From NCBI GenBank assembly GCA_963734895.1, contig CAVTIN010000001.1:18990-82989 (forward strand): a DNA stretch of 64,000 nt, given 5' to 3'. The position numbers and the translations under genes are program-made. Within the stretch, counting starts at the first letter, position 1; each line of letters opens with the position of its first letter. Below, piece after piece: positions 1 through 64,000 of this stretch. The notes under the pieces were generated by a model. That model saw nothing but the letters and a program-made list of their open reading frames with translations, did not search any database and was not told the origin of the DNA. This DNA is from an uncultured Chloroflexia bacterium. Its GTDB lineage: Bacteria > Chloroflexota > Limnocylindria > Limnocylindrales > CSP1-4.

Positions 1-21
1 GTGCGTCTTCCACGCAAACGT

Positions 22-51
22 ACGAGGCGGCTCCCGAAGGAGCCGCCTCGT
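22..51 (-). terminator. Strong hairpin, probable intrinsic terminator of a minus-strand transcript
   Basis: 13-bp perfect stem ACGAGGCGGCTCC/GGAGCCGCCTCGT; loop reads cUUCGg on the minus strand; weak U tract (ACGUUUG) follows. Confidence 0.7.
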
Positions 52-191
52 TGCTGTCCCGGTGAAGGTGTCCACCCGAGGGCGGATCTTCTGCCGCGCG
101 CCAAGATCATCTATCGCGTCGGCTGAACCGACTACCCTAACCCTACCTACCCATGATCTTGATGCTGGGGCAGCGCTGGCTGACTTGCAGC
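22..191 (-). ncRNA. Candidate structured small RNA (~170 nt), family not recognised
   Basis: Bounded by a sigma70-like promoter and a UUCG hairpin; nested stems (169-173/91-95, 153-161/102-110, GUCGG/CCGAC, UCCGCC/GGUGGA); no credible ORF. Confidence 0.5.
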
Positions 192-197
192 GTGGAT

Positions 198-226
198 ATC
201 CTACTGCGCAGGTGCGGATTTTGAAA
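198..226 (-). promoter_or_regulatory. Sigma70-like promoter
   Basis: TTTCAA-17 bp-TAGGAT on the minus strand in an AT-rich patch. Confidence 0.5.
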
Positions 227-324
227 GGGTTTTGTCCAGCCGTTCGGTGAAAATTGCTTAACGTTCCGGTTTCGGTCCGGTGTCAAGCCGGTTTGGACGG
301 TCCCGGGACCGGGGGCTCCGCCGG

Positions 325-813
325 TTACCCCTCGTCCTCGATGGTGACCGACGTCATCGCGACCGGGGCATCGGGCAGGTCGCGGCTGTTGCGCGGCGCG
401 CTCGCGATCGCGTCGACGACGTCGAGCCCCTTGGTCACCAGGCCGAAGATCGTGTAGCTCTTGGGCAGCCCGTAGTCCGCGTGCATGATGAAGAACTGCG
501 AGCCGTTCGTGTTCGGTCCGGCATTTGCCATCGCGAGCGTTCCCCGGACGTAGCTACCGGTGAACGGCTCGTCGTCGAACTTGTAGCCGGGTCCGCCGGT
601 GCCGACGCGCCCGCTGTTGAGTGACGCCTTCTTGCCGAACTCCCCGTCGCCGCCCTGGATCATGAACCCGGGGATGACGCGGTGGAAGATCACGTCGTCG
701 TAGAAGCCCTGCTTGGCGAGCTTGACGAAGTTGCCGGCCGCCTTCGGGGCGCCGTCGGTGAACAGGTCGGCCTCGATGGTGCCGGCTTCGGTGGCGATGA
801 TGGCACGGGTCAT
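325..813 (-). CDS. Cyclophilin-type peptidyl-prolyl cis-trans isomerase, cytoplasmic
   Basis: [31 protein letters not shown] motifs; ATG at 813 with AAGGAG RBS. Confidence 0.95.
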
Positions 814-842
814 GGGCGCTCTCCTTCGTGGTTGGGGACAGG

Positions 843-1565
843 TTACGGGGTGCTGACGGTGACCTTGGTCATCGGGATCGGGTTGGTCGGGATCTCGCCA
901 TCGGCCGCGCCATAGATCGCGTCCGCGACGTCCATGCCCGAGGCGACGTTGCCGATGATCTGGTACGTGTTGTAGTAGGCGAGGATGTCCCGGGCGGCGT
1001 CGTCGAGCACGATGAAGAACTGCGAGTTCGCGGAGTTCGGTTGCGAGGTGCGGGCCATGGCAACGGTCCCTCGCTGGTACGTGGCCGTCACCGGCTCGTC
1101 CTGGATCGTGTAGGGCGGCCCGCCACTCCCGATGAGATCCGGATAGATGTCGGGAGCCCGCCCGAATTGTCCATCGCCGCCCTGGATGACGAACGGCGTG
1201 CCGTCCTGCAGCGCGGCCGCACGGTGGAACACGACCCCGTCGTAGTAGCCGCACGAGGCGAGCGCCACGAAGTTGCCGGTGGCGATGGGGGACAGCGACC
1301 CCTTGATCTCGATGACCATCGTGCCCTTGGGCGTTTCGATCGTGACCATTCGCACGTCATCCGCGCCCAGCGCGGCCGGCTGGGAGGTCGGGCAGCCGGC
1401 CGGGTACGTGGGCCCGGGATGGGTCGGAGCCGGAGTCTCGACCGATGGGGCCGGCGTCTCCGGCGGGATCGTGGGTACCGCGGCACCACCACTGCTGCAG
1501 GCAGCCACGAGCAGCGGGATGGCGAATGCGGCCAGGCCCCGGGTGAAGGATCCACGAGAGATCAT
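843..1565 (-). CDS. Cyclophilin-type PPIase, predicted lipoprotein
   Basis: Lipobox LVAAC, Pro/Thr linker, FVIQGGD and [18 protein letters not shown] motifs; ATGA overlap with the upstream gene. Confidence 0.9.
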
Positions 1566-2263
1566 GCGGCGGCCTCCAGGGCGCGTGGGAGTTCGATGGA
1601 ACCGGAGAGGATCGCCTCCCCGAGGATGAGCCCGGTGACGCCGGCGTCTCGCAGCCGCCGGACGCCGTCGAGGTCGGTGGCACCGCCGGCGACGAGGATG
1701 TCTGCGTCGTGGCGGCTCACCAGTGAGGTCAGGAGCCGAGCGTCCGGTGTGGTGCCACCATGGCTGAGGACGAGCCGGTGGACGCCCTGCGCGACGAGCT
1801 CCTCGACCAGCGTGTCGAGGGTGGGCGGCACGGCGCGCGCCCAGGGGAACGCGGCGATCCGCTCGGGCCTCGGGTCGAGGCCGACGGCGAGCCAGTCCCC
1901 GGCGACGGCGAGGCATTCCCGGAGCGCATCGGGTCGTTCGACGATCGCGACCGAGAGCACCACGCGCGTCGCGCCTGCCGCGAACGCCAGCCGCACGTGG
2001 TCCGCCGCCTCGAGTCCGCCCGCCACCTGGAGAGGGACGGCCACCCTTGCCGCGACCGCACCCACGACCTCGAGGTCCGCGGGCGCTGCGTGCCGGGCGC
2101 CGTCGAAGTCGACGAGGTGCAGGATCCTCGCGCCCTGGCGGACCAGCTGCTCCGCGATCTGCTCGGGCCGGTCGGTCGGTGCGCCGATGCCGGCCGATGC
2201 GCCGGGCCAGTACACGACTCGCGAGCGCCCATTGGCGACATCGATGGCGGGAATCACGTCCAC
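1562..2263 (-). CDS. HisA/HisF-like TIM-barrel protein (divergent)
   Basis: VIPAID, LHLVDFDGA, LQVAGG, VAGG motifs; GTG start with GGAG RBS. Confidence 0.75.
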   Translation of the reverse strand: MDVIPAIDVANGRSRVVYWPGASAGIGAPTDRPEQIAEQLVRQGARILHLVDFDGARHAAPADLEVVGAVAARVAVPLQVAGGLEAADHVRLAFAAGATRVVLSVAIVERPDALRECLAVAGDWLAVGLDPRPERIAAFPWARAVPPTLDTLVEELVAQGVHRLVLSHGGTTPDARLLTSLVSRHDADILVAGGATDLDGVRRLRDAGVTGLILGEAILSGSIELPRALEAAA

Positions 2264-2330
2264 GGGCGTGTGCTCCTGCCGCGCAGGGCGTCCGCCCGTC
2301 CGGTCTCGGTGCGCCGCACGTTGCCCGCGG

Positions 2331-3455
2331 TCACCCAGCGGCCGCCGCCGCGGGATCGGTCGACCGCATCGGTGACGTCTCGCGCAGCACCTCGGCCGCG
2401 GCCGCGACCACGCGATCGATGTCCTCGCCGCTGATGCCATGGTGCGTCACGGCGCGGATCGAGCCGTTCGCGTAGGGAACCATGAGGACGCCCCTCGTCT
2501 CGAGCGCGGCCAGGAATCTGGACCGGTCACGCTCCACCCGGAACAGGACGAAGTTGGTCACCGTCCGGTCGGGATCAAGCGGACCTAGGTCCGGTTGGGC
2601 GATCCCACCAGGGGAGCCGACGCCCGCCAGCCCGGCCAGCCCCTCCGCCAGGCGGCGCGCGGTGGCATGATCCTCCGCCAAACGGTCGATCATCCCAGCG
2701 TCGCCGTCTCGGAGCGCCACGAGGCCGGCGGCAGCCAGCACGCCCACCTGGCGCATGCCGCCGCCGACGAGCTTGCGCGCGCGCCGGGCACGCCCGATGA
2801 ACGCACTGGACCCGACCACGAGCGAGCCGACCGGCGCCGCCAGGCCCTTGGACAAGCAGAAGGTCACGGTGTCCGCGGGGGCGGCCAGGGCTCGCGGCGT
2901 GACGCCCAGGGCCACCGTCGCGTTGAAGAAGCGCGCGCCATCGACGTGAAGCGGCACGCCCCGCTCGTGCGCGATCGTGGCCACGGTCCGGACGTAGTCC
3001 AGCGGCAGCGGGCGCCCGCCCGAGTGGGCATGCGTGTTCTCGATGGCGACCAGGCCGGTGATCGGCTCGTGGAGGTCGGTCGGATCGCGGAACGCCTCCC
3101 GGATCTCTGCCGGGTTCATCGTGCCGTCGGGCCGCTCCACCAGTGCGCGAACCGTCGCTCCGACCACGACCGCGTGGCCGCCGGCCTCGTCCATGACCGT
3201 GTGCGTCGTCGCCCCGGCGATCGCCTCGTGGCCGCGCGGAAGGTGAGCCATCAGCGACACCAGGTTGCCCATCGTGCCGCTGGCGACGAACAGACCGGCC
3301 TCCTTGCCCAGGAGGTTGGCGCCCCGCGCCTCGAGCGCGTTCACCGTGGGGTCATCGCCGAACACGTCGTCGCCGACCTCGGCCGCGGCCATCGCGCGGC
3401 GCATCTCGTCGGTGGGATGGGTGACCGTGTCGGAGCGGAGATCGATGCGGACCAT
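2331..3455 (-). CDS. ltaE: Low-specificity L-threonine aldolase (PLP)
   Basis: [41 protein letters not shown] motifs. Confidence 0.93.
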
Positions 3456-3599
3456 GGCCGGGCGAGCATAGCGCGGGTCTGCGTGCCGGGCGGCGCACCC
3501 CGATTCGCGGGTGGCGCACCCTGATTCGCGGGGCTATCGGCGGCCCGGCGCTCGGGTGGCGGCTTCGGAACCGCCCTGATATCATCCGCCACCGACCGC

Positions 3600-3676
3600 G
3601 GACCCGTGGTGTAGCGGCCCAACATGCCAGCCTGTCACGCTGGAGATCGCCGGTTCGAATCCGGTCGGGTCCGCCA
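3600..3676 (+). tRNA. tRNA-Asp (GTC)
   Basis: GGACCCG/CGGGTCC acceptor stem, CCAGC-CTGTCAC-GCTGG anticodon arm, GGTTCGAATCC T arm, encoded CCA. Confidence 0.98.
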
Positions 3677-3694
3677 TCAATCCCAATTCTTCCT

Positions 3695-3724
3695 ACGCCC
3701 CGTCCGCCCGCCCGGACGGGGCGT
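3695..3724 (+). terminator. GC-rich hairpin downstream of the tRNA
   Basis: ACGCCCCGTCCG/CGGACGGGGCGT 12-bp stem followed by a pyrimidine run. Confidence 0.6.
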
Positions 3725-3786
3725 CCCTCTATCCCTGACAAGGCGTCCGCGATCCCGACCCGGCAGGCTCGGGGTACGCTGCGCCC

Positions 3787-5541
3787 GTGACAGACCGCCA
3801 TCCCGGCTTCGACCCCAACCTCAACCGATCCGGCCGCTCACGGGTCGGCTTGCGTGCCGCGATCTCCGGCCGAGAGGCGGGTGGCCTGCTCACGTCCGCG
3901 GCGATCATCGCGCTGGTGCTCGTCGTCGCCCTCGGGTTCGGCGGCGGACTGCTCGGCGGGCTCGTGGGCGGCGGCGCAGCATCCTCCCCGTCGGGAGCGC
4001 TCGCCGGGGCGACGTCCACCCCGGCCCTATCGGGAGCGCCCGATCGACCCGCATCAGCCGCCCCATCGGCAGCCGTTGCGACGCCCACCCCGCCGCCGAC
4101 CCCGGTTCCGACGCCGGCCACCGCCCGGGTCGCCATCGTGCCGGTCACCAGCTTCCGATCGACCGCGACCGGGATCACGGGCGCCGACCTCAAGGCGATC
4201 TCGAGTGGCTCCGGCACGTTCACGGCGCTGGTGCTTGTCGACGGCGATGCGGATGCGATCCTGGACGCCCTGGGCGTGGAGCGCGCGGCGCTTGGCAAGC
4301 ACCTCGTGATCGTCGCCGACGCGAAGACGCTCGCTGCGAGTGTGGCCAAGACGCGGACGCAGCTGGGGTTCCTGCGCGCCGGCGAGGTGACCGCGTCCGT
4401 CCGGGCGCTGGCCTGGGATGGCAAGGCGATGTTCGGGGTCGGCCGGGTGAGTTCGATCAAGGCGTGGCCGCTTGCCGCGCAGATCCTGGCGCCCGGCGGG
4501 GACGAGCCGGCAGCGCCCGATTACGATCCGGCCACCGCATGGACGCTGTTCGCCGGCGGCGACATCCTGCTGGACCGCGGCGTCTCGCTGGCGATCCAGG
4601 GGAGCTCGGCGGGATCGGACTACCCATTCAACGGCGGCACGGCTGCGATCACCGGCCATTACTGCTGCTCGAGCTTCGGCTGGAAGCTGCCGCACACCAA
4701 GTCCACCGGCCACGCGGGCGTGGTGCGCGACCTCGTCTCGGGCGCGGACATCGCCATCGCGAACTTCGAGAACCCCGCGCCCGACAAGTACCGGTTCCAC
4801 GCCCACGGGACGGTCTTCTCGGCGAACCCGGCCTATATCGCCGGCCTGGCGAAGGCCGGCATCGACTGGGTGTCGCTCGCCAACAACCACATCGGCGACG
4901 CGGGCAGGACAGGGATCCTGCAGACAATGGCCAATCTCGACAAGCGCGGGATCCTGCACTCGGGGGCCGGCAAGAACACCACCGATGCGCACAAGCCGGC
5001 GCTGCTCGAGGCCGGCGGCCAGACCATCGCGATCCTCGGCTACGACACGATCGCGGCCTACTACGCCGCGGGGGCCAGCACTCCCGGCAGCGCCCGGATG
5101 ACCTCCGCGACGCTCAAGGCCGATGTCGCGGCCGCGCGCAAGGCCGGTGCGGACATCGTGATCGTGTTCCCGCACTGGGGGATCGAGTACAAGGCCACCC
5201 CGACCGCGTCACAGAAGCGGCTCGCGCACGCCGCGATCGATGCGGGCGCGGACCTCGTGATCGGCAATCACCCCCACTGGGCCGAGGCGATGGAGGTCTA
5301 CAAGGGCAAGCCGATCTGGTACGCCCTGGGCAACTTCGTGTTCGACCAGACCTGGTCGGAGCCGACGATGGAGGGGATCACGCTCGAGCTGACGTTCAAC
5401 GGGACCGAGCTCGTCCAGGTGCGGATGCGGCCGCACCTGATCCTTGGCCGCGCACAGCCCAACTTCATGGACCCGGCCACGGACGGCAAGGTGGTCATGA
5501 CCCAGGTGTTCAACGCGTCGAAGGGCCTGCTCGACTGGTAG
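3787..5541 (+). CDS. CapA-family (PGA_cap) metallophosphoesterase-fold membrane-anchored protein
   Basis: AGGDILLDR, ANFE, SLANNH, HWGIEY, IGNHPH, YALGNFVFDQ motifs; N-terminal TM helix and Pro/Thr linker. Confidence 0.9.
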   Translation: MTDRHPGFDPNLNRSGRSRVGLRAAISGREAGGLLTSAAIIALVLVVALGFGGGLLGGLVGGGAASSPSGALAGATSTPALSGAPDRPASAAPSAAVATPTPPPTPVPTPATARVAIVPVTSFRSTATGITGADLKAISSGSGTFTALVLVDGDADAILDALGVERAALGKHLVIVADAKTLAASVAKTRTQLGFLRAGEVTASVRALAWDGKAMFGVGRVSSIKAWPLAAQILAPGGDEPAAPDYDPATAWTLFAGGDILLDRGVSLAIQGSSAGSDYPFNGGTAAITGHYCCSSFGWKLPHTKSTGHAGVVRDLVSGADIAIANFENPAPDKYRFHAHGTVFSANPAYIAGLAKAGIDWVSLANNHIGDAGRTGILQTMANLDKRGILHSGAGKNTTDAHKPALLEAGGQTIAILGYDTIAAYYAAGASTPGSARMTSATLKADVAAARKAGADIVIVFPHWGIEYKATPTASQKRLAHAAIDAGADLVIGNHPHWAEAMEVYKGKPIWYALGNFVFDQTWSEPTMEGITLELTFNGTELVQVRMRPHLILGRAQPNFMDPATDGKVVMTQVFNASKGLLDW

Positions 5542-5579
5542 CGGAGAGGGCCTGGTTGGGGGGTGTCGCCGGGCGGAGT

Positions 5580-5740
5580 GTTGCCGGGTGCAACGGGGTT
5601 GCCGCTGGGAGTGTCGCCGGGCTCAACGGGCTCGCCGCTCGGAGTTGTCGCCGGGCTCAACGGGCTCGCCGCTCGGAGTTGTCGCCGGGCTCAACGGGCT
5701 CGCCGCTCGGAGGTGTCGCCGGGCTCAACGGGCTCGCCGC
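5580..5740. repeat. Tandem array of a 34-bp unit (4 near-identical copies plus 1 degenerate)
   Basis: GTCGCCGGGCTCAACGGGCTCGCCGC starts at 5613, 5647, 5681, 5715; diverged copy at 5580. Confidence 0.92.
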
Positions 5741-5802
5741 GCCATCGCCGTCACGCCGACCAGCGGCGTGATGCGCATCCCAGACGCCCAACTGCGAGGT
5801 TG

Positions 5803-5998
5803 TGTCAGGCACCGCGCCACGTGGTGGTAGTCACGGTCCTGCCACCATTCGGGTCGTTCGGTGGCTCGCGCCACGCACACCGCGGACGCTCGGTCAGGCA
5901 ACAGTCGGTGCCGAACCGGTCTTGCACCGGTCCTCGCGGTGGGTGACAGGACTTCTGCCGCGCCGGCCCGTTTGCACCGCGATGGGCGGTGCCTGACA
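5803..5998. mobile_element. Putative MITE/REP-doublet-like element
   Basis: Perfect 13-bp terminal inverted repeats TGTCAGGCACCGC (5803-5815) / GCGGTGCCTGACA (5986-5998); non-coding interior; no target duplication seen. Confidence 0.45.
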
Positions 5999-6003
5999 GG
6001 GCT

Positions 6004-6062
6004 CAGGCGGCGAGCGGACACAGGCGGCGAGCGCTCAGGCGGCGAGCGGACCCACAGGCGGC
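6004..6062. repeat. Short direct repeats CAGGCGGCGAGCG
   Basis: Three full copies and one partial copy between convergent genes. Confidence 0.7.
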
Positions 6063-6072
6063 CGACGACCCC

Positions 6073-7080
6073 TCAGACCCCGGGCGCGGGTGTCCCCCAG
6101 CCATACGGGCCGGGCGCGCGATCCAGCAGCCCGGCGAACAGGTCGTCCTCGGCGTCGGGGGCGGGAACCCGTGACTCGCGGCGGACGAACGCCTCGCGGT
6201 TCCAGTACTCGCGCCAGGCGTCCTTGCCGAATCGGACGAATGGGTTGTCGACCGATATCTGGGTGACGTGCGCCTTGATCGCGTTCCACCGGGCGTCGAT
6301 GACGTCGGACACGTCAACCCACGCGGTGATCGTCTCATCGGGCACGAGCATCCTGGACATCTGCGTCTCGAACTCCGCGAGCTGCTCCGGCGTCGCGTCC
6401 TCCGGCGGTGTCCAGAACGACGTCTCGCCCAACGCCTCCAGCCGTTCCTTCATCGCCATCCGGACCGACGAGGGGATCGCCTGCTCGTACAGCTTGGCCG
6501 GCGTCCACGGCGCCAGCCCGCCCTCGCCGGCCGGCGCCCCGGTGCCGCCATGCTCGGGCGCGAGCTGCCCCGGGTACCACGCCGGATCGCCGGCCCGGGC
6601 GAATGCGCCGACGGCGACCAGATGCGACCGAATGTGGTCGGGATGCCCGTACCCGCCGAAGTCGTTGTAGGTCGTCATGACGTCGGGCTGGAAGCGACGG
6701 ACCATCCAGGCCATGCGGCCGATGGCCTCGTCGAGATCGGCCTGCCAGAAGCAGCGGGGATCGAAGTTGCCGGCCCGGCCCATCATGTCCGAGTCGTGGT
6801 AGCCGAGGTTGTCCCACTCGGTCACCCCGAGCGCCGTCATCGCGTTCTCGAGCTCGACGGCGCGCAGCTCGCCGAGGCGACGGTGGTTGTCGGGGGTATC
6901 GAGCTCGGGGACGACGATCTCGCCCATCTCGCCCCTCGTGCACGTCACGAGGACGAGGCGGCGGCCCTGCCTGACCGTTGTCGCCATCGTGCCGCCCGTG
7001 CCGATCGTCTCGTCATCGGGGTGGGCATGGACAGTCATCAGGGTCGGGGTGTGGGTCGCGGGGGACGTCTGCTCAGTCAT
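6073..7080 (-). CDS. PIG-L family deacetylase/amidase (Mca/MshB-like)
   Basis: HAHPDDE, VTCTRGEMGE, GGYGHPDH, AHVTQI motifs. Confidence 0.9.
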   Translation of the reverse strand: MTEQTSPATHTPTLMTVHAHPDDETIGTGGTMATTVRQGRRLVLVTCTRGEMGEIVVPELDTPDNHRRLGELRAVELENAMTALGVTEWDNLGYHDSDMMGRAGNFDPRCFWQADLDEAIGRMAWMVRRFQPDVMTTYNDFGGYGHPDHIRSHLVAVGAFARAGDPAWYPGQLAPEHGGTGAPAGEGGLAPWTPAKLYEQAIPSSVRMAMKERLEALGETSFWTPPEDATPEQLAEFETQMSRMLVPDETITAWVDVSDVIDARWNAIKAHVTQISVDNPFVRFGKDAWREYWNREAFVRRESRVPAPDAEDDLFAGLLDRAPGPYGWGTPAPGV

Positions 7081-7207
7081 GTCCCCATGCTAGCGCCATG
7101 GGTCCGGAGCGCCCCATCACGGCCCGGCGTCACCGTACCGTCACCTCGGCCGGGCAGATTGACGTCCGGATCGGGTCAGCCCGATCAGGACCGGAAGGAC
7201 ATGACGC

Positions 7208-7873
7208 ATGACCATGCGCGCACGACGCGCCTCCATCACCGCGCTGCTGGCGCTCACGCTGACGCTTGCGGGCTGCGGTGGCTCGACCGCCTCCGCTCCG
7301 GCGACCCCAGTCCCAACGGCGGCCGTGACCGACGCGAGTGGCGCGCCGCCGGCGCCCGATGCCGGAAGCGCGGCGCCGTCGGCGGACCCCGGCGCGACCT
7401 CCAGCGTCGAGCCGGACGGCAACCCGGTCGCCGATGCGCTTGCCACGCACCCCTGGGCCGCCGCGACGCTCAACGACGTAACCACGGGTGAGCCGTTCAC
7501 GATCGCAAGCCTCGGCGGGCGCACGATCTTCGTCGAAGCCATGGCGATCTGGTGCACCAACTGCCGCGCGCAGCAGGGTCGCTTCACCGAGGCGCTCGCG
7601 AGCCTCGATCCGAGCACGGTCGCCTACGTGGTCCTCACCATCGAGCCGAGCGAGACGGCCGAGGACCTGGCCCGGTACAAGGATCAGCGTGGGTTCACCG
7701 GTCGGTATGCCGTCGCCGGGCGCGATGTCTCGGCGGCGCTCGAGACGGAGTTCGGGGCCAACGTCCTGAACCCGCCGACCGTGCCGCTGATCCTGATCAG
7801 CCCGACCGGTGACGTCTCGTTCCATACCGGCGGCGAGAGCGTGGACGACATCATCAAGATCGCCGGCGCCTGA
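7208..7873 (+). CDS. TlpA-like thioredoxin-fold lipoprotein
   Basis: Lipobox LAGC; WCTNC motif; adjacent to ccdA. Confidence 0.85.
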   Translation: MTMRARRASITALLALTLTLAGCGGSTASAPATPVPTAAVTDASGAPPAPDAGSAAPSADPGATSSVEPDGNPVADALATHPWAAATLNDVTTGEPFTIASLGGRTIFVEAMAIWCTNCRAQQGRFTEALASLDPSTVAYVVLTIEPSETAEDLARYKDQRGFTGRYAVAGRDVSAALETEFGANVLNPPTVPLILISPTGDVSFHTGGESVDDIIKIAGA

Positions 7874-7875
7874 CC

Positions 7876-8550
7876 GTGGGGGAGCTGGCAGCCGTGTTCG
7901 CGGCCGGCCTCGCGAGCGCGGCCAGCCCGTGCCTGCTGCCGCTCTACCCCGGCTTCCTCGCCTACCTGTCGGCGAACGCCGGGACCCTGTCCGGTCGCCG
8001 GGCGAGCGGCCTGCTCGGGCTGCTGGTGCTGCTCGGCCTGCTGACCACGATGGTGTCGGTCGGGCTTGTTCTGTTCCTGGTCGCGGTCCCGATCGGACGC
8101 GTCGCGAGCTATCTCGTGCCCGTCGTCGACACCTTCCTGGTCGTCCTCGGGATCCTCCTGCTTTCGGGTCGCAACCCGTTCAACCGCCTGCCGGGCATGC
8201 GGGTCCCGCTGGTGTCCAACCCGTACGCCCAGGCCTGGGTCTACGGCGTGATGCTGGGACCCATCGCGCTGCCCTGCGCCGGCCCGTTCCTGGCCGCGTT
8301 GCTGGCGGTGTCGGTGGGCTTCAGCGACGCCGTTGCCAGGCTGGGCACCTTCGTCGTCTTCGGGTTGGGCTTCGGGCTGCCGCTGGTCCTGCTGTCGCTG
8401 CTCGCGGGCACGCAGCAGCGAGCGATCGTGCGGTTCGTGCTCGATCGGCACCGCGCGATCGAGATCATCTCGGGCGTGATCCTGATCGCCGTCGCGCTGT
8501 ACGACCTGCGCGAGAACTGGGATGGGATCCTGTTCACGCTGGGGCTGTAA
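7876..8550 (+). CDS. ccdA: Cytochrome c biogenesis / DsbD-type transmembrane protein CcdA
   Basis: About six TM helices with SPCLLP and LPCAGP cysteine motifs. Confidence 0.88.
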   Translation: MGELAAVFAAGLASAASPCLLPLYPGFLAYLSANAGTLSGRRASGLLGLLVLLGLLTTMVSVGLVLFLVAVPIGRVASYLVPVVDTFLVVLGILLLSGRNPFNRLPGMRVPLVSNPYAQAWVYGVMLGPIALPCAGPFLAALLAVSVGFSDAVARLGTFVVFGLGFGLPLVLLSLLAGTQQRAIVRFVLDRHRAIEIISGVILIAVALYDLRENWDGILFTLGL

Positions 8551-8559
8551 GGTCCGGAC

Positions 8560-9060
8560 ATGACCGATCCGCTGCCCGCGCCGTCCACCCCGGCAACCGC
8601 CGCACTCGAGGCAGCCGGCATTCCCTACCGTCTCGTCCGAACCGAGATCGCGCGAAACGCGCACGAGAGCGCGGCGCTCCAGGGGATCCCGCTCGGATCG
8701 TTGCTGCGGTCGATCCTCGTCCGGCGGGCGGCCGATGACTACGTATTCGTGCTGGTTCCGGGCGGGCGGCGATTCGACTGGCCGAAGCTGCGCGCGCTGC
8801 TGGGCACCAACCGCCTCGCGCTGCCCGACGCGGAGGAGGCGAAGTCCATCACGGGATACGAGCGAGGCGCGATCACCCCGTTCGGCGCGCTCCGGTCCTG
8901 GCCGGTGATCGCAGATGCGTCGATCACCGAGCACGAGATCGTGGCGATCGGCGGCGGTGCGCGCGGGGTCAACGTCCACCTGGCGCCGGCCGACCTGCTG
9001 GCCGCCACGAACGCCGATCTCGTGGACATCAGCGTGCCCGACCCGTCGACCCGGGCCTGA
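8560..9060 (+). CDS. YbaK/EbsC family aminoacyl-tRNA deacylase
   Basis: TGYERGAITPFG and IGGGARG motifs. Confidence 0.88.
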   Translation: MTDPLPAPSTPATAALEAAGIPYRLVRTEIARNAHESAALQGIPLGSLLRSILVRRAADDYVFVLVPGGRRFDWPKLRALLGTNRLALPDAEEAKSITGYERGAITPFGALRSWPVIADASITEHEIVAIGGGARGVNVHLAPADLLAATNADLVDISVPDPSTRA

Positions 9061-9143
9061 CCCGCAACTTGCCCGCAGGCGGCTTCGGTCGCGCGTCGTC
9101 GCCGCCCACCGCCGGACGGTCCCGGGCGGCTACCATCCGGGCG

Positions 9144-10373
9144 ATGCCCGATCCCGCCGCCACCGGCCCGCTGGCCGGCATTCGCGTCGCCGACTGCTCC
9201 ACGGTCCTCGCCGGGCCGTACTGCACGATGCTCCTCGCCGACCTGGGTGCGGACGTCGTCAAGGTCGAACCTCCCGAAGGCGACGCGACGCGTGGCTGGG
9301 GGCCGCCGTGGGTCGGGGACGCGGCGTCGGGCACCAGGACCGCGGCCTATTACCTCTCGGTCAATCGCAACAAGCGATCGATCCGCCTGGATCTGCGGTC
9401 CGACGGCGGGCGGGAGGTCCTGGGACGTTTGGTGCGCTCGTCGGACGTGCTGGTCGAGAACTTCCGGGTCGGTGGTCTCCAGCGCCTGGGCTTCGGCGAG
9501 GAGGCCCTGCAGGCGCTCAATCCCGGGCTCGTCCACCTCGCGGTGTCTGGGTTCGGGCCGGACGGGCCCGACGCCGGCAAGCCGGGCTACGACTTCGTGA
9601 TCCAGGCGGTCGGCGGGCTGATGTCGATCACCGGCGGCCGCGACGAGGACGGCGGGCGACCGACGAAGGTGGGGGTCGCGATCAGCGATGTCGTCACCGG
9701 GCTGTTCGGAGCCGTGTCCGTCCTTGCCGGGCTGATCGGGCGCGGAAGGATCGGCGGGCGCGGCCAGCGGGTCGACGTGTCGCTGCTCGAATCGACGCTC
9801 GCCGTCCTCGTCAACCAGGCCCAGAACGCGTTCGTGACCGGGACGGCCCCGGGCCGGCTGGGCAACGGACATCCGACGATCGTCCCGTACGAGACGTTCG
9901 GGACGGCCGACGGCGAGCTCGCGGTCGCGGTCGGGAGCGAGCGCCAGTGGCCGCGATTGTGCGAGGCCGTCGGCAGGGCGGACCTGGCCGCGGACGCGAG
10001 GTTCGCGACCAACGGCGACCGCGTCGTCCATCGCGGCGAGCTGCGGCCGATCCTGGCCGAGCGGTTCAGCACCCGCCCCACGGCCGACTGGCTGGACATC
10101 CTCGACGCCGCGGAGGTCCCGTGCGGGCCGATCAACGACGTCGCGGCCGCGTTCGGTTCCGCGCAGGCGCGGGCGCGCGGGATGACGGTCGATGTCGAGC
10201 ATCCGGTCCTGGGCGCTGTGCGCCAGGTCGGGCTCCCGTTCCAGCTGTCCGAGACCCCGGCCTCCATCCGGCTGGCTCCGCCGATGCTGGGCGAGCACAC
10301 GGGCGAGATCCTCGCCGAGCTGGGTTACGGCATCGACGAGATCGCGGCGCTTGCTGCCGCCGGGGTCACCTGA
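9144..10373 (+). CDS. Family III CoA-transferase (CaiB/BaiF)
   Basis: LAGPYCTMLLADLGADVVKVE, NRNKRS, VENFR, GYDFVIQA, LGEHT motifs. Confidence 0.93.
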   Translation: MPDPAATGPLAGIRVADCSTVLAGPYCTMLLADLGADVVKVEPPEGDATRGWGPPWVGDAASGTRTAAYYLSVNRNKRSIRLDLRSDGGREVLGRLVRSSDVLVENFRVGGLQRLGFGEEALQALNPGLVHLAVSGFGPDGPDAGKPGYDFVIQAVGGLMSITGGRDEDGGRPTKVGVAISDVVTGLFGAVSVLAGLIGRGRIGGRGQRVDVSLLESTLAVLVNQAQNAFVTGTAPGRLGNGHPTIVPYETFGTADGELAVAVGSERQWPRLCEAVGRADLAADARFATNGDRVVHRGELRPILAERFSTRPTADWLDILDAAEVPCGPINDVAAAFGSAQARARGMTVDVEHPVLGAVRQVGLPFQLSETPASIRLAPPMLGEHTGEILAELGYGIDEIAALAAAGVT

Positions 10374-10375
10374 CG

Positions 10376-10819
10376 ATGGCACGCCGGCCGATCATCACGT
10401 ACCCGACCGGGCGCCTGCTCGCGGTCATCGATCAGCCCGATCAGGCACGGGAGGCGGCGCAGGCGTTGATCGCGGACGGCATCGCTGAGGGCGACATCAC
10501 GGTGCTCGCCGGGCCAGCCGATCGCGAGCGACTCGGGCGAGTGGGTCCGCGGTCATCATCCGGTTCGCGCATCGTGCGGGTGTTCCAGTTCCTGCTGATG
10601 GACCAGCTGCCGGACTTCCTCGTCTATGAGCGCGCCCTCGACAGCGGGCGTGCCGTGGTCGCCGTCCGGGTGACCGATCGGGCCACCATGCTCCGGGTCC
10701 AGGCGCGCCTCGAGGGCTTCGGCGCGCACTTCCTCAACCACTTCGGACGGCTGTTCACCGAGGAGCTGTCCCGCTGGCGCGGCGAGGAGCCCGACATCCC
10801 GAACGTGCTCCGCCGGTAG
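10376..10819 (+). CDS. Hypothetical protein
   Basis: ATG 2 nt after the upstream stop; protein-like composition and GC3-rich codons. Confidence 0.75.
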   Translation: MARRPIITYPTGRLLAVIDQPDQAREAAQALIADGIAEGDITVLAGPADRERLGRVGPRSSSGSRIVRVFQFLLMDQLPDFLVYERALDSGRAVVAVRVTDRATMLRVQARLEGFGAHFLNHFGRLFTEELSRWRGEEPDIPNVLRR

Positions 10820-10927
10820 GTCTGGAGGGTGAACCGGGGACGGCCGGCATGGCAGGCGGGCCAAGACCCGGGAACGAGGAAGCCGGCGGCCGCCCGGGGA
10901 TGGCGGTCGCCGGCTGGGACGGGATGT

Positions 10928-12046
10928 TCAGTTCAGGGGGTCGCCGTCGCCGGCCTGGAACAGGCCCACCGCGCCGTGCCCGACCAGGTTGAACGCGTGG
11001 GTGACGAAGGCGTAGACGCCGTCCTCCTGGGGGCTGAACTCGATGATCGCCGCCTGGGCGGGGCTGAGATCGACGGCCTGCGATCCCCATCCGGCGGCGT
11101 TCCCCCGCTTGAGCTCGATACCTTCCTTCTCCACGGTGTCGAAGATCGTGCCCACGACGTGGAACGAGCTGTCGAGGTTGGGCCCGACGTTGAGCACGAA
11201 CAGGCGGACGCGACCCTTGGTCGCGACCGGGATCGGGTTGTCCTTGTACTGGTTGGCGACCCCGTTGAACACGACGAAGTCGGGCGAGGCGGCAACCTCG
11301 TTGGCCTTCGCGTAGTCCGCCGGCTGGCCCTGCGCGCCGAGGTACCACTCGCTCTGGACGATCGTGAACTCGTTGTCGACCTTGGGCAGGCCGCCCTTGG
11401 GCTCGACGATCACCATCCCGAACATCCCGTTCGCGATGTGCCACAGGGTCGGCGCGGTGCCGCAGTGGTACATCCAGACGCCGGCGTAATCGGCCGTGAA
11501 CGTGTACGTGAACGTTTCGCCCGGCTTGATCTCGACCATCTGGTGGTTCATCGCCGTCTGGCTGGCGTGGAAGTCGATGGAGTGGCTCATCGGTGTCTTG
11601 TTGGTGAGGTGGACGTTGACGGTGTCACCGAGGTGGACCCGGATCGTCGGGCCGGGCACCGTTCCGCCGAACGTCCAGGTGTGGACGACGTATCCGTCGG
11701 CGACAGTGATGTCCTTCTCGATCATCGGGAAGTTGACGTCGTGCACCGAGCCTGGGAGCACCTTCGGCGCGACCGGATTGAACAATTCATACGCCGGCGC
11801 GTTCGGGTCGGGCGACGGAGTGACGCTGGTCGGTGCGGTGGACATGGCGGGCATCTCGGAGGTCGCAGGGGTCGCAGGGGTCGCCGCGGGTGCCGCGGGT
11901 GCCGCGGATGACACGGCCGCGACCGGCACCGCGGCGGGACCCGTGTCGGGCCCCCACGTCCAGGCGGGCTTCGCGGCGGAGCTGCAGGCCGCGGTGGTGA
12001 GGGAGAGCAGCGCGATCGCTGCGAGCAGGCGCCGGGTGCGGTCCAT
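10928..12046 (-). CDS. nirK: Copper-containing nitrite reductase, lipoprotein (AniA-like)
   Basis: HSIDFH, YHC, HIANGM, SSFHVVG, FVTH supply all type-1 and type-2 Cu ligands plus catalytic Asp and His; lipobox TAAC. Confidence 0.85.
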   Translation of the reverse strand: MDRTRRLLAAIALLSLTTAACSSAAKPAWTWGPDTGPAAVPVAAVSSAAPAAPAATPATPATSEMPAMSTAPTSVTPSPDPNAPAYELFNPVAPKVLPGSVHDVNFPMIEKDITVADGYVVHTWTFGGTVPGPTIRVHLGDTVNVHLTNKTPMSHSIDFHASQTAMNHQMVEIKPGETFTYTFTADYAGVWMYHCGTAPTLWHIANGMFGMVIVEPKGGLPKVDNEFTIVQSEWYLGAQGQPADYAKANEVAASPDFVVFNGVANQYKDNPIPVATKGRVRLFVLNVGPNLDSSFHVVGTIFDTVEKEGIELKRGNAAGWGSQAVDLSPAQAAIIEFSPQEDGVYAFVTHAFNLVGHGAVGLFQAGDGDPLN

Positions 12047-12144
12047 GTCCGATCCTTTCCATGGTCCCGGGTCGTTCCCCGTCCCGGGCCGGCCTCACCG
12101 CTCCCTTGCGTCCCATGGCGCCTGGTCTTCGCGGTGCGCGTGGC

Positions 12145-12169
12145 AACTATCAGTAACTTACTATGTGTT
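12145..12169. promoter_or_regulatory. Candidate operator in the divergent nirK promoter
   Basis: AT-rich imperfect 12-1-12 palindrome AACTATCAGTAA-C-TTACTATGTGTT. Confidence 0.45.
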
Positions 12170-12176
12170 TGTGAAG

Positions 12177-13472
12177 ATGACAATGCGCCCGAATACTGAG
12201 GGCCGACCGGCTCCCGGAGGCCTGCAGCCCCGGCCGCCGTCAGGTCCCCGGCGCGCGGACGACCGCCGGGTCGCCGTGGGAGCCGTGCTGGTCGCGGCCG
12301 CGTTCCTCGCCGCAGCGGGCCTTGCGGTGCTCCGCGAGGCCGTGGCCGGCGGCTCGGTCGCATCGTGGCTGCCGCTGCACCTCGCGCTCGCCGGCGGCGC
12401 GTCCACCGCGATCGCGGGGGTCATGCCGTTCTTCGTGGCGGCGCTGTCCGCCGGGCACCCGGCGAACGCCCGCGTGCGGGCCGGGGCGCTCGTCCTCGTC
12501 GCGTCGGGTGCCGTGCTGGTCGCCGTCCGCGGCCTCGTCCCTGCCTGGACCGCGCTGCCGCCCCTGGGCGGCCTGGTCTACCTCGCCGGGATCGGTCTCA
12601 CGGCGGTCGCCCTGCACGGCGCGGGCCGTTCGGGCCTGATGGTGCGCCGGCCGGTCGTCACGCTGGCGTACGAGCTCGCCCTGGTGAACGTGGCCATCGG
12701 AGCAACGCTGGGCACGCTGTTCGTGGCCGGCTGGTTGCCGGTGCTCGAGCGATGGGCGCTGCTCAAGCCCGCGCACGCCTGGACCAACCTCGTCGGGTTC
12801 GTGTCGCTGGTGATCGTGGGCACGCTCCTGCACTTCCTGCCGACCGTTCTGGGAACGCGGATCGTGCCCCGGGCGAGTGCGATCGTGGCCGTGCTCGGGA
12901 TCGCGATGGGTTCTCCCGCGGTCGTGCTGGGGCTCGGCCTCGATGCCGGTCCGCTCGTTCGCGCCGGCGCGATGCTGACCGCCATCGGCGTCGGCGCGCT
13001 GGGGCTCGAGGCCGCGCGGGTGACTCGGGCGCGCGGCCGGTGGACGACCGATCCCGGCTGGCATCGCCTGACCGCGATCGGGCTGCTGGCCGGCATCGCA
13101 TGGTTCACGGCAGGCATGGCGGTTGCCATCGGCCGGATGCTCGTGCGCGGGTCAACGTCCGACGCCTGGTCGACGACGCTCGTGATTGCGCCGCTCGCAA
13201 TCGGCTGGGTCTCGCAGGTGCTCATCGCGTCCTGGACGCATCTCCTGCCCGCGATCGGACCGGGCGGTCCCGCTGGTCACGCCGTGCGGCGGGTGATCCT
13301 CGGTCGTGCGGCCACCCCACGCCTGCTGGCGCTCAACGCCGGGACCGCGCTGCTCGCGATCGGCTGGCCGTTGGGTCTCGGGCCCGTGGCTGGAGCTGGA
13401 GCGGTGCTCGCGGCGAGCTCGTTGCTCGCGAGCGTCGGGCTCGCGATCCGGGCGCTGCGCAACGACGCCTGA
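12177..13472 (+). CDS. Polytopic membrane protein with conserved His (NnrS/heme-copper-like, NirK-associated)
   Basis: About 12 hydrophobic segments; WLPLHL, AHAWTNLVG, LHFLPTVLGTR, WTHLLP; start could be 12177 or 12183. Confidence 0.7.
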   Translation: MTMRPNTEGRPAPGGLQPRPPSGPRRADDRRVAVGAVLVAAAFLAAAGLAVLREAVAGGSVASWLPLHLALAGGASTAIAGVMPFFVAALSAGHPANARVRAGALVLVASGAVLVAVRGLVPAWTALPPLGGLVYLAGIGLTAVALHGAGRSGLMVRRPVVTLAYELALVNVAIGATLGTLFVAGWLPVLERWALLKPAHAWTNLVGFVSLVIVGTLLHFLPTVLGTRIVPRASAIVAVLGIAMGSPAVVLGLGLDAGPLVRAGAMLTAIGVGALGLEAARVTRARGRWTTDPGWHRLTAIGLLAGIAWFTAGMAVAIGRMLVRGSTSDAWSTTLVIAPLAIGWVSQVLIASWTHLLPAIGPGGPAGHAVRRVILGRAATPRLLALNAGTALLAIGWPLGLGPVAGAGAVLAASSLLASVGLAIRALRNDA

Positions 13473-13789
13473 TCAAGGCAGTGCGCCCGGCTCATCCAGC
13501 GGCACGGCCGACGCCGGCGGAGCGCCTCTCGCACCTCGCGACGACGGCGCTCCGACCGGCGGCCAGCGACGCATTCCCCGTCGCGGATCGCTGAAATATG
13601 CTGCAAGTCAGCTTGCGCTCCGGAGCCGTCGCCCAGCGTTGTATCCCGCGGCCGTGCTGTCATGACGTCTCGTCATCTCGTGCGCTGACGTGACGAGGAC
13701 CCGAACCCGACCGAACGGACCCACCCCCCGCAGGCAGGTGGTTGATCCAGAGACGTTCGTTCAGCAGGTGCGCTGGTCCGCCGGGCTGC

Positions 13790-14611
13790 TCAGTCGACTG
13801 GACGGTCGACCTCGAGCTCCGCGCTGGCCCAGCCCCTGTTCGTAAACGTCGGGATGAACCGGTAACCCTGACCCGGAACTGTCGCGATGAAGCGCGGATG
13901 CCGATAGTCGTTCTGTAGCTTGATCCGCAGGCTCCGGATGTGGCGGTCCACCAGGTTGCTCTCGGCGACGAAGTCCGTGCCCCAGACGGAGTCGAGGATC
14001 TCATCCCGGGTGACGATCTGACCGGCGCGGCTCGCGAGCAGATACAGGAGGCTCTGCTCGATCCCGGTCAGGTACGCGACCGAATGGCCGGCGTGGACCT
14101 GGCGGCTGAGGATGTCGATCTCGATCTCACCGAGCCGGATCGTGGGCACGATCGGCCGGTCCATGCCCGTTGCCCGCCGGGTGATGACGATGGACCGGGC
14201 GAGCAGCTCTTCGGGCGAGAACGGCATGGTGAGGATGTCGTCCACGCCGAGCTCGAACGCCCGGAGCTTCGTCTTGAGATCGCCGCGGCGGGTGAGTCCC
14301 AGCGCCGGAGTTGTCCGCCCCACCAGGCGATTCGCGGCGCCCAGCCGCCCGAGCAGCGCGTCGCCGTCATCGTGATCCATGTCGATCACGGCGAGATCCG
14401 GACGCCAGTCCGCCAGGATCGTCTCGGCCTCGGCGAGGTGCCTCGCAGCCCGAACCACGAACAGGCCATGGTTCAGCGTCAGCTCGATGAGGTCCACGAC
14501 GAGCTGACGGTCGTGGAGAACGAGCGCACGGCGCGCCTCAGCGCTGGCTGGGGCCGCCTGGACTTCTGACACCGCTGATTCCCCCACACTGAGTGAAGGA
14601 GATTGTCTCAC
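13790..14611 (-). CDS. OmpR-family response regulator with atypical receiver domain
   Basis: Winged-helix motifs SNLVDRHIRSLRIKL and IATVPGQGYRF; receiver has TMPF instead of TKPF; start may be GTG 14572. Confidence 0.9.
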   Translation of the reverse strand: MRQSPSLSVGESAVSEVQAAPASAEARRALVLHDRQLVVDLIELTLNHGLFVVRAARHLAEAETILADWRPDLAVIDMDHDDGDALLGRLGAANRLVGRTTPALGLTRRGDLKTKLRAFELGVDDILTMPFSPEELLARSIVITRRATGMDRPIVPTIRLGEIEIDILSRQVHAGHSVAYLTGIEQSLLYLLASRAGQIVTRDEILDSVWGTDFVAESNLVDRHIRSLRIKLQNDYRHPRFIATVPGQGYRFIPTFTNRGWASAELEVDRPVD

Positions 14612-14651
14612 ATGGAGCGAGCGTCACCCGGGGCCACCACGCGGAGCCGGC

Positions 14652-15629
14652 TTACGGAACGAAGGACCCGCGCCGGTCCGCGCCGACGCGCATCCATCGC
14701 GGCCAGCGATCCCCCTCGCCGAAGATGACCGCCAGGACGACGAGCAGGATTGCAGTGACCGGGAGGATGGATGAGCCATCCTGGCTGCGCACCGCGTCCG
14801 TCGCCGCCGATCGGATCGGCGTGACGTGCCGAGTGCCGGAGGACAGGGTGCCCTGGCTGGGCGCCGAGCACCTGGACAGGGTGATCGTGTCGCTGTCCAT
14901 CGATACCTGGCTGTTCCGGGCGAGCGCCCGGCCGGTCACGGTCACGCCGGCATCCATCGTGATGGACGTGAGGGCCAGGATCGTTCCCGCGAAGGTGGAC
15001 CCGGAGCCGAGCGTCGCCGAGCCCGCGACCTGCCAGAAGACGTTGCAGGCATTGGCGCCATTGACGAGCTGCACCGAGCTCGACGGTGCCGTGACCAGGT
15101 CGGATGTCGCCTGGAAGATCCACACGGCGCTGGGGTCGTTCTGGCCGTCGAGCGTGAGTCCGCCCGTCAGGTCGAGCGTGACCCCGCCGGCGGTGTAGAC
15201 GCCCGCGGGGAGGGTCAGCCCGCCGAGCACCCCCTGGGTCGTCGTCGCGGGCTGGCCGGCGGCGTCGGCGTAGGCGGTGGCGAGGTCGTCCTGGGCCTGG
15301 CGGGCAATCGCGTCGGCCCGGTGGATCGTCCCGCTCACCGTGCCGGATGGAAACCCGGCCACGGTCGGAGACGGGCCTACCCCGAGGTCACCGGTGACGA
15401 TCGTCGTTCCGGTGGTGATCACCGCCGGGGTGCCCCCGAGCACCGCGAACGACGCGGCGGTGCCGAGCCCGACCGCCGTCGGGCCAGCGGTCGGCGTCGT
15501 GGCCCCCAGCTCGACCGCCGTCGGGCCCGCGGCGAGCGCCGTCTGGCCTGCCAGGAGCGTGCCGGCCGCGAGCACGGTGGCCATGCCTGCCGTGCGCAGG
15601 AGCCTGTTTGGGCCGATCCGCATGTTCAT
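14652..15629 (-). CDS. DUF3494 ice-binding family protein, secreted, with C-terminal TM anchor
   Basis: SFAVLGG, AQDDLATAY, LGGLTLPAGVY, WIFQ, VFWQVAGSATLG motifs; signal peptide ending ALA. Confidence 0.9.
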   Translation of the reverse strand: MNMRIGPNRLLRTAGMATVLAAGTLLAGQTALAAGPTAVELGATTPTAGPTAVGLGTAASFAVLGGTPAVITTGTTIVTGDLGVGPSPTVAGFPSGTVSGTIHRADAIARQAQDDLATAYADAAGQPATTTQGVLGGLTLPAGVYTAGGVTLDLTGGLTLDGQNDPSAVWIFQATSDLVTAPSSSVQLVNGANACNVFWQVAGSATLGSGSTFAGTILALTSITMDAGVTVTGRALARNSQVSMDSDTITLSRCSAPSQGTLSSGTRHVTPIRSAATDAVRSQDGSSILPVTAILLVVLAVIFGEGDRWPRWMRVGADRRGSFVP

Positions 15630-15884
15630 CGTTGGTGAGCCTCGGTTTCACGCCGCCGCGCGCCAGCCCGCAGGCGGTCCATCTCCCATGACCGAGGGCG
15701 ATGGTGCGGCCAGCGCGTTCGACAACGGCTCCTTCAGCGGGGCGAATCGGGCGCAAGTCTCTACCGGAGCCCATGAGGAACACGGCCAGTCTCCGGCTCG
15801 GAGGGCGCCACGTCATGACGACCCGTCATCCGGCAGCGCGGCCCGCGGCGAGGGGCCGGGCGAGCGCAGCGGTGCGGTCGCGCG

Positions 15885-16328
15885 TCAGTCCGGGCTGCTT
15901 GTCCCCCGGGCCCCGGCCGTGGCGGGCGCCGCGAGCTCGCCGAGCGTTGACGCCGCGAACGTCCCGCGCAGCGCCTCCTGCCCGGCGAAGAACACGTCGT
16001 GGACGTCGCAGGTCCCGTCCACGCCGCACGGGCCGCCACGCAGCACGCAGTCGCGGCGCCGAGTGTCACCCTCGACGGCCTCGATCACGTCGAGCAGGCT
16101 GATGTCATCGGCATTGCGAGCCAGGCGATAGCCGCCGGATCGCCCCGGGGCGGCCTCGACCAGTCCCGCACGCTGCAGGTCGGCGAGGACCTGGGGCAGG
16201 AAGCGGACCGGGATCGACATCGCGTCTGCGATCCGACGTGCGGAGAGCAGGCCGCTGCCCGAACCCCTGGCCAGCGCGAGCATGGCCCGGACCGCGTAGT
16301 CACCACGCTTCGTCAGCTCGAGACGCAT
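15885..16328 (-). CDS. Rrf2-family transcriptional regulator with three Cys (Fe-S type)
   Basis: DYAVRAM, GRSGGYRLA, ISLLDVIEAVEG, C-x6-C-x5-C. Confidence 0.92.
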   Translation of the reverse strand: MRLELTKRGDYAVRAMLALARGSGSGLLSARRIADAMSIPVRFLPQVLADLQRAGLVEAAPGRSGGYRLARNADDISLLDVIEAVEGDTRRRDCVLRGGPCGVDGTCDVHDVFFAGQEALRGTFAASTLGELAAPATAGARGTSSPD

Positions 16329-16521
16329 CGCCCGAGTATGCGTCGGAACGGCAACCGTTGCCCGCGCGGGGCCCGAGCGGCTGGAGCGCGCGCGGCGGGG
16401 CCCGCGACGGCAACCGGCTCGGCGCGAGCGACCCGCCACCGCCCGGCCTGGTTCGCCGCGATCGGCCCGCAAACCGCCCGAGCCGCCGGGTCGGCCCACG
16501 ATCACCCGGTAGACTCACCCA

Positions 16522-17535
16522 ATGCCCCGCTTCACCTACGGCGGTCAGGCGCTCATCGAAGGCGTCATGATGCGCGGTCGCGACGCCATCGCGGTCGCCC
16601 TGCGCCATCCCGACGGCCGGATCGTGTTCTCGACCGAGCGCCTCGATTCCGGGTTCCACGGCAACCGCGTCTCGCGCTGGCCGTTCGTCCGCGGGCTGGT
16701 GGTCCTGTACGAGACGCTGGTCGTCGGGACCCGCTGGCTCATCCGATCGGCCGGGCTGCAGGCGGAGGAGGAGGGGGTCGAGATCGGCCGCGGCGCGGTC
16801 GCCCTGATGCTGGGAGTCACGGCCGTCGTCGGCGTCGGCCTGTTCTTCATCCTGCCGCTGGTCATCGCGACGTTCACCGCCGGCAGCATCGACAACGGCC
16901 TCGTCCAGCACCTCGTCGAGGGGCTGGTGCGGGTCATCATCTTCCTCGGCTACCTCGTCCTGATCTCGCGCACGCCCGACATCGCGCGCGTGTTCCAGTA
17001 CCACGGCGCCGAGCACATGACGATCCACGCCCTGGAGCACGACGACCCGCTGGTTCCGTCCGAGATCCGCAAGTACCCGACGGCCCACCCCCGCTGCGGC
17101 ACGGAGTTCCTGGTCGTCGTGATCATGCTGTCGATCCTCGCGTTCAGCCTGGTCGGCAGGCAGTCGCCGCTGGTCATGGTGGGCAGCCGGATCCTGCTGA
17201 TCCCGGTGATCGCTGCCGTCGGCTACGAGCTGCTGCGCCTCGGTGCCCGCCACCGGGCCAACCCGGTGGTCCGCGTGATCATGTGGCCCGGCATCCTCGT
17301 CCAGATGATCACGACCAAGCAGCCGACCGACGACATGATCGAGGTCGCGGTCGTGTCGATGGAGGAAGCGCTCCGCGCCGACGGGGAGACGGTGCCGCCC
17401 GGCGGCCTCGACCTCGAGCGGTTCCCGATGCCGCTGCCCGGGGAGACCGCCGCCGGGGTGCGCGCGGCCGCGGCTGCCGCGGTCGAGGGCGAGACGGCCG
17501 CGCCGGTTTCGGTCGACCCGCCGCTCCCCGGCTGA
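16522..17535 (+). CDS. DUF1385 membrane protein
   Basis: GGQALIEGVMMR, FQYHGAEH, HPRCGT motifs; usual position upstream of prfA. Confidence 0.92.
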   Translation: MPRFTYGGQALIEGVMMRGRDAIAVALRHPDGRIVFSTERLDSGFHGNRVSRWPFVRGLVVLYETLVVGTRWLIRSAGLQAEEEGVEIGRGAVALMLGVTAVVGVGLFFILPLVIATFTAGSIDNGLVQHLVEGLVRVIIFLGYLVLISRTPDIARVFQYHGAEHMTIHALEHDDPLVPSEIRKYPTAHPRCGTEFLVVVIMLSILAFSLVGRQSPLVMVGSRILLIPVIAAVGYELLRLGARHRANPVVRVIMWPGILVQMITTKQPTDDMIEVAVVSMEEALRADGETVPPGGLDLERFPMPLPGETAAGVRAAAAAAVEGETAAPVSVDPPLPG

Positions 17536-17556
17536 GCCGGATCGGAACGACCCGGA

Positions 17557-18687
17557 ATGTCCGATATCGACAGCCTCGACACCAAGCTTGCCGGCGTGGC
17601 GCGCCAGTACGACGACGTCACGGCGCGGCTCGGCACCCCGGAGGTGCATTCGGATCCGGCCCAGCTTCGGACGCTCGGTCGCGAGCTGGCGCGCCTGGAG
17701 CCGGTCGTTGCCGCGTACCGCGAGCTGCTCGACGTCCGCGAGCAGCTGGCCGGCGCGCGCGAGATGCGCGACGCCGAGACCGAAGAGGACCTCAAGGCGA
17801 TGGCGCGCGAGGAGATCGCCGAGCTCGAGGCGCGCGAGACGGGCCTGGTCGAGGACCTCAAGGTGTCGCTGCTGCCGCGCGACCCCAACGACGACCGCAA
17901 CGTGATCGTGGAGATCCGGGCCGGCGCCGGCGGCGAGGAGGCGGCGCTGTTCGCGGCGGAGCTCCTGCGCATGTATACGCGCTACGCACTGGAGCACCGC
18001 TTCCATGCCGACCTGATGAGCCTCAACGAGACCGGCATCGGCGGGATCAAGGAGGCGTTCCTGGAGGTGACCGGGGACGGCGCCTACAGCCGGCTCAAGT
18101 TCGAGGGCGGCGTGCATCGCGTGCAGCGGGTCCCGTCGACCGAATCGAGTGGGCGGATCCACACCAGCACGGCGACGGTCATCGTGATGCCGGAGGCCGA
18201 CGAGGTCGAAGTCGATATCGACGAGGAGAAGGACCTCCGGATCGACGTCAAGCGGTCCAGCGGACCCGGCGGCCAGTCGGTGAACACGACCGACTCCGCG
18301 GTCCGGATCACGCACCTCCCGACCGGCCTGGTGGTCGAGATCCAGGACGAGAAGAGCCAGCACAAGAACAAGGCCAAGGCGCTCGCCGTGCTCCGTTCGC
18401 GCCTGTACGACCTCGAGCTCGCGAAGCAGCGCGAGCGCGAGAGCGCCGAGCGGCGGACCATGGTCGGGGCCGGGGATCGGTCCGAGAAGATCCGGACCTA
18501 CAACTTCCCCGACAACCGGGTCACCGACCACCGGATCGGGGTGACGATCCACAACGTGCCCGGCGTGCTCGAGGGCCAGCTCGACCCGCTGATCGATGCG
18601 CTCGTGATGGCGGACCAGGCCGATCGCCTCCGGCATCTCACGGGGCCTGTCGCCGGCGCGAGCGCCGTCGCGTCCGCCCGAACCTGA
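17557..18687 (+). CDS. prfA: Peptide chain release factor 1
   Basis: GGQ motif, PxT (VPST) motif, [10 protein letters not shown]. Confidence 0.97.
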
Positions 18688-18697
18688 GGCAGCGCCC

Positions 18698-19594
18698 GTG
18701 ACGGTCTCCGAGCTCCTGCGCATCGGTGCGGAACGCCTTGCCGCGTCCGGTTCCGGGTCGCCTCGCCTGGACGCGGAGCTCCTGCTCGGCAACGTCCTGC
18801 GGGTCGATCGCGCGGGGTTGCTCACGCATTCGCAGGCGCCGGTCGGTGATGCTGCTCGTGACGCCTTCGAGGGCGCGATCCAGCGGCGCGAGCGCGGAGA
18901 GCCGGTCGCCTACATCCGCGGGTTTCGCGAGTTCCACGGCCTCGCCCTCTCCACCGACGCGCGCGCGCTCATCCCGCGCCCGGAGACGGAGCTGCTCGTC
19001 GATGCGGCCATCGACGAGGTGGTGGCGCGATTGGCCGCGAGCCCGCGGCCGCTCGGGACGCCCGCGTTGCGCGTCGCCGACGTCGGCACGGGTAGCGGAG
19101 CCATCGCCATCGCCATCCTGGCCGCGCTGCGGCGCCGCCGGATGGCCGACCAGGTCCTCGTCATCGCGATCGACGCCTCGGACGAGGCCCTGGATCTCGC
19201 CCGTGAGAACGCCGTCGGGCACGCCGTCGCCGACCGCCTGGTGTTCGTCTCGGCGGACCTGCTGCCGCCGCACGTGGACCCGCCGTACGCCCTCGTGTGC
19301 GCGAACCTCCCCTATGTGCCGTCGGGGGATCTCGACGGCCTGGCCGCCGAGCTCGCGTTCGAGCCGCGGCGGGCGCTCGACGGTGGTCCGGACGGCCTGG
19401 ACGTCGTCCGGCGCCTGCTGGACCAGCTGCCGACCGCGCTGGCGGCCGACGGCGTGGCGCTGCTCGAGATCGGGGCGGACCAGGGCGACGCGATCGGCCG
19501 CGAGGTGTCGACGCGGCTGCCGGGATGGCTTGCGACCGTGACAACCGACCTGGCCGGCCAGCCGAGGCTTGCCCGGATCGCGCGGCCCTCGTGA
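18698..19594 (+). CDS. prmC: Release factor glutamine methyltransferase
   Basis: LIPRPETE, DVGTGSG, ANLPY motifs; follows prfA. Confidence 0.95.
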   Translation: MTVSELLRIGAERLAASGSGSPRLDAELLLGNVLRVDRAGLLTHSQAPVGDAARDAFEGAIQRRERGEPVAYIRGFREFHGLALSTDARALIPRPETELLVDAAIDEVVARLAASPRPLGTPALRVADVGTGSGAIAIAILAALRRRRMADQVLVIAIDASDEALDLARENAVGHAVADRLVFVSADLLPPHVDPPYALVCANLPYVPSGDLDGLAAELAFEPRRALDGGPDGLDVVRRLLDQLPTALAADGVALLEIGADQGDAIGREVSTRLPGWLATVTTDLAGQPRLARIARPS

Positions 19595-20565
19595 ACAGGC
19601 TCCGGCCGGCCGTCCGACCGGCCCCCGAGCTCCCGATCCGGCTCATCGCGCTGGACATCGACGGCACGCTCGTCGGCCCCGACTTCCGAGTGTCCGATCG
19701 CACCCGGGCCGCGATCGCCGAGGCGGTACGGCAAGGTGTTCGCGTCTCGCTTGCGACCGGACGCATGGCCAGCTCCGCCGCGGTGTACGCGAACCAGCTG
19801 GGCATCATCGAGCCGATCGTGGCCCACCAGGGCGCGGTCATCCGGGCGATGCCCACGCGGCGCGAACGGCCCAGCGCGGGGGCGCACCCGTGGCGCGGAC
19901 GGGTCGGCCGGCTGCTCCACCATGAGCCCCTGCCGGCCGCGGTCGTGCGCGATGCGATCGCGTGGTGCCGGGCGCATGGCCTGGAGCCGCACGTGAACAA
20001 CCTCGAACGGATCGTGGCGTGGGCCGGCGACCCCAGCTTCGACGACTACTCCGGCTACCTGGGCCCGGGCGCCCGGGTCGTCGATGATCTCGCGGCCGCC
20101 ATCACCACGCCGATGTCCAAGGTCATCTCGGTGGGCGAGCCGCCGCGGCCGATGGAGCTGATCGACGAGGCGCGCCGCGCCTTCGCCGGGAGGGCCGACG
20201 CGACGGTGTCCCATCCGCGGTTCCTGGAGTTCGTCGCCCCGGGGGTTTCAAAGGGCGGTGCGGTTGCCTGGCTCGCGCACCGGGCGGGCGTTCCCCACTC
20301 GCAGGTGATGACCATCGGCGACGCGCTCAACGACCTGGAGATGATCGAGGATGCGGGTCACGGTGCGGCGATGGCATCCGCGCCGGCGGACGTCCGGCGC
20401 GTCGCGCGGTATGTGACGGGGCCGGTCGAGGAGGACGGCGCCGCGGAGCTGATCGAGGCGCTGGTCCTCGCGCCGCCCGAGGAGGCGCGACGCAACGCCG
20501 CGCACCTGGCCGAGGCGACCCGGGAAGCGCGCCCGCGGCCGGGCGAAACGTCCGGGACGGCATGA
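19591..20565 (+). CDS. Cof-type HAD-IIB hydrolase
   Basis: [26 protein letters not shown] motifs; GTGA overlap with prmC. Confidence 0.92.
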
Positions 20566-21251
20566 CGCCCGCCGACCGCCGACCCAGGGTCGTACCCGAC
20601 GGGGCCGCGGCCCGCGCCGAGGCCGTGGAGCTCCTGCGTGCGGGGGAGATCGTGGCGATCCCGACCGACACGGTCTACGGGATCGCCGCCGACCTCGCCC
20701 TCCCGGACGCCATCGAGCGGCTGTTCGGCGCCAAGCGACGGCCGCCGGAGAAGGCCGTGGCGCTGCTGCTCGCCGACGTGGATCAGGCCGGCGTGCTCGG
20801 GGTGCTGGGCCCGGCCGCGCGCGTGCTGGCGGAGCGGTTCTGGCCGGGCGGGCTCACGCTCGTCCTGCCGAGGCGCGCCGACGCCCGGCTTCCGGCGGTC
20901 ATCGCGGCGGGCGCTGCCACGGTGGGCGTCCGGGTGCCCGATCATCCGGCGCCGCGGGCGCTCGCCTCGGCGCTCGGGCCGCTGCCGACGACGTCCGCGA
21001 ACGTGTCGGGCGAGCCGGACGCGCGCGACGCCCCGGAGATCGTCGCTCTCCTCGGCGACGCGATTGCGCTGGTCCTCGATGGCGGACCGGTCCGGGGCGG
21101 CCCCGCCTCGACGGTCGTCGACTGCTCGGGGCCATCGCCGATCGTGCGAAGGATCGGCGCCATTGCGCCCGCGCTCATCGCCGAGGCGCTCGACGCGGCG
21201 GGGATCGAGCACCGAATCGAACCGCCGCCCGCGGGCGACGTGGGAAGATAG
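20562..21251 (+). CDS. tsaC: L-threonylcarbamoyladenylate synthase (Sua5/YrdC)
   Basis: [25 protein letters not shown] motifs. Confidence 0.93.
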
Positions 21252-21298
21252 GCGACGTCCCGTCCGTCCTCGTCCGCTGCCCGCCTGGAGGTCCGCTC

Positions 21299-22636
<1,338 letters not shown>

Positions 22637-22645
22637 CCGCGCGCG

Positions 22646-23836
22646 ATGGGCCTGATCTCGACGTTCGACGAGGTCCTGCCGATCCTCGCCTCGGCGTTCG
22701 TCGTGGCCGCCGCCCTGTCGCTGCTCCTGACGCCGCTGGTGCGGCGGGCCTCGATGCGACTGGGCACGATCGACGAGCCGAACCACCGCCGGGTCAACGA
22801 GACCCCGGTACCGCGCGGCGGCGGGATCGCGGTTGCCGCCGCCTTCCTGGCCGTGGCGGTCGGCGTCATCGCGATCAACGACCGCCTCGACGTCGTCCCC
22901 GTGCCCCGGTCGCTCGACAGCGGGGAGCTCACCGCGCTGCTGCTCGGCGGGGCCGTCGCGGTCCTGCTGGGTGCCCTCGACGATGCGCTCCAGCTGCGCG
23001 CCCGCTGGCAGCTCGGGGGCCAGGTCCTGCTCGGCCTGATCGCCGTCGCGGCCGGCATCTCGGTCACCTTCCTCAACAACCCGTTCGGGCCGGGCTTCAT
23101 CCGGCTCGACGGACCGTTCGCCATCGGGTTCACGATGGTGTGGGTGATCGGGATGATCAACAGCATCAACTTCATCGACGGGCTCGACGGTCTGTCCTCG
23201 GGGATCGCGCTGATCGCCGCCGCGACGCTGGGCCTCATCTCCATGACGCCCGCGTTCTCACAGCCGTTCGTCGGGATCCTTTGCTTCGCCCTCGCCGGCG
23301 CGCTCCTCGGCTTCCTGCGCTGGAACTTCCACCCGGCGTCGATCTTCATCGGCACCAGCGGCGTGATGTTCGTGGGCTACACCCTCGCGCTGCTCGCGAT
23401 CATCGGCACGGCCAAGGTGGCCGTGGCTCTGCTCGTCCTTGGTGTCCCGATCATCGACACGTTCTGGATCATCGTCCGGCGCGCGGCGACGGGCCGGTCG
23501 CCGTTCACCCCCGATCGCCGCCATATCCATCACCGGCTGCTGGACCTGGGGCTGACCCACGGCCAGACCGTGCTCGTGATCTATGCGCTGTGCGTCGCCC
23601 TTGCCGCGTTGTCGCTGGTGCTGTCGGGCACCGGCCAGGTGTATGCGTTCCTCGGGCTCGGCGTCGCGTTCGGGCTGGCCCTGTTCCTGCTCACCCGCGC
23701 GGAGGCAGGTGCCGCGCTGGAAGCCGACACCTACGAGGAGCCCGAAACGCTGCCAGCGGAACCGCACCGGATCCGCCGCTGGCGGATCGCGCGCGGGTCC
23801 GTGTCCCGGCGGCGGTGGAGGAAGCGCACCCGATGA
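22646..23836 (+). CDS. Undecaprenyl-phosphate GlcNAc-1-phosphate transferase (WecA/TagO, MraY-like)
   Basis: PRGGG, GALDD, NSINFIDGLDGL, WNFHPASIF, DRRHIHHRL motifs. Confidence 0.92.
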   Translation: MGLISTFDEVLPILASAFVVAAALSLLLTPLVRRASMRLGTIDEPNHRRVNETPVPRGGGIAVAAAFLAVAVGVIAINDRLDVVPVPRSLDSGELTALLLGGAVAVLLGALDDALQLRARWQLGGQVLLGLIAVAAGISVTFLNNPFGPGFIRLDGPFAIGFTMVWVIGMINSINFIDGLDGLSSGIALIAAATLGLISMTPAFSQPFVGILCFALAGALLGFLRWNFHPASIFIGTSGVMFVGYTLALLAIIGTAKVAVALLVLGVPIIDTFWIIVRRAATGRSPFTPDRRHIHHRLLDLGLTHGQTVLVIYALCVALAALSLVLSGTGQVYAFLGLGVAFGLALFLLTRAEAGAALEADTYEEPETLPAEPHRIRRWRIARGSVSRRRWRKRTR

Positions 23837-23955
23837 CGGCGCGCGCCGCGTGACCGGAGCGGGCGGCCGGCCGACAGCGCGCGGCGGCATCCGAAACGGA
23901 CGGTTCTGACCCCCGTGGGCCTCTGGTATAGTCCCCCCACGGTGGTCGGTCGCCC

Positions 23956-24171
23956 ATGAACAGCGGTTTCGGAGCCTACGCGGTTCTCTTCTCCGAGATC
24001 GGCATCACCTTCTTCGTGGGGACTCTCACAGGCGTCCTGGCAGGTTGGTGGATCGACCAGCAGTTGGGCACGCTGCCCGTATTCGCCGTAGGCGGGGCTC
24101 TGGCCGGTTTCGGCCTCGGCGGCCTCGCGGTGGCCAAGTTGATCAGCCGGTTTCTTGCGAGGTTCGACTGA
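23956..24171 (+). CDS. AtpZ/AtpI-family small membrane protein
   Basis: Two TM helices with GWWIDQQLGT; first gene of the atp operon. Confidence 0.85.
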   Translation: MNSGFGAYAVLFSEIGITFFVGTLTGVLAGWWIDQQLGTLPVFAVGGALAGFGLGGLAVAKLISRFLARFD

Positions 24172-24211
24172 CGATGAACACCAACCGCCCGCGACGCGCG
24201 GGGGTCGGGAC

Positions 24212-25249
24212 GTGACCGACGAGTCGCCCGTGACCGTCGAGAATGTTCCAGCCGCGGATGCCGCCGGCGGTGGCGCCCAGCCTCGTGCAGGGCTCACCCG
24301 CAGCCGCAAGCTGCTGCTCGCCATCGTCGCCATCGTGGTGCTCGATATCGTCGCCGCCATCCTGATGGCGCCGGCGGGCTTTCCCGGTCCCAAGGAGAGC
24401 ATCAAGGGCAATCTCGAGCTGATCCCGCCGACCGTCGTGTTCGACCTGGCACCCAGGGCGTCCGAGCCGACCGGCGCCCTCGTCGTCGAGTTCCACCCCA
24501 GCATCACCTCGAGCATCGTGGTGTCCTGGATGGTGATGATCCTGATGATCGTCGTGTTCGTGGGCGTGGCCCAGAGCCTCGAACACCTGCCCAGGCGGGT
24601 CCAGAACGCGGTCGAGTTCGTCTACGAGGCCCTCGAGGACTTTGCGATGGCGCTCGGTGGCCCGCCCGCGCGCCCGTACGTCGGCATCTTCATCACCCTG
24701 TTCATGTTCATCGCGCTGGCCAACTGGACCGACCTGCTGATCTTCGGCGACAAGATCAACTTCCTGCGGACACCGACCAGCGACATCAACATCACGATCG
24801 GGCTGGCGCTGTTCAGCTTCCTGCTGTTCCACGTGGAAGGCGTTCGCCGCCTGGGACCCCGTCGGTACCTGGGCAAGTTCTTCAACTTCAGGGGGTTCCG
24901 AAAGAGCGTCGTCGACGGGCTCATCGACCTGTTCGTCGGGTTGACCGAGTTCCTGCTCGAGTTCTTCAAGCCGGTGACGCTGGCCTTCCGGTTGTTCGGC
25001 AACCTGTACGGCGGCGGCGTCATGCTCGGCGTGTTCACGGCGTTGCTGCTGGGCGTGCTGCCGCTGCCGTTCGTGGCGCTCGAAGGGTTCATCGGCTTCG
25101 TCCAGGCGCTAATCTTCAGCGTCCTGACCTTGATGTTCACGCTGCTCGCGGTCGAGAGCCACGACGAGGAGGCACATGCCGCCCCGGCGATGGCAACCGA
25201 TCCGCAGGTCGGCGGAGGCCCACCCCTGTCATCGGTCGCCTCGCATTGA
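24212..25249 (+). CDS. atpB: ATP synthase F0 subunit a
   Basis: PTSDINIT, LAFRLFGN, QALIFSVLT motifs. Confidence 0.95.
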   Translation: MTDESPVTVENVPAADAAGGGAQPRAGLTRSRKLLLAIVAIVVLDIVAAILMAPAGFPGPKESIKGNLELIPPTVVFDLAPRASEPTGALVVEFHPSITSSIVVSWMVMILMIVVFVGVAQSLEHLPRRVQNAVEFVYEALEDFAMALGGPPARPYVGIFITLFMFIALANWTDLLIFGDKINFLRTPTSDINITIGLALFSFLLFHVEGVRRLGPRRYLGKFFNFRGFRKSVVDGLIDLFVGLTEFLLEFFKPVTLAFRLFGNLYGGGVMLGVFTALLLGVLPLPFVALEGFIGFVQALIFSVLTLMFTLLAVESHDEEAHAAPAMATDPQVGGGPPLSSVASH

Positions 25250-25319
25250 GGCGGTCCGGGTATCCATTCGTCGGAGGTTGCGTCCGCGCACAGCGGTCGC
25301 CAGTGGAGGTAGAGACTCG

Positions 25320-25532
25320 ATGGAACTGATTGGCGCCGGCCTTGCCGCGATGGGCGTGATCGGGCCCGGCATCGGTATCGGGATCCTGACCGGCATGTCC
25401 ACCAGTGCGATGGGCCGCAACCCGGACGCCGCGGGGATCATCCGCGCGACGTTCATCATCGGCGCCGCGTTCGCCGAGGGGCTCGGCGTCCTGGCGTTCG
25501 TCGTGGGCGTCCTGATCGTCTTCCTCAAGTAG
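25320..25532 (+). CDS. atpE: ATP synthase F0 subunit c
   Basis: GxGxG helix, RNP loop, carboxylate in FAEG; GGAGG RBS. Confidence 0.96.
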   Translation: MELIGAGLAAMGVIGPGIGIGILTGMSTSAMGRNPDAAGIIRATFIIGAAFAEGLGVLAFVVGVLIVFLK

Positions 25533-25550
25533 CGTCGCGAGCGGATCGTC

Positions 25551-26123
25551 ATGCATCTCTTCGCGGTCGCTGCAGGCATCGTGTCGGCGGCAGCCGTCGC
25601 CCCCAGCGCGGAAAGCGGGTCAGGCCTCGTCATCAATGGGTTCTGGCTGATCGTCGCGCTGCTCAACTTCGTCCTGCTGTACGTGATCCTCCAGCTGTTC
25701 GCGTTTGGCCCGATCTCGCGCATGCTCGAGGAGCGGCGATCGCGCATCGAGCAGGGGCTTGCGGACGCAGAGCAGGCACGTCGTGATCGCGAATCGGGTG
25801 AGAAGGAGCGACTGACGGCCATCCAGGAAGCCCGCCGCGAAGCCAATGAGATCCTCAGTCGTGCCCAGAAGGTGGCATCCGAGACTCGCGAACAGGACCT
25901 GGCGGCCACCCGCGAGGAGCTCGGCAAGATGCGCGAACGCGCTGCTGCCGATTTCGAGGCAGAGAAGGAACGCGCGATCGCCGAGCTCCGCTCGGAGGTC
26001 GCCGACCTCGCCCTGTCCGCCGCGAGCCGTGTCGTCGGTGAGTCGATGACCGGCGAGCGCCAGCACAAGCTGGTCACCGACTTCCTGGCCGAACCGGCCA
26101 ATACCGGCGGGTCCAACGCCTGA
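25551..26123 (+). CDS. atpF: ATP synthase F0 subunit b
   Basis: TM helix plus charged coiled coil; operon position. Confidence 0.93.
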   Translation: MHLFAVAAGIVSAAAVAPSAESGSGLVINGFWLIVALLNFVLLYVILQLFAFGPISRMLEERRSRIEQGLADAEQARRDRESGEKERLTAIQEARREANEILSRAQKVASETREQDLAATREELGKMRERAAADFEAEKERAIAELRSEVADLALSAASRVVGESMTGERQHKLVTDFLAEPANTGGSNA

Positions 26124-26674
26124 TGGCTGGGCCCCTCACCGCTGCACGCCGCTACGCGGAGGCCGCCTTCGAGGTGGGCCTCCGGGACGATGAGCTCGAC
26201 CGCTGGCGGGATGATCTCGCCACGGCCGCGGACATCCTCGGCCGGCCCGAGGTTGCGCCGATCGTCCACAGCCCGGCTGTTCCGCTGCAGCAGCGCAAGA
26301 ACCTGGTGGCCGGCCTGCTCGAGTCCCGGATCCAGCCGGGGGCACTTCGGCTGGTCGACGTCCTCATGGCCCGGGGGCGCGTGAGCGTTCTCGCCCGGGT
26401 CTCGGAGGAGTTCGTCCGCCTGCTCAACGCTCATCGAGGCGTCGTCATGGCGACCGTCAGCAGCGCCGTGCCGCTGTCCGACGCCGAGACCGCCGCGATC
26501 CGGGATCGGGCCGAGGCGATGGCCGGCTCGGCCGTGGACCTCCGCAGCGAGGTCGATGCCTCGCTCATCGGCGGGATCACGATCCAGATCCGGGACCAGC
26601 TCCTCGACGCATCCATTCGCGGTCGCCTCGAGCGGCTGCGCGATCAACTTCACGCGGGGGGACGCCTCCGCTAG
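26123..26674 (+). CDS. atpH: ATP synthase F1 subunit delta
   Basis: [24 protein letters not shown] motifs. Confidence 0.94.
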
Positions 26675-26742
26675 CCCCCGCCCGCGCCGCCGGCCCCGTG
26701 CCGGCGAGACGGGAGCCTGCGAAACGCCCGAACGGAGACGCG

Positions 26743-28275
<1,533 letters not shown>

Positions 28276-28293
28276 GCCTGCCCGGGACCGCCC

Positions 28294-29154
28294 ATGCCTA
28301 GCCAGCGCGAGATCCGGCGCCGCATCGGCAGCGCGCGGAACATCAAGCAGATCACCCGCGCCATGCAGTTCGTCGCCGCCTCGAAGCTGCGCAGGGCGCA
28401 GGACTCGACGCTCGCCTCTCGACCCTACCGCGAGAAGCTGGACGAGGTGATCGCCGATCTCGCCGCCGTCCTCGGGGGCACCGACCACCCGTTGCTCGCG
28501 GAACGCCGGATCGACGCCGCGCACAGCCGCCTGATCGTGATCATCACCAGCGATCGCGGCCTGGCGGGCGCGCTCAACACCAACACGATCCGGTTCGTCG
28601 CCCGCGAGATCACGGACCATCCGGGCGACCTCAAGGTCGCGACCGTCGGCCGCAAGGGTCGCGACGCGATGCGACGCTCACGGGTGCCGATCGCCGCTCA
28701 TTTCGAGGGCTTCGGCGACCGCCCCGCCTTCGCCGACGTCCTGCCGCTGGCCCGGCTCGTGACCGACGATTTCGTCGCCGGCACCTACGATCGGATCGAT
28801 GTCGCCTACTCGCGCTTCGTGTCAACGCTCGTCCAGCGCCCGGTCATCGACCAGCTGCTGCCCGTCGTGCCCAGCGAGGACACCGAGGGCATTCCCGGCC
28901 ACCAGTTCATCTTCGAGCCCAACCCAGCGGACTTCCTCCAGTCGCTCCTCCCACGCTACGTCGCGACCCGCCTGTTCCAGGCGGTGCTCGAGGCCAAGGC
29001 GAGCGAGGAATCGTCGAGGATGGTCGCGATGAAGAACGCCACCGAGAACGCCCAGGAGCTCATCGAGGACCTGACGCTCTCGTACAACAAGGTCCGTCAG
29101 TCCAACATCACTCGCGAGATGATCGAGATCGCGAGCGGCGCCCAGGCCCGCTAG
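28294..29154 (+). CDS. atpG: ATP synthase F1 subunit gamma
   Basis: ITRAMQFVAASK, SDRGLAG, RMVAMKNATENA, RQSNITRE motifs. Confidence 0.97.
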   Translation: MPSQREIRRRIGSARNIKQITRAMQFVAASKLRRAQDSTLASRPYREKLDEVIADLAAVLGGTDHPLLAERRIDAAHSRLIVIITSDRGLAGALNTNTIRFVAREITDHPGDLKVATVGRKGRDAMRRSRVPIAAHFEGFGDRPAFADVLPLARLVTDDFVAGTYDRIDVAYSRFVSTLVQRPVIDQLLPVVPSEDTEGIPGHQFIFEPNPADFLQSLLPRYVATRLFQAVLEAKASEESSRMVAMKNATENAQELIEDLTLSYNKVRQSNITREMIEIASGAQAR

Positions 29155-30597
<1,443 letters not shown>

Positions 30598-30638
30598 TGA
30601 CCGTGATCCTCGCCCGCGCTCTCGCCGGCCTGGACTCG

Positions 30639-30672
30639 GGCCGATTCCAGTCCTGCGGGACTGAGATCGGCC
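30639..30672. repeat. REP-like imperfect palindrome, copy 1
   Basis: GATTCCAGTCC-loop-GGACTGAGATC core; inverted relative to copies 2 and 3. Confidence 0.8.
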
Positions 30673-30829
30673 TCGCCCCGGCTGGCTACGCGGGGGCGGG
30701 TTCCGTCTCCTCCCTCCGGAACGAGGACGGCGTGCTCCGGCCGCTCGGTCTCGGGTTGCGAGGGGGCGGGGGAGTTGGTGCGTCCCTGGCCGCCCGCCAC
30801 GTGGCCGGCCGCGCAGGCGGGGCGCGGGA

Positions 30830-30863
30830 GGCCGATCTCAGTCCGGAGGACTGGAATCGGACC
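30830..30863. repeat. REP-like imperfect palindrome, copy 2
   Basis: GATCTCAGTCC-GGA-GGACTGGAATC core. Confidence 0.8.
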
Positions 30864-30919
30864 GAACGCGCCACGCCGGAAGCGGACGGCGACAGCGGCC
30901 GACGAAGGGAGATCGCCTG

Positions 30920-31348
30920 ATGCCCGTCCTGCTCGAGATCGTGACCCCCGAGCGGCTGGCGTACTCGGACGAGGTCGACATGGTGCTCGTCCCGGGTGTC
31001 GACGGCGAGCTGGGGATCCTGCCCCACCACACGCCGCTGGTGTCGCTGCTGGGTGTCGGCGAGCTCAAGATCCGCAAGGGTGGCTCCGAGGAGAGCTTCG
31101 CGATCGCCGGCGGCTTCCTCCAGGTGCGGCCCGACAAGGTCGTGGTCATGGCGGAGACCGCGGACCTTGCTGCGGACATCGACCTCGAGAAGGCCCAGGA
31201 GGCTCGCCGCGAGGCGGAGCGCGCGCTCGAGAGCGGGTATCACGAGGGCGCCGATCTTGCCTCCGCGAGGGCTGCTCTCCAGCAGGCGTTGCTGCGGGTT
31301 CGGGTTGCCGAGCGACGGCACCGGGAAGGGCCCCGGTCGCGGGGCTGA
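30920..31348 (+). CDS. atpC: ATP synthase F1 subunit epsilon
   Basis: LEIVTPER, GELGILPHHTPL, AGGFLQV motifs. Confidence 0.97.
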   Translation: MPVLLEIVTPERLAYSDEVDMVLVPGVDGELGILPHHTPLVSLLGVGELKIRKGGSEESFAIAGGFLQVRPDKVVVMAETADLAADIDLEKAQEARREAERALESGYHEGADLASARAALQQALLRVRVAERRHREGPRSRG

Positions 31349-31350
31349 CG

Positions 31351-32682
31351 GTGGTAGACGCTCGCCCGTTTCACTGGGAGTTCCGACCGGAGCCGCCCCC
31401 GCCGGAGACCTTCCGCATCGAAGGCGGACGACCGCTCCAGGGCACGGTTCACGTCAGCGGCGCCAAGAACGCGGCCCTCAAGCTGCTTGCCGCATCGACG
31501 CTGACCGGCGAGCGCTGCCGGTTCACGAACGTCCCGGAGATCGAGGACGTGCGCGTGATGGCGGAGACGCTGTCGGACCTGGGCGTCGTGGTCGAGCATC
31601 CGGCGGCCGGCGTGTACGAGGTCGCATCGGGCGACGTGGAATGGCTGTTCGTCCCGCTCGAGGCCGCCGCCAAGATGCGCGCGTCGTTCATCCTGCTGGG
31701 CCCGCTGCTGTCCCGGTTCGGCCGCGTCATCATGAGCAACCCTGGCGGCGATCGCATCGGGCGCCGGCCCGTCAACCTGCACGTGGACGCGATGCGCGCG
31801 CTGGGTGCCGCGATCGAGTACCGCAACGGCTATTACTTCGCGCAGGCGCCGGGACGGCTCCGCGGTGGAGAGGTCCGCTTCCCGCAGGTGACGGTCATGG
31901 GCACCGAGAACGCGATGCTCGCCGCGACCCTCGCCGAGGGCGACACCGTGATCCGGCCGGCGGCGCAGGAGCCCGAGGTGGACGACCTCATCGCGTTCCT
32001 GGTCAAGATGGGCGCCGACGTGGTCCGGACCGAACCTGACGTGATCGAGGTCCACGGCCGCAGACGCCTCCGCGGCGCCGAGCATTCCGTGATCCCGGAC
32101 CGGATCGAGACCGGAACGTTCCTGATCGCCGGTGCGATCACGGGCGGCCGGATCAAGCTCGAGAACGCGGCCTGCGACGAGGTCGGCGCGCTGGTCGAGC
32201 TGCTGGGCAGGGTCGGCGTGCCGGTCGCGTGCGGCAAGCATTCCATCGAGCTGGATGCCACCGGCCTCCAGGCCGGGGACCTGCGCGCTCAGGACATCGA
32301 GACCGCGCCCTACCCGGGCCTCGCGACCGACCTCCAGCCACCGACCTGCGTGCTGCTGACCCAGGCCGCCGGCGTCTCACACGTCCACGAGGCGATCTTC
32401 GAGGACCGCATCGAATGGCTGACCGAGCTGCGGAAGCTGGGCGCGCACGTCGACATCGCGGACGCGCACCACGCGGCGATCCACGGGCCCACCCGCCTCC
32501 ACGGGGCTGAGGCCACGATCGGCGATCTGCGGGCGGGAGCCTCGCTGATCCTGGCGGCACTGGCCGCCGACGGCGCCTCGCTGATCCACGGCGCGCATCA
32601 CGTTCACCGGGGGTATGAGAACATCGACCGCAAGTTCCAGCAGCTGGGAGCGAGCATCACCCGTTCGGCCGATCAGGCCTGA
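31351..32682 (+). CDS. murA: UDP-N-acetylglucosamine 1-carboxyvinyltransferase (Asp-type active site)
   Basis: SGAKNAAL, MRAS, PGGDRIGRRP, PDRIE, PYPGLATDLQ, DLRAGA, RGYE motifs. Confidence 0.95.
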   Translation: MVDARPFHWEFRPEPPPPETFRIEGGRPLQGTVHVSGAKNAALKLLAASTLTGERCRFTNVPEIEDVRVMAETLSDLGVVVEHPAAGVYEVASGDVEWLFVPLEAAAKMRASFILLGPLLSRFGRVIMSNPGGDRIGRRPVNLHVDAMRALGAAIEYRNGYYFAQAPGRLRGGEVRFPQVTVMGTENAMLAATLAEGDTVIRPAAQEPEVDDLIAFLVKMGADVVRTEPDVIEVHGRRRLRGAEHSVIPDRIETGTFLIAGAITGGRIKLENAACDEVGALVELLGRVGVPVACGKHSIELDATGLQAGDLRAQDIETAPYPGLATDLQPPTCVLLTQAAGVSHVHEAIFEDRIEWLTELRKLGAHVDIADAHHAAIHGPTRLHGAEATIGDLRAGASLILAALAADGASLIHGAHHVHRGYENIDRKFQQLGASITRSADQA

Positions 32683-32771
32683 CGATCCGCCTCCCCGTCC
32701 GGCAATCCTCATCTCGCGGATGACCGTCGCGCACGGTTCACCGCGGCCCCAGGAGTAGCATTCCCGCCGTC

Positions 32772-33770
32772 ATGAAGATTGGTATCGACCTCGGCACCGC
32801 GAACGTCATCGTCTACGTCAAGGGCAAGGGCATCGTGATCACGGAGCCCTCCGTCGTCGCGGTCGGCGAGGACAACAGGATCGTCGCCGTGGGCGAGGAG
32901 GCCCGCGAGATGATCGGCCGCACGCCCGGCAACATCCAGGCCATCCGCCCCATGAAGGATGGCGTCATCGCCGACTACGTGATCACGGAGGCGATGCTCC
33001 GCTTCTTCATCGGCAAGGCGCGGAAGGGCCAGCTCGGCTTCTCGCGGCCGGAGGTCATGATCTCCGTCCCCGCCGGCGTGACGTCGGTCGAGAAGCGGGC
33101 CGTCCGCGACGCCGCGCTCAAGGCCGGGGCCAAGGATGCGTTCCTGATCGAGGAGCCCCTGGCCGCTGCGATCGGCGCCAACGTGCCCATCAGCGGACCC
33201 TCGGGGAACATGATCATCGATATCGGCGGCGGGACCTCCGAGATCGCGGTGATCGCGCTGGGCGGCATCGTCGTGTTCAACAGCCTGCGCGTGGGCGGCA
33301 ACAAGTTCGACGAGTCGATCGCCTCGTACATCCGCAAGAAGTACAACCTGATGATCGGCGAGCGGACCGCAGAAGAGGTCAAGATCCAGATCGGAACCGC
33401 GCTTCCGCTGGAGCGCGAGCTGACCATGGAGGTCCGCGGTCGGGACCTGATCGCGGGGCTGCCGCGCACGATCCCCATCACCTCGTCCGAGGTGATGGAG
33501 GCGATCGAGATCCCGCTCCAGCAGCTGGTCACCGCGGTGCGAACGGTCCTGGAACAGACGCCACCCGAGCTCAGCTCGGACATCATCGACAAGGGCATGG
33601 TGATGTCGGGCGGCGGCTCGCTGTTGCGCAACGTCGACAAGCTGCTGACGCAGGTCACCGGCGTCCCGTGCCACGTCGCGGAGAACTCGCTGAACTGCGT
33701 CGCGCTGGGCACCGGGCTCGCGCTGGAGCACTTCGACTTCTTCAAGAAGTCCCTCGTCCAGCAGATCTGA
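32772..33770 (+). CDS. mreB: Rod shape-determining protein MreB/Mbl
   Basis: [36 protein letters not shown] motifs. Confidence 0.96.
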
Positions 33771-33944
33771 GTCGTATGGTCGAGGTCGGCGCCGCGTCGG
33801 GGCCATCCTCCGCGATTCGAGCCCTTTGGGCAAAGATCGCGTCCGGTAGGCCCCGCCGTGGCGCCTTCCGAATCCTCCGAACTCGATCGACGGGGGACTT
33901 CTCTCATCCGGAGATTCGCAGGCCAGATGGGTCGCCCTATCGCA

Positions 33945-33976
33945 GGCGATCTCAGTCCTGCGGGACTGGAATCGCC
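33945..33976. repeat. REP-like imperfect palindrome, copy 3
   Basis: GGCGATCTCAGTCC-TGCG-GGACTGGAATCGCC. Confidence 0.8.
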
Positions 33977-34024
33977 GAGAATGAGCGGCCCGGCTGGCCG
34001 ACCTCGCTCCGCAGTGGGCCGGGG

Positions 34025-34735
34025 ATGAAGGCGTTCGTCGATCTCCACTGTCATACGAGCGCGAGCTTCGACTCTCTCGCGTCGCCGGAGGCGGTCGTCC
34101 GGGCGGCCATCAAGCGTGGACTGACGCACCTCGCGATCACCGACCATGATCGGATCGACGGTGCGCTCCGGGCGAGGGATGCAGCGGGCGCAGACCTGAC
34201 CGTGATCATCGGCGAGGAGATCCGGACCGCGGACGGGGACCTGATCGCGCTGTTTCTCGAGCGCGCGGTGGCGCCGGGCCGGCCGGCCGCCGAGACGATC
34301 GCGGACATCCGGGCCCAGGGCGGCCTGGTCGGGATCCCGCACCCGTTCGACCGCTATCGTGGCTCGATGCTCAAGGACCCCAGGCTCGAGAGCCTGGCGA
34401 CAGCGGTGGACTGGGTCGAGGCCCACAATGCGCGCGTGGTGGCCGGCAGCGGCAACGAGCGAGCGGCGGCGTTCGCGCGCGAGCACGGGCTGCCCGGCGT
34501 CGCGGTCTCCGACGCGCATAGCGCCGTCGAGGTCGGCGTCGCCTATTCCGTCATCGACGGCGACCCCTCGACGCCCGAGGGCCTCCTCGCTGGGCTTGCT
34601 GCGCTCGAGCTCGTCCCGGGTCGTGCCTCGTACATCGTGCGCACGTTCACCCCGCTGGCCAAGATCGTGAACCGTGTCCGCGGCAACCGGCGCGTTCCGA
34701 CGACACCGGCCGGCCCGTCCGGCTCCGCGCGATGA
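34025..34735 (+). CDS. PHP-domain metal-dependent phosphoesterase
   Basis: DLHCHT, AITDHD, IPHPF, SDAH motifs. Confidence 0.92.
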   Translation: MKAFVDLHCHTSASFDSLASPEAVVRAAIKRGLTHLAITDHDRIDGALRARDAAGADLTVIIGEEIRTADGDLIALFLERAVAPGRPAAETIADIRAQGGLVGIPHPFDRYRGSMLKDPRLESLATAVDWVEAHNARVVAGSGNERAAAFAREHGLPGVAVSDAHSAVEVGVAYSVIDGDPSTPEGLLAGLAALELVPGRASYIVRTFTPLAKIVNRVRGNRRVPTTPAGPSGSAR

Positions 34736-35796
34736 GCGAGCCGCCCGTTCCCGATCGCGAGCGGGCCACCGACCAGGTGTCGCTGGGCGCCCGGCTTCGC
34801 CAGCCGCGGACCATCCTCTCGATCGTCGTGCCGCTCATCCTCGTGGTGCTCGTGTTCCGGGTTGCGCTCAACATCGACCTGAACGATCTTGTCGATGGTG
34901 TCTCGCGCTCGAACAAGCTGCTCCTGCTCGCCGGCTTCGCGATCTTCTACGTGGGGTTCCCGCTCCGGGGCCTCCGCTGGGCGATGCTGCTGCGTGGCAC
35001 CGGGTTCCGGATCGGGACCCGGGACGCGACCGAGATCCTGTTCCTGTCATGGCTCGTCAACTGCCTCGTCCCGGCCAAGCTGGGCGACGTCTATCGCGCC
35101 TACCTGCTCAAGATCAACAGCACCGTGTCGCTGTCGAGAACCTTCGGCACGGTGTTCATCGAGCGCTTCCTCGACCTGTTCGCGATCGCCATCCTCGGGC
35201 TGGCGGCAGGCTTCTGGAGCTTCCGCGACGGGTTCCCGCCCGAGATCCAGTTCGTGGTGGCGCTCGGCATCGGGGTGATCGTCCTCCTTGCGGTGCTGCT
35301 CATCACGTTGCGCAACTTCGGCCGGGAGATCCTGGTCCGGTTGCCCCTGCCGCACCGATTCCTCGACCTGTACGACCGGTTCGAGGAGGGCGTGTTCGGT
35401 GCCGTGCGCATGCGGTCGCTGCCGCCGCTCGTCGTCCTGACCGGGCTGATCTGGGCGACCGAGGGGATGCGGCTGTGGTTCGTCGTCCAGGCGCTCGGGT
35501 TCCAGGACGTCTCCCTCGGCCTGTCCGGCGCCTTCTTCGTGGCCCTGATCGGGTCGCTGCTGACCGCCGTCCCGCTCAGCCCGGCGGGGCTCGGGACCGT
35601 CGAGCTGGGGGTCGTCGGGGTCCTCACCCTGGCCTACGGGATCGCCAACCAGGAGGCCGGCACGATCGTCATCGTCGACCGCCTGATCAGCGTGTTCTCG
35701 ATCATCGTGATCGGCGGGATCGCCTACGCCTTGTCGTCGAAGCGCCGCGGGACGGGTCTGTCGCAGCCCGTGGAGGCCACGGTTCCGATCGCGTAG
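34732..35796 (+). CDS. Lysylphosphatidylglycerol synthase TM-domain (UPF0104, flippase-like) protein
   Basis: LRGLRW, PAKLGDVYR, ERFLD, PAGLGTVE motifs; multiple TM helices. Confidence 0.88.
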   Translation: MSEPPVPDRERATDQVSLGARLRQPRTILSIVVPLILVVLVFRVALNIDLNDLVDGVSRSNKLLLLAGFAIFYVGFPLRGLRWAMLLRGTGFRIGTRDATEILFLSWLVNCLVPAKLGDVYRAYLLKINSTVSLSRTFGTVFIERFLDLFAIAILGLAAGFWSFRDGFPPEIQFVVALGIGVIVLLAVLLITLRNFGREILVRLPLPHRFLDLYDRFEEGVFGAVRMRSLPPLVVLTGLIWATEGMRLWFVVQALGFQDVSLGLSGAFFVALIGSLLTAVPLSPAGLGTVELGVVGVLTLAYGIANQEAGTIVIVDRLISVFSIIVIGGIAYALSSKRRGTGLSQPVEATVPIA

Positions 35797-36045
35797 GGCG
35801 GACGCCGCCGATCGGCGGCGTGTGAGCCCGGGCAGCCACGTCGGTCATCGGGCGGGCGGCCACGGGACCCCGTACCCCGATTGGGTCATGCACAGACCGT
35901 GCGCGACCGCACCACACCGCATCCGCGTGGGGGCGGAGGGGCACCACCCTTCGGTACCAAAGAGGGATTGGGAACAGGTGCACTCACGAACGACACTTTG
36001 ATCGATCCCGCGCAAGGGTCGCGGGAGCCAAGCCCAAGGCGAGGC

Positions 36046-36609
36046 ATGACGACCCAGAACGCCCGCGCATTCAACGAGTGGCTCCGGGCACAGCTCAAGG
36101 CCAAGAAGATGTCGCAGCGCCAGCTGGCGCAGCAGTCGGGTGTCGACCATTCGACGATCTCCCGGCTGATCCGCGGAGACCGGATGCCGTCGCTGGGCAC
36201 GGCAACCAAGCTCGCCCGTGGGCTGCGGGAGATCCGCGATGACGCCGACACGTCCGTCGCGCTCGGTGTCGTCTCCGTGGGGCCGCAGAACCCGACCGCC
36301 CGGGTCGAGTACGCCCTGCGCGCCGACGAGGCTCTGTCGGAGCCGCAGGTCCGCCAGATCATGGAGTACTACCTGGCCATCCGCGTCCGGCGGTTCGGCC
36401 GATCCTATTCGCCGGTGGGGACGCCGGGCAATGGCTCCAACGGTTCCGGTGGCTCAAACGGATCCGGTGGGGGCACCGTGTATGGGCGAGCGGCGGTCGG
36501 CCAGGCCGGCGCAGCCGTCGTCGCACCCACGCTTCGAGCAGTCCCGTCCCGGTACGGCGCGCAGCGCCCGGCGGCCCGCCCGCCATACCGTCCGAACGGA
36601 CGACCATAG
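36046..36609 (+). CDS. XRE-family helix-turn-helix regulator with low-complexity tail
   Basis: MSQRQLAQQSGVDHSTISRLIRGDRMPS HTH; GAGG RBS before ATG 36046. Confidence 0.88.
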   Translation: MTTQNARAFNEWLRAQLKAKKMSQRQLAQQSGVDHSTISRLIRGDRMPSLGTATKLARGLREIRDDADTSVALGVVSVGPQNPTARVEYALRADEALSEPQVRQIMEYYLAIRVRRFGRSYSPVGTPGNGSNGSGGSNGSGGGTVYGRAAVGQAGAAVVAPTLRAVPSRYGAQRPAARPPYRPNGRP

Positions 36610-36728
36610 AACGCTTCCAGGGCACGACCTGAACGTCCCTCCACGTTCGGGTCTCGGGGACAGCGAACGCCGGCCTTCACGGGCCGGCGTTCGCGATTCC
36701 AGGGCCTCGCTCGGCGCCTTCGCGCCGT

Positions 36729-38333
36729 CTAGGGTGACGCCGGCGCATAGATCGAGATCACGCGCCGCGACCCCGCCTCGAACCGCTCCGCCAGGCGCAG
36801 ATCCGGGGCGTGGTCGGCGGTCCAGGCCGCCTCGGCCGCACCTCCGCATGGCAGGCCCACGACGTCGTCGAACAGCGGATCGCAGACCATGACAATGACG
36901 GCTGCGGCATCGTTGGTCGTCCCTTCGGCAAGCGGGGTGAGACCGCGTCGCTCGAGGGGGAACCGCAGGGCATCCGCCGATTTGAAGGGCGGGATGCCCA
37001 CCAGCGCCACGTCGGCGCCCTCCGGGGTGTCGGCCACGACCCGCGCCGCCGCCTCGTCCACCAGACGCCACCCGCCGTCGTCGGCGACGCGAGGCGGCCA
37101 TCCGAGGACCGCGCCGATGACGAGGACGGCGCCCAGCGCTCCTGCGAGGGCCGATGACGTCGACCAGCTGCCGCTGAGCGCTCCTGCAGGGGCCGGCGAC
37201 GCCCTGCGGCCGCCGCGTGCGACCACTGCCAGCCCGGCGCCCACCAGGGCGAGCACGAGGGGATCGAGGAAGGCGTGGTAATGATCGTTGGGCAGGCCCG
37301 GCGTCACGACGGCCAGCCCCGGCGCGAACATCGCGAGCGCCACGATGGACCAGGCCAGCGTCCCCAGCAGCCACCACGCGGCAACGGGCCGGCCGGATCC
37401 GGACCCGCTGGTGGTTCGCCGGGAGATCGCCAGCACACCCATCAGCGCGATGGCGATCACCACCACCGCGATCGTGACCCCGGGTCGATCCGTGATGAGC
37501 CCGGCCAGCGGCCAGGCGACGCTGCGCAGCCCCACCAGCGCGAGCCGCCCGGCAAGCCCGAGATCGCTCGAGCCACCCCCGCCGGACACGTAGGCGATGA
37601 TCGCCCGGGTCTCGGAGAAGTCATGCCCCAGCTCGTGGATCGCGAGGGGCACGTACCCCGCCATGATGATCAGCGCCGCCCCAAGGCCTGCCCGGAGCAG
37701 CGGCCCCAGGTCCTCGGCATCCCGCCGCCGTCGCCACACGTCGGCGAGGAACAGCAACAGCAGCGGCGGCAGCACGACCGCGCCCAGGATGTGGCACTGC
37801 ATCGTGACCATCGCACCGGCGCCCGAGAGCAGCCACCACCGCGGGGACCGCGCCTGCCAGGCACGGATCGCGCCGCCGAATGCGAGCGCGGCGGCGAGCG
37901 GGATCAGGTTCGGGTTCCAGATGAATGTCGACTCGTCGATCCCGGCGGGCGAGAGCGCGGCCAGGAGGGCGGCGGCCAGGCCGGCGAGCGAGCCGGCGAG
38001 CAGTCGACCGAGCCACCAGGTCGCGGCCACGGCGGCGATTCCGATCAGCGCGATCTCGCCCGTCACGGCGATGGGATCGGCGCCGGACAGCAGCGCCGCG
38101 GGCGCCAGGATGTAGTAATAGACCGCGCCGTGGTGGAACGTGCCGATCGACGTCCTCGGACCCAGCAGCGGCACCTCGCCGTCCACCACCAGGGCGCGGA
38201 GCACCAGCATGTCGTGGCCCTGGTCCGCATCCCAGCGACCACGCTCGTCGAGGCCCGGCAGCCGGAGCACCGCCGCCAGGGCGAGGATCGCAAGGAGGAA
38301 GAGCAGCTCGCGGCGCCCGGGCCTAGCCGGCAT
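36729..38333 (-). CDS. GT-C fold (ArnT/PMT-like, family 39) membrane glycosyltransferase
   Basis: First TM followed by DADQGHD acidic loop, LLGP, WNPN motifs; many TM helices. Confidence 0.8.
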   Translation of the reverse strand: MPARPGRRELLFLLAILALAAVLRLPGLDERGRWDADQGHDMLVLRALVVDGEVPLLGPRTSIGTFHHGAVYYYILAPAALLSGADPIAVTGEIALIGIAAVAATWWLGRLLAGSLAGLAAALLAALSPAGIDESTFIWNPNLIPLAAALAFGGAIRAWQARSPRWWLLSGAGAMVTMQCHILGAVVLPPLLLLFLADVWRRRRDAEDLGPLLRAGLGAALIIMAGYVPLAIHELGHDFSETRAIIAYVSGGGGSSDLGLAGRLALVGLRSVAWPLAGLITDRPGVTIAVVVIAIALMGVLAISRRTTSGSGSGRPVAAWWLLGTLAWSIVALAMFAPGLAVVTPGLPNDHYHAFLDPLVLALVGAGLAVVARGGRRASPAPAGALSGSWSTSSALAGALGAVLVIGAVLGWPPRVADDGGWRLVDEAAARVVADTPEGADVALVGIPPFKSADALRFPLERRGLTPLAEGTTNDAAAVIVMVCDPLFDDVVGLPCGGAAEAAWTADHAPDLRLAERFEAGSRRVISIYAPASP

Positions 38334-39288
38334 CAGCGTCCTCCGCGGGCGCGCTGCGGCCCTTCGCGCTGCGCGTGGCGAAGGCCGCCGGCGGCAGGGC
38401 CGGCAGGGACCGGCCGGCGGCGACGTCCAGGATCCGCCGGATGTTGACCGCGTCGTACCCGTCGTCCATGCCCGGGGTCTCCAGGTAGTAGATGACGTGG
38501 CCGATCGCCGGGTGCTCGAGGAACCGGCGCAGGCCGGCCGTGCCGATCTGTCCGGCGCCGATGTGCTCGTGCCGGTCCGAGCGCGATCCCCGCTCGCTGC
38601 GCGAGTCGTTGAGGTGGACCATCCGCAGCCGCTCGACCCCGATCGCGGCATCGAATGCCGCGATGACCTCGTCGACACCGGACGGATCGTCGATCGGATA
38701 GCCGGCGCCCCACAGGTGCGCCGTGTCGAAGCAGAACCCGATCCGCCCGCGATCCATGCCCACCCGGGTCAGCTCCGCGTCGACGGCCGCGAGCTCCTCG
38801 ATCGTGGAGCCCAGGCCGAACCCGCTGCCGGCACCGTTCTCGAGCACGATCGTGACACCTGGGGCCTCTTCGCCCAGCTGGTCGAGGGCGCGCCGTATCC
38901 CGTCCGCCAGGCGCGCGATGCCGGCCTCGACACCGGCACCCCGGTGCGATCCGACGTGCATGTTGAGGAAGCTCGCGCCGTACGCGTCGGCGACCCGGAG
39001 CTCGGAGGCGAGCAGGTCGACGGATCGGTCGAACGTCTCCGGGTCGGGCGTCGCAAGGTTCACGAGGTACGGGGCGTGGACCGACAGCGGCGCGATGTCC
39101 AGCGCCACCAGGCGGTCCCGGAACGCGCCCAGCTCATTCGGCAGCGACGGGCGCCGCCGCCACGACGTGGGGTTGTCGGTGAACACCTGGATCGCCGAGG
39201 CCCCGATCGTGGCAGCCCGATCCGCCGCGCGGACCATGCCGTGGCCGAGCGGAAGGTGCGCGCCGAGACGGCGGCCGTTGGGGAGCAT
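38323..39288 (-). CDS. nfo: Endonuclease IV
   Basis: LGAH, HAPYLVNLA, LENGAG, DTAHLW, HLNDS, DRHEHIG, LETP motifs. Confidence 0.95.
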   Translation of the reverse strand: MLPNGRRLGAHLPLGHGMVRAADRAATIGASAIQVFTDNPTSWRRRPSLPNELGAFRDRLVALDIAPLSVHAPYLVNLATPDPETFDRSVDLLASELRVADAYGASFLNMHVGSHRGAGVEAGIARLADGIRRALDQLGEEAPGVTIVLENGAGSGFGLGSTIEELAAVDAELTRVGMDRGRIGFCFDTAHLWGAGYPIDDPSGVDEVIAAFDAAIGVERLRMVHLNDSRSERGSRSDRHEHIGAGQIGTAGLRRFLEHPAIGHVIYYLETPGMDDGYDAVNIRRILDVAAGRSLPALPPAAFATRSAKGRSAPAEDADAG

Positions 39289-39350
39289 GCCCGAAGACTA
39301 GCCGAGCAATGGGCCGCCGCGAACTCCGTCGCGGCAGGGTCGCGGGTCGG

Positions 39351-39953
39351 TCAGCGGCGACCGCTCCTGGTACTCGATCCGCGGCGGTCCTGCGTGTACT
39401 CGCCGCCGACCACGGGCTCGATCAGACCGTAGTTGCCGTCCTTGCGTCGGTAGATGACGGCCACGTGCTCGTTCTCCGCGTTCACGAACACGTAGAAGTC
39501 ATGGCCCAGGTCGTCCATCGCGGCGACGGCGTCCTCCTCGAACATCGGCTCGATCGCGAACCGCTTGGTCTTGACGATCTGCCGCTCCTGTGTCGGCTCC
39601 GCGGTGCCGTCGGCGATCCGGCGGAGGATCGCCTTCTCCTCCTCCGGCCGGGCCCGGACGCGCGGCTTCTCCTTGTAGTCGACCGCCTGCCGCTCGACCT
39701 TGTCGACGACGACATCGAGGGCCGCCTGGTAGGAGCCGCCGGTCGCGCGACTGCGCAGCGTCCGGCCATCGATCACCAGGGTGACATCCACGATGTGCGC
39801 GTCAGCTGCGCTTCGGTGCGCCTCGTTGGACAGCTCCACGACGGCGTCCGACCGGTCATCGAGGAGCCGCTCGAGCTTCGTGAACTTGCGTTCCGCGTAC
39901 TGGCGGACCCTGTCCGGAACCTCGAGGTTCTTGCCCCTGACGATCGTCCTCAC
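39351..39953 (-). CDS. hpf: Ribosome hibernation promoting factor, long form
   Basis: IVRGKNLEV N-terminus, LGHDFYVF and YRRKDGNYGLI C-terminal domain; GTG with GGAGG RBS. Confidence 0.94.
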   Translation of the reverse strand: MRTIVRGKNLEVPDRVRQYAERKFTKLERLLDDRSDAVVELSNEAHRSAADAHIVDVTLVIDGRTLRSRATGGSYQAALDVVVDKVERQAVDYKEKPRVRARPEEEKAILRRIADGTAEPTQERQIVKTKRFAIEPMFEEDAVAAMDDLGHDFYVFVNAENEHVAVIYRRKDGNYGLIEPVVGGEYTQDRRGSSTRSGRR

Positions 39954-40095
39954 GGCTGACCTCCCGGCGCGTTGGGGCGCCTGGCTGCGGGGGCGGACGG
40001 GCGACGGTTGCGGCCCCGTCCGGAGCTCGAGTATAGCCGCGCCACCCCGACCGGCCGTCAGGGCCGCTCGTCCCTGTCGGCATGACCGATCCGTC

Positions 40096-40770
40096 CTACC
40101 GCTCGCGCGCAACGGTGATCGCGGACACCGCGAAGGCTCCGGCGCGGAGCAGCGCATCGGCTGACGCACACAACGTCGCGCCCGTCGTGACGACGTCATC
40201 CACGAGCAGGATCCACCGGCCGCGGATCGCTTCGACGCTCGCCGGCCGGACGCCGAAGGCATCGCCCACGTTGGCGGCCCGGTGGCGCCGATCGAGGCGG
40301 TACTGGGGCGCCGTGGCACGCGACCGCTCGAGCGCCGGCCTCCACTCCCGGCCGAGCGTGGCGGCCGCCGACGCCGCGATCAGCTCTGCCTGGTCATAGC
40401 CGCGTTCGGCTCGCCGGCGTGCGTGGACCGGCACGGGGACCACGATGTCGCCCCCGGCTCCGGCTCGTCGCCACCGGTCCGCGACGGCGGTGCCGATCGG
40501 CTGGGCGAGACGGCGTTCGCCCGAGTACTTGAGCGCGTGCAGCGCCCGGCGCACCGTTCCGCTGAACGGCGCGCACCACTCGAGCTGGAGCAGCGGATCC
40601 GGCGGCCCGTCGGCCAGCCCGAGCGGCGTGCCCGGTGGGAGGTCGCGTCGGACGTCCAGCGCGGGCCGGCAGCGGTCGCAGAGCGGCGGACCCTCCGCAC
40701 CACACCCCGGACACACGGCCGGCAGCGCCAGGTCGAGGAGACGGTTGATCGGTCGATGGAGGAGCGTCAT
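40096..40770 (-). CDS. comF: ComF family competence protein (Zn-finger plus PRTase-like)
   Basis: CPGC/CDRC, ALKY, VPVPVH, RGYDQA, LVDDVVTTGAT motifs. Confidence 0.92.
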   Translation of the reverse strand: MTLLHRPINRLLDLALPAVCPGCGAEGPPLCDRCRPALDVRRDLPPGTPLGLADGPPDPLLQLEWCAPFSGTVRRALHALKYSGERRLAQPIGTAVADRWRRAGAGGDIVVPVPVHARRRAERGYDQAELIAASAAATLGREWRPALERSRATAPQYRLDRRHRAANVGDAFGVRPASVEAIRGRWILLVDDVVTTGATLCASADALLRAGAFAVSAITVARER

Positions 40771-40847
40771 CGGCGGCATCATCCCCGCCGCCACTTATCG
40801 GCGACCAACCCGCGACGCCGCCCCCCGCGTTACGGGCGTTCACCATG

Positions 40848-41282
40848 TCAGGAGCGCTCGCGGATCTCCACGCGATCGCCCACGGCGGTCCCCGTCGCGT
40901 CGATCGTGCCGGCCGGGAGCTCGAGCACGCCATCGGCGCCCAGGACCAGCGGCACGAGGCCGATCCAGGCACGCAGCCGGCGGTGGACGGATCGCACCTT
41001 GCGCACGCCGTCGGCGCCGGGCCTGGACACGAACACCGCGTCGATCGGGAAGCGCATGAACATCATGTGGATCCCGTTGCTGGCGGGCAGCCACAGCCCG
41101 GAACCTGCCGCCAGCGAGGGCCGGCCCATCAGGCCCATGAACTTGGCCCACAGCGAGCCGGCGGTCTCGAGGCGCTCCGCGAGCACCACGTCGCGATCGA
41201 GGTTGCGCGCGATGCCGGTTGCCGCGGCGCCGGCGCCGCCAGATGCCGCCGCACCGCCGGTTGCCCCAGACCCGGCGTCCAG
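40848..41282 (-). CDS. DUF192 family protein; probable CTG start (first canonical start is GTG 41189)
   Basis: GLMGR, IHMMFMRFPIDAVF, VLELPAG motifs; frame stays open up to the tadC stop. Confidence 0.85.
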   Translation of the reverse strand: MDAGSGATGGAAASGGAGAAATGIARNLDRDVVLAERLETAGSLWAKFMGLMGRPSLAAGSGLWLPASNGIHMMFMRFPIDAVFVSRPGADGVRKVRSVHRRLRAWIGLVPLVLGADGVLELPAGTIDATGTAVGDRVEIRERS

Positions 41283-41284
41283 CG

Positions 41285-42217
41285 TCAGACCTTGAGGTTG
41301 ATCATGATCAGGATGATCGCCGGCCCCAGGATGACGATGAACAGCGACGGGAAGATGCAGCCCACGAGCGGGAACAGCATCTTGATCGGCGCCTTTGCGG
41401 CCATCGCCTCGGCGCGCTGACGGCGCTCGATCCGGAGCTGCTCCGACTGGACCTGGAGCACCTTGCTGATCGAGACCCCCAGCTGCTCGGCCTGGATGAT
41501 CGCCCCGATGAAGTTGGTCAAGGCGGAGACCTCGGTCCGCGGGACGATGTCGCGCAGCGCGTCACGTCGCGCCTTGCCCACCCGGATCTCAGCCAGCGCC
41601 CGCCGGAACTCCTCGGTCAGGGGTCCCTTGAGCTTTTCCACGACCTTGCCCAGCGCTCCGTCGAAGCCAAGGCCGGCGCGCACGGAGATCGTGAGCAGGT
41701 CGAGCGCGTCCGGGATCATCAGCAGGATCTGGTGCTGGCGCTTGCGCACCCGTCCGCCAAGCCAGAACTCCGGGATGGTGTAACCGAACATCAGGCCGAT
41801 CGGGATCATCACGAACCGCAGAACGAGGGGCAGCTCCATGAACCCGACGATCACGAACAACAGGAAGAACACGATCGCGCCGACGATGGCGCCCACGGCC
41901 TTGACGCCCAGCCAGTCGGCCGTGCGGAGACCGCCGGGGTTGCCCGCGAGCGCGAGGCGCTTCTCGGTCTGCTGGGTGAACGACGTGCTGGTGATGCCGG
42001 ACACGAACCCCGACAGACGGGCTGCCAGCGGCTTGAGCGTCCGGTCGACCAGCGGCTGCTGGAGCTCGAGCTCTTCCAGGTTCTTCGCCTGCATGGTCCC
42101 GAGCTGGGTCAGGCGAGCCTGCACAGGGTCAACGGGGCCGCTGCCGACGAGACCGAGGATGATCAGGAGGACCGCACCCGCGGCGACCGCGGCGATAAGG
42201 AGGGCGATGGGGTCCAT
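41285..42217 (-). CDS. tadC: Tad pilus platform protein (T2SSF family)
   Basis: PDALDLL, AGLGFD, QAEQLG, KMLFPLV motifs. Confidence 0.92.
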   Translation of the reverse strand: MDPIALLIAAVAAGAVLLIILGLVGSGPVDPVQARLTQLGTMQAKNLEELELQQPLVDRTLKPLAARLSGFVSGITSTSFTQQTEKRLALAGNPGGLRTADWLGVKAVGAIVGAIVFFLLFVIVGFMELPLVLRFVMIPIGLMFGYTIPEFWLGGRVRKRQHQILLMIPDALDLLTISVRAGLGFDGALGKVVEKLKGPLTEEFRRALAEIRVGKARRDALRDIVPRTEVSALTNFIGAIIQAEQLGVSISKVLQVQSEQLRIERRQRAEAMAAKAPIKMLFPLVGCIFPSLFIVILGPAIILIMINLKV

Positions 42218-42220
42218 ACG

Positions 42221-43237
42221 CTAGACCTCGATGTCGACGATTTTGCGGATAAGCATGAAGCCGATGAACATCGCGAACCCGCCGATCGCGAGGATGATCA
42301 CGCCGGCCGGCAGGCCGATGACCGACACGCGGTCATCGAACATGGGCGACATGAAGTTGGGCGCGGCAATGAACAGGAAGCCGGCCAGGCCGATCGGCAG
42401 GAAGCCGACGACGTAGCCCGACAGTCGCTGCTGAGCCGTCAGGGTGTTGATCTCGCCCTTGATCCGGACGCGCTCGCGGATGGTGAACGCGATCGAGTCG
42501 AGGATCTCGGCGAGGTTGCCGCCGACGGTGTGCTGGATCGAGATCGCGGTGGCCATCAGCTCCAGGTCGTCCGAGCGGACGCGGCGCACCATGTTCTCGA
42601 GCGCGGTGTCGAAGGCCAGCCCCAGGTTGACCTCGCGGATCACCCGGCCGAACTCCGTGGAGATCGGCGGGCGGGACTCGCGCACCACCAGCTCGATGGC
42701 CTGGAGGAACGAGGACCCGGCACGCAGCGCGTTGGCGATCAGCGTGATCGTGTCCGGCAGCTGCTTGTTGAACGAATTGAGCCGGCCCGACTTGCGGCGC
42801 CCCAGCCAGAAGCGCGGCAGCATGAACCCGATCAGCACGCCCACCAGGAGGACGATCGGGTTTCGCAGCGTGGGAACGCCGAGCGACAGGATGATCATCA
42901 GGAACGGGACGCCAAGCGTGGTCCCCGCCCACAGCACCAGGTACTCGGAGACCTTCAGGCGCAGATCGGCCCGCGCGATCTCGCGGGCGAGGTTCGCCCC
43001 GAAGTCGCGCTCCTCGACGACCCGGTTGAGCGACGCCAGCGCCACGCTGGACTGGATCGCGTCGGCAAGGCCCCCCTGGCCTCCTTCGACAACGGGCTTC
43101 TCCTGGCGGCCGGAGGCGTATCGCTCGAGGCGAGCGTTCACACCGGAGCCGCCGCCGGACATCGCCACGCCCACGGCGATCAGCAGGATCGCGAGGGCTG
43201 CGACGCCGGCGATAGCGATCGTCATGGTCATGTCCAC
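42221..43237 (-). CDS. tadB: Tad pilus platform protein (T2SSF family)
   Basis: QLPDTITLIANALRAG, GGNLAEILD, IRER, TAQQRLS motifs. Confidence 0.92.
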   Translation of the reverse strand: MDMTMTIAIAGVAALAILLIAVGVAMSGGGSGVNARLERYASGRQEKPVVEGGQGGLADAIQSSVALASLNRVVEERDFGANLAREIARADLRLKVSEYLVLWAGTTLGVPFLMIILSLGVPTLRNPIVLLVGVLIGFMLPRFWLGRRKSGRLNSFNKQLPDTITLIANALRAGSSFLQAIELVVRESRPPISTEFGRVIREVNLGLAFDTALENMVRRVRSDDLELMATAISIQHTVGGNLAEILDSIAFTIRERVRIKGEINTLTAQQRLSGYVVGFLPIGLAGFLFIAAPNFMSPMFDDRVSVIGLPAGVIILAIGGFAMFIGFMLIRKIVDIEV

Positions 43238-43263
43238 GAGCGAATTCTCCCCGTCCTGGTCGG

Positions 43264-44676
43264 CTAGAAGGTTGAGGTGAACAGGCCCTGGGGCAGGTGA
43301 ATGCCCTGGACCTCGAACTTTTCGACGAACTTGGGTCGGATGCCGGTCGGCTTGAGCCGGCCCTGGATCTTGCCCTCGACGACGCCGGTCTGCTCGAACA
43401 CGAACACGTCCTGCATGACGATGACGTCGCCCTCCATGCCCTGGACCTCGGTGATGTTGGTGATCCGGCGGGATCCATCCTTGAGGCGGGACTGGTGGAC
43501 GATGACGTCGACTGCCGAGGCGATCTGCTCGCGGATGGCGCGGACCGGGAGGTCGATGCCCGCCATGAGCACCATCGTCTCGAGGCGGGACAGCATGTCG
43601 CGCGGGCTGTTCGCGTGGCCGGTCGACATCGAGCCGTCGTGGCCGGTGTTCATGGCCTGGAGCATGTCCAGCGCCTCGCCCGAACGGCACTCGCCGACGA
43701 TGATCCGGTCGGGCCGCATGCGGAGCGCGTTGCGGACGAGCTCCCGGATCGCGATCTGGCCCTTGCCCTCGATGTTGGCCGGACGGGACTCGAGCGTCAC
43801 CACGTGCTCCTGGCGGAGCTGGAGCTCGGCGGCGTCCTCGATGGTCACGATCCGCTCGTCGTTCGGGATGAACGACGACAGGACGTTGAGCGTGGTGGTC
43901 TTGCCGGAACCGGTGCCGCCGGACACGAAGACGTTGAGGCGGGCCTCGACCGAGGCGCGCAGGAACTCGAACATGTCCGAGGTCGCGGTGCCGAAGCGGA
44001 CCAGGTCGTCCACCGTGAAGGGGGAGGCCGAGAACTTCCGGATCGTGACCACGGGACCGACCAGCGACAACGGCGGGATGATCGCGTTGACGCGGGAGCC
44101 GTCGGTGAGGCGCGCGTCGACCATCGGCGATGACTCGTCGACGCGGCGACCGATCGGGGCGATGATCCGATCGATGATCCGCATCACGTGGTCGTCGTTC
44201 TGGAACACGACGTTGGTCAGCTCGAGGCGGCCGGAGCGCTCGATGTAGACCTGGCGCGGGCCGTTGACCATGACCTCGGTGATGGACTCGTCGCGGAGCA
44301 GCGGCTCCAGGGGCCCGAGGCCGATGATCTCGTCGGTGATCTGCTCGAGCATGCGCACGCGCTCAGCACGCGTGAGCGCGAGACCTTCCTCGTCGATGAC
44401 CTTGCCGAAGATCTCCTCGATCTGCCGGCGGACCTCGACCTGGTTGGACAGGTCAAGCTTGGGGTCCAGGTCCTGGATGACGCGGTTCTGGATCCTGAAC
44501 TTGACGTCCCGGAACGACTCCCTGACCGGAGCCTGGGACATCAGCCGCGGCTGCGGCGCCGGCGTCACACCCCCAGCGTCGCCCGGACCTCCGGGCGTCG
44601 GAGCAGGGACAGTGGAACCGTCGGGCGCCCCGCTGGCGCCGGGACGGGCGCTTTCAATTCGCCTCAGGAGGGACAT
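43264..44676 (-). CDS. cpaF: Tad pilus assembly ATPase CpaF/TadA
   Basis: GGTGSGKTT, IEDAAEL, LRMRPDRIIVGE, AMNTGHDGS motifs. Confidence 0.96.
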   Translation of the reverse strand: MSLLRRIESARPGASGAPDGSTVPAPTPGGPGDAGGVTPAPQPRLMSQAPVRESFRDVKFRIQNRVIQDLDPKLDLSNQVEVRRQIEEIFGKVIDEEGLALTRAERVRMLEQITDEIIGLGPLEPLLRDESITEVMVNGPRQVYIERSGRLELTNVVFQNDDHVMRIIDRIIAPIGRRVDESSPMVDARLTDGSRVNAIIPPLSLVGPVVTIRKFSASPFTVDDLVRFGTATSDMFEFLRASVEARLNVFVSGGTGSGKTTTLNVLSSFIPNDERIVTIEDAAELQLRQEHVVTLESRPANIEGKGQIAIRELVRNALRMRPDRIIVGECRSGEALDMLQAMNTGHDGSMSTGHANSPRDMLSRLETMVLMAGIDLPVRAIREQIASAVDVIVHQSRLKDGSRRITNITEVQGMEGDVIVMQDVFVFEQTGVVEGKIQGRLKPTGIRPKFVEKFEVQGIHLPQGLFTSTF

Positions 44677-44723
44677 CGCCTACACCCCTTCGGCCGCGAG
44701 CGGCCGCTGCACATGCTGTCGCG

Positions 44724-45983
44724 TCATCGCCACGCGAACATCGACTTCTTCTGGGCGGCCTTGCTGTCGGTTTCGCCGGCCTCAGCCGGCTTGCTCCCGA
44801 CGACCGCATTGGCGAGGCGAAGGATGTCCTGGGACACCTGGGCTTCGCGATTTGACAGGAAGAACGGTACGCCCCGATTGAGGGCGTACACCACGCTGCG
44901 ACCGTCGGAGACGATCGTGTGGTCGACACGCCGGCCGATGGAGTGCTCCACGTCGGCGACGCGGATCCCCAGCGACGAGTCGGCCCGGTTGAGCACGAGC
45001 CGGATCTTGTCCGGACCGTAGCCCAGCTGCTCCGCCACCTCGAGGAAGAGGCGGATGTTCTTGATCGAGGTGATCTCGAGCGACAGCATCGTGAGGACGG
45101 TGTCGGCCAGATCGAGAATCGCGAGGGTCGTGTCGTTGAACGAGGACTGGCAGTCGACGACCACCAGGTCGTGGTCCCTGCTCAGGATCTCGACCGTCCG
45201 CTTCACGCCCGCGGGCGTGATCAGCTCCGCGGTCTCGGGCGACGGCGGGGCCAGCAGGACGCGGATGCCGGACGAGTGGTTGATCAGGTAGGTGCCCACG
45301 GTGTCCGGGTCGCCGCTCTCCATGTCCGGGACGAGGTCGGCGACCGACTTGTTCTTGGGATTGAGATTGAGCAGGACGCCCACGTCACCGAACTGGAACG
45401 AGGCATCCACGAGACAGGTGCGCTGCCCCAGCTCGGTCGCCGCGGCGACGGCCAGGTTGACCGCCAGCGTCGTGCGGCCTACCCCGCCCTTGGGCCCGAA
45501 CACCGCGATCACGCGGCCGGGCTCGCCGCTCGTTCGGCCGGCATCGGCCGCCCGCGATGCGCTCGCGCCGGCATCCTGCTGGACCGCGATCCGCGACAGC
45601 TTCTCGCGCTCCCGCGTATAGACCTGGCGGATCGAGGAGGTGAGCTCGTCGGAGGAGAACGGCTTGACCAGGAACTCCCGGGCGCCGGCCAGCATCGACC
45701 GGCGCAGGTAGTCCGCCTCGCCCTGGACCGACATCATGACGACGGACGCCGTCGGGACCTCCGCGGCGAGGCGCTCGGTGGTCGCGATGCCGTCCATGTC
45801 GGGCATGTTGATGTCCATCAGGACCACGTCCGGCGTGACCTTCGCGGCGATCTCGAGAGCTTCGCGTCCGGACGCCGCCGACCCGACGACCTCGAAATCA
45901 GCCTCGAAGCTCAGCAGCTTCGCGAGGTGATCTCGGGTCTCCGGGATGTCGTCGACGATAAGGACGCGGATCTGGTCTGCCAT
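44724..45983 (-). CDS. cpaE: Receiver domain fused to CpaE/TadZ MinD-like ATPase
   Basis: Intact REC (IVDD, LMDINMP, LVKPF) plus deviant Walker A KGGVGRTT and QFGD. Confidence 0.9.
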   Translation of the reverse strand: MADQIRVLIVDDIPETRDHLAKLLSFEADFEVVGSAASGREALEIAAKVTPDVVLMDINMPDMDGIATTERLAAEVPTASVVMMSVQGEADYLRRSMLAGAREFLVKPFSSDELTSSIRQVYTREREKLSRIAVQQDAGASASRAADAGRTSGEPGRVIAVFGPKGGVGRTTLAVNLAVAAATELGQRTCLVDASFQFGDVGVLLNLNPKNKSVADLVPDMESGDPDTVGTYLINHSSGIRVLLAPPSPETAELITPAGVKRTVEILSRDHDLVVVDCQSSFNDTTLAILDLADTVLTMLSLEITSIKNIRLFLEVAEQLGYGPDKIRLVLNRADSSLGIRVADVEHSIGRRVDHTIVSDGRSVVYALNRGVPFFLSNREAQVSQDILRLANAVVGSKPAEAGETDSKAAQKKSMFAWR

Positions 45984-46119
45984 TTCGGTGGCTGTTCGAC
46001 CTCGATGGGTTCGGTGGTTGTGGCCGTCGCCGGCGGCGACGGTGGTGCGAACGCGATGGGCCGGCTGTCACCGGCCCATCAGGTCGCGATCGCGGGTCAG
46101 CGGCCCGCGGGGAGAACGC

Positions 46120-47029
46120 CTAGGGCCGCGGTGTCGCCGTCGGGATGATGCCCTCGACCAGCTGCGGGACCAGGACTCCGTAGTCGTCCACGAGGCTCTT
46201 GAGGGTGATACCGGTGGTCGTGGCCGGAACGATCAGCGTCGGATCGAGCGGGAGCCCCGTATCCGGATCGCGGAAGTCATCCCCGCTGCGAAGCAGGAGC
46301 GAGATGTTGCCGTCGACCTCGGCGTACTTGATCACCTCGGCCTGCTGGGCGGTGACCGCGACGAGCACGATCTCCTGCTGGCCGTTGAGGTTGGTCGTGG
46401 TGGTGCTCTGGGTCGTCGTACCTGTGGTCGTGTCGGCTGGCGGTGGCGGCAGCAGCGTGCCCAGCACCTGCCCGCCCTGGACCAGCAGCTTGACGCTGGT
46501 CGCGTTGAGGCCGGAGACGACCGTGATGGACTGGTCGGTGGGGTTGAGGGTCACCACGGGGAACTTGTCGCCCGTGATCGCGACCACCATGTCGATGTAG
46601 TCGCCGGCCTTGATGACCGTGCCCACACCGGTGACCTGGTCGACCTGGATCGCGATCGCGACCCTGCCCGCCGGGACCTCGATGTTGGCGACCCCGCCGT
46701 TGGCCCCGCCGGTGGTGATGAGGGTCGTGATCGCCTGACCCGACGTGACGTTCTGCCGCGCGGTCTGGCCGATGACGAACGACAGGTCACCGAACGTTCC
46801 GACCGGGGCCGGGGCGTCAACTTCGGTGGTCGTGAGCATGTCGGCGGTGATCTTGCTGCCGAGCGGGATGTCCTGCTTCGCCACCACGATGGTGGCCTTC
46901 GTGATCGCCTCGGGAATTGTTGTCCCCGGTTGTGCCGCCGCCCCCCTGGGCGATGACGATCACGCCGACGAACGCGACGATGGCGAGGAAGATCCCGATG
47001 AGAAGGATCAACCGGTTTGAGCGCTTCAA
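46120..47029 (-). CDS. cpaB: Flp pilus assembly protein CpaB/RcpC, split by one frameshift near 46920-46950
   Basis: TM-bearing N-terminus (TTG 47029, GGAG RBS) in one frame; SAF domain VVAKQDIP and KAGDYID in the next frame. Confidence 0.85.
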
Positions 47030-47342
47030 AGGTGTTCTCCCCGAGCCGTAGTGACAGGTGGCACCACTCTAGCACCACGATTCTTGGCGACGACTAGTCG
47101 AAAGGGCTAGGACCGTTAGGAGGATTTGGGCAGAGACGCTGCGCATCGTAAGGTGCGCTGCAAGGAAGTATCGCGCCGGCGTCTCGACGATCGGGCCGCC
47201 GAGCTGCAGCTCGATGCAGACGCCCGCGGCGGGTGGATCGAGGGGTCGGTGGATCCGGATGACGCGGTCGACCGCCCGCTCGATCTCGCCGGAGACGCGG
47301 AACGGCACCGCGGTCCGCGGTGCCATGTCCCCCGGGAACACG

Positions 47343-47372
47343 ACGCCGGCTGCCCTTGCGGACAGCCGGCGT
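47343..47372 (-). terminator. Hairpin after Flp pilin
   Basis: ACGCCGGCTG/CAGCCGGCGT stem about 25 nt past the stop. Confidence 0.5.
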
Positions 47373-47396
47373 TCGATTGCTGCTTGGTGAGCCTGA

Positions 47397-47561
47397 CTAG
47401 ACGGAGTTGCCGACCGTCGACAGGATCGCCGAGACCTGGTTGCCCAGGAAGATCAGCGCGATGATCGCCACGATGGCGATGAGGGCGAGGATCAGCGCGT
47501 ACTCCGCGAGGCCCTGGCCTTCCTCGTCACGATTGAAGAGCGAGATAAGTGCATTCAGCAT
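47397..47561 (-). CDS. flp: Flp/type IVc pilin (54 aa), not in the ORF track
   Basis: MLNALISLFNRDEEGQGLAEYALILALIAIVAIIALIFLGNQVSAILSTVGNSV; G|QGLAEY motif; AAGGAGGT RBS. Confidence 0.96.
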   Translation of the reverse strand: MLNALISLFNRDEEGQGLAEYALILALIAIVAIIALIFLGNQVSAILSTVGNSV

Positions 47562-47611
47562 GATTGGGTTACCTCCTTCCCGTTAGATGTCCGCGATCGC
47601 GCGGCCTGCGC

Positions 47612-47640
47612 ACGGTATGTCGCCGCGTGCCCTGTGTCAA
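47612..47640 (-). promoter_or_regulatory. Sigma70-type promoter of the flp gene at 47561
   Basis: TTGACA-17 bp-TACCGT on the minus strand. Confidence 0.7.
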
Positions 47641-47702
47641 CCGATCCGGCCCGCTTCCGTTGCCCCGGCGCACAGCCACAACAGCACGGTTGCGGGATGC
47701 AC

Positions 47703-47731
47703 GAAGGCCGCCGGACGAGCCGGCGGCCTCC
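47703..47731 (-). terminator. Hairpin between the two flp genes
   Basis: AGGCCGCCGG/CCGGCGGCCT stem about 20 nt past the stop. Confidence 0.5.
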
Positions 47732-47751
47732 ACTGCGATCGGATCTGACGA

Positions 47752-47922
47752 CTAGACGGAGTTGCCGACCGTCGACAGGATCGATGAGACCTGGTTGCCC
47801 AGGAAGATCAGCGCGATGATCGCCACGATGGCGATGAGGGCGAGGATCAGCGCGTACTCCGCGAGGCCCTGGCCTTCGTCGTCACGCCGGATCGATGCAA
47901 GGAATGAGTTGATAAGCGCCAT
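47752..47922 (-). CDS. flp: Flp/type IVc pilin (56 aa), not in the ORF track
   Basis: MALINSFLASIRRDDEGQGLAEYALILALIAIVAIIALIFLGNQVSSILSTVGNSV; GGAGG RBS. Confidence 0.96.
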   Translation of the reverse strand: MALINSFLASIRRDDEGQGLAEYALILALIAIVAIIALIFLGNQVSSILSTVGNSV

Positions 47923-48035
47923 GCGGTGCCTCCCAAGATGAGTCCCGCCCCAAGATCAGGGCCCCCCCAACGTACGTGCTCTGGCCGCGCAAACCAATGA
48001 GACGATCGTCCTGGTACGGCGGGCCGGTCCCGGGG

Positions 48036-48200
48036 TCAGCGGCCCCCGTGCGCGACGTCTACGAGGACCCCGATCGCATCGGCCAGCGCCCCGCCGAAGA
48101 ACACGACGATGATCAGCGCGAGCGCGAGCGCGAGCGCGAGGATCAGCGCCGTCTCAACCATCCCAGGGCCGGTCTCGCCGGCGCCACGCGGCTCGATCAT
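48036..48200 (-). CDS. Divergent Flp-like pilin (54 aa), not in the ORF track
   Basis: MIEPRGAGETGPGMVETALILALALALALIIVVFFGGALADAIGVLVDVAHGGR; G|PGMVET; ATGA overlap with the upstream gene. Confidence 0.8.
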   Translation of the reverse strand: MIEPRGAGETGPGMVETALILALALALALIIVVFFGGALADAIGVLVDVAHGGR

Positions 48201-49417
48201 GCCGAGGGTACGGATTCTCCGGTGGCTGCGGGCACCACGAGCCGCAGCTCCCCGCCGCCCGACAAGAGCTCGATCGTTGCGCCGATGGTGGCGGCCCGGT
48301 CCGTGATGCCGCGACGGGTTGCCGCGGGCAGGACGACGACCGCGGCGACCTCCGCCGCCTCGGCGGCGGCCTGGCGAGCGTCGTGGCGGTCCTGGATCAT
48401 CTGCTTGATCGCGTCGGGCACGTCGCCGGTGGGCACCTCCGGCAGCGGCTCTTCGCCCTCGGGCGCGGTCGCGGCACGGTGCGTGGTGATGCGCGCCTCG
48501 AGCTCGTCGGTCCAGTCGAGCTGGACCGACATCCGGTCGGCGCCCTGCCCGAGATAGCCGGCCAGCGCCTCGTCCAGGATCCGGAAGACCGCGCTCTCGA
48601 CCTCCATCGGGAGGCGCCGGTCCGCACCCAGCGTTTCGAAATCCACCGCCACGTGTGCGCGACGGCCGCGATCGCGCGCCGCCCGCCGGAGCGTCGGCAT
48701 CAGGCCCAGGTCGTCGAGCACCATCGGCCGCACGTCGAAGATGAAGCTCTTGGTGGCCTCGATCGTCTGCTGCACCATCGATACGAGCTGCCCCAGCTCC
48801 CCCTTGGCGCGTCCCGGATCCCGGTCGAGCAGCCGCTCCACGATCTGCGCCTGGAGCACGATGTTGGTGAGCGACTGCGCAGGTCCGTCGTGCATCGCCC
48901 GGGCGATCTCCCGGCGCAGGTCCTCCTGCGCGTTGAGCACGGACCGTGAGCTCGAGGTCGCCGCCACCTCGCCGGCCGCCGCCTCGCGCTCCTGGTCGGC
49001 GGCGTCCACGCCCGCAGCCTCGGCGATGTCGGCGATCGCCGCGCGGTGGCGCGCGAGTGCCTTGCGCTTTCCCTCGAGCAGGTCGACCTGGGCCTCCATG
49101 AGGACGGCGCGACGCGTCAGCGCGACGAGCTGCGCATTGGTGTCGGCGGCGCTCCTGGGTTCAGCGCTCCTGGACACGCCGTCCTTGGACGCGCCGTCCT
49201 TGGACGCAGCCTTCTTGTCAGGCGCTGCCTTGTCCTGCTTCGCGACGCGGTCGGCGGCCTGCGCCCGCTTCTGCTCGTGCCGGGTCGCCTCCAGCCTGGC
49301 CTGCCCGATGAGCATGTCGATCTCTTCCAGCTCGTGGTCGAGCCCGGCCAGATCGGCCTCCAGTCGGGCGGCGAGCCCCTGCCGGGCGCCGAGCTGCGGA
49401 TCGGCGCCCGTGATCAG
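48197..49417 (-). CDS. DegS-like HisKA_3 protein with degenerate ATP-binding domain (pseudokinase/phosphotransferase); probable CTG start, first ATG at 49315
   Basis: Coiled-coil N-terminus, H-box MHDGPAQ, RPMVLDDLGL; N-box reads EALAGY; no DxGxG or GxGL. Confidence 0.82.
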   Translation of the reverse strand: MITGADPQLGARQGLAARLEADLAGLDHELEEIDMLIGQARLEATRHEQKRAQAADRVAKQDKAAPDKKAASKDGASKDGVSRSAEPRSAADTNAQLVALTRRAVLMEAQVDLLEGKRKALARHRAAIADIAEAAGVDAADQEREAAAGEVAATSSSRSVLNAQEDLRREIARAMHDGPAQSLTNIVLQAQIVERLLDRDPGRAKGELGQLVSMVQQTIEATKSFIFDVRPMVLDDLGLMPTLRRAARDRGRRAHVAVDFETLGADRRLPMEVESAVFRILDEALAGYLGQGADRMSVQLDWTDELEARITTHRAATAPEGEEPLPEVPTGDVPDAIKQMIQDRHDARQAAAEAAEVAAVVVLPAATRRGITDRAATIGATIELLSGGGELRLVVPAATGESVPSA

Positions 49418-50157
49418 TCCTCCGGCATCCGGATCCAGCCCTGGCGCATCGCGTACACCACGGCCTGGGTCCGGTCGTTGACGGAGAGCTTGCGGAGGAT
49501 CGAGCTCATGTGGTTCTTGACGGTCTGCTCGGAGATGGACAGCGCATAGGCCACCTGCTTGTTGGTCATGCCCTGCGCGATGTTGTCCAGGATCTCCACC
49601 TCGCGCGGCGAGAGCGGCGCGAAGATGGGCGCCGCTTCCTGGCCGTACACGGCCAGCTCGCGGAACTCCTTGAGCACCCGCGATGCGACCGCCGGCTTGC
49701 TGAACACCTTGTCGTTGATCAGGTACTCGCCGGCAACGACGCGGCGAATGACCATGACCAGGTCCTCGGGCGCGATGTCCTTGAGGATGAACGCAGCGGC
49801 GCCGGCCTTGATGGCCTCGAACAGCGCGTCCTCGTCCTCTTCGGTCGACAGCACGATGATCGCGGCGGCGGGCAGCTCCCGCTTGATCCGCTGCGTCGTC
49901 TCGATGCCACCGGGCGTGGGCAGCGAGAGATCCATCAGGATGACGTCGGGGTTGGTGGCAAATGCAGCGTCGATGGCGGTGCGCGAGTCATCCGCCTCGG
50001 CGACGATATCGAAGTCGGGCTCGCGCTCGAGGATGTTGCGGATCCCCATGCGCATCAGCGCATGGTTGTCGACGATCTCGATCTTCAACTGCTCGAACGT
50101 CTGGTTCCGGCGATCCTGCCCGCTACGGCGGCGCTCGGGCCCCTGGTACTCGGTCAT
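49414..50157 (-). CDS. NarL/DegU-family response regulator
   Basis: REC (ILMDLSLP, FILK) plus LuxR HTH LSPREVEIL...TVKNHMSSILRKL; N-terminal YQGPERRR extension. Confidence 0.95.
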   Translation of the reverse strand: MTEYQGPERRRSGQDRRNQTFEQLKIEIVDNHALMRMGIRNILEREPDFDIVAEADDSRTAIDAAFATNPDVILMDLSLPTPGGIETTQRIKRELPAAAIIVLSTEEDEDALFEAIKAGAAAFILKDIAPEDLVMVIRRVVAGEYLINDKVFSKPAVASRVLKEFRELAVYGQEAAPIFAPLSPREVEILDNIAQGMTNKQVAYALSISEQTVKNHMSSILRKLSVNDRTQAVVYAMRQGWIRMPED

Positions 50158-51317
50158 CCGCTCTCCTTTCGCGTCAACGGGATCGCCAGCCGGACCACGG
50201 TGCCTGCCTCCGGCCGCGAACGCACTTCGAACTGCGCGCCGATGAGCTCGGCCCGCTCACGCATGAACTGGAGGCCGAAGTTGCGACGACCGCGAGCCGC
50301 GACCGCCCCGACATCGAACCCGCGACCATCGTCGCGGACCTCCAGCACCCATTGTCCACCGTCCACGGCGGTGGCGACCACGACATCGGTCGCAGCCGCG
50401 TGCTTGCGGACATTCTGCAGTGCCTCCTGCACCACGCGCAGGACCACCGTCTGCGCAGCCTCGCCCAGCCCGTCCACCGGGGCATCGAGCTCGGTCGCGA
50501 TGTGCAGGCCGGACAGCGCTGCCTGCGTGGCCACCGTGTCCGCGATCGATCCGTCGAGCCCCAGCTCCGCCAGCACGGGGGGCCGCAGCTGGCCGATGAA
50601 CCCGCGCACGTCGCCCAGCTCGCGGCGCAGCAGCTCGCGCAGGAACCGGAGCTCCGTGCGGGCGAGCGGGTGATCGGAGTCGAACACCCGCTCGATGAAC
50701 TCGACCTGGAAGATCGCGTTCGACAGAACCTGGGCCGGGCCGTCGTGGACCTCCTGGGCCAGCCGCGCCCGCTCGGCCTCCTGGGCCTCCACGATGCGCA
50801 TCTGGACGTCGGTGGGCGTGCCGGGCGTGCTGTCGGACACCAGCGACGCATCGCCGCGCTCGAGGAACAGCCAGGTGCTCTCGAGGCTCTTGATCGCCAG
50901 CTCGAGCCGCGACAGCTCGGCCTCCCGACGGCCGAGCTCGGTCCGGAGCTGGCCCACCTCGCCGCGCACCATCCGCAGGCGAAGGTCGGCGGCTCCTGCC
51001 TCGGCGGCGGCAACGGCGAGCGCATCGAGCGAGACGGGAGCGCCCCGACCGCGCGATCCGTTGGAGGTGTCTGCGACGTCCGAGCCTGCATCGCCCGGCG
51101 TCTCGCGCTCGAACGACATCAGGTCGTCGCGCAGCGCCTGCCAGCGGGCAAGATCCTCGACATACGCGGTCCGGTACCGGTCGCGGACGGCGCGCAGCGT
51201 GTTGGCGCCGTACGAGAGCGCCTCGGCCGCCTCGGCCTGGAGCTCGTCGAAGCGCGTATCGGCCGGCTCGTCCATCGGACCATCCATCGGCTGGAGTGTA
51301 TCCGTGTCGCGCGTCAT
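50154..51317 (-). CDS. Cytoplasmic DegS-like sensor histidine kinase
   Basis: VHDGPAQ H-box, QEALQNVRKHA N-box, DDGRGF, FGLQFMRERA; no TM helix. Confidence 0.93.
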   Translation of the reverse strand: MTRDTDTLQPMDGPMDEPADTRFDELQAEAAEALSYGANTLRAVRDRYRTAYVEDLARWQALRDDLMSFERETPGDAGSDVADTSNGSRGRGAPVSLDALAVAAAEAGAADLRLRMVRGEVGQLRTELGRREAELSRLELAIKSLESTWLFLERGDASLVSDSTPGTPTDVQMRIVEAQEAERARLAQEVHDGPAQVLSNAIFQVEFIERVFDSDHPLARTELRFLRELLRRELGDVRGFIGQLRPPVLAELGLDGSIADTVATQAALSGLHIATELDAPVDGLGEAAQTVVLRVVQEALQNVRKHAAATDVVVATAVDGGQWVLEVRDDGRGFDVGAVAARGRRNFGLQFMRERAELIGAQFEVRSRPEAGTVVRLAIPLTRKESG

Positions 51318-53011
51318 GGCGAGGGCCGCCTGGTGGAAATCGGTGCCGGGACGGCGGCGACGCCGGCGCACACGATGCGGAACACGCGGATCCCATCGAG
51401 CGCTCCCACCTTCGCCGGATCGTCCGGGATCGGCAGCAGGACCTCCTGGAAGCACCGGGCGTCCGGCGCCGGCCCATCGAGCACCGCGGGCCATTGGCCG
51501 TGACCAGGATCGGCGGAGATGAGCCAGCGGGCGCCGAACCGCGTGGCGAGGTCGAGCACGTCGGCCGGTGACTCGTCGGGCAGCCCCAGCGTGGGCACTC
51601 GCTCCGTCTCGGCCAGCCAGATGGGGAAGTCCGTGATCACCGGAGTCGATCCGTCAAGGGGGGCACCGATCGCCTCCATCTGCTGCGCCAGCACGTCGTA
51701 CATCCCCTCGGTCGCGCGCGACCCGCCTCCGAACCCGGGCAGCAGCACCACGGTGAACAGGGCGGAGGCGAACACGCCCAGCAGCGGACCGAGCCAGGCG
51801 ACCGGCCGCGTCCAGCCCCGGCGTCGTCCAAGCGCGGCGATCCCGGCATCGAGCGCACCCAGCGCGGACAGGATCAGCAGCACGTGCACCGGAACGGCCG
51901 CGTGGAGGAAGGTGCCCCAGGTCGTCGCCACCGGGAACAGCAGGCTGGTGACGAGGAACGTGACGACGGACAGGATCACCAGCGGCCGCAGGACGCGATC
52001 GCGAGCCTGCCACGGGAGCGCGAGCAGGCCGAGGATCGACAGCGGGACCCCCAGGAACAGGAGGACGTTGCCCAGGTTGTGGCCGATCCCGGTGATCCGC
52101 ATGTCGAGCAGCGCTCCGGGTCCCACGGCGAGGTATCGCGACAGCGTCGGTGGCACGTTCCACGCGAAGATGTCGAAGCCGGACACCGACAATGCGTTGG
52201 AGACGGCCTGCCCCGGCAGCGGGTTGCCGAACACGACCCAGTCGCGGATCGCCCACGGCGCGAACACCGCCAGGCTGACGGCCGCCACCACGCCGATCAG
52301 CCGCAGCCGGATCGCGCGAGGCTGCGCGGGCAGCCGCCAGGCCAGCCATGCCCAGGCGAGGGCGAGCCAGACCGCCTCGTTGCGCGTCAGTGCCGCCGCG
52401 CCGAGGACCAGGCCCAGGCCGATCAGCCGTGGATCCCGGTATCGCGCGCCCGCCGGCGCTCGAAGGATGCGCGTCATCAGCAGGCACGCGGCAAGCGCGA
52501 GCACGCCGAACAGCATCGTGGAGTCCGGCAGCGCCGAGTGCAGGACCAGCGGCAGATAGACAGCGGTGGTCAGCCCGGTGCCGATGGCCAGCGTCCGCGC
52601 CCGCCCGACCGGCAGGTTGCGCTCGCGCGCGAGGTCGGCGGCCAGCCGCCAGGCCAGGACGACGAGCAGCGCCCCCAGCAGCGCCGAGGTGACCTGGGCC
52701 GCGCGCATCGCCGTCTCGAGCGGGATCGGCGCCCGTGCGCCCGACAGCACCATGGGGATCGCGTCGAGCAGCGACGGCAGCGGAAGCCAGACCTCGAACG
52801 CCGGCCGTGGGAACACCAGCGGCGGTGTCCCGTAGCTCCACAGCGCGTCGGACACGAGACCGCGCCCTTCGACCAGGTTGCGGGCAACTCCCACGTAGTA
52901 GGCGGTGTCCTCGGGTCTCGGGAAGGGGATCGTCGAGGCGGCGACCGCTCGCACGACGAGGGCAGCGACGAACAGGCCGATGGCGCTCAGCCAGGCCTCG
53001 CGGCGGCTCAT
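51314..53011 (-). CDS. GT-C fold (ArnT/PMT-like) membrane glycosyltransferase
   Basis: PEDTAYYVGVARNL loop after TM1, LTRNE, PWAIRD motifs; many TM helices. Confidence 0.8.
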   Translation of the reverse strand: MSRREAWLSAIGLFVAALVVRAVAASTIPFPRPEDTAYYVGVARNLVEGRGLVSDALWSYGTPPLVFPRPAFEVWLPLPSLLDAIPMVLSGARAPIPLETAMRAAQVTSALLGALLVVLAWRLAADLARERNLPVGRARTLAIGTGLTTAVYLPLVLHSALPDSTMLFGVLALAACLLMTRILRAPAGARYRDPRLIGLGLVLGAAALTRNEAVWLALAWAWLAWRLPAQPRAIRLRLIGVVAAVSLAVFAPWAIRDWVVFGNPLPGQAVSNALSVSGFDIFAWNVPPTLSRYLAVGPGALLDMRITGIGHNLGNVLLFLGVPLSILGLLALPWQARDRVLRPLVILSVVTFLVTSLLFPVATTWGTFLHAAVPVHVLLILSALGALDAGIAALGRRRGWTRPVAWLGPLLGVFASALFTVVLLPGFGGGSRATEGMYDVLAQQMEAIGAPLDGSTPVITDFPIWLAETERVPTLGLPDESPADVLDLATRFGARWLISADPGHGQWPAVLDGPAPDARCFQEVLLPIPDDPAKVGALDGIRVFRIVCAGVAAVPAPISTRRPSP

Positions 53012-54657
53012 CGGGTGCCTCCGACGAGGAGCGCGCTCGCGCCCGCTGAGCAGCGCGGGTCATCGGCGGCAAGGCAGACCGGGTACACGGACACGTCGTC
53101 GCGGCTGGTGATCGGCGGGCCTACCCACGCGGGTCGCTGGTGATCGACCAGGATCGCGCGCGCCGCGGGAACCGTATCGGCCTTCTCCAGGACCAGCCAG
53201 CGGATGTCGTACGCGCGCGCGACCGCCTCGACGGTGTCCAGCGGGTCGTTGACCAGGACGACCCCCGGGTGTCCGGTCCAGTAGCGATAGCCGGCGGCAT
53301 CGATCGACATCACGCGGTCCGACGCCGGAGCCCCGGCAGCGTCGAGCGCGGCACCGACCGCCTCCATCCGCTGGCGCTTGGCGTCCCACGTGGCATGCAC
53401 GCTGATCGCGCCGAAGACCGCGGCGAGGACGCCGAACGCGACCGCGCCACTCACGAACACCCGCGATGCCCGGGCCACGTCCCAGCCTCGCCGGCGAGCC
53501 GCGAGCCAGGCAATCCCGGCCACGATTCCGTCCAGCGCGAGCACATACCCGTGCGGCACCAGCGCGACGGCGGAGTGGATGAACGTTCCGCCGGGCACGT
53601 GCACGGCCGAGACCAGGGCGCTGAACGAGAACAGCAGCACGGCATAGCCAAGGAACGGGCCGAAGGTCGCGTCGCCGCGCCGCCGCCAGGCGCCGGCGAG
53701 CATGAACGGCACCAGCACCAGCACGCCCACGAGGATGCTGAAGATGAACATCGCGGCAACGAGGCCGCCCAGCCGGCTCAGCAGCAGCGGCCCGATGCCC
53801 ATGCCCAGCAGGTGGTCGAGCGTGGCCGGGATCGTGATGCTGTTCCACTCGCCGATGTCGCGGATGAACAGCACCTTGCCCGACGCCGTGGACGGAGACA
53901 GCGACCCGAACACGGCCAGCTGGCGCAGGTACCACGGACCGACCGAGACCGCGAACAGGGCGACGGCCCCGAGCGCCGCGACCAGCGGGATCCGGGCCGG
54001 GCGGGCCGGCCGATCCCCGAACGGCCGCCGCGTGCGCCATCGATCCCACAGGAACACGGCGCCCAGGACGGCCAGCACGAGCACCCCGTCGTTGCGTGAC
54101 AGCGTCGCCAGCCCGGCGAGCAGCCCCGCCAGCGCGAAGTCCCGCGGCCGGCCGCGAAGCCCTCGTGCGGCGAGCCACAGCGACCCGGCGACCAGCGGCT
54201 GGTACAGCGAGAAGTTGTCGGGCTGTGCCATGTACACGAACGACAGCGCTGGGAACGCGGTCAGCACGCCGGCCGCGGCCGCGACGAACGGGGAGAGCCC
54301 CGCGTCGCGCGCGATCGCCCAGGCCAGCGGCGCCGCGAACGCGCCGGCGATCGCGAACGGCAGGGCCGAGGCCATCGCCGTGGGACCCAGCAGCCAGATG
54401 AACGGCACCTGCACCAGCGACGCGAGCGGCATCCAGTGGGCGTTGGACGCGATCGGCAGGACCGGGTTGGCCGGGATCTTCCCGCCCACCTCGGCGAAGA
54501 TCCAGACCACGTCCACGTGGAAGCCGTGGCCGGCGGCCAGCTGGCGCGCCACGTCCACGTAGTAGAACGAGTCGGGGTAGGCCGGGTCCGGAAAGCCGGC
54601 CGCGACCACCAGGCGGGCCACGAGGGCGAGCGCATACAGGGCGATGGGTGTTCGCAC
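53008..54657 (-). CDS. GT-C fold (ArnT/PMT-like) membrane glycosyltransferase, paralog of the downstream gene
   Basis: YPDSFYYVDVARQL, HWMPL, LSRND, PWYLRQ, GGTFIHSA align by eye with the neighbouring gene. Confidence 0.8.
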   Translation of the reverse strand: MRTPIALYALALVARLVVAAGFPDPAYPDSFYYVDVARQLAAGHGFHVDVVWIFAEVGGKIPANPVLPIASNAHWMPLASLVQVPFIWLLGPTAMASALPFAIAGAFAAPLAWAIARDAGLSPFVAAAAGVLTAFPALSFVYMAQPDNFSLYQPLVAGSLWLAARGLRGRPRDFALAGLLAGLATLSRNDGVLVLAVLGAVFLWDRWRTRRPFGDRPARPARIPLVAALGAVALFAVSVGPWYLRQLAVFGSLSPSTASGKVLFIRDIGEWNSITIPATLDHLLGMGIGPLLLSRLGGLVAAMFIFSILVGVLVLVPFMLAGAWRRRGDATFGPFLGYAVLLFSFSALVSAVHVPGGTFIHSAVALVPHGYVLALDGIVAGIAWLAARRRGWDVARASRVFVSGAVAFGVLAAVFGAISVHATWDAKRQRMEAVGAALDAAGAPASDRVMSIDAAGYRYWTGHPGVVLVNDPLDTVEAVARAYDIRWLVLEKADTVPAARAILVDHQRPAWVGPPITSRDDVSVYPVCLAADDPRCSAGASALLVGGTR

Positions 54658-54771
54658 AGCCGGTGCAGCCTAGCACCGGGGGTGGGGCGCATCAGAGGGG
54701 TACGAACGGGCTATCGGGGTGCGGCAGCGGACCCGTCGCGAGGGCCCCGCCCGAACGAGTATCGTGCGCCG

Positions 54772-55669
54772 GTGACTTCCGCGCCTCGGCACAGGATCTC
54801 CCCGGGCGGCCGCCGTTCGTTGCGAGCCGTCGCAATCCTCGCGGCGGTTGTGGGTGTGCTGCTGGGGCTCGAGACCCTCGTGCTCCACCTGTCGTCCGAT
54901 CCGTTCGCCGACACCCGCGTGTACTACGACGCGGCAACGCGTCTGAACTCTGGCTTGCCGCTGTACGACGCATCGGCAACGAACAGCATCGGGCTGTATC
55001 TCAACCCGCCGTTGCTCGCCATCCTGTTCCGGCCGCTGGCGCTCATGCCGTTCGAAGTCGCGGCCGCGACGTGGGAGCTGATCGTGGTGGGTTCACTCGT
55101 GCTCGTGCTGCGGCGCATCGGCCTGCGAGAGCCTGTGCTCATCGCGCTCGGCTGCCTCGCGCTGCCGATCCTCTGGGCGCTGAGCGTCGGCCAGGCTGAG
55201 CCGGTGGTGACGCTCCTGCTCGCGATCGGGAGCCCTGCCGCGGTCGCATTCGCAGGGCACCTGAAGCTGCTCCCATGGCTCGTTGCGGTGTTCTGGATCG
55301 GGCGGCGTGACCTGCGGTCGCTCGGGCGCTTTGCCGGTTGGGCCTTGGCGATCGGGGCAATCCAGCTTGTGCTGGAACCGGCCGGCACGCTCGCGTACGT
55401 GCAGCTGACATGGCTCCAACCCGCGTTCGATGTCCGCAACGTCTCGCCGTTCGCCATCCACCCCGTGCTGTGGCTTGCCATGGTTGCCGGTCTGACTGCC
55501 GCTGCACTGCGCCTGGCGCGCACGCCCTGGGGTTGGCCGCTGGCGGTATCGCTCGCCGTTCTCACGTATCCGCGGCTGCTCGTGTACCAGCTGACATCGC
55601 TGCTCGCGGCGTTCGGCGGGCCCCGGTCCCCAGGCGGAGGGATCCGCCCCGTGGTGGTCCTCGCATTGA
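54772..55669 (+). CDS. GT87-like (DUF2029) membrane glycosyltransferase; reads in-frame into the next gene as given
   Basis: DTRVYYDAA, YLNPPLLA, GQAE, LKLLP motifs; out-of-frame TGA overlaps ATG 55669. Confidence 0.7.
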
Positions 55670-57435
55670 TGCCCGCCACCCTGCCCGCCCCTGTCGGCCG
55701 CCGAGACGTGGTCGCGCTGACGATTCTCAGCCTGATCGGCGTTGGCGTCCCCCTCTGGCTGTCAGCGGCAGCGGGTGCCATCGGCATCCCGGGCAACGAC
55801 GGCTGGGTGTACATGCAAGCAGCGGAGGGCCTGTTCCGGACGGGCAGTCTGGACATGCCCGGCCACACGGCGGCGTCGGTCGGGCAGGTCGTGACCGTCC
55901 AGCCCTTCCTGTGGCTGTCGGGCGGCGACCCCTGGGCGTTCACCGCCTACGGGCTGGTTCTCACGCTGATCGGCGTGGTGGCCACGTATCTCCTCGCCCG
56001 GTGCTTCGTCGGGACGGGAGCTGCGGTCCTGGTGGTGCTGCTGGTGGAGGCCTTCCCGGGGTTTGCCCGCGAGACCGTGGCGTTCATGACCGACGTTCCA
56101 ACGTATGCGCTCACGATGCTGTGCCTCCTCCTGGGCGTCCGGTGGCTCCAGGGCGGAAGCCGGCGGATGGAGCTGGCCGCGTCAATGGCGGTCGGCCTGC
56201 TGGCGGTCAGCATCCGGGAGTTCGCCCTGGCGGCGCCGGTCGCGATCCTGGTTGTCGGCTGGGCCCGCGGCCGCGCGGACGAGCGCGCGTGGCTTGCCGC
56301 GTGTCGGCTGCGCTTGCCGTTGGCGTCCTGGCTGTCCTCGCCTTTGTTGCCTCGATCACGGGCCGGTCCGTGCCGACGACGCCGGACATCGGGAGGCTGG
56401 CGATCATCGGGCCGGCCTTCGCGACGCTCGCCGCGGTGCTCCTTCCTGCCACCGCGCTGGCCGTGGGCCGGCGCATCGCAACGGTCACCGCCGGCCAGGT
56501 CATCCTCGCGGCCGGCGTCATCCTTTGCTGCGCCGTCGTGGCGTTCCCGCACGGTGCGCTCGCGGGAAACCTGTGGCTTGCGAATGGGATCGCCGGCAAC
56601 GACCTGCTGGCAGGGAGTCGCGATGCGGTGATCGGTGACTACGCATGGGCACTGTCGGAGCAGCTGGCCTGGTTCGCGGCGATGCTCCTTGCCGCCCTGG
56701 CCATCCGGTCGGTCGAGACGGCCGCGGGAGCGGCCCGATCGCGAGTCGCGCTCAAGGCATCCGTCCGACGCGTCGCCGACGGCACGGAGGCACCATTGAT
56801 GGTGTTTCTGGCGGTGTACGTCGCGGGCCTCCTCGCGTTTGCGTCGGTCGGCACCATCCTCGACCGATACCTCTTCCTCATCGTTCCCGCCTCGGCCGTC
56901 CTCCTCCTGCGGGGCGCCCCCAGGCGGGATGGCCTCGGCCGGAGTCATGCGTTCGCCCACGGCGCTTTCGCGTGGCTCGCCGTTTCCGGGATCGTCATCG
57001 CAGCCAACTCGTTCGCATACGATGCGGCGCGCTGGCGCGCCGGCTGGATGCGGTGGCGATGGGCTATGACGCGGCGACCGTGGACGCCGGCTACGAATGG
57101 GTCGGGTACCACGCGAACGGGGCGGGCAACGCGGATCCCGGCTATGGCATCACCTGGTACGACGATTGGATCGCAAACGCGCGTCCCTGCGCGGTCGTGT
57201 CCAATACCCAGGTGGAGCTCGGCAGATTCCGACTCATCGGGGTGGACCGGCGGCCTACCGCAAGTACCTGTTCCTTGGTCCCGCCCAACCGCTGTTCCTG
57301 TACGGTGCCCTGGCGGCCGCGTGTCCGAGGCTTCCCTCCAGGCCTCGCGGCGCGGCGACCCCAGACGCTGACGGGCTCGGTTCGCTGACTGGCTGCGGGT
57401 GGCTACACTTCCGCCATCGTCCGCAGCGGCGCTAG
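55669..57435 (+). CDS. GT-C fold membrane glycosyltransferase, split by about three frameshifts
   Basis: [30 protein letters not shown] motifs spread over successive frames (shifts near 56305, 57045, 57250). Confidence 0.65.
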
Positions 57436-57454
57436 CAGCACACGGGGGCGGATC

Positions 57455-58286
57455 TTGAAGGTCGTCATCCTGGCCGGCGGTCTCGGCACCCGGTTGTCCG
57501 AGGAGACCGCCGCCCGGCCCAAGCCCATGGTGGAGATCGGCGATCGGCCGATCCTCTGGCACATCATGAAGAGCTACAGCCACTACGGGTTCAGCGACTT
57601 CGTGGTCTGCCTGGGCTACAAGGGCTACATGATCAAGGAGTACTTCTCCAACTACTTCCTCCACATGTCGGACGTGACGTTCGACATGCGCGACAACTCG
57701 ATGGAGGTCCACCAGAACGCCGCCGAGCCGTGGCGCGTGACGCTGGTCGACACGGGCGCCAACACGCAGACGGGCGGCCGCCTCAAGCGCGTCGCCGACT
57801 ACGTCCGCGACGAGACCTTCATGCTGACCTACGGCGACGGCGTGGCGGACATCGACATCCCGGCGGCTGCTCGCCTTCCACCGGGCCCACGGCAAGCTGG
57901 CGACGATCACCGCCGTCCAGCCGATGGGCCGCTTCGGGGCGCTGCAGATCGACGAGGACGAGACGGTCGAGCACTTCTCCGCGCCCGTCGTCCGGGCGTT
58001 CCAGGAGAAGCCGGAAGGCGACGGCGCCTGGGTCAACGGCGGGTTCTTCGTGCTGGAGCCGGCGGTGCTCGACCGGATCGCCGGGGACCAGACGCCCTTC
58101 GAGGGCGCACCGCTCGAGAGCCTGGCGGCCGACGGCGAGCTGCGCGCCTACCGCCATCACGGGTTCTGGCAGCCGATGGATGCGCTGCGGGACCTTCGCG
58201 CGCTCCAGGCGCTGTGGGACTCGGGCGAGGCGCCGTGGGCCGTCTGGAAGCACGACGAACATGGGGAGCCAGATGGGCATCGCTGA
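57455..58286 (+). CDS. rfbF: Glucose-1-phosphate cytidylyltransferase, one frameshift near 57866
   Basis: [32 protein letters not shown] then [15 protein letters not shown] in the next frame. Confidence 0.9.
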
Positions 58287-59386
58287 GACCTACGCCGGCC
58301 GCAACGTCTTCGTCACGGGACATACCGGGTTCAAGGGTTCGTGGATCTCCCAGTGGCTGGTGACGCTTGGCGCCCACGTCACCGGCTACGCGCTGGATCC
58401 GCCGACGCAGCCCAGCCTGTTCGACGCCCTGGACCTCCGCTCGCGGATGGACCACGTCGTCGCCGACGTCCGGGACCGCAGCCGCCTCGCCGCGGAGGTC
58501 GACGCCGCGCAGCCGTCGGTGATCTTCCACCTCGCCGCCGAGGCGATCGTCCGCCGGGGCTACGTTCAGCCGGTCGAGACCTTCGAGACCAACGTGATGG
58601 GCACCGTGAACCTGCTCGAGGCGGCGCGGTCCTGCCCGTCGGTGCGCGCGGTCGTCATGATCACCAGCGACAAGTGCTACCAGAACCCCGACACGGCCCA
58701 GGCCTTCCGCGAGACGGATCCCATGGGCGGGCGCGACCCGTACAGCGCGAGCAAGGGGTGCGCCGAGCTCGTGACCTCCGCATATCGGGACAGCTTCTTC
58801 GCCGACGGCGCCTCGGTGGCATCCGTCCGGGCCGGCAACGTCATCGGTGGCGGCGACTGGGCGCTGGACCGCCTGCTCCCGGACATGGCCCGGGCGGTCG
58901 CCGCGGGCGAGGTGGTCATCGTCCGAAACCCGGACGCGACGCGGCCCTGGCAGTACGTGCTGGAGCCGCTGTCGGGCTACCTGCGCCTGGGATCGCTGCT
59001 GCTGCGGCCAGGACGGTCGTCGCTACGCGGAAGCCTGGAACTTCGGGCCGACGGACACGGGCGGGGATCGCCCCGTGCGCTGGGTCGTGGACCGCTTCCT
59101 CGAGGGCTGGGGCGCGGGCACCTGGAGCACGCCGACGAATGCCGGCCCGCAGCCGCACGAGGACAACCGGCTCAGCCTGGACAGCAGCAAGGCGCGCGAG
59201 CGGCTCGGCTGGGCGCCGGTGTGGGATGGGCCGACGGCCGTGCGCCGGGCCGCGGAGTGGTACCGCGAGTACTACCGGGCCCCTGCGAGGGCTCTCGAGC
59301 TGGTCGAAGATCACCTCCACGCCTACCAGGCGGACGCCCGCGCGATGGGGCTGCCCTGGGCCGCCAGCGAGGAATCGACCACGTGA
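58273..59386 (+). CDS. rfbG: CDP-glucose 4,6-dehydratase, one frameshift near 59004
   Basis: [37 protein letters not shown] then AWNFGP in the next frame. Confidence 0.9.
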
Positions 59387-60757
59387 CGTTGCCGCGCCAC
59401 GACGCCGCAGACACCCGCAGCCAGATCCTGGAGCTCGTCGGCCAGTACTACCGGGAGCGGCACGCGCCGGTCCCGTTCGATCCGGAGCGGGACCCCGTGC
59501 GCTATTCCGGCCGCGTGTTCGGCGAGGAGGAGCTCCGCCTGCTGGTCGATTCGAGCCTCGACTTCTACCTCACGGCCGGCCGCTTCACGGAGCAGTTCGA
59601 GGCCGGGTTCGCGGACCATCTCGGCCGCTCTGACGCGCTGTTCGTCAACTCCGGCTCGTCGGCCAACCTGGTCGCGCTCGCGACGCTCACCTCGCCCAAG
59701 CTCGGCGACCGACGCCTCCAGCCCGGCGACGAGGTGATCACGGTCGCGGCGGGCTTCCCCAGCACCGTGGCGCCGATCGTCCAGCACGGTCTGGTCCCGG
59801 TGTTCGTGGATGTCAGCCTGGACGGCTACAACGCGGATCCGGACGGGCTCCGGGCGGCCGTCGGGCCGCGGACCCGGGCGATCATGCTGGCGCACACGCT
59901 GGGCGTGCCGTTCGACGTCGACACGGTCATGGAGCTGGTCGAAAAGCACGACCTGTGGCTGGTCGAGGACAACTGCGACGCTCTCGGTGCGCGCTACCGC
60001 GACCGGCTCACCGGGACCTTCGGCCACCTGGCCACGTCGTCCTTCTACCCCGCCCACCAGATCACGACCGGCGAGGGTGGCATGGTCGTGACCGATGACG
60101 AGGCGCTGGCCAGGATCGCGCGCTCGATCCGCGATTGGGGCCGCGACTGCTATTGCCTGGGCGGCGAGAACAACACCTGCGGCAAGCGCTTCAGCCAGCA
60201 GTTCGGCAGCCTGCCGCACGGCTACGACCACAAGTACGTGTACAGCCATCTCGGCTACAACCTGAAGGCCACGGACATGCAGGCGGCCATCGGCGTTGCC
60301 CAGCTGGCCCGTCTCGACGGGTTCGTCGCCGCCCGCAGGCACAACCACGCCCGCCTGCTCGAGGCGCTCCGACCCTACGAGGACCGGCTCCTGCTGCCGA
60401 TGACGCCGCCGCACACCGATCCGTCCTGGTTCTCGTTCGTGATCACCGTTCGCGAGGACGCGGGGTTCACGCCGCAACGAGCTGACCGGGTTCCTGGAGG
60501 CGAACCGGATCGAGACCCGCAGCCTGTTCAGCGGCAACCTGCTGCGGCACCCGGCGTTCGAGTCCATCGAGCGGCGGGTCATCGGCGACCTGCCGAACAC
60601 CGATGCCGTCATGAACCGGACGTTCTTCGTGGGCGTGTACCCGGGGATCGACGACGCCCGGCTGGACTACATGGCCGACGTGTTCGGCCGGTTCATGGCC
60701 GGGGCGCGCGAGGCGGCCGGGTCGGTGCACGCCCCCGCGCCGGCAGCGGACCGCTGA
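59383..60757 (+). CDS. rfbH: CDP-4-keto-6-deoxyglucose 3-dehydrase (E1), one frameshift near 60472
   Basis: NSGSSANL, EDNCDALG, SFYPAHQITTGEGG (His in place of Lys), RDCYC...NTC, YDHKY motifs. Confidence 0.9.
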
Positions 60758-60764
60758 GCGGGCG

Positions 60765-61461
60765 GTGGCGGTCGTCCGGCGGATGCCCTGCACGGTGCGC
60801 GGCGTGATCGACCACGGCGAGCGCGTGTACACGGTGGACCTGGAGCCGTCGATGGCGGTGCCCCGGTTCACGCCGGGGCAGTTCCTGCACCTCGCCCTCG
60901 ATCCGTACGAGGCCGACGGCTTCTGGCCGGAGTCCCGCGTGTTCTCGATCGCGAGCTCGCCCGACGAGCGGGACCGCCTGTCGATCACGTACGCGGTCAA
61001 GGGCGCCTTCACGACCCGGATGGAGCGCGAGCTCGCGGTTGGCGGTTCAGCGCCTGGGTCAAGCTGCCGTACGGGGAGTTCGTGGTCGAGCCGGACCGGG
61101 ACGCGGTGCTGTTCGCCGGTGGGACCGGGATCACCGCGTTCACGGCGTTCCTGCGATCGCTGGCGCCGGAGCGAACTTCGCGGGTGGTCCTGTTCTACGG
61201 CGCCCGGACGCCGGACCTGTTCGTCTACGGCGACCTGGCTCGAGGCACGAGCCCGCGAGGTTCCGGCGCTGACGTGCCACCTCGTGTGCGAGGCGACGGA
61301 CGGCAGGCTGGACGTGGATGCCGCCTGGCCGGCGATCGACGACGCTGGAGAACCCGCTGTTCTACCTGAGCGGGCCGCCGGCGATGCTCGCGGCGCTCAC
61401 CGGGCAGCTGCAGGGCCGCGGCGTGCCTGAGGGCGCGATCCGTACCGACGCATGGGAGTGA
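60765..61461 (+). CDS. FNR-like FAD/NAD oxidoreductase (E3-like partner), about three frameshifts
   Basis: FTPGQF, RVFSIAS, LPYGEF, AGGTG, YLSGPP motifs across frames; GTGA overlap with the next gene. Confidence 0.78.
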
Positions 61462-62624
61462 GCGCCGGCACCGCCGATACCTGCCGCCTCTGCGGCGCAG
61501 GCCTGCCGGCGACCGTGCTGGTTGAACTCGCGTCCGCCCCACGCGGTGCACAGGCTTTCCTTACCGAGGCTGAGGCCGCATCGGACGCTCCGATCTCGAT
61601 CGCTGTCCGGCAGTGCGCCGCGTGCGGGCTCGTCCAGACGACGAGCGAGCCCGTGCCGAACTGGCAACATGTCATCCGCTCCGGCGGCCACTCGCCGTCG
61701 ATGCGAGACGTTCGGCGGCGCCAGTTCGAGGCGCTCCTCGCACTTGCGGGGCGACCCGGCCTGCGAGTGCTCGAGGCTGGTAGCGGCCCAGGCGAGAATC
61801 TTTCGCTCTTGGTCGACCTTGGAGCGAACGCGTACGGCGTCGAAGCCTCGCCCGCAAACGTGGCCAAGAGCACGGCGGGCGGCCTGACGGTCGAGCAGGC
61901 GTTTCCGGCCAGCGGGCAGGCCCTCCGCGACGCTCCGTTCGACGCGTTTGTCACCACCAACGTGCTCGAGCACGCAGTGAATCCGCGCGACTTCCTCGCT
62001 GGGATCCGAGAGAATCTCGTCGGAGACGGGATCGGGCTCGTGGAGGTGCCGAGCCTCGAGCGGATGGTCGAACGACGGCGCGCGTACGACGTCATCGCCG
62101 ATCACCTCTCGTACTTCACGGCCGAGACGCTCCGCCTGGCTCTCGAGCTCTCCGGCTTCGAGGTGATTCAGATAAGCCGCGATTGGTGGCCCGACGACCT
62201 GACAGCGATCGTCCGGTGTCGGCTGCCAGCGACATTTGGCAACGCTCAGGCTGACTTGGACCGGGCGGTGGCAGCGGTGCGGGGTTTCATCGATGTGCAC
62301 GCCGGCATTGGGCCCGTGGCGGTTTGGGGCGCCAGCCACCAGGCGCTGACCCTGCTCGCGTTGGCTGGTGCCGCCGATGTCTCCTACGTGATCGACTCCG
62401 CTGCGTCCAAGCAGGGTCGGCTCACGCCCGCTACACACCTCAGCGTGGTGGCACCCACGCACCTCGCCGCGGATCCGCCCGCCGCGGTGCTCGTCATGGC
62501 AGCTGGCTACAGTGACGAGGTCGCCCGAAGCCTGCGGACGGAGCACGGCTACGAGCGAACGGTGGGCGTCCTGCGTGACGGCGGGGTGGAGCTCGTTCCA
62601 ATCCCCGGTGACGGCTCGACATGA
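61458..62624 (+). CDS. SAM-dependent methyltransferase, NDP-sugar C-methyltransferase-like
   Basis: CRLC and CAACGLVQ Zn motifs, LEAGSGPG, VLEH, VWGA, KQGR motifs. Confidence 0.82.
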   Translation: MSAGTADTCRLCGAGLPATVLVELASAPRGAQAFLTEAEAASDAPISIAVRQCAACGLVQTTSEPVPNWQHVIRSGGHSPSMRDVRRRQFEALLALAGRPGLRVLEAGSGPGENLSLLVDLGANAYGVEASPANVAKSTAGGLTVEQAFPASGQALRDAPFDAFVTTNVLEHAVNPRDFLAGIRENLVGDGIGLVEVPSLERMVERRRAYDVIADHLSYFTAETLRLALELSGFEVIQISRDWWPDDLTAIVRCRLPATFGNAQADLDRAVAAVRGFIDVHAGIGPVAVWGASHQALTLLALAGAADVSYVIDSAASKQGRLTPATHLSVVAPTHLAADPPAAVLVMAAGYSDEVARSLRTEHGYERTVGVLRDGGVELVPIPGDGST

Positions 62625-63655
62625 CCGCGGATCATCTGCTGGCGCCCGACCTTGATGCCGTGCTTGAGCGTGCCGAGGCGGACGTCCGGACGCTCGCGCA
62701 GGGTCGGCTGTTCATCACCGGCGGGACCGGCTTCGTCGGGACGTGGATGCTCGAGTTGCTCACGTGGGCGGCCCGCCGGCTGGAACTCGACCTTCGGGTC
62801 GTCGCCCTGACGCGGTCCCCTGACGCGTGGGCCCGGCGTGTGCCTCACCTGGCTCGGAGCGGGATCGTGACCCCGGTCGCCGGGGACGTCCGCACCTTCG
62901 CCTTCCCGACCGGCGAATTCGCCGCCGCGGTACTGGGCGCCGCGTCGTCGGACAACGCCTGGACTACGGCGCACCCCGCGGAGGTCGTGGACACGATCGA
63001 GACCGGGACGCGCCGCGGCCTCGAGTTCGCCGAGGCGAGCGGGGTGTCTCGTGTCCTACTCGTGAGCAGCGGGGCGGTCTACGGCCGCCAGCCGGCGGAC
63101 CTCGCCCGGCTCCCCGAGGATCACCCATGCCATTCGGACGCCAGCGACGCCTACGGAACGGCGAAGCGCGCAGCCGAGGCGATCGCGGCGCAGTGGTCCG
63201 GCGGCGGGCATGCCGCGGTGATCGGTCGGGTGTTCAGCGTCTACGGTCCTCACCAGCCGCTTCATAGCCATTTTGCGATCGGCAACTTCATCGCCGACGC
63301 GGTGGCGGGGCAGCCGGTGACCGTGCGCGGTGATGGGTCACCCGTGCGGAGCTACCTGTACGGCGCCGATCTCGCTGCCGCACTATTCGCCTGCCTCGTC
63401 CGCGGCGCGCCGGGTGCCGCATACAACATCGGCGGCACTGATCCAGTCCGTCTCGGCGACCTCGCCGCATTGGTCGCATCGCTGGCGTGTCCGCCCGTGG
63501 AGGTGCAGATCCTCGGGCAGCCGGGGAGCGTTGACCACTACGTGCCCGATGTCCGCCGGATCGCCACCGACGTTGGCTTCGTACCGGCAATCCCGCTGGC
63601 CGAGGGCGTGCGCCGGACGCTCGTGTGGGCATCACGACGGTCCGAGGGCAACTGA
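62621..63655 (+). CDS. NAD-dependent sugar epimerase/dehydratase/reductase (extended SDR)
   Basis: TGGTGFVG, SSGAVYG, YGTAK, GDGSPVRSY motifs. Confidence 0.9.
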   Translation: MTADHLLAPDLDAVLERAEADVRTLAQGRLFITGGTGFVGTWMLELLTWAARRLELDLRVVALTRSPDAWARRVPHLARSGIVTPVAGDVRTFAFPTGEFAAAVLGAASSDNAWTTAHPAEVVDTIETGTRRGLEFAEASGVSRVLLVSSGAVYGRQPADLARLPEDHPCHSDASDAYGTAKRAAEAIAAQWSGGGHAAVIGRVFSVYGPHQPLHSHFAIGNFIADAVAGQPVTVRGDGSPVRSYLYGADLAAALFACLVRGAPGAAYNIGGTDPVRLGDLAALVASLACPPVEVQILGQPGSVDHYVPDVRRIATDVGFVPAIPLAEGVRRTLVWASRRSEGN

Positions 63656-64000
63656 CCCGTCGGTACCGGCGTCTGGGCGAAAGCAAAGCACCACGGCACG
63701 CACCGCTCGGGTGGGAACCGTGCGGGCGTCAAGCCGAGGTCGAGACGGTCCCCGCGCGTCCGCTCGCGGGCGAGGCGCACCCGGACCTCTGGCTCGACGC
63801 GACGTACGTCAAGGTGCACGTGACTGCAATTCGTGCCTCTACTTCTGGCGAAGAGCGGCAGATGCTCCCGCGATGGCGGGCGGGCACCCATGAGCTTGCG
63901 CTAGGCTCCGACGAGCCGCCGGCGTTACTTGGACGTCGACGTCCACCAAAGGGGGATCAGGTGCCGCACATCGAACGTCCGTCGCGCTCGTCGCGCCGTT

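Follow-up and report, generated by a model that had tools for sequence, protein, structure and literature searches.

A conserved string of GT-C glycosyltransferase, two-component and pilin genes upstream of the Tad pilus genes in Candidatus Limnocylindrales

In the DNA of an uncultured soil Chloroflexota bacterium (Candidatus Limnocylindrales), genes for two GT-C glycosyltransferases, a histidine kinase (HK1), a response regulator, a pseudokinase and a mini-pilin lie next to the genes of an adhesive Tad (Flp) pilus (Table 1). Are these genes a working part of the pilus locus, and what might they do there? We analysed a stretch of 64,000 nucleotides (the window), for which a preliminary description had proposed a branched phosphorelay that coordinates surface or pilin glycosylation with Tad pilus production.

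Table 1. Features of the locus in the window
Feature	Position	Strand	Description
Divergent GT87-like and PMT_2-like GT-C genes	54826..57371	+	GT87 1.8e-8, PMT_2 3e-5; frames broken
17-bp element GTACGAACGGGCTATCG	54700..54716	+	43-59 nt upstream of GT-C1 start
GT-C1	53008..54657	-	549-aa polytopic GT-C glycosyltransferase, PMT_2-like; heads the operon
GT-C2	51314..53011	-	565 aa, paralogue of GT-C1
HK1	50154..51317	-	Soluble HisKA_3 histidine kinase, ATP-binding domain intact
NarL/DegU-type response regulator	49414..50157	-	REC + GerE HTH
Pseudokinase	48197..49417	-	DegS-clade HisKA_3 protein, degenerate CA domain; start CTG 49417 or ATG 49315
Mini-pilin	48036..48200	-	Small divergent Flp-type prepilin, 54 aa
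17-bp element GGACGATCGTCTCATTG	47995..48011	-	Abuts weak -35 of first flp gene
Flp1 major pilin	47752..47922	-	Flp_Fap 1.1e-4, under cut-off; GQGLAEYALIL motif
Flp2 major pilin	47397..47561	-	Flp_Fap 1.2e-5, under cut-off; own TTGACA-type promoter-like sequence
Diverged element copy AGTCGAAAGGGCTAGGA	47096..47112	+	About 83 nt upstream of cpaB; 15.9 bits, combined PWM
cpaB/rcpC	46120..47029	-	RcpC + SAF domains; split over two frames in the window
cpaE/tadZ, cpaF/tadA, tadB, tadC	41285..45983	-	Pfam Response_reg + AAA_31, T2SSE, T2SSF twice

The gene string and its conservation

The six-gene string is real. The open reading frames lie on the minus strand where the preliminary description had placed them, the domains that it named agree with Pfam and NCBIfam, and flp, cpaB, cpaE, cpaF, tadB, tadC and a ComF-like gene follow downstream as claimed. 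The frame break in cpaB falls at a G6 run. Four of the five reported stop/start overlaps read ATGA (53008-53011, 51314-51317, 50154-50157 and 48197-48200), but the regulator/pseudokinase junction at 49414-49417 is CTGA, so that a 4-bp overlap there requires a CTG start and the start of the pseudokinase is uncertain. No ATG, GTG or TTG occurs between the regulator stop and ATG 49315, and most relatives have a spacer of 30-40 nt followed by an ATG that aligns with pseudokinase residue 1. Thus, the N-terminal 34 residues of the pseudokinase are homologous coding sequence. The GTG start of GT-C1 and the ATG start of HK1 at 51317 agree with those of their orthologues. In relatives, 4-bp overlaps that use a canonical start join GT-C1 to GT-C2 in 55/66 loci, GT-C2 to the kinase in 54/72, the kinase to the regulator in 64/75, the regulator to the pseudokinase in 8/80 and the pseudokinase to the pilin in 30/61; these frequencies rule out chance as the origin of the overlaps. 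A promoter and terminator consensus scan of 46900-55000 returned 0 sites of either type, and promoters were therefore assigned by eye from alignments. Rfam found nothing above gathering in 46900-48300; a c-di-GMP-II-GAG match there (24.5 bits, cut-off 40) lies inside coding sequence and was taken as chance.

We then surveyed the gene neighbourhoods of relatives. The two GT-C genes, kinase, regulator, pseudokinase, pilins and CpaB-CpaE-CpaF-TadB-TadC genes are colinear in 80/80 Limnocylindrales loci, 54 of which are complete from GT-C1 to TadC and 65 of which contain GT-C1 through Flp. This order is kept much more widely than chance would allow and goes together with the Tad locus; the architecture is lineage-wide, not a peculiarity of this genome. 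Within the genus of the window, 18/24 genomes carry a full-length pseudokinase at E<=1e-100 and two more have a frame-broken or partial match alone, while the locus was not found in four (68-90% complete). It was likewise not found in G119 (97% complete). Looser versions of the locus, differing in the number of GT-C genes, occur in other Chloroflexota families (f34, f59 and f9). Around related kinases of other families, 14/20 loci contain Flp or Tad genes, and four of the 20, from these three families, also have GT-C1-like genes upstream. A 523-aa membrane protein of locus L139 matches the GT-C2 profile weakly in hhalign (E 0.02, probability 2%), and its gene is thus called GT-C-like by context alone. 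In 42/81 loci, the upstream flank includes a GT87 relative. The GT87 and PMT_2 GT-C genes found divergently next door in the window fit a role in envelope glycans.

The encoded proteins

GT-C1 and GT-C2 are paralogous GT-C enzymes with a predicted fold nearest to protein O-mannosyltransferases. Compared with the GT39 protein O-mannosyltransferases (Pmt1-Pmt2, Pmt4), GT-C1 passes the cut-off of Pfam PMT_2 (E 7.4e-8, 33.2 bits, cut-off 26.1), whereas GT-C2 has no Pfam match. No further Pfam family was found for either protein at E<=0.01, so they match neither core PMT nor MIR models; nor is there a TPR match. Hydropathy gives nine TM-like segments in GT-C1 and eight in GT-C2, in keeping with the at least eight helices of GT-C enzymes. 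Both paralogues keep an acidic motif in the loop that follows TM1: PAYPDSxYY in GT-C1, with D29 at least 90% conserved, and PEDTAYY in GT-C2, with D35 invariant and E34 at least 90% conserved. The GT-C model (pLDDT 89) is helical, with a small α/β unit as C-terminal domain, and has the fold common to solved GT-C enzymes. Its top structural matches are protein O-mannosyltransferases, at 12-13% identity and with a Z margin over OST, AglB and ArnT of only 2-4. Profile searches of both proteins against PDB sequences gave nothing meaningful, and the operon encodes no polyprenyl-phosphate sugar synthase.

By description, these proteins resemble TfpW of Pseudomonas aeruginosa group IV strains, which is reported as a polytopic GT-C enzyme whose acidic loop motif is essential, and which is encoded beside the pilin gene and required for type IVa pilin O-glycosylation (bioRxiv 10.1101/2020.04.19.049825, consulted in part). 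TfpW acts on a type IVa pilin, has a C-terminal TPR domain and is encoded downstream of pilA, whereas here two paralogues with a small α/β C-terminal domain are encoded upstream of Flp genes, and the substrate is putative. A limited full-text search of the literature on Flp pilin, glycosylation and Tad yielded no enzyme for the glycosylation of Flp pilins. The cryo-EM map of the Caulobacter Tad pilus is reported to show no additional density ascribable to glycosylation (PMC10710030). From the linkage and fold of the GT-C pair and from the Ser/Thr-rich pilin tails, we infer that the pair may glycosylate pilins.

HK1 matches HisKA_3 (2e-14) and HATPase_c (1.9e-13) in Pfam, with no DegS domain and no TM-like segment by hydropathy. 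The regulator combines Response_reg (5e-25) with GerE (1e-22), as in the DegS-DegU type. Its best NCBIfam models are NarP/NarL (1e-45 to 1e-47, under their cut-offs), and its gene ranks with the best conserved of the locus (78-100% identity across the aligned part). DegU controls competence and surface behaviour in Bacillus subtilis. The pair resembles DegS-DegU of that species, where the HisKA_3 kinase is soluble, has a coiled-coil N-terminus and is paired with a REC + GerE regulator; here, however, each regulator comes with two kinase-type genes, one of which lacks an ATP site, and the system is connected to a Tad locus. Two-component pairs beside flp/tad clusters are described for P. aeruginosa (PprA-PprB) and Pectobacterium (ECA0785/ECA0786). 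In the latter, according to the text consulted, the system activates flp/tad, and deletion of the regulator lowers flp, rcpA, rcpB and tadA transcripts; that regulator is of the OmpR type and its kinase BaeS-like, in contrast to the NarL/DegU-type regulator and soluble HisKA_3 kinase found here (PMC3767616). The present operon differs from both in containing a kinase-dead paralogue, two GT-C genes and a mini-pilin.

The pseudokinase matches only HisKA_3 in Pfam. This match is present in 34/34 orthologues with an invariant H176, the H-box histidine of the DHp domain, whereas HATPase_c is matched in 0/34 orthologues against 21/22 out-group kinases. The alignment shows no N, G1 or G2 box, and the protein is thus predicted to be unable to autophosphorylate. 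The segment MHDGPAQSLTN, which includes the DxxxQ phosphatase motif, is invariant; in the part of PMC3510030 consulted, which cites Huynh et al. 2010, NarX phosphatase activity is stated to require DxxxQ. In the model (pLDDT 84), a CA-like α/β fold remains. DesK chains are the top fold matches, and the ATP-binding domains of VraS and DosS are also listed. The earlier label of a 'DegS-like' protein holds for the clade, as 13/22 intact out-group relatives have a DegS domain (10 of these above the cut-off); the domain is matched in 0/34 pseudokinase orthologues. In a quick, midpoint-rooted tree with long branches, the pseudokinase clade (100*) nests among intact Tad-linked kinases of other families, and HK1 falls in a separate clade with the first kinase of family f34 (99*). 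This placement among intact, DegS-domain, Tad-linked kinases, if the tree is right, is new here.

Like DivL (PMC5361649) and an evolved ChrS variant with a CA frameshift, discussed as working via its paralogue HrrS in Corynebacterium (PMC9491836; both sources consulted in part), the pseudokinase may be a kinase-fold protein without catalytic ATP binding that modulates a two-component pathway. In contrast to these cases, here the loss of CA motifs is ancient and fixed across the whole family, the histidine and DxxxQ are retained, and an ATGA overlap joins the gene to a pilin gene.

The mini-pilin has no Pfam match at E<=0.01, Flp_Fap included. In an alignment with Flp1, Flp2 and 37 orthologues, G13, E16 and G36 are invariant and G11 is at least 90% conserved. 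Flp/Fap pilins have 50-60 aa, with a leader that ends in Gly, a Glu at +5, a Tyr at +6 and a hydrophobic helix; in place of the Tyr, the window and near relatives have Thr, and more distant orthologues have EY. A gene of this type follows the pseudokinase in 49/72 loci with a full-length pseudokinase call. A TadE/TadF pseudopilin was rejected as an identity, given the length of the protein, its end-to-end alignment with Flp and the TadE-domain genes elsewhere in the genome. The mini-pilin is probably a minor pilin. The last 16 residues hold a mean of 4.4 Ser/Thr in major Flp tails (n=211) versus 1.2 in mini-pilins (n=54). No prepilin peptidase was found in this genome (74% complete). Single-sequence folds of the flp1 leader show a small hairpin. 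RNAalifold gave no consensus structure for 52 of 71 flp1 leader regions because the loop alignment is out of register.

A 17-bp element upstream of the operon and the pilus genes

We found a 17-bp element that recurs upstream of the operon, the first flp gene, cpaB and an unlinked TadE operon; this recurrence is a new finding of the present analysis. At flp1, whose -35 and -10 were assigned by eye, it is a conserved block across 71 aligned upstream regions. The PWM trained on flp1 has its best match upstream of GT-C1 at a fixed place and in the same orientation in 53/61 loci, and upstream of cpaB at a fixed place in 43/67, with the consensus ATACcAAaGGGCTAGGA at -78 to -92. Median scores of this PWM are 8.5 bits (GT-C1) and 8.7 bits (cpaB), versus -0.2 and 2.0 in composition-matched shuffles. 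The genome of the window holds only 40 PWM matches of at least 11 bits. The GT-C1 copy ranks top among them (21.3 bits), and two lie in the promoter region (~540 bp) of the unlinked TadE gene on contig C13. Within the genus to which the window belongs, the copies at flp1 and at cpaB have diverged, and the one at cpaB scores only 0.4 bits with the flp1-trained PWM. In the 3.6-Mb genome G006, the GT-C1 site is the only exact match to RTACSAWNNGSCTA. Of three other genomes searched for the exact 14-nt pattern, G006 and G323 have every match (3/3) within the Tad locus; the sole match in G292 lies outside it. The shared motif suggests that the operon and the Tad pilus genes are switched together, which supports the co-regulation of operon, flp and tad that had been proposed for this DNA.

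A possible circuit and its alternatives

Our reading of these data, to which we give about an even chance, is that a locus-specific two-component circuit of a kinase and a phosphatase-only paralogue jointly controls the Tad pili and a pair of GT-C enzymes, which in turn glycosylate pilins or the envelope. HK1 would phosphorylate the regulator. The pseudokinase would descend, through degeneration, from an ancestral kinase of the DegS type found next to Tad loci across Chloroflexota; since it retains the phospho-accepting histidine and DxxxQ, we propose that it acts on the same regulator as a phosphatase-only input, a phosphoryl sink or a modulating partner. The phosphorylated regulator would bind the 17-bp element at the operon itself, the first flp gene, cpaB and the unlinked TadE pseudopilin operon, so that pilus subunits, pilus machine and GT-C pair are switched together. 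The two GT-C enzymes, which probably form a heterodimer like Pmt1-Pmt2, would transfer a sugar from a polyprenyl-phosphate donor outside the membrane. The acceptor would most likely be the major Flp pilins, at their Ser/Thr-rich C-terminal tails, or else an envelope component working with the pili. The mini-pilin would serve as a minor pilin. On this reading, the locus as a whole would be the regulatory and modification head of a Tad pilus super-locus fixed in the window's Candidatus Limnocylindrales family.

The Caulobacter holdfast is functionally coupled to Tad pili, and by analogy the GT-C pair might spare the pilins and build or decorate another envelope component (wall glycan, S-layer, lipoglycan or adhesive polysaccharide) that is co-regulated with them. 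We regard this as possible but somewhat improbable, because nucleotide-sugar genes are not conserved with the locus (NTP-transferase 1/81, DegT 2/81 loci), the 4-bp overlaps tie the pair to the regulators in most loci, protein O-mannosyltransferases are the top structural matches and the major Flp pilins carry Ser/Thr-rich tails. That the linkage of GT-C genes to regulators and pili is merely historical, frozen by vertical descent without functional coupling, seems very improbable. All 80 loci belong to one lineage and are thus not independent; however, gene order is kept though protein identity drops to 45-55%, the overlaps are retained, an element lies upstream of GT-C1, and similar strings of GT-C, regulator and Tad genes occur in f34, f59 and f9 with differing GT-C numbers.

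The branched phosphorelay of the preliminary description does not sit well with a pseudokinase that lacks the N, G1 and G2 boxes; with histidine and DxxxQ retained, it is simpler to assume a kinase and a phosphatase that act on the same regulator. We consider it unlikely that the pseudokinase is a heterodimer partner of HK1, a scaffold or, as in that relay, a histidine-phosphotransfer intermediate instead of a phosphatase. Its invariant histidine would suit such a role, CpaE/TadZ, which joins a canonical receiver domain to a ParA-type ATPase, could be a second acceptor, the ChrS pseudokinase offers a precedent through HrrS, and native ChrS and HrrS heterodimerised in BACTH assays (PMC9491836, consulted in part). 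However, the pseudokinase is only a distant paralogue of HK1 (80 DHp residues align at 39% identity, and nothing elsewhere), DxxxQ is invariant, and the two clades are separate, with both kinases intact in family f34, which fits two separate homodimeric inputs. We likewise doubt that another regulator binds the element, or that it belongs to an alternative-sigma promoter, in which case the operon's regulator would control other genes. An identical 17-mer lies upstream of a DsbA-like gene on C13 and many PWM matches of at least 11 bits fall inside unrelated ORFs; on the other hand, the element is found in both orientations, unlike a sigma promoter, no other recognisable DNA-binding domain was found among the locus genes scanned, and in G006 and G323 hardly any exact match falls outside the Tad locus. 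PilS reads PilA, and a bolder form of our circuit, which we think has little chance of being right, would make the locus a dedicated Chloroflexota Flp-pilin O-glycosylation module (a PMT-like GT-C heterodimer) within the Tad regulon, with pseudokinase and mini-pilin forming a feedback sensor. In it, the DegS-type protein, itself kinase-dead, would sense how much prepilin is still unprocessed or unassembled and adjust the phosphorylation of the regulator through its phosphatase face. A complex prediction for two pseudokinase copies and the mini-pilin, run without controls (score 0.00, mark 0.32), weighs neither for nor against this.

In the cultured Chloroflexota that two sources describe, the reported pili are Tad pili (PMC7332563; bioRxiv 10.1101/2025.08.19.671072), and the consulted parts of these two sources and of a Limnocylindria genomics paper do not mention glycosyltransferase, two-component or kinase. 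If the two-component circuit proposed here is true, it would provide a testable regulon, consisting of a kinase, a phosphatase-only paralogue, a regulator and a 17-bp operator, for an uncultured lineage that is abundant in soil and freshwater. It would also be a natural case of a histidine kinase that became a fixed pseudokinase after the pathway had gained a second kinase, and the GT-C pair would be a concrete candidate enzyme for adding sugars to Flp pilins.

Gene content and junctions of the six-gene operon

We found all six open reading frames on the minus strand with the same boundaries as in the preliminary description, and their products are of the types it had named: two GT-C glycosyltransferases, a soluble kinase, a regulator, a pseudokinase and a variant Flp-like pilin. 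The window (~70% G+C) comes from a 2.5-Mb assembly of 15 contigs that is 74% complete (G000). GT-C1, encoded by the first gene, matches Pfam PMT_2 above the cut-off. GT-C2 has no Pfam match; over 517 residues it shares 29% identity with its paralogue GT-C1. GT-C1 has 9 TM-like segments and GT-C2 has 8, so both are polytopic, and each carries an acidic motif right after the first helix (D29, conserved in at least 90% for GT-C1; D35, invariant for GT-C2). A predicted model of GT-C2 (pLDDT 89, pTM 0.90) has a GT-C fold, all 33 chains matched by Foldseek at E ≤ 1e-3 being entries of GT-C enzymes. The kinase (HK1) consists of HisKA_3 and HATPase_c domains without a membrane segment, the regulator (fourth gene) of REC and GerE domains, and the pseudokinase (fifth gene) of HisKA_3 alone. 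The last product, a mini-pilin of 54 aa, has no Pfam match; its full length aligns with the major pilins Flp1 and Flp2, and the processing-site residues Gly, Gly and Glu (G11, G13 and E16) are retained. No prepilin peptidase (Peptidase_A24) was found in the 74%-complete G000, despite its Flp and TadE genes.

Five consecutive 4-bp stop/start overlaps had been claimed. On direct reading, four of them are ATGA, but the regulator/pseudokinase junction reads CTGA and holds no canonical start. The window sequence contains no ATG, GTG or TTG between the regulator stop and ATG 49315. In most relatives, the pseudokinase ATG follows a 30–40-nt spacer, at a position corresponding in the alignment to the first residue of the CTG reading. 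The 34 N-terminal residues are thus homologous coding sequence, and the start in the window may be either CTG 49417 or ATG 49315. Canonical overlaps are frequent among relatives at the other four junctions and rare at this one. The mini-pilin gene is followed by Flp1, Flp2, cpaB, cpaE, cpaF, tadB and tadC, then by a ComF-like gene and one for a ribosome hibernation factor; the preliminary description had likewise placed the operon directly upstream of flp-tad-comF. The frames of cpaB, the divergent GT-C genes and the sugar-nucleotide genes are broken or fused, probably through homopolymer errors of the assembly.

Coordinates of the features, with counts of canonical 4-bp overlaps in the loci of relatives
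Feature	Position	Strand	Sequence or content	Canonical overlap
GT-C1/GT-C2 junction	53008-53011	-	ATGA	55/66
GT-C2/kinase junction	51314-51317	-	ATGA	54/72
Kinase/regulator junction	50154-50157	-	ATGA	64/75
Regulator/pseudokinase junction	49414-49417	-	CTGA	8/80
Pseudokinase/pilin junction	48197-48200	-	ATGA	30/61
Regions flanking Flp1	47562-47751 and 47923-48035	-	GC-rich hairpin following Flp1 (GGCCGCCGG...CCGGCGGCC), short T-poor tail	
flp1 leader	47925-47970	-	small GC hairpin	
cpaB, two frames	46817-47029 and 46120-46887	-	break near G6 run; single frame in relatives such as locus L026	
CpaE/TadZ	44724-45983	-	receiver domain	
Divergent GT-C genes	54436-57371		broken or fused frames	
Sugar-nucleotide genes	57455-60807		broken or fused frames	
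Nucleotide-sugar cluster next to GT-C genes	57455-63655	+	NTP-transferase, 4,6-dehydratase-type epimerase, DegT aminotransferase, C-methyltransferase, epimerase; not kept alongside relatives' loci	
Kinase-like gene of G067 (family f4)	L155:9710-10840	-	HisKA_3 only	
Two element copies upstream of TadE	C13:72363-72454		opposite orientation, in TadE-/TadG-like cluster	
Cluster of TadE-domain matches	C13:71-77 kb		6/9 of those in G000	
17-mer identical to flp1 element	C13:138830-138846	+	52-68 nt upstream of DsbA-like gene; flanks unrelated	

Distribution in the Limnocylindrales and other Chloroflexota

The relatives belong to Candidatus Limnocylindria/Limnocylindrales of the Chloroflexota. A survey of gene neighbourhoods, which the preliminary description had proposed, shows that gene order is kept: among the best 80 of 399 stretches encoding a pseudokinase relative, within the limits of the contigs, 80/80 loci are colinear and on a single strand. 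The full series from GT-C1 to TadC is present in 54 of these loci and GT-C1 through Flp in 65, and protein identity falls to ~45–55% for the least conserved locus genes. Within the window's genus, a full-length pseudokinase (E ≤ 1e-100) is found in 18/24 genomes, only weak matches in 4/24 (68–90% complete) and a frame-broken or partial match in 2/24. None of 16 genomes of the sister family (~1.1 Mb in size) has the pseudokinase.

In a phylum-wide draw of 301 genomes, including three unpublished ones (G310, G212 and G266) that enter only the counts from this draw, full-length pseudokinases (E < 1e-120) are restricted to the window's family (13/15 sampled genomes), and in a fourteenth genome the match is split across two contig ends. 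No match was obtained in G119, a 97%-complete genome of the same genus. Matches at E ≤ 1e-25 occur in 144/301 genomes, mostly across the N-terminal coil and DHp domain. Around matches of this type we took 20 loci from other families; Flp or Tad genes adjoin the kinase in 14 of them, and GT-C1-like genes lie upstream of the regulators in four (L139 and L151 of family f34, L142 of f59 and L153 of f9). L139 has three large membrane genes, one matching PMT_2 and one encoding a protein 31% identical to GT-C1, followed by kinase, regulator, kinase, Flp, CpaB and CpaE, and the arrangement of L153 is similar.

Kinases, regulator and the shared element

Among pseudokinase orthologues, HisKA_3 is found in 34/34 and HATPase_c in 0/34; their alignment has an invariant MHDGPAQSLTN and lacks the N, G1 and G2 boxes. 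In the predicted model, a DHp hairpin and an alpha/beta unit resembling a CA domain are retained. The best fold matches are DesK chains, and the ATP-binding domains of VraS and DosS are also among the matches. The kinases of the out-group loci have HATPase_c in 21/22 cases and the Pfam DegS domain in 13/22, ten of these above the cut-off. A quick tree, built by maximum likelihood from 54 rows and rooted at the midpoint, groups HK1 of the family with the first kinase of f34 (support 99). The pseudokinase clade (support 100, stem 1.68) lies among Tad-linked kinases that are intact, one of them the second kinase of f34. We read the pseudokinase as the ancestral DegS-type Tad-linked kinase, which would have lost ATP binding in a family holding a second kinase. 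A kinase-like protein of G067, from another Chloroflexota family, falls with the pseudokinases on a long branch (81% support) and may be a second case in which the ATP site was lost independently.

We infer that HK1 phosphorylates the regulator. The pseudokinase would feed into the same regulator, either solely as a phosphatase or as a sink. For phosphatase activity, HisKA_3 kinases use a DxxxQ motif adjacent to the His, according to work on NarX (PMC3510030), and this motif is invariant in the pseudokinase. In CpaE/TadZ, the receiver domain scores 101.5 bits, well above the Pfam cut-off; by eye, Asp, Ser/Thr and Lys stand at what seem to be canonical positions. The protein may serve the locus kinases as a second phospho-acceptor.

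A 17-bp element is shared by the upstream regions of GT-C1, flp1 and cpaB. When the sequences preceding flp1, the flp gene next after the mini-pilin, were aligned (71 loci), they shared the block GtACcAtcgtcc.AgTG, which lies directly against a weak -35-like hexamer. Next come a -10-like hexamer, a GC hairpin that is small, ACTCATC and GGAGG. At Flp2 and at later flp genes of relatives, the promoter-like sequences are instead of the TTGACA-N17-TACCGT type. The leader hairpin has a mean MFE of -10.2 (shuffles, -7.2), with values at or below -8 in 42/52, and the ACTCATC that follows it, ahead of GGAGG, is conserved. A matrix trained on flp1 sites only was used to search 250 nt upstream of GT-C1, and upstream of cpaB. 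The best match lies at a single place and orientation in 53/61 loci for GT-C1 (GTACGAAtgGgCTA) and in 43/67 for cpaB (ATACcAAaGGGCTAGGA), with median best scores of 8.5 and 8.7 bits versus -0.2 and 2.0 in shuffled regions.

Scanning the whole 2.5-Mb G000 with a matrix of all three classes gave 40 matches of at least 11 bits, headed by the GT-C1 site (21.3); the cpaB and flp1 sites are also among them, with 15.9 and 12.6 bits. In the window, both of these copies have diverged from the consensus. On C13, another contig of G000, a TadE promoter region holds two independent matches (16.7 and 13.9 bits, ~75 nt apart). The DsbA-like gene behind the identical 17-mer on C13 may be a further regulon member; its product of 453 aa contains Cys-Pro-Phe-Cys and, by eye, resembles a tandem DsbA/thioredoxin-like protein. 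Exact matches to a 14-nt pattern number one in G006 (3.6 Mb; upstream of GT-C1), two in G323 (judged by position, between the genes for the pseudokinase and the Tad machinery) and one in G292 (outside the locus); the reversed pattern, used as a control, has eight in the three genomes together. Among the locus genes scanned, none but the regulator gene encodes a recognisable DNA-binding domain. The regulator would bind the element and thereby switch a regulon of its own operon (GT-C pair and mini-pilin), flp1, the cpaB–tadC machinery and TadE pseudopilins.

Proposed acceptor of the GT-C pair and precedents

The GT-C pair is predicted to glycosylate an extracytoplasmic acceptor. Pilin tails are attractive because those of the major Flp proteins are rich in Ser/Thr (mean 4.4 in the last 16 residues, n = 211, versus 1.2 in the mini-pilin, n = 54), and the PMT-like fold together with the TfpW precedent favours pilins. 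That the pair instead serves an envelope glycan is nearly as likely, given that GT87 and PMT_2 genes adjoin the operon and that the Caulobacter pilus is described as unglycosylated (PMC10710030).

Every single piece has a precedent: two-component systems beside flp/tad genes (PMC3767616; PprAB), DegS/DegU-type pairs for the kinase and regulator, TfpW for pilin glycosylation by a GT-C enzyme (bioRxiv 10.1101/2020.04.19.049825), and DivL and an evolved ChrS variant for histidine-kinase pseudokinases. In the main texts of the papers searched, we found neither the gene combination, nor a fixed pseudokinase with a stop-overlapping pilin gene, nor an operon-wide element. Literature on Flp pilin glycosylation and Tad, on Limnocylindria and on Chloroflexota Tad pili gave no account of the combination. 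The text of the main Limnocylindria genomics paper mentions no pili, Tad, Flp, glycosyltransferase or two-component system, and two searched papers on Chloroflexota Tad pili (PMC7332563; bioRxiv 10.1101/2025.08.19.671072) do not contain the terms glycosyl, two-component or histidine kinase. The locus is real, lineage-wide and, in the papers searched, undescribed; it offers a predicted regulon that is ready for testing and a candidate system for glycosylating Flp.
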